64,000 nt of DNA from Bugula neritina (lineage: Eukaryota > Animalia > Bryozoa). A program made the translations under genes and the position numbers. Positions 1 to 64,000 of the stretch are shown piece by piece. The notes under the pieces are model-generated. The model worked only from the letters and a program-made list of their open reading frames with translations, was not told the DNA's origin and ran no database searches. Position 1 is the stretch's first letter; each line of letters begins with the position of its first letter. Location: positions 6,305,929-6,369,928 of the forward strand of contig OZ037769.1 of the NCBI GenBank assembly GCA_964035545.1, given 5' to 3'.

Positions 1-929
1 TCTATTTTAACAAAAAAGTGCCACTAAAAACCGCATTATCTCAATTTTTCCTTTTTCTATAGAAAAAGTAATCAATTGAAATGAAATATATTTCAGTTAT
101 GCATTAGGTTTAGCATGTTTATTATGCTCTGGTTAAATTATTTGTAGCTTCAAAATAGCAAAACTGAAAGCTTCTATAGAACAAATCACCTTTAAAAAAA
201 TAGGTATAGGCTGTTGCAAGACTGGAACCTACTACATTGATACTAAAGAGGTAATAGTCTAAGTACTCCTATACCCACTGGTTTGATGCCAGCCCTCCCC
301 AGTCACAGTCAAGTCTACCTTACGCAGTACCAGCTGACCCTTTAATGACATCCCTTATGCTTTTTAATTACTGTAAGCTAGAAAGATTATCAGCAGATAA
401 TGTTAGTGCATGTGGGACTAGCTCGGCCTGGGATAGAAGGCAGCTAGTTCACTGACCGACAGTGGGCTCCAGAACAATTCACAAACATGACTTTGCAAAA
501 TATTCCGCTGTAAGAAAAGATAATTTCATTGGCTAAACACTCCACAGACAGATTAAGAAGACGTGTGGGGGAGAAAAATATTACAAAAAATTAGTATAAA
601 TAGACAGTCAACTTTATTTCTAACACCAATTTAGGATGAAATAGCAAATAAAAATACCTTGTTTTCGGTGACAATATGGCTAAAGAATGCATTTTTATAA
701 CAACAATTAATATGCATTACAAATGCTCGAGGACAGTTTCTACGGACTTAGGATTTATGAAGATTCGACTTGGATATTGCAATTAAATTAGAAAATGTGG
801 TTAAACTGCATTATACAAAATATTGAGATATTGTTTTAATAAAATTACAAAATGGGGAATAAAGGGTAATGGTTGTCAAACTCATAACTTGTGGTTCATG
901 AAGCCATTTTAACAGAAAACCTGTTAGCT

Positions 930-1304
930 CAGGCTAGATGGTGACACAACATTTGGAAAATGACAATTGGAAAACACCTATTTGGAAACTGAACAATTAG
1001 AAAATGGACAATTGGAAAATGAAAAATATTCAACATGGTCTGGTCATGAGGGGCTGTCCGGCATCTGGTTAATTCCGAAATAGCTTTTAAAATAAATACA
1101 ATGACGGAATCAGTTAGGCTATCATGAAAGTAGAATTAGTTACCGAGTAGTTTTAATTTAAAATTGTTCAAATTTACAAAAAGCTTTTTGAACCCGACCA
1201 AATACTAAACGCCCCCTCTGGATTAGGCCATGTTGAATATTCTTCATTTTCCAAATAGGTGTCTTCCAATTGTCATTTTCAAAATGTCGCGAATTCAGGC
1301 CAGA
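930..1304. mobile_element. Non-autonomous foldback/MULE-like DNA element with repetitive inverted termini
   Basis: Left arm (acatttggaaaatgacaattggaaaacacctatttggaaa...aatattcaacatgg) is the reverse complement of the right arm (ccatgttgaatatt...ttccaaataggtgtcttccaattgtcattttcaaaatgt). Flanked by near-identical direct repeats caggctaga (930-938) and caggccaga (1296-1304), consistent with a 9-10 bp TSD. Confidence 0.7.
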
Positions 1305-3034
1305 TACACTAGTCAAGTGCTAATGCATTGGTTTATTTAAAAGGTATACTTCAATGGTGCATGTTAGAATTGCTTCAAATCATTTTATTTTTATGAAACG
1401 TGATTATATTTTCCAAATTTTCAGAAAAATATGTTTATTTGGCATGAATATAGAGATTTTACATCTCGCTACCTGCAGGACCACAGTGGTGAAAGGTGAC
1501 CAAAGGTGACCATAGAGACTTTACATCCTGATGTTGCCATGACAACTAAACATCTTCTACACCTGCTTAGTTATCGTGTTTATGTGAGCAACTGGTAAAA
1601 TCTGCTCCAAACCAAAATTTTAATTCAATTAAATTGTTATTAGTTGAAAAACAAGTTAGGATAAAATATAACCTGGAAATCAGTCCAGGAAAGTTTAATG
1701 TTCCTACGTACACATTCCTCCTAGACAGCTGACGGTATATTATGAAACATAGATTATAGAATTACAAAAAATAATCACACTATTTAATTGTTAATCTAAA
1801 TTTTCAACATTGGTAATCAAGGAATATTTAAATTCATAAAAAAATAAAAACAGATTTAAAAAAGCTTCCTGAGCTTACACAGCTGTTGAGCTGACCCATT
1901 GACCTGTAGGGAAGTCACTGGAAGCAGCTTACATCACCACATGGTATTTTGACCCTGAAGAACCAACAGGATGCAGTAGAAACCTGAGGCAGTTCTGAGT
2001 GATGCAACAGATGGTGTGGTTTAAATGCCATAGCAATATAATTAAAATTTACTTACGTTGTTACAATTTTAAATGACTAGCTATTATACTCAGAAATCAA
2101 TATTTTGTAGTTTGTGTATAAGAATTGTGGAAAGGATGTGGATGTGCAGTGGCATTTGATGACAAGGTCAATAATTTGCTGATTAAAATATCCTATTTCC
2201 TCCATACAAGGATGGTTGTTGGTTTAACGTCAGCTATAGTCAATAATGAGAGACACCACAAGCGTTATTATGCCCAGCCTAATGAAACTGATTTCAAGGG
2301 GGAGGGGTGATAACTTATAAGAGTACCCTTTGATTGGCTGATGAATTGAAAGTTACTTCTCTTAGCTTTTAGCAGTAATAGTAATAAATCATTTACAAAT
2401 TTATCATAATAATACTGTTTTCATTGAAACATAAATTCATAATAACAGATATCCTGTCAACAACTGCTAATCATACAAAATTGCTTTGCTACAATTATCA
2501 GCAACACTTCTTTCAACTTGGTTGTTTACGAAATAGAAAATTTTAAAGTATAATGTTTATAATAGCTGGACTTTACCACAAAAAAGAAAACTGGAACATA
2601 ATATTATATTAGATCATTTAAATTTGAAAATTTAGTATTTTATCCCCAGTGGCAATATTTAGTACTAACAGTTAAAAATATAGACACTAGTAATGTAGTG
2701 CAAACCGCAACATTATCTTACCATTGTAGTGCATAAGTTTCAGTTATATCTACAATTTCAAAAAGGTAAAAAACAAACAGCTATTTGAAGAAATATGCAG
2801 AAAATATCCCATTGCATCGTCAATTGATTGGTTCTCCCTGCATTAGACTAGAACCAGGAAAAATGATCTGCAATAAAGCGGCTAGATGCAAATGATATCA
2901 ATTTTTTTCGCATTTGAAAGACATGTGCCTTACAATAGGTGATACATTTAATAAAAATGACATTATATGCATTCAAATCACTAAATTGAAATTTTTCTAT
3001 GAATGTTTCAACACTCAGAATAATTTCAAAAGCA

Positions 3035-3166
3035 TTGACTGTGAAGTTTTGATTGCGAAGTGTTGATTGTGAAGTATTGATTGCGAAGTGTTGATTGCGA
3101 AGTGTTGATTGTGAAGTGTTGATTGTGAAATATTGATTGCGAAGTGTTGACTGCGAAGTGTTGACT
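3035..3166. repeat. 15-bp minisatellite (tgttgattgcgaagt-like, ~9 copies)
   Basis: Directly visible tandem repeat. It explains the repetitive NTSQSTLR text of ORF 2848..3294. Confidence 0.9.
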
Positions 3167-4746
3167 TTACTGTTTAATGTGTAGACAAACCAGTTTGGCA
3201 TAGTAACCAATGAGTCAGGAAATTTGGCAGTTCTAAAGTTGCATTTGATAAAAAACTGTGTAAATACAAGTTTTATCTGAAAAACAAAGTGCAACCTACA
3301 TTTCCTGTTACAAATCTGTTGCTGAAATTCTAGAATGAAAAGAAAACTCGCAGCATCTACAATGTAGCATAAACTATATTTTAAATATGATATTACATAA
3401 CAATACGATTATATACTCCTCTGTATTCTATACTACAAAGAAAGTTTATATAAGGTTGTAAAAATCAAAGAAAAATATGAAAATTAATCAAATTTTCCAA
3501 TAAGCTGGCTGATTATTTAGAGGTCTATTGGCATGTGCAGTTATCATAACAACTTCAATACTTGTAACCATGTTTCTAGCCAGTATTTGGCAGAGCACTA
3601 TTATATCAACAGAATTATGTATAGTGACACACAACATTTCGTTCATTACAATATCTCTTGCATGATTTTTCTTTGAGATGTCTTAGTGAATCAAATCTAT
3701 TTGGATTTTGACTTTTGATTTTAACTCATGACTTTAACTCACTACTTTCATTTTGCTAAGGGGTTGCCTTTTCCTAACTAATGTTAGAGTTTTCAGGTTA
3801 CTTCAAACCGATATAAGCAAAACTATTACATTTGTCACAAATAATTCAATTTCATGCTCATCAAGTTGTAAAACATTATCTGATAACTTTTGGTCAGCTC
3901 CTTCAGTATTCGCTCAACCAAGAACTCCGTTTCCAGTTCATACAATTCCTTGAATAATTCAAAAATATTTCTGACAAAGCACTTGGTAGTTAAACCAACC
4001 TACACACACCTTCGGATACATCCAGGTATTTAATTTGTAGTAACAATTAACATGGTGTTGTTGTCAAACAGTGTTCAACAATGGCAGTCAGTGGAGCGGT
4101 GATTGATGGCCTAAATTTTATCTCAATCTTTCAATTTGTCGGCACGAATCAAACCGAGCACATTTACAACTCATCAGCTAAGAATAATAAATTACAATAA
4201 TATGCTAATACAAATAATATAAACATTAATGTTACTGTACAGTTAAGTGACACTTGAAACTACAACAAAAATTTAATTATTTTATTATGATTAAATTGAA
4301 ATATCAGCGACGAGTGAAGAGATAATTGGCAAGGGGGGCACGGGTACCATTGTCAATACGTATATGCTCTGGCACCTGTATTAAAATCGCAGACAAATTT
4401 CGTCATATCTTGCATTACCCCACCCAGTATGCCCAATTTTTTGGCGCCCCAAACTAACATATGCAGCTCCATGATGTAAAAATCAGACAAATTTTAGGAA
4501 ACCATGTTCCAAAATATTTTCAATTAAAAATGTTGTGAACAATTAATGATATTACGGATGCACATTGTACAGTGCTTTCAGATGGTACATATAAAACAAA
4601 TGATATATCTAATTAGTACAATACAGTGATTGCTGTATTGTGTTTGGTTTTAATACTTTTTTTCTACGGCTTATGGATTCACTATATTAGTTTCATTTTC
4701 AATTTCTTAAAATTAAACTATACGCTATAGTATTATTAACAGTATA

Positions 4747-4749
<3 letters not shown>

Positions 4750-4813
<64 letters not shown>
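4750..4813. repeat. (TA)n microsatellite
   Basis: Directly visible. Confidence 0.97.
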
Positions 4814-4819
<6 letters not shown>

Positions 4820-4906
4820 TATATACTTATATATATAGCAATATATAGTAGATATATACTATATATAGTAAGACGGTAGATAAGAGATTAGTTCTAACAA
4901 AGTTAC

Positions 4907-7900
4907 CTCTGCTTTTACTGGAGATGGGCTGAATGCTTTGGAGAAACTGTTTTCCTTTTCTTCCGAGTTCCTGCACAACAAGATATAATCAATTCCAGTT
5001 AATTCACAACTTGAGCAACAAACTGACCCTAGCTACAAAGTGCTATAGCTGGGGGTCAAAAAGTTTTGAATGAAATATTGCAATACGGAGCTGATGGGGG
5101 TTCATTAGACCCTTAGTAAAGCTAAAACAGCAGAAAAATAGGGCTAACTGCAAAACAGAGGTCTGAGAACGCAACGGTTTCAACCTGCATTAAGTTCTAG
5201 GGGCTAGACTCTGGTGTGATATGTGTCTGGAAGACCCCTGGTGCCACGGAGGCCCTGCTTACCTGCCCAGCACATTCCAACTAGATAAACGTCTGCATTA
5301 TTCACACAGATAATCTACTCTAAGCAGACATACAAACTGTCAGTTAATCCAATAAGATTTAAGGCAACTCAAGTTTGCAAAAAAACTTTAATTATTTACA
5401 AAAGTTAAGGGATTTGTTTCGTTTAGACAAGCGACCGCAAGTCATTGCCGTGATTAATGATTGAGTGTAAAATTGGCTAGAGTAGACGGATTGGATTGGA
5501 AATTCCTTTCAGAAAATTTAATAACATTTCATTTATGAATATTTCAGCGTTAAAATATGAATGATGTAACCACGGAGCCTGCCTGAAACTGTCAAGTCTT
5601 AGATTGCACATTATTTAGCAACCGACTAGAGTGATGGAAGGAGACAAGCAAGATATCCAGACCAACCGCATACCATTTTACAGCTAAACCTGAATACCAC
5701 CTCTAAACCAGATTATTATTGCAAAATTTCCTCAACTTCAAGATATGCTCACACAAGCAGGGCCACACCACAACTCACCTGTCTTCATCTCTCTTGTCAG
5801 GACTCACAGATCTGTGGGCAAACTTTCTCTTCAGAGCTGCGGCTATCAGCGCCTGGGGGTCCATCAGTCCTTTCAGAGGTGCTTTTCTATCGTGTTTCGG
5901 TAGAGGCGTACCACCAGGTGAGCTGAAAGGCAGAGACAGATATCAGGCTGAATAACTAACCTCTTCTAAGGGAATCTCCAACATATTATACACCTGTTAC
6001 CCCCAACTACCCCTTCACAGGGAGTATTGCAACACACTCACCATTATACACTAGGATGCTACGCTTAACATTTTTAAACAGTTTAAAGGATTACTTTTAA
6101 ATGTCAAATTTAATCGGGTGTCAAACTAAACTATGTGAGAGGATTCCATAAACCTATACTCAGCCTGGAAAACAACATAAAGTAGTCATGTACCACGGTT
6201 ACATAGCAAATCGATTTTTCATTCGATCTTTGGTAACAGTTGCATTATCAAATGAAACTGCAACCTTAAGTTCACGCAAACACCAAATCCATCTTACCAG
6301 CACAGATCTATTTGAATCAATAGAATCATAGTGTTAGTGGGTCATTTGAGTGTTATTACTAGAAGTAAGCAACACTGTTAACCAGGTGGACAGGGATAGT
6401 ATCATATGGACAGCTATGTAATCACATCAACAGTTATGAAACCATATGGATGAACGGAAACCCCTCCAAGACTAGCATAGCATGACAGCAGTCGCTACAT
6501 TGATGTAGCAAATGACATTTATCGGTTTTACAAGTTAACACTTCTCAGAAAATACATATTCTTTACGCGCATGCAGCAGCGATGGCATTTACCAGAAATA
6601 CCCATTATATGACGTCAAATATCATACAACGCACAACATCTTACATAAATACTTACATTACAACTTGTGATTTAATAGTCAAACAATAGTGACGTGGTAA
6701 AAACTAGCTATGTACCTTAACAACTTGGATAATATAAACATGGGTAAACATGACCAATGTCTACAAGATACATTGATACTTCAGCAATGGCTGCTATAAT
6801 ACAGAACATAATGTCCTGTACATCAAAACTCAATTTCAAACTACATACAAAATTTTGATTATACACAAAAGGCAAACATTACATCTTTTTACACTGTGGT
6901 TAGACATTTTAAAACACAACCTTTTCGACATGGCACTCAATACAAGAAAAAGCAACTCCAAATAATTGAATTATCAGCTGAGCAAAGGGCTGAATAAAAT
7001 ATATAGTTTCCATAGAAAATATGTTTGCATTTTGTTTTGTATAACAAATGGCTGACGTGAACGTACCGGCTTACAGATTTGAGCTTGACAGAACCAAGGT
7101 TTTTCAAAACTTCTGTCATCGATGGCGCTTTCTTGCTAGTTGGCTCAGCGCCAACACCATTTCCACTTTTCCCATTCTTTCTCTTCCTCTAGCAACATTC
7201 AGCAAAAACCAAATACAGCATACTGCAGGTGTTAGGAGCATACTGCAAGCCATCAACAATGCCATAAAATAAAACTGACTTAATTAATTTCACTAAACTG
7301 CATATAAAACTCAATTTTTTTATGGCGTGACAGAATTGCTGTTTTGAAAGTTTTAGAGATTTAGAAGTTCAAGCAGATGTTTCGTGACATAATAAAGAGA
7401 GAGAACTGCTGGGAGTAGATTGAATAAGCTGTAACCATCAGAATGATGCGTGGGAGATTAACACATCCACCTTCAGACAAGAAAAGAGTGGTTGTCCAAG
7501 TATGGCAAAACAGTGGGTGGTTATGGCTGCATACAAGCATGGATTACCAGACAATAATCCTGTGCAGATAAACAGTGCTTAGGAAATGAAGTATACTATA
7601 TTTTTACATGAAATTACGTGAGTAATGATTCATCATCAACACGATTATGAATAGCAAATGAAAGCAATAAACGTGTCAAGACAATGCCTTTAAGGTACAC
7701 TGGATAGACTGTGTTATGTCTAAGGTTACAGGGATGGTGCCTGAGAGGCATCAGTGAACTAAATGATGTCAAAACATTGCAGCTAATAATAATTCCTAGC
7801 AAGCTCCGGAAACAGACTACATACAATCTGACACGGCAAAACTACAAGGAGTTGTCTTGTTTCGAATGCATATATTATAAAAGGGAAAACAGATGAGCAG

Positions 7901-10900
7901 TCCTAGTAACACATGTATTGTAGCCTACAAGGAAATATTTTCCTTTGTTAATATCATCAGGGATTAAACCAGCGTTGACCACTATCTAATAGATTATTAG
8001 ACACTAATAGTCAAATCACACCATAAATGTGTAGTTAACAACCATCATAAATAATGGCATTACTAGATTATAATATTCTCTTTCAAATGCTATTACCTAA
8101 TCAGTTTACTAGGGTACAAACTACACTGACAACAGTAGATTAAGTAGCTGCGGGCTAAGTATGGCTACTGATGTTCAAAGGATTCACATATCAAGTGAAT
8201 GCTTGGTGACATCCCAAATCTCTTTACTAGATGTGAACGAAAGTTCACGCTGACATAACCGCTATTACTCATGTCTCTTCACTAAATACACATCCTAAGA
8301 GCAACAGTTGAGAGAGCTTCATGTGACATGCGAACATCACACCCAACACACCATTTTCCTCTGTGATTGTCAGAAGTTCCCATCCAACTTGTTTAAAAAC
8401 AAACTAAAGTTGTAGATCTAAACATTGTATGGTAATTCTAAGTTGCCTAATTCAGCATAGTCCAGCTGAGCACTAAAGAAACCCACATTGAATGTGTTCT
8501 TACAAATCTTGGTTAGGAATAAATAATGAGACGGTAGGTGACTGCTGCATGATTTGCATATGAAAATATTTGGTCATCAAGGAGACTGAAATACTAGCTG
8601 AATAATTAAGGAATAGAAAGCATGAGGTATGCAATTCTCCCAGCTGGTGGTAATGTTGCCGTGCAAATGCAGCAGAGAATTGGTGAATTAAAACACCTGA
8701 CTTTAGATACCAGAACACAATACGTATCTGCAAAGACTTCTCACCTCTGCTATAACTTCTGACACGGATTTAGAAGGTAGACTGTTGGCCAGAAATGGTG
8801 GTGGTGGCGGTGGAGGTGGTGGTGGTGGAAGCAGCAGAGGGGGTGCTTGTGGAGGGGGTAGTGGCGGTGCTGGTATGGAGAGGGGCTGCGGGGTAGAGGG
8901 ACACGTTAGCGCTCCTTGTGGTATGACATCAGGGGGTGGAACTCTCACAGCTGCAAGCAAAGTGGATATTGCAACAGAAGCTGAGAGAAAACGTCCTTGT
9001 GTAATGCTAGAACTACCAGCTACTTTTTAGCTACAGTCAAATAAATTGAAATGATCTAACAGCCATGAGAAGAGGCAATATTATGATGAGTGGGTGCCCA
9101 CAGAGTAAGGCGCTGATACATGCCTGCCAACTTCTTAGAAAATTTATTGGAATAAACAGCAGAGATGAGCCAGTTTGTTACAACTCTGGCAGAACATAGG
9201 GGAAGTGAGTAAGTTTCCAAATTGAATCTATATATACCAGCTAAAAATCACACAGCCTTGAATCCAAGCACATTGAAACCAAGTATATACTACATACTAT
9301 ATACAGTATACACTACACACTGTATATAGCATATATTACACACTGTATATAATATATACTACACACTGTATACAGTATACACTACATACTATATACAGTA
9401 TACACTACACACTATATACAGTATACACTACACACTGTATACAATATACACTACATACTGTATAGAATATATACTACACATTATATACAATATACACTAC
9501 ACACTAAATACAGTATCTACAAACTAGAATACAGTATACACTACACTGAACACAGTATACACTACATACAAATACAGTATACACTACATACAAATACACA
9601 AAATATGAATGTACATAGCCTACAATACATTACACTGCATGGGAGGATGTGAAATACCACACTTCCAACTATTTTCAAACTGTTTAAATTCTATTATTCT
9701 TATCCTCAAAATTAGCGTTCAAGAAACTAATATTTCTGCTTTTACTCAAACATAGGTAGCTCTTGTTTTGAGCTCAAGTTTTTCCATGCACGTCAATTTG
9801 CTGGTCGGAGTTATCCCACTATTTAGAAAATATAAGTACACCGCTTCAAGAGTTTGGATGAATATTCCAGTACGGCAAGGTTATCAGCAAAACAAAATGA
9901 TTCCTTTTATTAGATCGTCTGCCAAAGTGACAGAAGCAGACGTGACAAATTAGCTGTCTCTGCTTAAGCTATGGATGTCAAATAACAACCTACACTGTAT
10001 GTCAGCGATCCAATGACCACTGGAGTGGCATTAATCACAGCATAAAGTCATCAACACTCTTGGTCAAAGTCATGGAGGTCATCTTTAATGACCACCATAA
10101 CATTTCGCCCAGTAATTTTACATAACCCCATTATCTAACTCACCAAAGCTTACTCTACTTACTAGCTATATCCGCTATGACTTGACGTAACTTGACTAGC
10201 TCTTCTTCCAAGGCTGAGATCTTATTCAAGGTTACTGAATCAACTGGTGCGGAGGCTAATCTACATATAGAAAATGACTAACCTATAGAGAAATCTACTC
10301 GCATACAAGGTCGTTATGACAAACTAGTAACACCATCATGCGTAGGCTGTAGCTGCACACATTACTCACCAATACCCCCAAAACTTGATCTTGATTGCCA
10401 AAATTATAACTTAACCTGATACTATTACAACTGTTTTCTTTTTAGGTGCAGTAATGGAGAAATTGAGAAAAGCCTGTGTTCCACATTAAAAATGTAGCAA
10501 AAGAAGTTACGTTCTTGCAAGAACTTCAACCGCGCCCCAAATCTAAATTCAATAATAAAATTAAAAGGCTTAGGCTATCTCAATTTCTCCACTACTGCTC
10601 TTAAGTGCGTTTTATGCTCTTTTTTACTCACCTTAAAGTATAAAAACAATGGCAATTATCATGTTAATTTCAATGATTATCTTTACAATAGTTTTAAACT
10701 GTGTTATACCAACTGAATGACTAAAAACTTGCAAGAAAATGTAAATATTGCTAACTTTTACCAGATATTGGCAGCTTTAAAATGTCCTATACATTTCTGT
10801 AACTATGATGTGGGAGTAGTATTCTCTTGATCTCCAACTGGCAATATTTACATGGAATTTTCTGAGCTACCATTAAACTTTTTTACCAAGTCAAATAATT

Positions 10901-13900
10901 GCTGCACTACCTGCCAGACAGTGGATTAGGTGCCCATACTTTGGTGGATTAAATTGATGGATTAAAGGAAAGAGCATACTACTCAGACACATGTCATCAC
11001 ATGACACTAATCAGTTGTACATGTTGGTATGTGTAGCAATTATTACTTCCCTTATTCAGAAGTCAGCTTGGAAAATGTGCGCAAAAAATTGAAAGTGAAT
11101 TTTAATTTTCAAGTGTGTTGAAGAAATGTAATTATTTTTCTCAGAACTTCATACGCCTGCGCCAAATGAGTTGGCAAGCAGAAAAGAAATTTGGTTGAGA
11201 ATTATGTGCCTTGAGCTCCAATTATATTTTACACATGCTGTAACAAAGCCCATTGTCATTTTGGGAAGTGTTGAAAACTGGCAACATGAATTATATTAGC
11301 TGAAATAGTTTAAAAGCTTGTCCCAGATACAGCCTTAAAAACTTAAAACTGCCAGCAAGGCCACCACAGATGGCGTTTGTAAAGGCTTCAAGTGTAAAAA
11401 AGTGAGTCATGCAAAAACGCATTGCGCGAGCTACAATCGTACTTAGTAAGCAGTGAAAATTTTCCGTTTTAAAATGCAAATGCCAAAATATTGAAATGCA
11501 ACGACAAATTAATACATTTATTTTATGATGCAAAATACCGTAGAAGGGGGTAGCTCAGAAATCAGATACTGACTGTATCTGTGCATATAAGATAATTTGG
11601 TTGTGCAAAGTAAACATTTGCACCACGGAGAACCATTGCCAGTTAAATGTTAATTTCTGAACGAAAAATAGCTGAATAAACCACATCTGCATGGCATGAC
11701 ACTGCACGTCAATAAGCCATATTTCATCATGACATTACGCGCTAAACAATTGTGAGTTGTATATAATTGCTTACTCATATCCGAACTGACAATAGCTTTT
11801 TTTTCAAAGTAAAATATATACATTCTAGAGTCATAGGATTCAAGTTGCGGATGTCTAGTTGGAGTTGGTCATATTACGGATTACTTCAACGATTTTAAAA
11901 TTGAACTGTCAATGTACATTATTTACAGCATAATTATGGTTGGGTAATTTACCAGACTCTAGTATTCAGCTAAAGCTAGAACCATTCTGTGAGGTTTATT
12001 CCAGAAAAATTATTCAACTGTATTTCACTGATACTTAAAGTTGCACCAAATAAAAAAAACCTTATTCACTAAATTAGTGTACAAAATACTGCATATATAA
12101 AAATCAATTTAATCAATATAATATGCTAGCCATATAATTAGCCTACATATACATGCAGAACTCAACCAAACACAGCAGCAAAACTCCTATCATTTCATTT
12201 AATGCAAATGCTGATCCACATTTTACATTGACTGGCAAGGTTATGGGGTGTTGCAATGATTTTGAGAGCTTTAATTTTTGCTGGTTAAGTTTGAACCTTT
12301 AGTTTCCTTCTATTATATAATTTGCCATTGTGTGAATGACAAGTAGATATATCATTGATAGGTGACGCCACACTCGATAATTGAAATTAACTATTCACTG
12401 AGTCCTTGAGTCCACGAACGCAAAGCACTTGAAAGATTTGTTGGCAAGCAAGGGTGGAAGTGAATATTGATGCAAGATTTGTTTTTCTAAATTTCACGAT
12501 GCATGATGACAATCATTTAAAATACCCGCAGTGCTGTCTGCAGCAGAATAATAGCTGCCGGTGACCGAATATCAGTTGCTTGCGGCAGCTACCACCAAAC
12601 CAGCAGCTATCAGCAAGTATTTATTGAGTCACATCGCAAGAATTGTAGAGAAATTCCACCTATTTTAGGAAATGTGCTGGGTACAGTTTATATCATAAGG
12701 ATGACATTTATTCATTCACATTTTTTTGGGCTATGCACAAAATGAAACGACCTTTCTTAGAGGTTTGCCTAGAAAATCATTGCCACAAGGCTAAAGCTGA
12801 GATAGCCCCAATGCCTAGATGTGGTCTCCAAATCATTTCTGTAAAATGAATTTAACCATTTCTAATCTATCAAATACCTCTTCTCTAAACTATCCACGTT
12901 ATTAAACCAGTAAAAGGTTGAAGCTAGATGACTTAATTTTAGGACAGCTTTCATTGTGTTTACAGAAAATATAAATTCACCTTAGGCTAGTATCTGGTGT
13001 ACTACATGTAAACTCCTCCGTATTAGAAAATATAGCATCTTTAGTCTTGGTTAAAGAAGATAAACCAAGGTGACCTCCTGAACTATTGTAATCCCTCTTA
13101 ACACTGCGAAGACTGCACAAGTCTGACCTGTAATAGTGAGTCAGCAAGAGAACCTATATGGGAGTTGTCTGACCAAACCAAGTAACGCAATGTTGAAAAG
13201 ACAATTACTTATTGTACTAATTGTTGACCACTGAACTATGCTTCAAAAGATTTATGATACATTAAAAAAGATCTTGACAAATGTTTTAAAAAGTATTAAC
13301 TTAAAGACATTACAAGTATCCTAGCAATCTGCATTACAGACAAGTGGTAACGGAAAAAGTTAAAATTTTATACTTGGATTGAAAGTAAAAGATTCACCTG
13401 CTTTTCAAAACTACATCTACCATTACACTACACCAACAATGTTTTGTTGGTTATTGGTTACCACTGATGTGTAAAGACATTGGACACCACCTTTACACAA
13501 TAAATTCCAGTATTTATTACTAGAAATATTAGTGGAGCTCAAAGTGGAACAGTAAACATGTGTAACACTATCTATAGTACCTCAACCTAGTAAAGCTATC
13601 ATGGCCTTCTTCAACAATCCAACCGATATCTCCAATATTAGGACAGTTTAGGTCAGACATTGACGAGGTATCACTCGCACCTCCATAGTCACCAATTAGA
13701 TGACGCTGAAAACAAGAGCAGATAAATCTTTATTTCTACACAAGTCAAATATTTCCATGACAAAGTTCTGAAAGCACGGTTTTTTATAATATATAGAAAA
13801 TGTGAAACCAATACATTCTAAGCATACGCACTTACCAGTATACCAGACTTACTTGAAAATAAATTTTGTTCACATGAATAAATTTACAAGCTGATCCAAT

Positions 13901-14199
13901 CCTTCTGATTAAACTTCGTCTGCAGGTCTCTGTAGGTATTTGATTCGAGGTAAATGGCGTGACGCTAGGTATTGGCTATACAAGTATAGTGTTCAAAACT
14001 GTTATTGATATCAGACTAACTATTTCTAGATACAGTTGATATTGTATTTGATATAGGATGTTCGGGATCTTACCACATGAAAATAGTATATATTGCATTT
14101 GATGTAAATAATAATACTTACCACATGAAACAAGTCAAATCCAAGATAATCTAAAATATCTCGCAACAACTGAGCAATATATCGATAGTTGACTTCCAT
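4907..14199 (-). CDS. MTFR1: Mitochondrial fission regulator (MTFR1/MTFR2, FAM54 family); 3' terminal exon(s) unresolved
   Basis: Phase-consistent GT-AG exons: 14199-14122 (MEVNYRYIAQLLRDILDYLGFDLFHV), 13975-13853 (RSLIRRIG), 13705-13581 (IGDIGWIVEEG..RLR), 13127-12981, 10260-10163 (KISALEEELVKLRQVIADI coiled coil), 8980-8745 (poly-Pro, SVSEVIAE), 7188-7067 (PSMTEVLKNLGSVKLKSVSR), 5922-5779 (SPGGTP...DPQALIAAALKRKFA), 4970-4907. These motifs and their order match MTFR family hallmarks. The stop-containing exon lies further left and was not identified with confidence. Confidence 0.88.
9283..9600. repeat. Degenerate ~24-bp minisatellite (tatacactacacactgtatacagt-like), intronic in MTFR
   Basis: Directly visible tandem degenerate units. 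Confidence 0.85.
10441..10604. mobile_element. MITE family A (~160 bp, ~30-bp TIRs)
   Basis: ttaggtgcagtaatggagaaattgagaaaagcc ... ggctatctcaatttctccactactgctcttaa are inverted repeats. Related copies occur at ~51708, ~54023 and ~55764. Confidence 0.8.
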
Positions 14200-15257
14200 G
14201 TTCTAATGTGAAACCTTGTGAAACTGCTGCACTGCAATGAAGATATAAAATAATATTTTAATACAAGAACTAGGCATTGGTCTTCCATTCCCAAACACTT
14301 CTGTAACTTACCATTAAATCAGCAACTGGGAGAAACTTACATGTATTCACATTAACATTGAATCTGCCACACTGATTCTGAGTTTCATTAGGGTTGAAGG
14401 TTGTAATTTACATTTTGTCACCTAAAACCATTTTGGAACTTAAAACCAACTAAACCAAACAAGCATAGACATATCAGCGTTTGAAAAAAATTTCAAGATC
14501 CAAAAGAACCAAAAAGTGAGTGATGCTTCGAATTATTGACCTGCATTGAAATGCAAAATAATTTTGATGCAGAACGTAACGATTTGCAAATACTTGTGAC
14601 AATGATTCATGTCACATTGAAAAATAGTCATATTAGATGAGTATTAGGCTATTTCACAGTATCAAACACTATAGCATAGCATAGCTGTAGCATCATAGCG
14701 ATAGCATAGCTCCTTCTCATATTCATAGTAAACTCATTATATATATTAGTAACAAATCTCATCGCATTAACTGATTCCGACGACTTTATCTGTTGTTTAG
14801 TTGACACCTATAAATACTTATACAATCACAAGAACAACACAAAAAGCCTAAATTTGTAGTAAACTCAACACAACACTCAACACAATAGTATTTATTATAA
14901 AACAACAAAACTTATGGTAAAACTAATACACATTCCAAGTTTTATTATCATTTTATTATTATTTTATGTAATTAAACATTGCTTATAATTATAAAGATAA
15001 GAATTATGATCACATTTCACTATGTCAGTTAAATGATTATCATAGCATTATGATTGGGCTTTGTTATACTTATACAATTAATTAATTATAGGAAATATAA
15101 AATCAAGTTCAACTAAGGCATAAATTTATCATCAATATGATTATGATTGTGATTGCATTTGAATCTAAAACTATTTTTATTCTATCAAGCATTATTATTA
15201 ATAACTACAGATTCTGTACAAGCTAGGAGAGGTAGAGATAGATTGGGTAGACACAAA

Positions 15258-15795
15258 AACATACCTATGGGTTGTAATGCAGTCAAACTTTAAATTTGAT
15301 CACCATATTACACTTAAAAAGGATAGGGCCTCAAAAATTCTGGGAGCAATTAAATACGTTCTACATGAGGTTCCCAGAGAAGGTAAGCTTCTGGCTTACA
15401 CTAGTTTGTGCCGTCCCATGCTAGCGTACGCCGATACCCTGTGAGATCCAACATTAGCTAAAGACATTGAGTCTCTGGAAATGCTACAGCACAGGGTGGT
15501 TAAGGTTATTGCTGAATTAAAGAGATGAGAAAGTGTCACCGAGGCATGTGCTCAGCTTGGCCTTCAGCCTCTCAAACAGGGACGTAAGACTCACCAACTC
15601 AATCTTCTCATGAAAATTTGCAGGAAGAAGAACAACAATCAATATTAGCAATGGCATATGATGAAATCACATGAGATCGCCAAAATATAGCAATAACCAC
15701 TATCTCTGCTGCTCGCAGTGAACTAACATCTATATATACAAACTCACAAGTATACCATGTTAATTTCTTACCAAGTACCATTAGACGCCAGATGG
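15258..15795 (+). mobile_element. Degenerate non-LTR retrotransposon (CR1/L2-group) fragment, post-RT region of ORF2
   Basis: Translates as TYLWVVMQSNFKFDHHI...ASKILGAIK...KLLAYTSLCRPMLAYADTL*DP, i.e. the YLG...L.Y..L.RP.LEYA..VWDP pattern, with stops and frameshifts. Confidence 0.8.
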
Positions 15796-17450
15796 TCCAT
15801 ATAAAAAAAATCAACACTGTTACCACCTAACCTTTAGCCCCCACTGTAAAACAAATGAGGCACTTCTATAAACTTGAATGTTTCCAAGTGATCTATGAGC
15901 ATGTTTTCAAAAGTATTCATACGTATTATATTGAATTTTAATTTAATACAATCGCATTATTTAAACTTGAAATTAATAACAGCAACACTATTAATGCCCT
16001 TTGAACTCAAAGGCAGATCATGATATTACAATTACTAATACAGTAATAGTAATAGTATTACTATTACTGTATTAGTATTATTATTATTGCTATTAAGTAC
16101 TAGGTCTATTACTCAGTAATACTATTAGTACTAGTATTACTATTAATATTATTATTGGTATTAGTACTACTATTAAGCTTAAAGTATTATAATTTAAATT
16201 ATATTTAATTTTTATTTTATTATAACATTAATTATCATCATCATGATTATATTAGAAATTTAAAAGCTCTCCCAAGTTCCAACTGACCAACAAACAAAAA
16301 CTGAAACTCAAAGTTTGAGTCAATGTGAAAGCATGAAATTGAAAACAGAAAACTAGAAATTCAAATTGACAATCACAATCACAATGATGAATGATTTTAT
16401 GACATTGAATTTGACAATCACAATGTGAATGACTTTGAAGTTTGAGTAAAATTGTATTAAATAAAATTAAACAGCCTTAATTTTTTAATTTGCCAAATTT
16501 AAAGCAAAAATAAAACGACTAATGACACACCGACACTTTGACTTTACACTTTATAGTGATACTGAGAGTGACTGGTACAGTAAGTGTATGAATGTGTAAG
16601 TATTTCCCAGTAATTATTAGGAATAAGTCTCATTCATGTGCATCTTCAAACGGATATGAATAATTTCACCAATTAGAGTCAGATTGACAACGAAGTCTCC
16701 AATCATATTCAACTTGACAAATTATTGCGGCGGATATTTCAAAATTTTCAAGTGAGAGTGAGAATTGCCAACTTCACAAGTAAGTTGACATAGTGATAGT
16801 AGAGGTCGATGCTTATAAAAAAAGTTATTTGGAACTCAGATTTGCTTAATAGGCGAAGAGTAAAATAATGCATTTATAATAATAGTATTAATACTAATAG
16901 TAATACTGCTACAAGTGTAACTTATAGTTATAGTTATGCTAATTAAATTTAATCAATTAATGCTTATATTAATATTTTAATTTAAATTTATAACTTATAG
17001 TTATAGTTATACTTAAATATTAGTAATATAATTGATAAGCTTATTTATTATTTGTAATTACTAATACTAATAATAATAGTAATAGTTATTATAATATTGT
17101 CAATATGAATATGAATATCATTATGATATGATTATGATTGTGATTAACAGTTGATATTACTATTAGTGAAATAAAACTAAAAGAAACATAATTTAAATTA
17201 ATATTATATTCATTTTTAGTATTATATTTATTCATTTTAATAATAATGTTAAATTTATTGTTGTTCATGTTGAAATATTAATTTAAACTATATTTCTGAT
17301 GAGCAGGTGGTTTGGTTGTAGAACTAGATGTAAGTTACACCACCATTGGTGGCATTTAATGTTAAGTCTATCTCTCTTTGCATTATTAACATCATTTACC
17401 ATCTCAAATATCAGGTTACTCATACTGGGGAAAGCGAATCATTGGAAAAC

Positions 17451-20400
17451 ATGCTGTCATCAGAAGGGCTAGATCAGTTGACAGCAGCTCTCAAGGATCC
17501 AGTGAAAAGGAAACTTATTGCCAGAGTGAGTATGATCATATTATATATTTCATTGCTATTGATATTGATAGCAAAATATAAACTAAATAACCTACCACTT
17601 CTGTCTCGTTTGCATATAATTATATAGACTGCCACATAACGAAAATTTAAGGCTTTCTTTGTTTATATTTTGATATTCCTTAAAATTGACTGTCGCACGT
17701 TGAAGTAAAGTTTTGAGTCGACTTTTAGGATGACACGCTAATTGGTGGTTTGGTTCTCGTTCTCTCCAATGCTGATAAGAAGGTAGTGATCGAGGCTCTA
17801 GAGATCTTGTTGTGTTTAGCGATGCCTGTAGAGCACCGAGAATTCCTCCACAACTTTATGGGAATGAAAGAGCAGCTCACGCTTCTTGCCAAGGAGTCAG
17901 TACCTTGCATTCTATTACAATCAGTGGGTTAGCTTGTCACAGAGCTGCTAAAACTAACTTATTGCAATTCTACCCGTTGTTATGGTTACCTAGCAGTGTT
18001 AGAGACCCCTTTCACAAGGGATATGTCCTAATAGATATGCTTGGATCATTTCACTTAATTTGGTGTACACTATATATATCTAGTTATTAGCTAGTTATAT
18101 CTAGTTATCAGTTAGTTATTTTTTCACAGCTTAGCCGCTGATGTATATAGCTTCTTGCATTAAACTGATAAAATATTAACAAATACAACTGAATGAGCAA
18201 GGTTTTTTCTAATTTTGCTTGATTTCCTATGTTTTATCCTAATTTTTTAGTAATTTTGGTTTGCAGGTGGAATGATTTTTTCATAATTTTAATATTGCAT
18301 GAAAAGTATTTACTGTAGTAGTTGTTTGACATGTGGACCTATCACATTATACTTGTAGTACCAATCCTTTGGATCACGTAAGAGAGTTATCTTCTCAACT
18401 GCTATGTCGATTAAATTCCAGTGAACCAGTTCAGCCTGCTCCACCTCAACCTCTTCAACAGCTTCGCTCTCGTAATGCTAACACTGAGTAGGTTGCAGAC
18501 AATATATACTCGTAATTTATGTGTTTTTAACTTGATAGTAGATGAAATATCTGTCACTAAGATCAAGCAATTTATTACCAGTTATAACAACAATCCAAGT
18601 TTCTTCCGCAGAATCTTTACAACCTTTTGTTGTGCGAGTCTCGCTACTCCAACACATTTACATTTTCTTTTTTCTCTTATGATATGTTTGTTAGAAGCTG
18701 TGGTGCTCTTTCCTTGCTAAAAAAATGAAAAAGTGCTTTATGTATCAGATTATAAAATTTTGTCTAAAGCGATGCTAAAGTGAAGCACAATAAAATCTAA
18801 TTTTAGAAAAATTTGTTGAAGTATTTTTCTTTGCTTGAGATTGATGCTGTAGAACTTGTCATAATCTCATCTCGAGGTTAAACTCATTAGAAGTGGGAGA
18901 ATATTGACAATTTGGCAAGTTTAGGCTTCAAGCGCTTATTTGCAGGGTCAGATTATTCAAAAAGCATTTACAGCTACCAAAAAATTAGAGTCAATGTGAG
19001 CGATCCATGATTATGATTTGCTAAACACATTTAAGGCAATTGTTTCTAAATTGTATTTCTAATTTTAGGCAAATTTAAATTTCATCATTCGAGAAGTTGT
19101 AATATTTGTAGCATGAATCGAGCTCAACGAGTTGGGAAAACTTTCAATAAACCTTTCCTAAATGCAACCAAATTTAAAACTATAACCCTTCAGATTGACG
19201 GACTCCATGATAAGGTAAGAGCTGATGCTGCCCCATAATGTACATACTCATTAGTCAGACAGCACCTCATTCTTTAACTACTGTATTCTATTAATTTGCC
19301 AACTGTTCATACCAGCTAAGGCTGCCATATTCACACCTTTACACATAGTCGATAACTTTGTTCATGTTTCGTAGTCGATAACTCACGTAAATTTTAAAAA
19401 GGTAAACCTATTTTATGTTGGCATGCTAAACCATTCCTACGATCATGTGTCCTTTGTGGTTAAGAAAGCCCTTCAACATAATATCACTATTTCGACACCA
19501 ATCAGGGCCAGTAATGGACTATAAAACTAATGCAAGAAGAATTAGTTTCTAGGTCTATAAATTTCTTTTAATTCTGTAATTGTAGGAATTCACAAATGAA
19601 CCAGAACACCAAATCGTTATATTGAAAAGCAGTTAACTATGATCTAGTTGCTTTACATCACCATTTTTATGTTGATATTTATTGCCAAAATATTTCTGAT
19701 TTAGTTTGAAATTAGCTAAATAATACAATGTTTGGAGAAAACGGATTGTAAATATTGTAGCTAAAAGCAAATATTCACTATGCTATATGAAGACAATGAT
19801 ATATGGCTTGTGGTGAGAGGTGTATATTGTATGCGGTTGGTGTATTATAGTGTTTATTGTAGAATGACGTAGAAATATGTAAAGAACAGTTGCTCCCTGT
19901 TAAAGGAGTCGTCAGTATAACCTTTGACCTTCCAAAGCAAAGGTCAATTGTCAGAGTGAAGCCTGAGATCCTACCTCATGTAAGTGATTGGTATGGTGTG
20001 ATAAGTTACGCCCCTCGTTATGTATGCAGTTAGTTATTGTAATAATTGCTTCTGTAGAATAAATATGGTGGCTATTAGAAATCAAATTCACTTCTCAAAA
20101 ATCCAGTTGAAACCACCTATATTGAAATTATTTAGTTTTATTTCGTACAACACACACTCACATGCACCTACACACACCCGCCCACGCACTACTGTTTTAT
20201 ACATACACATAGGTACTGGGTACTGCCATACAACAAACTAACACAATGATAGCCAGACAAGTGGTGCGCACCGAGTCAGGTGAAGAACAAATAATTGATC
20301 TAGGAGACTTCCCCTCCAATGATAAAGAAAACGCAGCACTCCCAGCCTATCTGTCAGAGGATGACAGCCCTGTTAAGGTACTCGTTGTCTGTCATATAAT

Positions 20401-20566
20401 TCTACTTGTCATGGTAGCAGTCTTTGCAAAACGCTTGTTTAATTCATCTCTGTGTTTCTCGCAGGTTGATGACAAGGCTATACGCAGATTTGGTGCTAAA
20501 GAAGAGTCGGGAGTTGGGTGGCTGGGCGCTGCCGCTAGCTTTCTAGCGAAATCTTTCTACTGGTGA
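17451..20566 (+). CDS. ARMC1: Armadillo repeat-containing protein 1
   Basis: Exons 17451-17525, 17729-17895, 18359-18487, 19112-19214, 19863-19979, 20213-20377, 20465-20566, all phase-consistent GT-AG. ARM-like N-terminus (DPVKRKLIARDDTLIGGLVLVL), HMA-like fold (KTITLQIDGLHD...KGVVSITFD...IVRV), ARQVVRTESGEE, PAYLSEDDSP, and the diagnostic C-terminus GWLGAAASFLAKSFYW*. Confidence 0.92.
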
Positions 20567-21875
20567 ACAGAAACACTGTATTGTATATTAGTGTGTCTTT
20601 TCACCAGTATCATGATTTGAGCAATAGTTTTAGCATGTAAAATAGTATTCCTCCCATTGATTGCATTATTTGCAATATCACTATGCAGTAAATTTCTGGG
20701 GCGATTGTGTTATGTGGGATTGTGGGTATTATTTGTTATGTATATTTGTGTTTGTAGCCGAGCACATTATTGTAATAGTTATAGTGATAGTTATATTGTG
20801 ATCTCACTAATATAGCTGTAATATATTATATTATCATATGTAGAGTTATCTTCTCGTTATTGTACCTATGATATATTATCATATGTAGAATTTTCTTCTC
20901 GTTATTATAACTAAGCTATGATATATTATCATAATATGTTAAATCTCTCTTCTGTACAGAGTTTGGAACTGTTTAAAGGAACAGTTGATGTCCTTTGAAA
21001 CTTTTAATATAACATAAGCAGTAGGCTATTAAGTTCTTGTTGCTGAATAAAATATAATATTTTACCAAAGGGTTGTGTTCTCATGTTGTAATATCCTCTA
21101 ACTATAAGCAATACTGATATCTAAAGCTTTGGCGTTGAATTTAGAGTTAAAACTAGAAGATGCTGGCAGATATTCAAAGAATTAGCGCTAACTTATAAGC
21201 TTACTGTAAATTTTAGCCTTTTGGTAGTTGCTTACACAGATATACATTTATTTTTTTAGTCATCTTTGGATAACTTGATAAAGCATTAATAATCATACTC
21301 CCTCTTAGTCCTTGAGCAGGTAGTTTAACAAAATAAAATGGTTTAATCTAGTTCTTTCCCTCACAGATAGCCAATAGATTATTAGTAACTCATCATTAGA
21401 ATGAAAATGTAACAAGTTTGAAAAGTACGTGTCCAAAAAAATAACTTTCTCAACAAAGTAGAATATTGTAGCACACTTAGTCATGTGCAACTTAGCAAGT
21501 TTTAAAAGTTGTCTCCTTAACATCTGTATATATTTTTAAAGCTATCCTATCTCATGTTGTCAACACAAAGCTAAATTTGTGCACTATGCATTTTATTATT
21601 TTGAATAAAATCTTTCACGATGACACTAATCGCTGATATAATATTTAGATTCCCCGCACATATTTTAGTTACAGGTTAGTTTACAGCACATGCAGTTAAA
21701 GCCTATGACTTTCTGAATTCATAATAATGTTATAACTATGGTCATCTTAATCTAAGTAAACAGTACACAGCGTGGTATATCAGTCAACATCTGTTGAGTC
21801 ACAGAGGGTAAATGAATTATATGAAACTGTTTCACTGCTTACACTAAACTCCTTGACTGGACATTTAGCAACAGA

Positions 21876-22741
21876 ATGACTGGGTTTGCTCAACTCCTTG
21901 TTCTCTCTCTTTCTCTTGCAGGTAGCTAATAGACTATTTGTAATTCATATGAACAGAATAAAAAATAAATTCTTTCTGATTGTTCTAATTTAATCAATTC
22001 AATTTGAAATTAATTAAATCAGCAGCTATTAGGTTTAGCATAGACTATGATCAGCAAACACTGTGATAACTTAATGTTTATTTGACTAGTTATTTAGTTA
22101 ATTAGTTTGTAAGTAAGCTTCAATTCTTGGAAATTAGGCTTTGATAGCTCATGTAATCAAAGCAAGTTGCTAATTTTAATTTTAGTGTTTCAAAACACAA
22201 AGTTGCACACTGTGTGAGGGATATATTTGTTGAGTGGTTTTTTTTGCCATAACTAAATTTTCTTGTTTCAAAAACATATGTTATACATGGTTTTTATATT
22301 ATATGCGTTATTTCATTACACTATGCATAACTTTATATTATAACCTATCTGTTTATTCTGTGTTGTTACAACTGAGGCAGAATTATAAAGTTTTGAATTT
22401 ACACAACTACTCATTTTTTTGCCTTTATGGTAGCCAATGCAGCAGTTCTCTCTCGTGACTGGAACTTGCCAGCACTTCCATCCATCGATTGGAAAATAAA
22501 CTTACCAAATCTGCCGCCTTCATCTCTCAATAAAAAAGTTCCGCTGCCGAATTTACCAGATTTATCCAACTTGGAGTTACCTGGACTCAGTAAACAGCAT
22601 TTGAACGCAAACAAGATCTCTCAAGACCAACATTCTCGATATCCAACTCTACCCAAGCTTGAATTTCCCTCGATTAAACCATCAGACTTTCTAAAAAACT
22701 TTCCTTCTCTCCCTAAACTTAGCCTTTCCGGCCAGCTCTGA
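21876..22741 (+). CDS. Orphan secreted Leu/Pro-rich small protein (~117 aa)
   Basis: Exon 21876-21921 (MTGFAQLLVLSLSLA, signal-peptide-like, phase-1 donor g|gtagc) splices in frame to 22434-22741 (ANAAVLSRDWNLPALPSIDW...LPKLSLSGQL*). An aataaa follows at ~22820. Confidence 0.7.
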
Positions 22742-24389
22742 TAAAATTGAATGATGTTTCAGTAAATGTGGTTTGTTACATTACACATAAATTTCATTTA
22801 CAATAGTTGCTTGTTGTTAAATAAATTTTAGAGGTTCAAATACTTTCTTTTGTGATTATGTTCATTAAAGCTTTGTTATGTGTTAAAAATTCACATAAAA
22901 ATATAATGGTTTACTAATAATGTCATGATATGAATTAAGTTATGCTACAGAAAATAGTTATATGCTACAGAAAATCATAAACTTCTTTGTAAATAATTGT
23001 TGGAGATGGGGATGGCGAAAGGGATGGGGGGGGGGGGTAGATGGATGAGAGGTAGGGCAAGGGGCAAAGGTAAAGTGCATGTATAAATAAAATGATCGAT
23101 GCTTCTATTTCCAATTTCTATGCTGATATTGAAGAAAGACAAGCTGAGAGTTATAAGTCTATCAATTTATACAGGTGTAATTGAAATGTGGCTTCAGCAA
23201 TGCTGTTGCAAGCCTTGCATCAACAGATGCAAGGCCTATTGTCAACATTGTTGGTTTTCAGCTAAAAGGCTTGTAAAATAAGTCACTATTGGTTATAAGT
23301 GTTACATATAGTGTAGCAACTGCAGCAGTAGTAATTATTCATTGAGTTTTACATTTTAAACATCGAAATAATGATGAAAATACTGCTTTAAAAGTTACAC
23401 AACTTGAAGCTCTTTAATACTATATCTATTTAAAAAGGCTCAGATGTCCTCAGACAATCTAATATGCAGCTTTCTATGAATCCTGTTGGGACTAGTATTA
23501 TATGAAAAACCTGGTGTGTTTATATAACGTATAGCAAAAAGTCTCTAATTTCAGCTCTGCTTGTGTTTCGAACTTCACTATTTTCAATTGAGGAAGTATT
23601 AAAATAAATGGTAAATAAATTATCTTTATGATGCTTCCCTTCTAGTTCACTAGCCCATCACTTATAATAAGGCAAGACTTCATAACTGAAGATATTATAG
23701 TGCGCGAAGAAAGGATACACATGGACAAAATGATGTTAAGCAGTGGAACAAATGAGACCGAAACCTTTAATATATGCAAACCTTGTCTTATAACTTATAG
23801 GCAGAAAAATAACAGACGTGTGCAGTAAAAACTCCTAAACTTGAAAACTGGAGTTCAATTTTTAAGCTATTAATATCTTATTTATTCGTGAAAGTAAATA
23901 TATAATAACTATACTTGTACTGAAGAACAACTGAAGGAAGACATGTAGATTGTTACTTTGAGGTTCAAAAATATTGTTGAGTGTTATTTGTTTTAAAGCA
24001 TGCTCTTTTCTTTACCGTAAATCTAATGCTATATAAAAAAAAGAGCTAACAAGATATTAAACTTATTTTTGAAAGCAAACCTGTGCTAGAGCTGCAGTTT
24101 AGCCAAGTGGTTTACACAAGCACTGGAAAGTTTCTGAACCATCAGAGTAAATTACTACATTTCTGGCTACTTCACTCAACTGACAGTAGCAAAACATTAT
24201 TAAAAAGAACACAAGCTAGTATTTACAATAGCATAACCTTTAAACATCATTTAGATTTTAGAGATACCTATTTGTGCTTGCATATCCCCCTCCTAATAAT
24301 GTAGTTTTTTTTCAGAAAACAGCTAATAATCCCAGCTGACAGTTCTCACTGGTCTTGGCATATTCAATGTTTGTAAGCAGCTCATTTCT

Positions 24390-25247
24390 ATGTGCAACAT
24401 GGGTTTAACAGCTTGGTGTCTGTTAGCTGTTGCTGTATCAGTCTGTTATGTAACAACTGAGTCAGTTCCAACAGCCAGTCGGCCATTAGCTGACATAACT
24501 GCAAAAGGTTGGGCTGCTAATACCGCCACGCCTCCCAAATGGAATTCGACTACGCAAAGAAACTGGTTCAAAACATGGCCTCCAAGTTGGAGTAGAAGCA
24601 CTCCTTCAACTACCAGATGGGGCTGGACTACGAAAAGAAACGGGTTCACAACATGGCCTCCAAGTTGGAGCAGAAGCACTCCTTCAACTACCAGATGGGA
24701 CTGGACTACGAAAAGAAACGGGTTCACAACATGGCCACCAAGTTGGAGCAGAAGCACTCCCTCAACTACCAGACGGGACTGGACTACAAAAAGAAACTGG
24801 TTCACAACATGGCCACCAAGTTGGAGCAGAAGCACCCCTTTAACTACCAGATGGGACTGGACTACGAAAAGAAACTGGTTCACAACATGGCCACCGAGTT
24901 GGAGCAGAAGCACCTCTTCAACTACCAGATGGGACTGGAATACAACGAGAGATTGGTTTCCGACACGGTTAGTAACTTCATACCCAAAAGAAGAGCGACC
25001 ATGGTGGTATATTCCACCACCTTCTGAATGGAAACTACCCACAATTCCACCACCATCTGAATGGAAACTACCCACAATTCCACCACCATCTGAATGGAAA
25101 CTACCCACAATTCCACCACCATCTGAATGGAAACTACCCACAATTCCACCACCATCTGAATGGAAACTACCCACAATTCCCCCAGTATCTGCTTGGTCAT
25201 TACCCACAATTCCACCTATTTCCGAGTGGAAATGGCCTGGCCAGTAA
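24390..25247 (+). CDS. Orphan secreted Trp/Thr/Pro-rich tandem-repeat protein (285 aa; start may be Met at 24399)
   Basis: Single ORF with a hydrophobic N-terminus (MGLTAWCLLAVAVSVCYVTTES), ~5 x 25-aa repeats (TWPPSWSRSTPSTTRWDWTTKRNWF) and ~7 x 11-aa repeats (PPPSEWKLPTI). Many differences between repeat units are third-position changes in this frame. aataaa at ~25360. Confidence 0.82.
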   Translation: MCNMGLTAWCLLAVAVSVCYVTTESVPTASRPLADITAKGWAANTATPPKWNSTTQRNWFKTWPPSWSRSTPSTTRWGWTTKRNGFTTWPPSWSRSTPSTTRWDWTTKRNGFTTWPPSWSRSTPSTTRRDWTTKRNWFTTWPPSWSRSTPLTTRWDWTTKRNWFTTWPPSWSRSTSSTTRWDWNTTRDWFPTRLVTSYPKEERPWWYIPPPSEWKLPTIPPPSEWKLPTIPPPSEWKLPTIPPPSEWKLPTIPPPSEWKLPTIPPVSAWSLPTIPPISEWKWPGQ

Positions 25248-26148
25248 ATAACAAAAGAAAAAGCTAAAACCTAGCTTATGTTTGTCAACTAAATAATGTT
25301 GTGACAATTTATTATAAATTGAAAGTAATGTTTACTCTATTTTTCTATCAAATGGGAGAAATAAAAATAAAATGAGGTAATTTTAAGAGCTGAAATGACC
25401 TCTATTTTGTAAGAGATAGTTTTACTTCCTAATTTTTACATCAGTCAACTTGCTTTCCCTTATTTTTAGTTATCTTTAACACTCTTTTCTGCTGCCAATT
25501 TTTTTCTAATTTAAAAGAATAAATTCTAAGATATTTGAAAGCAACCAAGTTTTATCCGTAAAGAGGTGTTCAACTTTGTACACTGAATATATGCAATATA
25601 ATAGATTGCAAATAATATATACTGACTTCACTAATAAAACTGAATATTGAAATGCTTTTCTAGATAAAAACTTTTGCAAGTTTTAAACATTTTTAATTAT
25701 ATTACACATGTATATTGATTGCCCAGTGAAGAGTTATCATAGGCTCTGCAGAACCCAGCTGCCTGGTTTACTTATTATAGTTGAGGCAAGAACTTTACTT
25801 TTAAAAAAGTCATTTTAAATGCGCGCACAAAATCAAAGTTAATGATTAGTGTATACGTAGCATAAATTTGACATAAACAAGTTAATCAACAAATGAAAAT
25901 AGATCTAAAAATATACAATAGTTTCACACCGTTCTAGTAGTGTTGATATATGCAGAGCTTGTTTCAAATAGAAGCATGGATTATGCATGTTATATTATGA
26001 CAATTTTAGTAAATAGTGACTTTCTACTAAAAACTATATAGTTTACACCAATGCATGTTAGGAGAAGTTTTTGAATACTGCAAAACATAATTAACAAAAT
26101 TACATTACAAGATTACATTACAAGATTTGAAAGCAACCATAGTAGGGG

Positions 26149-26350
26149 AACAACCGAGGTCTAGGGGTTAGAGCGTTTGCCTAGTAAGCACAAAGTCGTG
26201 GGTTTGAGCTCGGACAAAGGCCATTGGTGATGTTAGGAAGAGCATCCAGTCATAATTGTTCATCTAAATAAGTCTTTAGCCCGATATAACAAAATCCCTT
26301 TACATCAGGGGTTTTCTCACAGGGCTGGTGACTATAAACTTGCATGAGTT
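26149..26350 (+). mobile_element. tRNA-derived SINE, family S1
   Basis: A-box/B-box-like head followed by ggtgatgttaggaagagcatccagtcataa core. A close second copy lies at 52499-52722. Confidence 0.8.
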
Positions 26351-26820
26351 TTTATAGTAGAGGGAACTTTACGTTGGATGACTGACATTGAATTTCATCT
26401 TTTCAAAACATAAATATGGTTATAGTCAGAGCTGAGTCTTGTCAAAAAGTTACAATCTAGCAGATTCAACAATTCAAATTTAGTTCATTTCAGAGATTAA
26501 AGTTTATATAAATAATGACATAAATATGGTGCTGTCAGATACAGATTCATCCGTCGTACACAAGAGAGTATAGTTTCCAGCAGTTGAGACTAACACAATA
26601 CATTTACCAAGTTAAAATATAATGGTGATTAACACAAATGAACTCTGCAGAGAAACATAGCAATGTCACAAAGAAGATGCTACTACACGTATGTTATAGT
26701 TATTTGTAAGAGATAGTTATAAAATAATTTTTCCTCACCAAAATTCCAACTATAACATCACAATCTTAGCACTACAATAGCTGCAAACAATCAATTAAGC
26801 TATATCTGCTGTAAAATGTT

Positions 26821-26864
26821 TACCTCTGCACAGCAATTTTAGTTAAAATTGCTGTGCAGAGGTA
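26821..26864. repeat. Perfect 21-bp-arm palindrome
   Basis: tacctctgcacagcaatttta-gt-taaaattgctgtgcagaggta. Confidence 0.9.
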
Positions 26865-26952
26865 GAGATATAAGAACTAGAATTTAGACATACTAATGGG
26901 AAACTGCTAAAATAAATTAATTGCAGTTTCAATGTTTGCTGTCTTTCAATAA

Positions 26953-27101
26953 CTAGTGAAACCACTTAAATTTCTGTTCAGGAGAGAAGCTAGAATAGTC
27001 CAATGGTAAAAGTATTTCTCCAGCTTTTTTAGGTCGAAATCTTGCAACATACTGGTACAGCACAATCCTCATGTTTTGTGGAGTAGACTGGTGGCTTGGA
27101 A

Positions 27102-27177
<76 letters not shown>

Positions 27178-28834
27178 AAGATTGTAATAAACATTTGCAG
27201 AGATTAGAAATCACAGCTAGTACCAGAAATGTGAAGTGCTCTTTAAACTCTGGATTTGATGTATGTTTTTTTACTTTAGTCTGAAAGAATCTGCTCTCAT
27301 CACCTTGCAGGTTAACTCTGAAAAAGATACAAAGCAGAGGGGGACAACTCTGAGAAAAATACATAACAGGGAAGATAACTTTGATTTATTAATGTGAATT
27401 GGAACTTGTAATCACTCATCATTCCGCATCGCCGATCCGAACAAAAGGTTTATAGTTGTTGAATATACATACTGCCACCTCTACCTCTACGCGTTGTGAA
27501 ATTTATACAAATAGATACAAAATTGCATTAAAACAGTTTCACTAGTTTATCTTTATCTCCTTATAGCAAATTTTGAATTTTATAATAAATTTTGCTTAGA
27601 TGATGACACTGACCTATTATAATCAAACTATTGAAAATTTTATAAAGTTTTCGCAATTACATCTTTGGGCTAATCTTTTTTTAGATATAACAATTAAAAA
27701 GTGTACATTTTTTCTCAAAACTTATACTATGCATAAACATGTAACTATAAGTTACTTTAAAAACAGCACAAATTCATTTTGGAGTAAAATTTTATAGTAA
27801 CTGAATTTCAGTCCTATTGGCTCAATTATCATGATCAAACTGCAAGAAGCTTCATCTAACATATACAAATACATTTAATGCACAGGATTTTGCTGGGAGA
27901 ACTATACCTGATAAAACAACTTAATGGTTCTGAAGTTTTGTTATGCACTTGCAGATCTTCTCCATTGTGTAGAGTTATCTGTATAGCCTGGCCTTCATTA
28001 CATTGATTCAGGGAGTACCATAACCTCCCCTTCCCATTATCAGTGTCTAGACCAGTTTCGCAGTGCCCTGTGCATATATTTTTTGTTTCTTTTTCACAAT
28101 AAATTAGAGGGTCAACTTCACCCAGGCCTGAAAGTCATTCGAATTAAATTTTTTTACCATATGGAACTAATTGCATTAATTAGATTATTCAAATAATCAT
28201 TAAAGTATCTATTATCTCAAAACTTTATTTTCACTCTTCACCTGTTTTAGTCATTAAATACTTCCTCTAACTATAATTTAATAATCACTGCATCATGTAG
28301 TAGTCACTAGAAGTATTTTCATCAGCTGATTACCTCCAATGAACAATTCATTTATTTATTGAAATCTGAATCATTAGACAATATAATTAAAAAACTCTTA
28401 TATCCAATTTATTATGCCTGAAACAACTTATACATTTATTTACCATTATAATAAAATCCGGACTAACGTATTCTTCAGCATTATATATAGTACTGACAAT
28501 ACAATACATTTTTCAACCTGTAGCTAATTTTATATAGTAATGTATGTATATAAGAATTTACATACAGCTACATTAAATAGCTGTATATACATTGAATTTT
28601 CAACTATGTATTTGACTTATAGTTTTACTGTACCCAAGATATGATAGATAGTTGTAGCTGAGTTAATAATTCTACCATACCAGAGATATGATAGCTAGTT
28701 GCAGCTGACGGAAGGGATTTCGGTTCAATGGCTTGTCTTCTTCGAAATAGCTCTGCTGACTTAGATTTTGGGATTTGAAAAGTAATCGCCTTTCCTGGTT
28801 GATGTGTGACACTCGGGTATGACTTAGAGAACAT
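26953..28834 (-). CDS. Synaptotagmin-15-like protein with a single C2 domain (5' end uncertain)
   Basis: Exons 28834-28681, 28127-27908 (LGEVDPLIY...GRLWYSL), 27317-27224 (VNLQGDESRFFQTKVKKHTSNPEFKEHFTFL), 27102-26953 (MRIVLYQY...GEILLPL...KWFH*). Phases are consistent. Motifs resemble the SYT15 C2A region (NPELY, GRLWFS, DERRFLQSK...SNPQFDEHF). Confidence 0.75.
27104..27174. repeat. (TA)n microsatellite directly abutting a splice acceptor
   Basis: Directly visible. Confidence 0.97.
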
Positions 28835-29327
28835 TCTGGATCAATTACTATACTATGTATCAGTACACTCCTGCATGATACAGTTACGCTGAAAGACTCC
28901 TTCAAGAAGCAATATGCTAGTATATTATATACTCAGAGTAAAGCAAGGTACAAGCTGCTTCAGTGAGTCTAAAGAACTTATAATCTGTATGCAGATCACA
29001 TGTTCAATGTCTTTGCACTGGTTACTTAATATCTACCTTCATCTGGTGATTATTTTGAAGAATATTTTCGGTAAAGTATATATAGGCATGCATTAAAATA
29101 CATATCAAATAATCAATAACGCAAGTAAAATGCACTAACATTGATCTAATAGTACCAAGTGCTCTTCTATAATGAAAAAGCTCTTAATATTGTTTTTGTG
29201 CAACTTAATAACTGAGATAGTATTTATTAGCAAACAGCTATAGATGGACCTGTTTCTTATATTTAGTAATTTTAATAATATTAACACAATTGTTAACGTT
29301 AAGATATTATTGGTCATATTTTAGAAA

Positions 29328-29372
29328 TAGTTCTATTTATAACTCAACTTTTGTGAGTTATAAATAGAACTA
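29328..29372. repeat. Perfect 19-bp-arm inverted repeat
   Basis: tagttctatttataactca-acttttg-tgagttataaatagaacta. Confidence 0.85.
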
Positions 29373-30939
29373 CCTATTTATATGATATGATTTTCAAATG
29401 ATGTGATATAATTAATTTAGAAAATTAAGGAAATAATACAATTTAAATTACTAGAATACTATATAGCTGCAGCTAAATTTACACTATAAATGCTTTTATA
29501 CTTTAATTGATAAAAGAGTAAAACAAGAATAATAAACAATATCATTCAGTATCATGTTTATGATTTTCGTTGAAAAGTACTATAAAGTGAAAGCTATAGT
29601 TGTCACACAAATCTAGCAATTGATTTTGCTTTGTGAAAATATGTTAAGAAAATAATAGGCATGGTTGAACTATAGGTTAGAAACACTACAAGTTGAATTT
29701 AGCATTAAGGAATTTAGAAAGCGGTTTTAAATTACTCATAAAATAGTCAGCAACAACTAATGATGATATACAGTTGAGATAAGATTCTTAGACTAAAGAA
29801 GCAAATAAGATAGGTAAATCAAATTCTGAGTTATAATAAAGTACTTGTTTTAATGATGCCAGCATTTAAGTATACTTTGCTTCAAGTTTTAAAGGACTTA
29901 TAAAAAAAGTATGTACAGCTTACCATGTTAGCTTATTACACTCAAAACAAATCTATTAACTTGCAGTAACTATTGTTAATTAACTAATATTGCCATTAAG
30001 GGTTTTCTGCATACATTTTATGTACAAAGGTTTTATTTAAGCATACAGTAAAATATTGTAACATTATTATTTCAAAGTGCTATGAGCATGTCATATTGAA
30101 AACACAACTCACAAATTTGGAATACATGGCATAGAAAAAGTGTTATACTCATAAAAAAGCTATATCATTAGGTTATACAGTGCATAGCTATATCATTAAA
30201 TTACTTTTACATTTCTTATTGAACTATTATGCATCATAATTTATGCTGCACTTTTCAAAACTCAAATAGAATGGTTAATATTTATATATTCATTTAGTGT
30301 CACCCAAATATACTATATAGTCGTAAGCAAAATGTAATTTGAAGTTTGATGGTATATTCACCATAAATTCTAACTTTTATAATTCAAAACATACAAACCT
30401 TATTGGTGATTAAGTATTCATTTTAGTAAGTTCGTCAGATTAGCATCTTCAATAACAATATTATGTGCATATAATCAATGTATATTATAAAAAAGACAGA
30501 CAGCAAGATGAGAATGGCAAATAGGAGATTGCATAAACTCTATTGCGGAGTTGTCTTTACTGGTTGAACAAGTGTTGTATTGTATTAGTTTTGTCAAATA
30601 CAAGCAATATTTTAAAATTTTTGTTTAAAATGTCATACTTATTCAAATAAAAATTACTTAACTATGTCAAATATTTTTTTCTGAAGGTTGTAAAGCCGAG
30701 CGACTGTCTTTGTAGAAACCGGAAATTTCATTGTAAATGTACAATATTTTTTCCTTGTGTAGTTGTTGTTTGACATGCTTATACTTTAACTATTATTAAA
30801 ATGCTCACAGTCACTGTTCTCATAGACTGCTAAAAATATATTTACATTGGGTTATGATTGTGACAGCAATCTCATGCCAAGAAAAGTATATTCAATAGAT
30901 CACAAACTTAGTTCATCACACAAAATAAATAAAGCAAAG

Positions 30940-33900
30940 ATGGGATGTGGCTATTTTACGTGTTCCCGGAACGCACTTATGGCTCTAAATATTCTTTACG
31001 TCGTAAGTATAAAAATATATCTTAATGTTTATATTATTCAACTGTAGGCTATAAATCAGTTTTTGCTGAGATACAATTGAAACTCTGTTCACTGCTGTAG
31101 TTGTTATTGCAATTATAAAATTAAATGCTAGAACAAGAATAACTATCAATTCAATATTATTTAAAAGTAAAACTAAAAGATTAAGTATAAGATTCACAAT
31201 CACTTTCAGAATGATAATGAGCACCCTTGAATTTAGAGTTAAAGTGAAAGTTAATTCTAGAGTTAGTATAAATATAATATCAATACATTACAGATTACTG
31301 GTTGCAGGTATCAAAATTTTACCTGACACTCATAATCGTAGTGATAGTCATACTGATACTCATACTGCCAAATCACCAAACTGAAACAAAAACTTAAACT
31401 TATAGCAGCAATAAAAATTTAAATTCAGTTTCACTAAATTTAATTGAGACTTAGACACTCCTAAACTCTATACTTATACTATAAATATAATCATAATGAC
31501 GATATCCTACCACAGTGTTCTAATTTTTACTGAATGAATTAGTATTACACTACAACTACTGCTAGGTCTAGACCTCATTCTTCTACCTCTCAAAGTATTC
31601 TTACAGCTGTTAATGATTGATTTTTAAGCTAAACTTAGTTAATGTACATGTAATGATGAATTTTTGGCACAAAATATTTATGAAAGCTTTTTTGTAAGTT
31701 ATTTTTACTATGTTGGGTTTTTTCTGCTGACTCATTTTATAAGCAGCTCCAAGTTAAAGGTGACTGAGTGCAGTAGTTTGGGATTCTCCATTTGTTCCAA
31801 GTTCAAACTTAAACCCCCAACTCTAAACTTGAGAATCCCAAACTACTGCACTGGCTGCTTATAGAGTGATTCAGTATAGTGCAGCACTGACAAAAAAGGT
31901 TGTATTTTTCCAACCTCCAATGATGCATTTTCTTGATGCATAGTGCTCAATAATAATACCCATAATTGAAATCTTATTGTTACAACTACAAGTTTAGATT
32001 ATGATACCTTACGATAATCATAACTATGTCATTTTATTACTTATCATTGACTTTATAGCCTATGGCTACTGTACAAGTTGTCGTATTTATCATGATACAT
32101 CTTTGATCTTTCCTTTTTTTCTAGTTTACCTTGACATATTCACTGACTATAAATATGTTTGTCAGACTGATGCTTACAGTCAATGGCCCAGTAGTACTCA
32201 CAATTACTCAAGCCATCTTAATTAAATCACCCAAATACCTTCATGATGATGTTTTACAGACTATTTTAAAATATTGTGTCTAACATTTGAGTTCTGTTGT
32301 GGTCTTCTTTCTGCTGAATTTAATTTTCTTAAAAGCCTAAATGTATGTAATAAAAGTCATTTGTTAAGATATATTAAATTTTAACTTGCGTTTATAAGTT
32401 TAACATATTGTCAGTATATTAAATATTGATGTTTATTTAGTTATAGTACCAGTATTCTGTGAATATTTATGAGATTTTAATTTTAGTTTAATAAATACTT
32501 TTTATTTAGGACTAAATCAATTGACTGTCAACACAAACAGCTTTCCATTAGTTTTAAATCATCTCAAACATAAAACAATATTTTTTAAAAGCTGAATAAG
32601 TTTCACTTGCTTTGGCAGCCAATGAGATTATTATCTTCTGCTATGTCTATGGCTTTGTTACTTAGCTTCAATGCATGGTTTGGTTTTTGGAATGCTCTAG
32701 TTTTGTTGTGAGCTTTAAAAGCATCTATTGCTTTAATTGTTCACTAGAATTGAGGTTATATAAGAACTCTTATACACTAGCTTTGCACCCACCTCAGTCA
32801 CACATGCTGCAGCTTTAAAACAATAGAATTGTAGGTATTAGCCTCCAACTAGAGTTCTAAAACTTTAATTGTTTCTAAATAGGTGCTGTAATCTTGCGTA
32901 ATAACTAATAGTCAATTTCCACCGCAGTTGCTGAGCTCTATTAATTAATTGTTATTTTCAAAACAATATGTAGTATGATAGATCTGCTGGTGTAGAGTGA
33001 CTAGAGTCTGTAGTCAAACTCTCTGAACCTTTGGACTTAGCCTTCCTAAATCTACACAATTATGATTACTTGTAACCTAGTAGGGTGACATTCTGTGATT
33101 TGAACAAGATCTGATAGGCAGAGTAGATGAGTTGAAAATCTCTCAAAAAGTGGATCAAGATGAGCATTTAAAGCATTTATAGTAGTAATTTGTGTTGTAA
33201 TATGGTGTTGTCTGTTGTAGATGATTGCCGTGTTACTCATTGGAGTGGCAGCATACGCCAAGGCCATCTCTTTCATCGATAGTCTAGCAATAATAGGAGC
33301 AGTGATAGGTTGTGGAGCTTTCCTACTGCTCCTTGCCTGCATGGGCATCTTCGGTGCTGCTAAACATCATCAAATATGTTTATTCTTTGTATCCTTTACT
33401 TGACATAGACTTAGATCACTAGACTAGTTCTCTGTGCACAAGGAGGTGGTTAAACTTCACGTAATTTCATTCGCTCTAAACTCTGTAATACTATGAAATT
33501 ATTACCTTTTGCTAGCTGTTAACTGCTACAAGTTTTGGTACATTAATATGCAATGTGCTTAGGTACTTATAGAGAAAATCTCATATCTTCACCACCCATT
33601 TATGCTTACATACAGCATTTAACAAACATCTGCCGTTGCCTTTTGTGTAGGTCTTTGAAGTTTTTCTATAAAATTGGTTGGTGTAAAGCTGCTGGCACGT
33701 GTTACAGTGTTAACAGCCATTGCCGGTTCACTACCATCATATCCAGTGTTGAGACAACGTGGCCAGTGTACAGTGCATAGTGATATTGCCTGCTAGTATA
33801 TTCTCCTTAACCCTCTCCACAGTATATGGTTATATTATTTCTTCTCTTTCTAATACAATTTAGCTTAGCAGTCGCGTTGCTTGCCCTCAATAAAGATACT

Positions 33901-36400
33901 CAAGATACTCTCATAGAAAAAGCCTGGGAGGCCGAAAATATTACATTATCAAAAGATGTCAATTGTTGCTCTCTGTATGCATGGAAAAAGGGTGATAAGA
34001 CATGTTCTGTAAGTCCACAGAGCTTTTCTTCTAACCTTTTTACAAGTGCTGTCTTTTTGGGAATTGTCCTGCTCACAGTAACCCTGGCTATAAAGATCTT
34101 TGGGCCACAGTGTTATACACATATCTAGAGTCTAGACTAGGCAGGTGTTAATATACTTCACTGCAGGTGTAGACTTATTTGAGAATAGATGAGACCAAGT
34201 GATAACTAGTTATATATAATCAGTCTATGTATTAATATATTTCACCATTTAATTGTTACCTTATTACACATAGTGTTGGTCACAGCTGATCACATGATCA
34301 TATCCTATAGCTGTAGCACCTGCGTGCCATGTCAATAGCTGTAGCACCTGTGTACAATGTCAATTGAGTTTGTGAGGTGCGACTTGTAGAGCAGTCTGAG
34401 GTGCTGTGAAGGACAGAACGCAAACAGTCTATGCTGCGGTGGGAAGGCCGATGTACCTTGTCCCTGTGAATCTTGTAAAAAGAAGTTATCTCCTCTGGTG
34501 GAAATGGCTTGTAAAATCACTGGTGGTGTCAGTCTCTTCATCAGTATTACAGAGGTAAGACAACTCTGCTCCTGCAAAGTCTTAGTTATCCTGCTGTATT
34601 GTTCTTCTGCTGAAACTTGAGTACTTCTAGCCTCTATGTACAAGATTCTATAGGATTCCATTTTGTGAATAAAATGCCTTTCAACCTAATGTACCCTGTA
34701 ACATTCAAAATCTAGAAAGTTCCTGGATTCTTTATAACAAATCAACTTAGACTGAGCCTGCTTGTCCCTCTAGGAGGGGCGGGGATTGGAGGTCTCAAAC
34801 TATGTTAAAATAACTGAATACAGTACTTTGAATTTACTTATTCTAGTAACTACGAGTTTGAAAATCCATTTTGGCTCATTTTTATTCAAAGATGATCCAA
34901 AATGGATTGTCTCTCTCCTTGCACTGTGGCCATGCAGTGCCACCTGATGTTGCAGAACATTGAATAAACTCTCTTCTCTCGTATTCCCCTTGTCAACGAA
35001 CAGCGCTAACCCTGAATCTATTATTTCAGAGTTGTGTCGCCATGTATTACAAACATATTCCTCTCAAAACCTGATCCTAGCAAATAATTTATTTATCGTA
35101 AACCCTTCACTGCTGTTAATCTACTAACTTCCCTTTTCAGATATTTGGTGTGGCGATGACTGTTAGGTATCGCAGTCAGCGTAACCCACTGAGTAATGCT
35201 AATCATTACCTTTAATAGTCCAAGTGTGTAGTCTGCACTCAACTGTATCCAGTTGCTATCAGGTATCACCTCGTTTACCTGTTCCTGTCTCCTATCTAGT
35301 GACTTGTGCACTCAGTTACTTGTCTGATGTAGTTAGTATCTGCTAGATTACAATATGATGTCGCTGTCGGGTGGGGGTGGTATTACTTGCTCTTCACTCT
35401 AAATGTCTATTCAAAAGTCCGCACCATTGAAAATTGAATTTAAAATAATGTTTTGTTTGTTGTTTCATTTATATGTTTAATTTTAGAGTTCAGCCTCATT
35501 TCTATTGACAATTACTAGAGTCAGCATGTTCTTTGTTATTTAAAGTCATGAAATATATTCCAGATTTCTTGTTTGTCTCAACTCTTTGTGATTTATTTAT
35601 GGATGCTACGAACAGAATGTATTCATTTGTTAAACAGTTAAATTTCAAACCTGATGTTGATAGCATCTTTGTTTTAATTGAACTGCATTTCACAGAACTG
35701 TTTGTTAAATGGTATCTAGTAAAATGTTGCATTGAATAATAATTGTAGAAAATATAAAAAGCATTAAAGGGAGTTGTCTCCACATATGTTCTTGGAATCA
35801 TATCCTGTTACACTACTAAACTACTTTCTCACTCTACAAACTTATAGTCAATACACATACAGCTGCTCTTGTTTTTATAAGTTGCATTTATGTGGGTTGT
35901 CAACCTCTTCTATTTCCAGTTATAATATTACTGGAAATAGAACTGCAATATGCTACGTGGCACACCTCATTTCCTACATACAAACACTACATTAAATTGG
36001 CTTTACAATGTTGTGTCTAGTTTTACCATACAATGAATTGTGTTAAGCCTCTGCCAGTTTTATAGATTTCATCTTATCTTTTCATTCATATGACACTTCT
36101 CTTTGCAGTCAGATTTCAAGATCATGCCATATGATAATAATGGAATGCTTAGTCACATATTTATTAGCAGTTGGTTTCAAAAAGATTCCTTCCTTTTGTG
36201 CTATCAATTCATTTACACTTCATTAGTTGCTTTGCACAAAGTTGCTTTCAAGAAAAATGAATTTAGGCCCTTGATATTGGGTACATTCAACACATATGCC
36301 TAATGCGCTCTTCCTTGTATTGTAGGTGTTTGGAGTATATTTATCCCTGAGATTTCGCAATCAAAAAGATCCTCAAGCCGATCCAAATGCATTCTTATAA
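30940..36400 (+). CDS. TSPAN13: Tetraspanin-13/31-like protein
   Basis: Exons 30940-31002 (MGCGYFTCSRNALMALNILYV), 33221-33388, 33823-34008, 34390-34554 (Cys-rich EC2, TM4 start), and last exon 36326-36400 (VFGVYLSLRFRNQKDPQADPNAFL*). An alternative last exon lies at 35141-35215. GAAKHHQICLFFYM and RNQKDP..PxAFL are TSPAN13/31 hallmarks; the gene is likely a co-ortholog of both. Confidence 0.9.
33389..33822 (+). other. U12-type (minor spliceosome) GT-AG intron
   Basis: 5' site GTATCCTTT at 33389. Branch point TCCTTAAC at 33804-33811, just upstream of the AG at 33821-33822. Splicing restores ...CLFF|YMVIL. Confidence 0.92.
35141..35215 (+). CDS. Alternative (duplicated) terminal coding exon of the tetraspanin
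   Basis: ctactaacttcccttttcag| acceptor, phase 0. Encodes IFGVAMTVRYRSQRNPLSNANHYL*, identical in length (75 nt) and alignable to exon 36326-36400. Confidence 0.75.
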   Translation: MFGVAMTVRYRSQRNPLSNANHYL

Positions 36401-37041
36401 TTGTTGATGCAGCTAGTCTTTGTTTTAGTCATTTAATAAGTTGCTGCACCAGTCAGCTAGCTAAGCACTATCCTATCTCTCTCTATTACCAGTAGTTTAT
36501 AGATGTATATTTATGTATACTGCATTCCTATAGTATATTTTGTTGCGTGTAAATATTTTTCGCTTTTATGTTTTTGTGTTCTCATGCCCTGTGACTTCCA
36601 TCAATGTTATTGACTTCATAGCTTTGCTGTAGTAATAGTTGCTGCTATGTGCTTTGTTATCTCCTCTCATAAATAAACAGCACTTATAACTTCAAACAGC
36701 AACTGACAGCCTTTTTACTGCAAATATATTTAATATTTATTTTATAGTACCTACATTTATATGTGTTATAAAATAATTTCCAAGTTGGGAAGCACCATTA
36801 TACCATTATAAATAATTATACTAAAATGTAAATTAAAAAACCAACTGCCTGTAAAAAATCAATTATGCCAGCATAGCTGATAAGAATCAAATCATTGATT
36901 TAATACAACCCTTATTGGGCACTTCGACTACCAAGTAGGTATGTAGGTACAACTTCCAGAGCAAAATCAGGTGATGAGCCATAAAGCTCTGTCTACAGTG
37001 AAGCAATATTTTAGTCATAAAAGCCTGAGTTCTGCTGCAAA

Positions 37042-40000
37042 TCACAAACCGAACGAAGGGGCTGGATTCTCGTTGTCAATACTGTCGCAGTGAGGAAACA
37101 ATGTCGTATGCTTTTCACAAATCTTGTCTAATTTTTGAATAAGCATCTCTGCTAATAGTTTGCCACCTTCCTTCGCCAAATGCAATCCATCATCACACAC
37201 ATACCTCTTCCAATCCTAAAACAATGAATAATTAATTGACTATCAAGTGTAGCAATGCCTTACCTTCAATAAAATAGAGAGGAGATAACTCTATAGACTT
37301 CAAACCGCTAACTGAAAATTATCTCTTGTGCAATATTGATTGACTTGAATATGAAATTGACCCATTTATACTTATGCATTAATTAGCAAAATAAAAGTAA
37401 GATGTTTTAGTAACAGCTGCAGGTTTTAGAACAAGTAGACAATTAGTTATACAGAGACACATATGGCTAAATTTCATCATGCTTACCAGTGTCAATAGAT
37501 TAGCTAGTAAAAAGTTATTGCATGTGGACTTTGAATCTGTAGCTTCATCTCTAGAGTTGTCTTACCTTTTTGGAAATCATCTCGCTGAACAAGTCTACTG
37601 AGTTGACCTCTTTTTCAGCAGCCACCTCGCCGCAAGCCTCTGCATACAGTTTCAAAGTCACGTTGTCTAAACCAGATAGAGGTGCATCTCCTACCAATAA
37701 TCCCAAGTGTATATTTTAGAAGACAACTCCCAACATACAAAATAACTATGGTTGCGAGACATTGCGCTATGATAATTTTATTTTACGGAATCACAGATTG
37801 CGCTTCATTATACAGCACAAGATAACTCTAACATACTATGCAAAATATGAACCATCATTTTCATATATGCAATGTTATTTGATATAAAAACGCCCCTCTA
37901 AAATTAACATACTTCATAATGCTATAAACAAATCACCTTTTCTGCTGAAGTGGAATGCAAACAAAGCTTACACTGTTATATAACAAATGGCTGAAGTCTG
38001 TAACTAAAGAATCTTACCATTCGCAATAAGAGTCTTGATCCACTGTTCCTCATCAAAAGGAGGAGCTGAAACAAGAATTATCTTCTCTCTAGAAACTCCC
38101 AACTCCTTGAAAAAGTATTAAAGGAAATATTACTAGTTGAGCATTAAAAAATGTCATGACAACATGAGAACTGTATGAAAACAACTTGCATGCCATGCTG
38201 ATAGTCACTATAGTAACTAGTATATTATGTTCATTTGAAATAAATAATAAATACATAGTAATTATATAGTTTTGTATGTTGTGTCACATGCAAATATCCT
38301 ATTTATGGTCAATAAATTTTACTTGGTTGAGGGGGCTAAAAACTATATTTGTGAATCTACATCTTGCATATATACATAACATTACATAACATAGATATCA
38401 TTCAACCGCAATAGATAGCTCTATTTCAAGCATTGTAAACATTCAAACACTACATAATATAGTAAGATGCTAAAATCATGAATTAAACATGGTAATAATT
38501 GTAAACGGTATTACTGGTTGGTTACGTAAAATAGCATTACTGGGTAAGTTGAGTTAGATATGTATTAGTTAATTTACTTACTTATTTGCAACAAAAAGCA
38601 ACTCAACTACTTCAACAGATTTCAAACAGAGCAATCGAAGAGCTCCAAAGTTTTCTCATACAAATCTTTTTAAAATTTAATGAATTTTTTTAAAAGTTTA
38701 CAAGTCTAGTCTAATGAGAAAAAGATGCTGATTTTACTTATAGATTCCAACTACATTATCTCCAAATGGTGCAACTATGTACAACAGTCACATAGAGAGC
38801 TAAAGATTTGGCTGTTACTCATCAGACAGTGAACACTACTACCTATTAACTCATGTCAAATGATTTATATCTTCTTTGATGACATACAACTATGTTATAT
38901 TAATACCATATTATAGATTACATAGAATACAGTTTCAGTGCCTATGTCATGCTGCTAACCTAATGTCTAGACTTTAGACAGTAGTGATGTTTCTCTTCAC
39001 TTACAGTTATGTAATCAACCATATCTCCCAGTGAAGACTTGTATTCTGGAAGAGCCACGTGGTACTGTGGAAACACTGCCTTTGAGTTTGCGTCATTAGA
39101 TCCAAGAAATATCACCACAGCCGCAATCCTCTCGGCATTTGCTACAAAAATATCACAACTCTTACCAACGATTAGTAGAAAGTTGTTAAAATTAGTACAA
39201 TATTCAATTTACTTTCATTCATCTTATGTAAAGAAGAAATAAAATTCACATAGTGGCCACTATACATAAACCTGCAGGTAATTTACACCATATAAAAAAC
39301 AATATCTGGTATCGTGATAAAAAACAGCGAAATATACTTTTAAATGTTACTGTGCACAGTGCTAGTAAAATGAATGAAGTAGTAGAAAATTTTTCATTAT
39401 GAGAAAGTGATCAGTTGCAGTCTTTACACAAACAAATGCAGGCGTTATGCAGAGACTACTGGTTGCTCAGGGATGAGCCGATACAAAGGAAACAAGATGA
39501 GATAACTCCCCCATTTCCACAATTTATCCTGAATATAAATATGAGTCTGGCCAGAGCTGTGATGAGCAGTTATAAGCCAGGCAACAGCAAGAAGTTAATG
39601 AAGAACTTATCACTTGAAGCTAACAACTCTACTCAGTACTCTGAGATAATCAAAGTAAATTATTGTTAACTGTCACCTATTATAAAAGATGAGATTGGTT
39701 ATAATTTGACCATCTCAAAATGTAATAGAACTGTATCGCAAGTAAATCTTTCTTGTGTCAGAAATATTGTCTTTACTTCTGTACGTGTTTTACAAAATCG
39801 TCTTGAACTTACTTGAAAAAGTCTATTGAGCTTATTGGGTGCTTCATCACTTAAATACATATATTACATAACTTTTAAACAATATAACTCAATATATAAT
39901 TAATTATATATTATATAATTACTCAATTATAATGTTCTTTTGAAACAATGTGATTGCTCCTGAAAAACAATAGATGTGGGTCTGTGAGCCTCATTTTAAA

Positions 40001-43000
40001 ATTGATCTGCCTAATTAAAATAGTCCCAAAGTTTGCATTAAAAACATATTTATAACGTTTTTCCTCGAAGCTGACAGCAAATAAAACATGGAAGTCATAC
40101 CTACAAGCAGCAATCGATAGCTCTATCATACAACAAAACTTTAAATAGTTTAGAATGCTCAAGGTGATGTGAATCAAAAAGCTGAATATTCTCTTCTCCT
40201 GCAGCTACAGCTGAAGGACTAAAGCAAAGGTAAAACAGCACAAGTTTATAATTATAAACCATACTTTACTACATTAAGTGAAGGCCTGCAACTACATATA
40301 AACAAAAATGTATATGTTGTAGTGCAAATATTTCTAATTAGTGAAAGTGTAACTTTAAACAAAACTATATTTGCCCCAATTGACACACATAACCAGTGCA
40401 GACAACTTAGTTCAGGCTCTTCATAAATTTACCCTGGAAAACAAGGACTTTTTTCCAAGCTAGGTTTTAGAAAAGGACACATATATATTGTGGAACCAAG
40501 ATAGTATATATAACCTATAACTAGTATAAATTATGCTAAATGTTGTGCCTGGATTCATTACATAACATGCATTCAGCTAATAAATCGAAGAACTTTAAAG
40601 CATGGAACAGGTAGTCGAAGGAGTTGTCTTTACATCAGTCTATGGAAACGTTGACATAGCTGGTTTTTAAAAAATATTTTGTTCTAGTTTTAGCAGAGGC
40701 GAGCGACGTGTTTCCCAATAAATACAATATCGCATTTCAATTGAGAAAAATGTTCAGCAGTTGAGGGTAGAAAAGTTACAGCTCCTTACCTTCGTCTATA
40801 AGTTGATTGAGCACCAACTTCACCCACCTAGTGTTATACCCGTACAACCCTCTGTTCAGCACATCACATCTTCTGCAAACAGTTCAACAGAATGCTAAAA
40901 TATTTACATACTTAAGAAAATGAATGTTTTTTGAGGACTAAAACCAAAGTTGTTGTAAGTATGGGAAGATGATGTAATAGTAGTCGATTATATAAACATG
41001 GAATTATCTGCTCAATGCAAAATTTTCAGCAGTTTGGTAGAATAGGTCTCAGCAAATTGAATATATCTCAAAATAAGAGTAACAAACACAATAGGTTTGA
41101 TATCAAAAAATTATTCCCAAGTTACTCAATAACATTTTTCTTTCTTCATCAAGTTTTTCACAAAGGGAGTAAACAGTTTTTTGTGTGCAGGTAATATTTA
41201 CTAATGGAATAACCCTCTTTATTGAAAATTAAATAAATTTGCCATATCTTTTCAAGTACGGGCCTATCAAGATTACAGACTTATGATAGTCGCAACCTGC
41301 TGTAATTGAGGAAATAGGTAGAGCTAGACAAAAAGCATATGTTGCACATGTATAGGAACTGCTCAAGATTTGGGCCCAAAAGCTTCAGCATTGTGTTATA
41401 TAGAAGCGCCATGACAGGTTATAAAGAAGTATTATGAAATACTATATGGGAGTGTCACGACAGGTTATGTAGAAGTGTCATGACAGGTTATATAGAAGTG
41501 TCATGACGTAATGATTCTCAACTAACTAAACAGAGACCTATATAGACCTGTATACTTTATGCATATTATGTGATAAATTGAGCCTAAACATAAATGAAAG
41601 TTTTTCTCCAAATTTTATTTGAAGTTTTTGCATAGATGAATTTCCATCAACATGCTTATTTGAACTTCAAATACAATATAATTAAAACATATATTGCTAT
41701 AAATAATTTAGAAAATACCTATATATAATCATTTATTGGTAGTATTCTTATGAGATATAAAATGTTACCTGTAATGCAATCCTACCTCATCAACTACAAT
41801 ATTATTGAAGAAACAGTAACCATAAGTGTACATTTTATACTGCAGGATATATGCTAAATATACCAAATATATAAGACATAACTGGATATATTATACTGAA
41901 TATATACTGGATATATTAGATACAGTGGTTGTACTGGATAAAAGCAGCACCGAGTTGAGGGTGAATGAGTGCAGAGTTTGCAGTCAAACTCCGAACTCGA
42001 GAATTCCCAACCACTGCACTCAGTGACCAGCAATTTGGTGCTGTTTCTAGCCATTTTTTAAAGTTGTTATGTTGTACATGTCATGTAACACTAAGATATC
42101 TGAAATACTCTCGCATTGTATTAGGAAATTACTGCATGTAAAACCAAGCTCAGTGCATAACATGGATGGCTCTCAGTTTATATAACTTTTGTAGGCTTAG
42201 GCCTATGTGCAGAGGTCAAGATCAGTTGTATGTGCGTTGGCATAGTAAACAATGGTGTTAATCGCGCTGGCTGTTGTGATATTTGCCGCCTTTTGATTGG
42301 CTGGTTCAACCGAATATCGCGAAATTGATCATGCTCAATTGTGGAAATCAGGCGAAAAATTGGCCAAAAGCAAATTTGGCTGATACATTTTATGACCTAA
42401 CAAAATCGGCCAACAGTTTTCGGCCGATTTTGTTGCAAAATCGGCCTGTGTACATGTGTAATGGATTTTAACCCTCTAGTAATTATATCTCATAACTATT
42501 ATAGTTGACTTGGCGTAACTTTCGAAATGCTGTTAAATGTTGTAATTATAGCTAAACTTTTAGCGTAATGATTGTGAATTGCCCTTCCTATTTTTTGTTT
42601 GTTTATAAAATACTATAATAGTTTTTCTTGAGTTATGGTCCCCCGCCACTTTTTTTGTAAATAATCTTTGATAAGTTATATGTGAGCCGAAGTTCGGAGC
42701 TTGGAGGCGCAACTTCGGAAGGGCCTGCTCGATTTCGGATAGATCCTTCCGACTTCGGCCAACGGAACTCCGAATTTCGCCGAGTTTCGGACACCCAAAG
42801 TGGCAGGGAATTTTGTTAGTGTATAAGTGGGAGAGTTTCCAATGCTAAGTCAGTTTAACACTGGAGCTCACCAACGACGGATCTACAGGAGAATAAAGAG
42901 ACCTATATCAAGAGTATTCAAAAGACTTTTATTCATCAAAGCATAGTATAGGCATGCAGATTGCTTAATCTTTTTCATCATAACCCACAAGTTTACTACA

Positions 43001-46000
43001 CATGCAGCTTTAACTAGTAAGAGTTTAAAAACTTTCTCAAATTAAACACTATAATAGTTGAGCTTCAGGTATTTTCTCTTATGCTAGCTACCACGTCATA
43101 TGCCGGTTTTTATTAATTTATTATGTCTGTTGCTGGTAAAAATAGATAATAAATAGTCATTATGTCAATATCATGCCCTCATGGTTTCAGTTGTTAGGAG
43201 TTAGAGCATATTATTATAACTCAGCTGATAATGGAAAGCCTTGGGCGTCTCTTTGGGATAAGGAGGTATAAATATATGAGAAGTATGTAGATGACAAAGA
43301 TGTTATGAAAGGGAGTTAAATTCTTGACCTAACACATTGTTACTCAATTTTCAACTTCAAAAACGAATTACATTCTCACACAAACGCCATCTAGTTTACT
43401 ACAGCTCATCACAAGGCAAGTTTGTCAGCTCTCTTATTACAAGTTGTAAGACACATCTCTACGTACTGTTTATGACACACAGATTACTGCAGTGAACTGT
43501 TCAGCACCTGGTAAGTTACAGCTTATAACAGTATTGATAATACTTCTAACTGTTCTAACCTTGAAACAAGAAATGGTCTTTTTTATTCAAATAAGTGAAA
43601 ATTATACTTAATTATGCTAGTTGGATTTCTTCAATTTAAATATGATACTAATACAGCAATAGAAGAAACTAAACTTTATAACTGCAATAAAAGTGCAATT
43701 AAACATTTCCTTGTAATCGAAACTGAAAAATATGTTAACTTTTAGATTGTCAAGTTTAATTCTTACTAAGTATAAATCTACAGAACATTCTCTGAAGAGA
43801 TGGAAGAACAATATGTGGTAAGTTATTATATTCAACTAAAAGAGATAGTGTAGATTATCCATGACTTGAGATATGTACACTGCACTTGCTTTGATTCTAA
43901 ACTTGATTTGTCGTTTGTGGATCATTTCAAGAAAAGATACAAAAAAAACTAAAACCACTCTTGATTTGACATTTATAACTTATATGACTGCCAAACAAAC
44001 ATGTGTACATACTACACATGCACGTACACACAAATTAGGCAAGTTTCAGATGCTTTCTTAGTGGTATAGAATAAAATTTACTGCTGTCTACATATATGTA
44101 TTGCTGTATTTTCATATTTGCAAGACTTAACTCTATGAGTTCCCAGTATACTTTATTTTATAAAAATAGGTTTCTGTCAACACTAAAACAAGTTCAGTAA
44201 ACTTCTATAAAATCAACATTTACAGTTAATCTTAGTGTAATTTTATTATGCTATTTTTTCATAGCATAATTCAACTATATTATGTGTTTTGCATGTCAAT
44301 ATTGTGTTCTCTTATAAGTAATAGATTTATTTTGTATCAATTTTATAAGTATCTTGTATATGGACATATTGTAGATTACCGAAGAAGAGCTGAGAGATTT
44401 CAAAATAGCTTACTGTTGTGCACCTGGTGGAAAATATAACCTAGAAGCTCCAATACCGTTCCTAAGGAAGTTAGCTGATGGCTATTCGAAAAAATATAAA
44501 ACTACTGGTGATTGGGCGGACATTGTAAAGGTACTAAGCAAACGCACAAAAAAACTACCGAAATTCACCTATATCGACTTCAATTTTTGTTGCGAACTCA
44601 TGCCTTAGCTTTTAAAAATTGTAATGTATAGTTAATGTCATTTAAAACTATGAGTCATGACAGTTGTGTAAACCAGCAGAAGTTTGAATATTATATTGTA
44701 CTTTTTTGTGAAAAAAAAGCTATTAACAGTATTGCATTACCTACAAAGGATTGGTAAAAAGGAATTTAATGAGCTACTAGCAATATTGGGAATCAGTAAA
44801 TTCTTCATCCCACTGAATATATATATAATAGTTGCAATCCTATCCATAAAATAATTATTTATTATATATAGTATGAATTATTTTTTCAAGCTATTGACAC
44901 CGACTGATAAGAAAACCTATAACTTTGTCATTTTAACTTTATGACTTTTCAAAATCATTTTAGAGTCATGCTTTGTGCAACTCCATAGCTAAGCGAAAAG
45001 CTGATGAAGCCGACTTGTGGAATAAAAAGGCTTTTGAAGCACAGAAAGCTTATTGGAAAGAAAATGGAGTTTGGAGCTATGAAGTCCAAATGCATGTGAC
45101 TGGTCAACTGGTTGATGAACTAGAAGAAATAAGGGAAGAGTGTAGAATGCAGAATAATCAAATTGAACACATAGTTGCACAGTATAACAATGACAAGGTT
45201 ACAAGGGCTAACTTTACTGAGCAGTTTGTTTCAGGCGTCAAACAAATTTCGCTGACTAGTTCTCAGAAAATGGCAGCGTTTGCAAAAAAGGTGTTCGAGT
45301 TCAGTGTCGCTAGTCTGTCCATTCTTCCTCCTTGTAAGTTTTGTGTGGTAGCACTGGGTTCTTTAGCTAAAGGCGAAGCAACACCCTACTCAGACTTAGA
45401 GTATTTGTTTCTAATTGAATCTTCCAATTGTGAAACAATCGCTTATTTTGAAAAACTTGCTCTTTCAAGCTATTTCATCATTGGAAACTTGCAAGAAACA
45501 GATTTAGGGTACATGGCAATAACAGAGCTGAAAGGATGGTTTGATGACACACAAAAAAGTGGTTTCAAAATTGATGGATTGAAAGATGGAGCTGGAAACA
45601 TTCCAACTGGCAATGGATCTACTTCTCAGCGAAACCATTTCATCGTCACTCCAACATCTCTAATTCACAAATACAAATCAGTTTTAGATAACCCTCAAAG
45701 TGATGCTATTGTTGGAGATCTCACTGCTAAATTACAGTTCACCAGACTAGTATACTACCACGGAGATGGTGCGGAAAAACTCTTAGATCAATTCTCGGAA
45801 CAAAAGCTTATGCTACAGCCCAATGACATAAGGCAGAAAGTCAACAGAGAAATGTTTATTGCTGATACAAAGAAATATGGCTTTAAGCCTACAGAAGAAA
45901 TGATAAATAATGGATTTTCAATCAATACAAAAAAGGAACTGTATCGATATCCATCAATCTTGCTTTACAACATTTTGATATTATTCAACATATCATTGAC

Positions 46001-49000
46001 CCATTCATGGGAAGGTTTGAACAACCTCAAAGAAATGAAACATATTTCTGTCTCCATACACGAGCACATTCTATTTTTGTTAGCATGTGCATGTTACCTT
46101 AGACTTTCAACATATCATTTTTATGATTCAGCTGAAGAAAGCTTGTCCGTTCTTTCAGTGAATTATTTTACTTACCCTGATGTTCGAAAGACTAGCATAG
46201 CAGAGACAAAAACTAGAAAAAAATGGTTCCTTCCACAAAAACTGTTTAACCTTCATTGTGAGTATTCAACACCCTTAAAGAAGCACATTAGCGCATGCAA
46301 GATTGACAATATTGAAGATGTTATAAAAACAGCTGTTCAACAACCCAACTGGCTTGTGAAATTTCAAACTTTTCATTGTTGCAATCGTTGGTCCAAAGGA
46401 CAAGGTATTCTCCAGAAACATATCAATCTCGAAACAGTTCTAAGAAATCCTGAGCAAACTATTGACACAATTTACAGTTTAGTGAGCAATGACTTTGAAG
46501 ACTTGTGGAACACCATCAGGGCTTTAACTTATTCATTAAGTCAAGAAAGAAAGAACAAAGAAGCCCTGGCTTACCACTTGATTATTCAAAGAATGATAGA
46601 ATCAGATTTGAGTGCAAAAATCTATGAAGAGCAACAGTTAATCATGGCTGAGTCAAAAGCAGAAACTGGTATGTGCTTTTTCGCATTGACTGATTTCAAC
46701 AAAGCTATAGAGGAATACAAAAGTTCACTACAGATCCGAAGTATGTTTTTATCAAGTGACCACGACCAGTTGGCAAAAATGTACCTTTGCCTTGGAAGAT
46801 CCTACATTTATCTCTACAGATATCAGGAGGCTCACACTCATCTGTTTATTGCTCTGCAAATCTGTCACAATCAAGCATCGAAGGAAGTTGAATACAACTA
46901 CTATGGTGAAATTGTACATTCAGAAACTCCTGTGCAGCCATTAGTTGGTCTCTTGAAAATCAGTCCAAAAGACCGGCTCCGCTATTTGAACAACTCATCT
47001 ATTCTACTCGCCAATGTTTTATGGGAGATCGGATTGAATTATTTTTACACAAAGTACTTTGAGCTAGCGTTTTCTTATTTTAGCAAAGCCCAAGAGATGT
47101 TTTACGATTGTTATGGAAGTAAAGCTTGTCACAGAGACATTGCCCATCTATTTTATGCATTGGCTTGTGCTAGTTCTATGTTAGGACATCATGACGAAGC
47201 TGAGGAGTATTTCAAACGAGCGACTGCAATGACCATTCAAATCTTTGGGAAAACAAATCGATTCAAAGCTGCTGTATTACATTATTTTGCCATGAATGAT
47301 TCGAAGATTTACCATAAAGTTTTATTTAAGTTATTTTTAAGTCTACCACGCTACCGAGTAGCACACTCAGAGTCAGCAACAGTTATAAGTCGATATGGAT
47401 TGCATCTCACACACATTAGAGAATATTCTTTTGCTGAAAATGTACTGAAACAAGCACTACAGATGTACCATGACAGTGCTAATGTTGGAAATAGCAAATA
47501 CCCAGCCGGGTACATTTCTGTCACATTATCACATTTGGCTTTAAACTATTGGAAACAAGGAAAGATTCAGCTTGCCAAAAAGACTTTTGAACAATCTTTA
47601 GAGCCTTTCAATGAAATCGAGAAACTAATGCCTAGTTCTGCTGACTTAGAAAGAGGAGAAATTTTTCAAATGATGGGTGCCATGCACTTATCTCTTTTAC
47701 AATATCACAACGCAATCGTCTACTTTCGCCAAGCAAAACAAAAATTTGGGTTTGCTTGCGATGACCCTAATCATCCAAAAATTATTGAGGTTGAGAATTT
47801 AATTCGGTCTACCTCAAGGCATCTTCAAAACCAGTGACTGTAATATCTTGTTATCCAAAGAGACAGCATGGTGATTAGAATAATTGTTTTAAATGCATGG
47901 TTTGTGTGTTTTATTCATCAGCAATGTAACTTGATATAATGCTTTATGGGTTTTATACAAATACTCACGGCAAAAATCAATGATATTTTATTTGAATAAT
48001 CATAATAATGAAAGTGAATAAGTTTTATTACAATTAAAAAATTTCTATTTCTCATAGTTTTATAAGTTATCTAGCCTTTTTTAGCAAAGCGGTTTAAATT
48101 ATTCTTACTTCTGTTAAACTCCGTAGCAATTGTAAAACTTAAAATAAACAGGATTTGCAAAATATCTGCGCCTATCTTTATACTAAATTGATTCATCTAT
48201 ATTTAACTTCTATAGTTGAGTCATTATCATAAAGCGATTACGATTGTAATTCAATTATTAGAAAAACTTAAATCGCCTAGGAGATTGGACTGACAAATGG
48301 GGCATGTCGTTCAACATTGCCAAAAGTAAAATTATAGCCTTTAATCTTACACAAAACTTAGTAAAATACACCTTGAATGATTTTGAGCTCCAACACGTAA
48401 ATAGTACCAAACACCTGGGAATGTTAATTAAGTCTGATTGTAAGTATGATACACATATTCATGAGAAAGTTCTAAAAGCAAAGAGCCAACTTGGGGATGA
48501 TTAGAAGAGCACTATACTCTGTGCCACAGCATGCTCGTCTGCTATCATATAAAACCCTCTGCTCACCACATTGGGAATATGCTTGTGCTGTCTCGAACCC
48601 AGCTTGTAAAAGTGACATTGCCAGCCTGGAAGGTGTTCAGTTAGATGCTCTTCGCTTCATATCCGGCTTAAAAGGCGAACAGATTTGAATTTGCTATGGA
48701 AAAGCTTGGAATAATACCACTAGCATCCAGAAAAAGAAATAAACGCACCAGTCTGCTTTTCTAGATTTTAGCTGAAGAGGTACACCACCCAGCACTCACT
48801 GAGTCATATGACCACCTAGTTAAACAAACATCGTCAACAGTCCAAACTAGGTCCCAGGCTCAGTGCCAACCAAAATAAATATTGCAATAGTTTTCTACTA
48901 CGAACAATTGGAGTTTTCAAAAACACTATTTTTAGTTTTCACTTTTATTACATTATTTTAGCAGCGTTTTAGTAATAGAGTAGACAACTTCCAATAAAAC

Positions 49001-52000
49001 TCGTTTTAAGTCAAGTCCAAGTTAAAAGCTATACTGCAAACACTCATCCCAATCAAATCTGGCAATATGTACGTAAATTTGAAGAAAAAATATACACTAC
49101 AGAATGAAATAAATAATGCACAACTTTGATCAATTTGATAAGAGCTACTTCTTTTTATAGGCACAGAACTTTTCAAATTTCAAACAGGCATGGGATATTT
49201 ATTTGAAGGGCCGAACCTAAACTTCAATTTCCTAATATTTATTTCTACACATATTATTATTTAGAAGATCTTACACAAAATAGCTGTAACTAAAAAGTTT
49301 TTAATGCTAACAAAATACCAAAATCGTCCAGCTTAAAGATAATAACATGCTTGGTATTCCAGATATAAAGTACTATATTAAATTAACTGACCCACTTTTG
49401 AAACTGCCAATTGACTTAACAAGTTAGTCATATCGAGCAACTTGTAAAAATAACATACAGAAGTTCCAATCGCTAACTGCTATGCTATGCTGTATATTTG
49501 CCAGCATGGCGTAAGACTGCATTGTAAAAAAACTGTAAACCTTGTTTTAGCTGAAATGTATGCGTGCAGTTATGTTTATAACATATTTTTTAGGCTTTGA
49601 TTTTATAAAACAGCTATACTAGCCAGGTACTTGTTGAATGAGTTCCATTTCTAATACTTAAAACATTAAGATCTAATATATCACATAGTGTAAATAGTCA
49701 CAGGCATGCTTCATATACTAAAAGAGGACAAAGAACTAGTAGGCTGATTGTAAAAACTTACATCCAGTTTCTAGGTGCCAAAATGATACAGCAGTTGACC
49801 TAGTTTTTGCTGATGCTACCAGCATATCTGCATGTGTGAAACAATCAAAATTATAAAACCTCAACTGCCAGCAGAGAGAAATGGTCTATTAATATATTGT
49901 AATGTACAATTGTAAACACATGGAAGAAGGGATTGAAACAAAAGAAAATCTGTAGTAAGAAGTCAATTTTATAGAAAATTCAAACTTGTGTTAGTTCAAG
50001 AATATAGGCTCGTCCATTGTAGACAGGTGATCTAAATATATGCACCCAAACCGCCTATTATGTTATGTGAGCATAAGAGAAGACAACTACACAATACTGA
50101 AATGACACGGTAATAAAATAAGTGCATATAATAATTGTACTGGAACATACTGTCAGTGATCAAACTGAAATAGTGACATGAAAAGCTGGTGATTTTTTAT
50201 TTTCACAATCAAATCAATGTTATGGTTGATTTTACTTAACTTAGCATGATAACCTTTTCAGAATACTTGGAGCTGCATTTGTGTAAAGAGTTGTCTATTT
50301 ATATATGCAGATATTTCATATTAGAGTTGAATATAAATTATTAGAAGTTATGTTGTAATAACTCACTGTAACAGAGACTGTGGCATAGGCCTGGACAGAG
50401 CTGTCCATTAAACACCCACTATGTAATGATGCTGGCTAACTTACTACCCTTATAATTCCACTGCTCATCATATACCTACTCATTATTCTTACACTGTGCA
50501 CTCTGCTGTCCAACTTCATTCAATCAAAGACAAACAAATCATTTCAGAAATAATTTTCTAGTTAAATTTCAATAATTGTTATAATTTGCTATTTTATTAC
50601 TCCCTCATGTGATACAGTTATATTGCATCTGTAATATCAACACTGTCAGAGCTGGTGTTTAAACTGCTATAGGCTGTAGCACAGCTTACCACTTTGCAAG
50701 TACAGTGTGACTATTCCATTAATATGTTTAGTATATATACAGTGCACTAAACAGTTTAACAATTTACTACTGAGATACAGTGCTTTCTAATATAATATGT
50801 TCATCCAAATACGTAAACATATATTGCCTAGTATAAATAGCATGCACCATGTGAGCAGCTTTAACGTACTACAATATACTGGATACATTCTAACTCGCTA
50901 CCTGAACAGGGCAAAGCGTAGATAAGTGAGAATATACTATACATTCCAGAATCTACTATAATACACTAAATTCTATAGAATATTACACAGGATACTACAT
51001 CAGAATCTACAATAGAGCATATATTTAGGAGTAATGCTAGTCAGGCTATTGTCTTGTGCAGCTCAACAACTTTGGATATAATTAATCCATGTATACGAAT
51101 ATAATGCTCACTATATTTATATTTTATACTTAAAAATAACTATAAAGTACAAAATAATTTAATGTAGAGGACATATGCTATGACTGAAACAATATTTCAT
51201 GATTGATATACACATGTAATTAGACTACTTATACTATGAGAGCACAAGTTACAATTTAATTACTCATATGTTTTACAAACTAAGCTTTTGAAGCTTTAAT
51301 TATTCTTACTATTCATTTAACTTTCAGATTTAGAATAATCCTAAACATTGTTATCAAGTTAGAAAATGTTCAAAATATCAGAGCTTCTTGCTCATCTGCA
51401 TACTGGTAGAGCTAATAACTAGCGTAGATTGAGAGAAGATGTAACCAACCTTTGGAAGTGATTAGATATGAGAGAGCCCCATCCACTTTGTTCAGAAAAA
51501 GCATCCTACAAAGGAAGAAGCAAGAATTGCATTACAGAAATCTCCGCCCCTGAGAGGAGGCTGGAGTTGAAAGACAGACTTTTACTACCCTTGTATTGCT
51601 GCATATATTAATAAGAATTAAACTGACTACATTTCCACACTAACTGGAGATCGTGTACACTGAAATTTTATTGAATGAAAAAGCACATATATTGGAGGTA
51701 TATGTACAGCATAATGGAGAAATTGAGAAAAGCCTGTATTCTAGATTAAAAATGTAAGAATAGAAGTTATGTTCTCACTACGCTATGTTTCTCCACTACT
51801 ACTCCTAAATGATATAGTGGGTGGAATGGCTAAACTCTCGTATAACTATAAGTAGTGTATAGATAAACTCTCTCAAGTCATATAATGTGTGCTGCTGAAC
51901 TACATAGAATGCTTATATAAAAGAAAGATATGAGAACATACATAATATACTTTATAATAGTAAAACAACATTTCATTGCTCAATTTTACTGTCTCATCAA

Positions 52001-52248
52001 GAAAGTATAACTCCCAGAGAAATAAAAATTAACTCACTACATGCAAGAGAGACAACCAGTAAATATACTCAAAATTAAGAATGTTTTATTATTCGATAAC
52101 TATATATTGTTTTAAAAAACAAGCTAAAACACTCGCTGCCAAAATTGTGATCAAATGTTTACCTATATTTATATTATGAGGAGACAACTTCTCTTACCTG
52201 CGTCTGAGAATCTCCTATCAAAAAGATTTTTGAATACTTTCTGGAACA
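37042..52248 (-). CDS. IAH1: Isoamyl acetate-hydrolyzing esterase 1 homolog (SGNH/GDSL hydrolase)
   Basis: Exons 52248-52198 ([17 protein letters not shown]), 51505-51450 (SGWGSLIS), 40872-40790 ([16 protein letters not shown]), 39141-39005 ([18 protein letters not shown]), 38105-38018, 37690-37566, 37215-37042 (DGLHL...FGL*). All four SGNH blocks are present and phases are consistent. Confidence 0.92.
41395..41507. repeat. Short ~22-bp tandem repeat (ttatatagaagtgtcatgacag-like)
   Basis: About 4 degenerate units are visible. Confidence 0.7.
43800..47837 (+). CDS. GlnD/DUF294-type nucleotidyltransferase + TPR repeat protein, paralog 1 (~1015 aa)
   Basis: Exons 43800-43817 (MEEQYV), 44375-44530, 44964-47837 join in phase 0. 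Pol-beta motif [26 protein letters not shown] (~45340-45420), helical INTKKELYR and YLRLSTYH segments, then multiple TPR-like helix pairs (e.g. [31 protein letters not shown]) ending [11 protein letters not shown]. The same exon structure is conserved in paralog 2. Confidence 0.85.
48262..48900 (+). mobile_element. Degenerate non-LTR retrotransposon (CR1/L2-group) 3' RT/ORF2 fragment
   Basis: [18 protein letters not shown]...KHLGMLI... then, after a frameshift, [21 protein letters not shown]...LEGVQ..ALRFI. Confidence 0.82.
51708..51808. mobile_element. MITE family A, internally deleted copy
   Basis: taatggagaaattgagaaaagcctg ... tttctccactactactcctaaa, as at 10441-10604. Confidence 0.7.
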
Positions 52249-52498
52249 TTGAAGCTCAGGAACACGCTGCTACCAAAAGCAAGGAGAGTTTATATAATTA
52301 TAGGTATCAAATTACCTGATTCAAAGACTGCTTAGAAATCAGAGCTAATGGGATTGAATTATCAAAACAATAAAATCAATCACAATGCATTGAATTTGAC
52401 AAAGTTCTACCAATTTGCAACATGAAGTCAGTGAGGCTACTTTTGCTCAAGAGTGACTGACTTTTGAATTGCACTACATCTATCATAGAGATGTCAAG

Positions 52499-52722
52499 GT
52501 AGCAGCCGTAGTCTAGGGGTTAGAATGTTGCTTTAGTAAACACAAAGTCGTGGGTTCGAACCCGACAAAGGCCGTTGGTGATGTTAGGAAGAGCATCCAG
52601 TCATAACATTAACTACTCCTGTGCCAGCTACCTGAATAAGTCCGTATTTAGCTCGATCTAACAAGAAAACCCTTTCCATCAAGGGTTTCTCACAGGGATG
52701 GTGACTATAAACATGCATGAGC
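52499..52722 (+). mobile_element. tRNA-derived SINE, family S1
   Basis: agccgtagtctaggggttag...gggttcgaaccc (B box), then the same body as 26149-26350. Confidence 0.82.
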
Positions 52723-54022
52723 TTTGTACCATAGAAATGTTAGTAGCTAACTATAAATATGTATTTAGTATAACCTACCTCCATAACTCATCAAATCTTC
52801 TACTAGCTATAGTGGCCTACGATGTGAACAACTAAGCCTCAACTAGAAGGAAAATATATGACAAAGTTTAAAGGTCAAATACAGTAGAAGAGAAAGAATA
52901 ACAGCTAGAAAGTTCTACAAGTCTACCATTACGTAACAAATCACATGTTAGGAGTAACTGGAGCCCAACACTTACTTGATATCTTAACGAGTAACCAGTA
53001 GTCTACTAAAAGCAAAGTATGCTAATATCCTGTGCACTCTGAGGGTGATTGAGATCAACTGTTGTGTTATTATAATAGCAAATTCCTACTTTATGGGACA
53101 ATGCTGCCCTACTTGTGAAAGCAATTAGCATAGGCAATCACTCATGATTATATTACCAGCACGTTATTACTCAAAGATATCAATATCTTACATTGTACAA
53201 ATAACAAATAGTAGGAAATTATTATTATACTCTTTTGATTGTGTGTAATATTTCCCCAACACATAATGTGTATATATATATTATGTAGCTGTAGTCTATG
53301 TTGTAGCATATAAAGTACCTTTGTCACAGCTGTGTTCATGCACCTATTAATTGCTGTAATTGAAATGCTTGTTATATTAGACAGATAATATCAAATCAGT
53401 ATAGACTATTTTAAGTTTTAAGAATGGCTATATATTATAGATTAAATTATTATAGAACATTTTCCTGATAATGATGATGATACAGAATTATTTATGCAAC
53501 AAAACTAATAATGGTAAAATAACTAAACAAATAGTATAATTAAATAATTACAGCACAACATTTAGATATTCAAAGACATAGCAGAATATTAATTTATGAA
53601 CCAAACATTTTAGATGTCAATTTGCAAGTATAATAACTATTTTATATAGGCCTACTTCATTAAAATACTCATGCTAATAAAGAACTTATGAAGATACTTG
53701 ATTTAACAAGTTGGTCATCTTGAAGCTGCTTGTAAATAATAGTATACAGTAGTTCTAATTGCTAGCTTTTATGACTGCATTGTGAATAGACTGTGAACCT
53801 TGTTTTAACGGAAATGTGTGAGAGCATGCGCTATATATGTCCATAACATATTGTGTAGTCTTTGTTTCAATAAAATAACTCTTACTCCCTAATTTATTTT
53901 TTCAATAAGTTTCAATTCTAAAACTTGAAGCACTAACATCTAATATATCATGTAAATAGCCACATGCTCCATATGCAGGTTCTAACACTAAGCTACTGAT
54001 CATGAACATTCTATTTCAAAGA

Positions 54023-54180
54023 AAGTGCAGTAAAGGAGAGATTTACGAAAGCCTGTGTAATAGATAAGGAACACTGCAAACAAATCCATGTCTGTGCCAG
54101 ATTTTCAACCTGAACTAAACCAAAATTCAAAAGCAATTAAAAACTTGGGCTGTTAGAATTTCCCTTTTACTGCATCTAAA
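54023..54180. mobile_element. MITE family A-related diverged copy
   Basis: gtgcagtaaaggaga...aaagcc / ggct...cccttttactgcatctaaa inverted termini. Confidence 0.55.
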
Positions 54181-55229
54181 TATTAGTTATTATTATATTT
54201 TGTAGCTTTATAGGCACGGAGTTATCTTCTCAATAGTTGTGACTTGACTTCTACCCAATTAACAAACAAAAAGGAAGATGAAGGAACTAGAGGTTCTATT
54301 AATAACTAGTATTTTTGATGCTATTTTAAAATACCAAAGCTTTAAAATGCTAAGACACTGCCCAATTAGTTCAAAACTGAAAAATCTCACAAACAGCATC
54401 CTGACACAGACTTTCCTGCAGGTAGCTGTTGGTAGCCCAAGATGTCATGTTGTTGTATATGAGTCATGCATAAAACTGCACCTGAGATACACTCAAATTG
54501 TATTAGACAGTAGACATTGTATCACCTTGCTGGACATTGATGCCCACCAATTGGTGGTACAATGCATAAAACTAAAACAATTTGCTTAGCTATTTTGGCT
54601 TCTTTCGTTTTAGAATGTTTATTCAATTTCGCAATCCAATGGTGTCAAAAGATTGAAAACATTTTTTTTAGCTCATGCCTACAAAAATTTACAAACCTAA
54701 CAAATTTGAGCAGTGAATTGCGAATAATATTTAAAATTTCAATAATTTTAGCTTAATAGTATTGTTTAAACGCATATATACTGTTTGAACACATGCATAT
54801 ACTACAACACTTATGATAAATTAAATGTAAATTTTTGGAATCAGCTTTTAACAATATTTCAACAAATATTTTTTCTTTTTGTGTAAAGAAACTATTTTTA
54901 GAGAAGAGAGCTGCTAGGTTTCACAAAGTTAAAAGCTCACTGGCAGCATGTATAGCTTTGTCACAGAGTGACTCTGCATTTAGATTTTAAACTCAATAAA
55001 GACAATGGACAGTATTTTATCTTTATTTGTATTATTTGAAGAGTAGTTCACAAATCTGGAAAATAAGTAATTATAGAGCCTCTCTATTTATTATGCAGTA
55101 GTATATTATGAGACCTATAGTAGCATAACTGTTATGTTCACTGAAATTTATTTCCAACTGAATAAAACCAGCTGGAATGTGTGAGCATTAGAATCGACCT
55201 AAGACTGGATAACATTAAATAAAAGGGTG

Positions 55230-55416
55230 GAGCCAAAATATAACAATAATAGTAATATATTTATCAAGCAGTAAGACCTTAGTACAGTGTAGTTTGAACC
55301 CGAAAACACATGTAATGTCTTTCCATAAATATATCTTGTAAAATCTACAGGAATTCGAACCACAGACCTTTGGCTTGCAAGCAGGCGAGCTAACCAATCA
55401 CACCACAGGAGCAGCT
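55230..55416 (-). mobile_element. tRNA-derived SINE head, family S2
   Basis: Minus strand reads gctgctcctgtggtgtgattggttagctcg...ggttcgaattcc (A and B boxes) without a proper acceptor stem. The 3' boundary is approximate. Confidence 0.55.
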
Positions 55417-55763
55417 GGGTTAACTCAACACTATACAGTGCTCAGTCAGGTCGATCTGAGAAATGTGTTCAGTGGGATTATAGTTTTTCTATTGCACTGT
55501 CTGTCCGATGTGGCTAAAGAGTTTTGAGTAAAAAAAAATCGTTGCAGCTTAAAAAAACTAACAACATTTATAAACTTTACACAGTACAACTTATTTCTTA
55601 AAGTAATCTGACAAAATTGGCCAATTTAAGATACATAATTACTCTTGACTGTTTTAACAGCCTATATAATATTATTATTCATACACCTACAAGTTTGTTA
55701 AGCCTAAAGTTATGCAGCAAATAACCAATAAAAGCAAGTTTTTCTAGTTATTTAAATTTGATT

Positions 55764-55937
55764 CAGTAATGGAGTAATGGAGTAATGGAGAAATTGAGAA
55801 AAGCCTGTGTTCTAGATTAGAAATGTAGCAAAAGAAGTTATGTTCTCGGAAGAATTTCAACCCACACCCCAAACCAAAATTTAAAAAGAAAATTAAAGAA
55901 TTTTGGCTATTTCGATTTCCCCACTACTGCTCCTAAA
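55764..55937. mobile_element. MITE family A copy
   Basis: Colinear with 10441-10604; the left end has a triplicated agtaatgg. Confidence 0.8.
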
Positions 55938-56659
55938 TGGAGGCTGAGAAGGTGGCCAAGGTAATTGAGTGCTTTGCTAGTAACTAACAAGGCATTATTG
56001 CTCTTATTAAATCAAACAGATATTTAGTGAGCAATATTTTTCTACTTCTCATATCAATCTGGCATCTATTCATGGTCTTATTGACTTGAGAACTGAGTTC
56101 AGGCTGAACAGACTGACCAGCTCAGATCGACAGAGTTCAATCATTGACTTTTTTCCATCGAACGAGGTGGCTGAGATTGGATCCATGGAAAGACTCTATG
56201 CAGTCTACAAGCTGTCCCTGTAATACAGAACATAATATACAAAATAGCTATGCTAGTATAATAATATATTGGCTACTTTCCTTTTTTCATTATTGGCGTT
56301 ATGTCAATATGAGTATTATTGTTGAATTACCACAATGTAATAGTATGTCTTACCAGTGATAAAGCTGCTAGATGAAAGAGAACGTTCACTCAGTTTGTCT
56401 GGGTTTTATTTGCATTAGCTTGTAGCTATCTCAGCTATACGGTGGCTGGTAGGGCAACTCTTAGTGACACGATAGCGCACGTATCTGATAAGCTATTGTC
56501 ATTGGCTAAACTCTCAGCGTGCCACTATAACAATTATGTTCTTTTATTTATGATAGTAGTTATGGTAAACCTAACCTAATGCAAATACTGGTGACAAGGA
56601 AGTACTAATATATGAGCTGTATCATTATTGTGTGAAACTACATCGACTCCACACCTGGT

Positions 56660-57004
56660 GAGTTACAATGGTGTCTAGTACAAATGGCACAGGTAATAAT
56701 AGCACCAGTAATAATGGTACAAATAACAAAGTAGGTAAAAATGGAACATTTTCAATATTAGGGTTTGGGGTGGGGTTGGGGGTTTGGAATGGGGGTTTGG
56801 AATGGGGGTTTGGAATGGGGGTTTGGGGTTTAAGGGTTTGGGTTTCGGGTGGGGGGGCTTTGGGTTTGGGAACATTTAAACATCAGTGTGCCATTTTTAC
56901 CTACTTTTCTATTTGCGCTATTATTACCTGTGCCATTATTACCTGTGCCATTTTTACCTGTGCCATTTTTACTGGTGCCAGTTTTACTTAAAATCGAGTT
57001 ACAA
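56660..57004. mobile_element. Foldback/MULE-like non-autonomous element with 9-bp TSD and G-rich core
   Basis: TSD gagttacaa at 56660-56668 and 56996-57004. Inverted arms are built from 15-bp units (ggtaaaaatggcaca). The element is absent at the homologous site of paralog 1 (~43511-43525). Confidence 0.85.
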
Positions 57005-57241
57005 CTTATAACAGTATTGATAATACTTTTAACTTAACTAATATTAAAACAAGAAATGATGTTTTCTCGGAATAACTTTGATTATAGCAGCTAAATTCCT
57101 CAATTTAAATATAATACAGCACAGCAATAGAATAAATCTATTAAACAGTTTTTTGTAATCAAAATTGAACAATATGCTGTCTTTTAGATTGTCAAGTTTC
57201 ATTGGCACTAAATATAAACCTACAAAACATTCTCTGAAGAA

Positions 57242-60200
57242 ATGGAAGACCAATATGTGGTAAGTTATTAGACTAAATTCAACTGAAAGAGATGGTGTAG
57301 ATTATCCATGGCTTGAGATATGTACACTGCACTTGTTTAGACCCCAAAAGTTATTTGTTACTTGTTTACAACTATAAGGAAAGGAAATGCATAAAAATTT
57401 ATAATCTTACTGCATTACTAAGACAATTATTTATGTATATAATACACATTAAAAAAGGTGCCACTTTATAACTCCTCAGACATACACACACGCTAAGCTA
57501 AAATAAAGATTTTATATAAACTTTATCAAATAGTTGGCAAACTGCCAGTGAGAAATGTTCTTAAAGTTGTGTACATTGTTTATAAGCCTGAAAATTTATA
57601 TTTACTGCATATAAGCATATTATATGCACCTATCGTACCAATACAATGTTATGCTAGTGCTTACTTTATAAGCTTATATTTACAATCACTTTATGATTAT
57701 CCTGTATATACACCTATTGTAGATTACCGAAGAGGAGCTGAAAGATTTCAAAATAGCTTACTGCCGTGCACCTGGTGGAAAATATAACCTAGAAGCCCCA
57801 ATACCTTTTCTGAAAAAGTTAGCTGATGGATATCTAGACAAATATAAAGCCACTGGTGATTGGACGGATATTCTCAAGGTAGTAGGCAAACAGAAGAAAC
57901 TGATAAAATAAAATTAGCATTAAGATCTCAACAAACAAAACCTGCAATTTCGTGTTTGCTGCAACATGCATATACAAATATTATTTTCATATTAACTAGG
58001 AAACGTAAATAAGCCACCGCAATCAAAACTTGTGCAAATATGCTCCAGTTTACTCAACACCACTGACAACATTGCTACTTTTGTAACTATTTAAACCCTG
58101 TTCCATAGCAATTTTTATAGCATTACTAAAAAGTACATTCATTGAGCTATTGACAAAGATAATCAAGATCCATTTACGGCCCCTTTGCTTTACAGTTTAG
58201 ATAGACCTTGCTATAATTATTTATAGTTGGGAGAGGGCTTACTAACTGTTGAACAAGCAAAATAATTAAACAATAAAAATATGCTGCTTTATTAGCTTGT
58301 CATTTAAGTTATTTAAAAATCCGGATATATAGGTCATTTCATGAAATAATAAGAATAATAAAAATAACTTCGTGGAATAAAGCAACCCCTAGTCTATCAT
58401 GAATGAAAGTACAATTAGTGAATGAGTATGAAAACTATGCTGGCATTAGAAGTAAAATGAAAATTTTATTTTGTAAACAAAATCACAAAGGATGAAATAC
58501 CAACAAGTAATATAACTTGGTTTTCACAGTTCGTTAAAGTTTGTTTCAAAAATGTTGCTAACTCTTATAATATACGAGTGGTAGAACCTAAGACCTTGCC
58601 TAATTAAACTGTCTTGATCTACTGCAGTCTATACTTTTTACCAACACCAAATAGTGAGAATACAAACACAAGCAGCACACATACATAATCAGTGCCATTA
58701 TTAACTCAATAACTAGAGAGGGCCCGTTTTACACACAAAATTAGGTAGATGTTGATTCAACTAAACCAGCTAATTTAGTAATGGTCATGCAGAAAGAATA
58801 AAGTTGTTCTAATCAAAATAAAGCTTTTCAATTACTATGTATGCCATAATTTGTCACTGTAAGTTTATGACTTTCAAAAATCATTTTAGAGTCATGCTTT
58901 GTGCAACTCCATCTCGAAGCGAGAAGCTAATGAAGCTGAATTGTGGAACAGAAAAGCTTTCGAAGCACAAAAAGCTTATTGGAAAGAAAATGGAGTTTGG
59001 AAATATGAGATTCAACAGTCTGTGACTAGTCAACTGGCTGATCAGCTAGAGGAAATAAGAGAAAAGTGTAGAATGCAGATTAATCAAATTGGTTGCCTAG
59101 TTGCAAAGTATAACGACAACAAAATTACTCGAGCTAACTTTACTGAGCAGTTTGTTTTGGACGTCAAACAAATTTCGCTGACTAGTTCTCAGAAAATGGC
59201 AGCGTTTGCAAAAAAGGTGTTCGAGTTCAGTGTCGCTAGTCTGTCCATTCTTCCTCCTTGTAAGTTTTGTGTGGTAGCACTGGGTTCTCTAGCTAAAGGC
59301 GAAGCAACACCCTACTCAGACTTAGAGTATTTGTTTCTAATTGAATGTTCCAACTCTGAGACGATTGCTTATTTTGAAAAACTTGCTCTTTCAAGCTATT
59401 TCATCATTGGAAACTTGCAAGAAACAGATTTAGGGTACATGTCAATAGCAGAGCTGAAAGGATGGTTTGATGACACACAAAAAAGTGGTTTCAAAATTGA
59501 TGGCTTGAAAGATGGAGCTCGAAACATTCCAACTGGTAATGGATCTACTTCTCAGCAAAATCATTTCATCGTCACTCCAACATCTCTTTTTCACAAATAC
59601 AAATCAGTTTTAGATAACCCTCAAAGTGACGCTATTGTTGGAGATCTCACGGCTAAATTACAGTTCACCAGACTAGTATACTGCCACGGAGATGGTGCAG
59701 AAAAACTCTTGGATCAATTCTCGGAACAAAAGCTTATGCTACAACCTAATGACAAAAGGCAGGAAGTCAACAGAGAAATGTTTATTGCTGATGCAAAGAA
59801 ATATGGCTTTAAGCCTACAGAAGAGTTGATAAATAATGGGTTTTCAATCAACACAAAAAAAGAACTGTATCGATATCCATCAATTTTGCTTTACAACATT
59901 TTAATAATTTTCAACATCTCAATAACTCATTCCTGGAAAAGTTTGGACAACCTCAAAGAAATGAAACATATTTCTGTTTCTTTGCATGAACATATTCTAT
60001 TTTTGTTAGCATGTGCATGTTACCTTAGACTTTCAACATATCATTTTTATGATTCAGCTAAAGATAGCTTGTCAGTGCTTTCAGTGAACTATTTTACTTA
60101 CCCTGATGTTCAAGAGGCTAGCATAGCAGAGACAAAAACTAGAAAAAAATGGTTCCTTCCGCAAAAACTGTTTAACCTTCATTGTGAGTATTCAGTACCC

Positions 60201-61763
60201 TTAAAGAAGCACATTAGTGCATGCAGGATTGACAATATTGAGGATGCTATAAAAACAGCTGTTCAAAAACCAAATTGGTTAGTGAAATTTCAAACTTTTC
60301 ATTGTTGCAATCGCTGGTCCAAAGGACAAGAACTTCTCCGGGAACACATCAATTTAGAGATAGTGTTGGGAAAACCTGAACAAACCATAGAAGCAATCTA
60401 CCGTTTAGTGAACTATGACTTTGGGGAGTTGTGGAACACAATCAGGGCTTTGACCTATTCATTAAGTCAAGAAAGAAAAAACAAAGAAGCTCTGGCTTAC
60501 CACTTGATTATCCAAAGAATGATAGAATCAAGTTTAGGACAAAAGAGCAATGAAGAGCAACAGTTAACCATGGCTGAGTCAAAAGCAGAAACTGGTATGT
60601 GCTTTTTCGAATTGACTGAGTTTAATAAAGCTATAGAGGAATATGAAAGTTCACTACAGATCCGAAGTATGTTTTTATCAAGTGACTACGAACAGTTGGC
60701 AAAGATGCACCTTTGCCTTGGAAGATCTTACATTTATCTCTATAGATATCAGGAGGCTCACACTCATCTTTTCATTGCTCTGCAAATTTGTCATAATCAA
60801 GCATCGAAGGAAGTTGAATACAACTACTATGGTGAAATTGTACATTCAGAAACTCTTGTGCAGTCATTAGTTGGTCTTTTGAAAATAAGTCCAAAAGACA
60901 GGCTTCGTTATTTGAGCAATTCATCTATTCTACTCGCGCATGTTTTGTGGAACATTGGAATAAACTATTTTTACACAAAGTACTTTGAGCTTGCATTTTC
61001 TTATTTTAGCAAAGCCCAAGAGATGTTTTACGATTGTTATGGAAGTAAAGCTTGTCACAGAGACATTTCCCATCTATTTTATGCATTGGGTTGTGCTAGT
61101 TCTATGTTGAGACATCATGACGAAGCTGAGGAATATTTCAAACGGGGGATGGCATTGACCATTCAAATTTTTGGGAAAAAAAATCGATTCAAAGCTGCTG
61201 TATTACGTTGTTTCGCCATGAATGATTTGAAGATTTACCGTAAACTTTTAGCTAAGTTATTCTACAGTGTACCACGCTACCGCGTAGCACACTCAGAGTC
61301 GGCAACAGCTATAAGTCGGTATGGATTGCATCTCATACACACTGGCGAATATTCTTTCGCTGAAAATGTACTAAAAATAGCACTACAGATGTATCACGCC
61401 AGTGCTGCTGCTGGAAACAGTAAATACCCAGCTGGTTATGTTTCCGCAACATTATCACATTTGGCTTTAAACTATTGGAAGCAAGGAAAGATTCAGCTTG
61501 CAAAGAAGACTTTTGAACAATCATTAGTAACTCTCAATGAAATGGATGAGCTCGTTCCTAATTCTGCTAATCTAGAGAGGGGAGAAATTTTTCAACTGAT
61601 GGGTGACCTGTATCTGTCTGTCAGTGAGTACGACAATGCGATTGGCTACTTCAGTGAAGCAAAAGAAAAATTTGTGTCTGCTTGTGATGACCCCAATCAT
61701 CCAAAAATTATTGAGGTTGAAAAGCTAATTTGGTCTACCTCAAGGCATCTTCAAAACCAGTGA
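57242..61763 (+). CDS. GlnD/DUF294-type nucleotidyltransferase + TPR repeat protein, paralog 2 (~1015 aa)
   Basis: Exons 57242-57259 (MEDQYV), 57723-57878, 58890-61763. Colinear with paralog 1 without indels, with an intact [15 protein letters not shown] motif (~59283-59327). Confidence 0.85.
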
Positions 61764-61952
61764 CTGCAATATCAATATATCAAAAGCAGGATATTAATTT
61801 AAGCCAACAAGTTTTTAATGCAGTATTGAAATTTAGTGTAATGATTTATAGACTTCACACAAATACTAATGTCAAAATTTATAGTATGTTATTTAGTGAT
61901 ACATTATGTAAATGAACTTTTGTTAACACTTCATTTAACAAGAATTCAACAA

Positions 61953-62525
61953 AAATCAGTGTTATGGTTATTTTTTCTTGGCTTAGCCATGATAACTTTT
62001 CTAGAATATTTGGAGCTGTGTGTAAAGAATTGTCAATTTATATATGCAGATATTTCATATTAGAGTTGAATATAAATTATTAAGAATTATGTTGCAATAA
62101 CTCACTGTAACAGAGACAGTGGCGTAGTAACAAGATGCATAGGTGGAGGAGTGGAGAACTTGACCAAGCATAAGTTTTTTAATTTTTTACTGTACTGGAT
62201 AAATTTTGCTTTTGGTTGATATTCCTGAAAGAACATACACTTCTTATAATAGTGAATTCCTACTTTATGGGACAATGCTGCCCTACTTGTGAAAGCAATT
62301 AGTATAGGCAGTCACTCATTATTATAATATTACCAGCACGTTATTACTCAAAGATATCAATATCTTACGTTGTACAAATAACAAATAGTAGGACATTATT
62401 ATTATACTTTTTTGATTGCTTGTAATATTCCCCCCCCCTCCAGATATAATGTGTAGCCTATATTCATTATTTACTTGTAGCCTATGCTGCAGCATATTAT
62501 ACCTTTGTCGCAGCTGTGTTCATGA
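61953..62525 (+). repeat. Non-coding duplicated blocks homologous to 50211-50388 and 53081-53340
   Basis: e.g. atatatgcagatatttcatattagagttgaatataaattatta and aattcctactttatgggacaatgctgccctacttgtgaaagcaattag each occur twice, in the same order and orientation. Confidence 0.85.
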
Positions 62526-62701
62526 ACATATGTATTGTTGTAGCTAAAAAGGCTGTTACATTAAACTCATAACACCAGATCACATGAGATGCTTTACTTT
62601 TAAAAAAGGCTATGGTGTAATGGCTAGCAGAAGTAGAACTCTCTCTGTCCCCTGCTAAACATATGCGATAGTTTATGGCCAGTCATGCCGTTTCTACCTT
62701 A

Positions 62702-63004
62702 CCCCCTGTTCACACACTGCCGTATCGTATGCCGTAAGATAAAATATCAACCATTTTTACAGATGTCTGTGCTTCCTGTACGGTGCTACGGTACGTTAGG
62801 ATCAAGCACTGCTTGATTTAAATTAGTTGCGGCCGGTTCCTATGGGACAGAAAAACTTTTGCGTCAAGTCATTGGATAAAATTGTCCAATGAAATGTCTT
62901 ATATATTACCTAATAGCGGACTTTGTAAACTTCAGCCTGGACACATTAGAGATGGTTGATATTTTACATTACGGCATACGATACAGCAATGTGTGAACAG
63001 GGGG
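62702..63004. mobile_element. MITE with ~55-bp TIRs (PIF/Harbinger-like termini)
   Basis: ccccctgttcacacactgccgtatcgtatgccgtaa...aaaatatcaaccat / atggttgatatttt...ttacggcatacgatacagcaatgtgtgaacaggggg, flanked by tta / taa. Confidence 0.82.
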
Positions 63005-63273
63005 TAAGTCATACCGTTCCACATGCGGCAGGCAAGTTAGTAAGATCAGGATGACGTGATATAAATACCTGCCAATTGATATATACAATAACAAGTGGAA
63101 TATAGGTCAACCAACAACGTCGACCTCCTGCATATAAACTACACCTTCCAGCGCCCACGAGGAGAAGTGGATAGTGCTAGTAGCTGATAGGATACTCCAT
63201 GTAATCACTTTGACTATTGTTACTCTTTTCTCGGCTGATGTATCTTATTTTGCATTGTGTATTGTTATATATA

Positions 63274-63277
<4 letters not shown>

Positions 63278-63315
<38 letters not shown>
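63278..63315. repeat. (TA)n microsatellite
   Basis: Directly visible. Confidence 0.95.
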
Positions 63316-63318
<3 letters not shown>

Positions 63319-63594
63319 CAATCTGTGGACAGCAGCTGTTTCGGGGTTTGTTCCCTCATCAGCACAGAACAGAGTACCATGGCCCACACCTTGGCAATAG
63401 TAGAAACTTATGTTTCTACTAAAGCATATTTAAAAGGTGTGTAAACTCAAGCCAGAGAGCTCAAGTGACTCTAGGGGTCACCTAGGAGTCACAAGCCTTG
63501 CAAAATGCTAGCAGCTTGAGTTTGTGACCATGGTGAGAGAGCTCAATCACTGAATGTCATTGCTGAGCATTAAGTGAGAGCATAATACCTCAAT

Positions 63595-63597
<3 letters not shown>

Positions 63598-63676
<79 letters not shown>
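63598..63676. repeat. (TA)n microsatellite
   Basis: Directly visible. Confidence 0.97.
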
Positions 63677-63679
<3 letters not shown>

Positions 63680-64000
63680 AATATATCTTTACGAGCTAGC
63701 AATTTGATTATAAATAGGTATACGAGAAACATTGTTGATTTATTACTTTATTAGGTAAAGTAATTACACTGATATTTCGGGTACCACTGTAGGTCCACCT
63801 TCAGAGTAGCAATGAATGAAATTCAAAAATTATTATGTTACGTTAGACGTTATGCATGACACAAAGAATAGAGAGTGGCAGTTATTGTAAATTATTGAAA
63901 CTTAAGGAGATAATCTTATTTTATATATTATACGCAGGTCAGAAATTATACTGATTTTTTTGCATAAAAAATAAATTAGAGTTGACAAAAAAATAGATAT

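Follow-up and report, generated by a model that had tools for sequence, protein, structure and literature searches.

Tandem genes of the bryozoan Bugula neritina coding for predicted DrrA/GlnE-type nucleotidyltransferases with C-terminal TPR solenoids

What could an animal use a bacterial-style nucleotidyltransferase (NTase) for, when this enzyme is joined to a TPR array? The question is raised by a stretch of 64,000 nt from the bryozoan Bugula neritina (assembly GCA_964035545.1, contig OZ037769.1, positions 6,305,929 to 6,369,928 of the forward strand), here called the window. A preliminary description had reported two intact paralogs of about 1015 aa in it, and this is what we find: genes A and B lie on the plus strand with three exons each, which add up to 6+52+957 = 1015 aa. 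Counted from the first nucleotide of the window, the exons are located as follows.

43800..43817, plus strand: gene A exon 1, ATG and 5 codons (18 nt); a GTAAGT donor after the ATG, repeated in gene B
44375..44530, plus strand: gene A exon 2, 52 aa (156 nt), AG/GT bounded, phase 0
44964..47837, plus strand: gene A exon 3, 957 aa and stop; helical N-terminal part, NTase core, HEPN-like helical domain and TPR solenoid
57242..57259, plus strand: gene B exon 1, 18-nt ATG exon, by paralogy to gene A
57723..57878, plus strand: gene B exon 2, 52 aa (156 nt)
58890..61763, plus strand: gene B exon 3, 957 aa and stop

All introns are of the GT-AG type and in phase 0. The first exon and the splicing of both genes are predicted from splice signals, paralogy and a RefSeq model of Watersipora subatra (P0008), with which the junction between exons 2 and 3 is shared (E 2e-11). 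Exon 2 and the start of exon 3 form a conserved N-terminal segment, common to the relatives from Watersipora and Branchiostoma (Branchiostoma P0160, E 5e-8). The large exons of the two genes are 86% identical as protein and 89% as DNA, with limited similarity beyond the exons.

The two genes had been described as a tandem pair. They are in tandem, but they are also the first two members of a seven-gene array of about 85 kb, whose copies are 85–98% identical, and the genome-wide count confirms that the family is expanded. A family profile run on the 216-Mb assembly gave 68 matches at about 60 loci on nine contigs; 40 of these loci were read and about 20 are known from the profile count alone. 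The loci are clustered, and at 53 of them the entire enzyme part lies in an unbroken frame (860–2267 aa). Within the array there are also broken members, one with a frame ending at 610 aa and another with a stop after 901 aa. Close homologs that carry a species name belong to B. neritina and Watersipora. Assembly GCA_010799875.2, which we take to be B. neritina as well, contains a protein almost identical to two of the paralogs, an independent metagenome sample holds a copy with 86% identity and the same intron, and the Watersipora relative of the window subfamily is 46% identical in the enzyme part. Bacterial contamination of the assembly as a source of the genes is largely refuted by the spliceosomal introns, the long AT-rich spacers, the 17.7-Mb contig and a nearby C2-domain exon; the orthologous DNA with the same intron in the independent sample speaks further against it.

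Database searches were run exon by exon, and folding was done on exon 3, alone or restricted to residues 1–480; residue numbers below refer to exon 3. In both genes Pfam DUF294 matches at residues 90–166 (E 8e-6 and 2e-6), over the curated cut-off. Together with a G-x11-[DE]-x-[DE] motif and the structure match discussed below, this bears out the proposed membership in the GlnE/GlnD/DUF294 clan of Pol-beta folds. The motifs quoted in the preliminary description are present at residues 131–147, 323–328 and 378–385 of both genes, and a third catalytic acidic residue was found as well. The following elements can be delineated.

45204..45833, plus strand: gene A Pol-beta NTase core, residues 81–290, with DUF294, DrrA profile and structure matches
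45357..45401, plus strand: gene A catalytic motif G-x11-D-x-E; G132, D144 and E146 correspond to DrrA G98, D110 and D112 (alignment to 6yx5/3nku)
45573..45575, plus strand: gene A third acid, D204 (GFKIDG), closing a strand in the model
45834..46322, plus strand: gene A helical domain, HEPN-like and DUF294_C-type, with conserved K323, R328 and R380
46476..47834, plus strand: gene A TPR solenoid, about 9–10 degenerate helix pairs, from Pfam TPR matches and model helices
59283–59327, plus strand: gene B catalytic motif
59499–59501, plus strand: gene B D204
60402–61760, plus strand: gene B TPR part

Compared with the ATase domain of Legionella DrrA/SidM (6yx5/3nku), the first motif is nearly the same (GSLAKAQATEYSDLD in one of the two motifs compared), and LIxTP and VKxxxxRP are shared. 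Because D204 precedes the LIxTP motif, it is the probable equivalent of DrrA D150, an assignment made by motif order and not by superposed coordinates. K323 and R328 align to DrrA K241 and R246. As a point against a DrrA-like enzyme, DrrA D249, a metal ligand according to a review, aligns to a Ser here. The catalytic acids are kept in 231–234 of 238 homologous domains (D204 in 231), with either D or E at position 146, and K323, R328 and R380 are conserved likewise; among the copies read in the own genome, 37 out of 37 have all three acids. We consider it very probable that the proteins are active NTases. That they are catalytically idle scaffolds, or that their genes entered the assembly as contaminants, would agree with the close kin in Chlamydiota and with the one large exon holding most of the protein. 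Yet catalytic residues so nearly invariant speak against the former and the intron and contig evidence given above against the latter, which makes both together very unlikely.

Which type of NTase is this? In the window genes Pfam gave no match to HD or ACT domains, there was no match to NACHT or NB-ARC, and none to an F-box in exon 3; exons 1 and 2 contribute 58 aa, which match the N-terminal segment of the family itself. The Pfam model SidM_N stays below its cut-off on a window gene (14 bits versus 27, 46 of 285 positions covered), and 74 of 109 family members match it at E < 0.01. With single sequences, a PDB search returned chance matches only (Csm2, E about 0.1), so profiles were required. 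The best PDB sequence for the family profile is DrrA/SidM (E 6e-5; E 3.4e-8 in two stretches with a wider profile). An AlphaFold2 model of residues 1–480 (pLDDT 93, pTM 0.92) was compared with 48,161 chains. DrrA matched over both domains, thus over the entire two-domain fold, with Z 25.2 and rmsd 3.9 for 317 residues, the GlnE domains followed with Z 20.0 and 19.2, and no other chain exceeded Z 8.1. Bacterial DUF294 proteins, for which no assay is known to us, are similarly near in shape (TM 0.60 by query). The characterised proteins above Z 10 all move NMP onto or off protein tyrosines (PMC8097203, PMC7815794). DrrA itself AMPylates Tyr77 of Rab1 by means of D110, D112 and D150, and Rab bound to a second site activates it (PMC7815794).

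Despite these similarities, identity with DrrA is only 16%, and the loop behind the third acid is longer in the bryozoan family. The bryozoan proteins lack the GEF (Rab1) and P4M (PI4P-binding) domains and have a C-terminal TPR solenoid instead; furthermore, they are encoded by a multi-copy host gene with introns, whereas DrrA is an injected effector. With GlnE (GS-ATase) and GlnD they share the clan and the catalytic layout but not the second NTase, HD or ACT domains. Orthology to GlnD can be rejected, with 15 bits for the NCBIfam GlnD model against a cut-off of 519, and to our knowledge animals have no PII/GlnD circuit. Thus, of the GlnD/GlnE-type enzyme originally proposed the clan is retained, and DrrA/SidM is the nearest characterised enzyme. 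The window proteins stand outside DrrA, GlnD and GlnE proper and most likely work like those enzymes. If they are active, the acceptor is probably a protein.

A nucleotide signal had been named as another possible product. Such a protein would synthesise a messenger, cyclic or linear, under the control of a ligand, similar to cGAS, OAS or HalB, or else a modifier of small molecules resembling the aminoglycoside NTases. The superfamily is the same, animal designs of sensor plus NTase exist, as the cGAS-TPR protein in oyster (PMC8195603), and the two-domain layout recurs in HalB and the ANT enzymes with Z 6–7.5. However, CD-NTases, DncV and TUTases reach Z 4.0 or less, compared to 25 for DrrA, and the two-lobe fold of Mab21 and CD-NTases gives rmsd 6–7. 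A cGAS-like fold was rejected on these values, and the nucleotide-signal option is weakened because folds of the CD-NTase/cGAS type score that low. We regard a second-messenger role as unlikely and would not give the messenger and small-molecule variants together more than a small chance.

The helical domain has Z 10.6 to the helical part of DrrA and Z 7–8 to HEPN proteins (HepT 7.9). Both window proteins read R380-x4-H385-x-Y387 in it, a motif of a type typical of HEPN RNase toxins, and for this reason a fused MNT-HEPN toxin-antitoxin has to be considered, in which an RNase in the helical domain would be restrained by self-AMPylation and freed by ligand binding to the TPRs. The His, however, is restricted to 10 of the 238 domains, eight of them in the local clade: Rx4H is found in these 10, including both window genes, Rx6H in 89 of 238, and neither in the others. 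In addition, the RNase motif is reported to be missing from the helical domains of GlnD, GlnE, DUF294_C and DrrA (PMC3710099). An RNase of this kind appears very unlikely.

The TPR array noticed at the outset is supported by Pfam TPR_12 (E 1e-17 and 2e-15 in the two genes), by matches to several other TPR families and by model helices. In an AlphaFold2 model of the full exon 3 (pLDDT 90, pTM 0.89) about ten helix pairs follow residue 505, and the high pTM suggests that the TPR part may be held in a fixed pose against the enzyme. The fold matches are generic peptide-binding ones, LGN, KLC1 and OGT.

Selection was estimated from pairwise Nei-Gojobori counts, which are crude and, with related repeats, non-independent. 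Between genes A and B dN/dS is about 0.2. The NTase core has a value of 0.17, and the enzyme half in the window clade one of 0.20. The degenerate TPRs of the window clade are under purifying selection as well (dN/dS 0.22); their groove positions are modestly more variable (pN/pS 0.39 versus 0.25), and hot spots are few, e.g., position 9 in the final repeat. On these figures, the two window genes give no case for overall diversifying selection of their TPRs, and this was rejected. Long paralogs on other contigs carry near-identical 44-aa repeats in variable number, up to 23 or more. In six of them the repeats vary at TPR positions 2, 5, 6, 9, 12 and 13, which we take to be the concave face, with pN/pS 1.1–5.0 against 0.3–1.3 elsewhere (permutation P 0.0006). 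The evidence for a variable sensor is thus in paralogs elsewhere, and the window genes themselves are under purifying selection. The TPRs of fungal NLRs show the same pattern of groove diversification (PMC4986451). Like the long paralogs, the Enzyme-STAND-TPR proteins among them have concerted repeats of variable number with a diversified concave face, but the bryozoan proteins lack a STAND NTPase switch.

As an alternative, the enzymes might transfer NMP to proteins for a purpose outside immunity, for instance in membrane traffic, in the development of skeleton or colony or in the management of resident symbionts, with the TPRs as a plain substrate adaptor. The case for this is strongest in the conserved window subfamily, with its conserved groove, a dN/dS of about 0.2 throughout and the fairly close Watersipora relative. 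The about 60 copies, the young arrays with broken members and the groove diversification in sister subfamilies are more typical of conflict systems, and we consider a non-immune job rather unlikely. By its arrays, its birth and death of genes and the diversification of repeat number and groove in the long paralogs, the family appears to behave like a repertoire for defence or non-self recognition, and we think such a role somewhat likelier than its absence.

Relatives were anticipated in other invertebrates and in intracellular bacteria, and they exist in Branchiostoma and environmental chlamydiae as well as in further bryozoans. The DUF294-TPR proteins of Branchiostoma, known from automatic annotation (XP_019620734.1, CAH1272780.1), have the same enzyme module, TPRs and N-terminal segment, but fall into a separate clade and often carry several NTase modules per chain. 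A profile search of the phylum Chlamydiota found direct homologs in 12 of the 151 genomes, of which some contain at least 11 copies; their enzyme part is about 22% identical to the bryozoan one. A pattern scan of GTDB found one chlamydial locus only. Atlas clusters contain chordate and ciliate members too, and no relatives were found in the viral contigs searched. One chlamydia-like contig encodes F-box-TPR-NTase-TPR-NTase-TPR, which recalls the Neochlamydia NEX2 family, a lineage-specific expansion of 50 members with the layout F-box-(OTU)-DUF294-TPR (PMC4209131). In the window genes, as in NEX2 and its chlamydial kin, a DUF294-type NTase is followed by C-terminal TPRs; those proteins, however, are bacterial and presumed to be secreted, with N-terminal F-box/OTU or methyltransferase-like domains that are absent in the bryozoan genes; within NEX2 most members have the F-box. 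The F-box fusions of the chlamydial kin suggest action in the eukaryotic cytoplasm. In a FastTree phylogeny all bryozoan sequences belong to one clade of 223 rows (support 100), apart from the Branchiostoma clade. The latter is nearer to the chlamydial rows, in a tree with long branches and an outgroup that is not monophyletic. The tree is consistent with transfer from host-associated bacteria, which may have happened repeatedly, and does not fix its direction.

Taking this together, we favour a TPR-targeted or TPR-gated protein AMPylase of the DrrA/GlnE type, used in defence or non-self recognition, a model-based reading that we give about an even chance of being correct as a whole. The core would bind Mg-ATP via D144, E146 and D204 in a pocket to which the helical domain contributes K323, R328 and R380, and AMP would be transferred to the hydroxyl of a protein Tyr, Thr or Ser. 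The groove of the C-terminal TPRs may bind an extended peptide and so select the substrate, or else ligand binding may release the enzyme, a step that can be likened to the activation of DrrA by Rab bound outside the catalytic site. The window genes would then represent a subfamily whose ligand is more fixed. A parallel for substrate choice is metazoan FICD, an AMPylase of the TPR-Fic type whose TPRs choose its substrate; its catalytic fold is unrelated, and it is single-copy. One may go further and speculate that a DrrA-like effector enzyme was acquired from host-associated bacteria twice, by bryozoans and independently by amphioxus, and that it gave rise to a set of one-component receptors. 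In these, a variable TPR groove would sense peptides that are foreign or non-self and would itself trigger protein AMPylation. This is possible, though we are inclined to doubt it.

The locus had been put forward as an undescribed system. This is correct insofar as the literature searched, with most subscription journals outside it, held no paper on the animal family, but the layout is already published for Neochlamydia NEX2. The fold and the chemistry were known before, as was the domain layout in bacteria; no expanded animal family with a DrrA-type active site was found in the literature searched. [quoted passage not shown] With an intact DrrA-type active site, the family of about 60 animal genes would add a third. 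If the AMPylase reading is true, a chemistry in the style of pathogen effectors is used here by the host, and if the one-component receptor is real, it would constitute an immune or allorecognition receptor that has neither an NTPase switch nor a second messenger. These proposals are directly testable, with nearly all of the protein in one exon, a confident model and obvious catalytic mutants. Bryozoans are colonial animals, and little is known about their immunity and the genetics of colony fusion; the family described here provides candidate recognition genes for this group.

Genes A and B, the two 1015-aa DrrA-like NTase-TPR paralogs, both hold an R-x4-H-x-Y pattern at aa 380-387 of exon 3, their 957-aa main exon:

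46101-46124, R-x4-H-x-Y pattern of gene A
60027-60050, R-x4-H-x-Y pattern of gene B

This pattern resembles that of HEPN RNase toxins. Among the 238 homologous NTase-family domains compared, it is complete in eight, found only in the local seven-gene tandem array begun by genes A and B and in a close homolog of this array. Upstream of exon 1 of gene B, 13-nt and 15-nt tandem repeats are inserted at 56748-56987, which are missing from the corresponding position of gene A.

Three further coding features lie in the window:

24330-25244, plus strand, frame of 305 codons whose start resembles a signal peptide, with two repeat types after it
27032-27385, minus strand, C2-domain exon (Pfam E 4e-5)
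33811-34125, plus strand, exon judged tetraspanin-like by eye

The repeats of the 305-codon frame are Trp/Thr/Arg-rich 26-aa units and Pro-rich 11-aa units; a Pfam search with it gave no match, and its product may be a secreted protein with a structural or adhesive function. For the tetraspanin resemblance, too, no supporting Pfam match was obtained.

Two further contigs carry related NTases. On one that is gene-dense (L050:203-14541), a TIR-NB-ARC gene stands directly behind a two-NTase TPR gene, and a large TPR gene comes next. In a Rhabdochlamydiaceae protein (L023:2609-5329) a class I methyltransferase-like domain is joined to an NTase of the gene A/B family, and TPR pieces and a transposase-like ORF follow this fusion protein.

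Within the host genome, long paralogs of 1221-2267 aa form clusters on one contig (G000 C6, about 0.39-1.0 Mb and 2.9-3.15 Mb). Their 44-aa TPR arrays are concerted, with hypervariable groove positions, and these clusters are the best targets for testing the putative receptor role.
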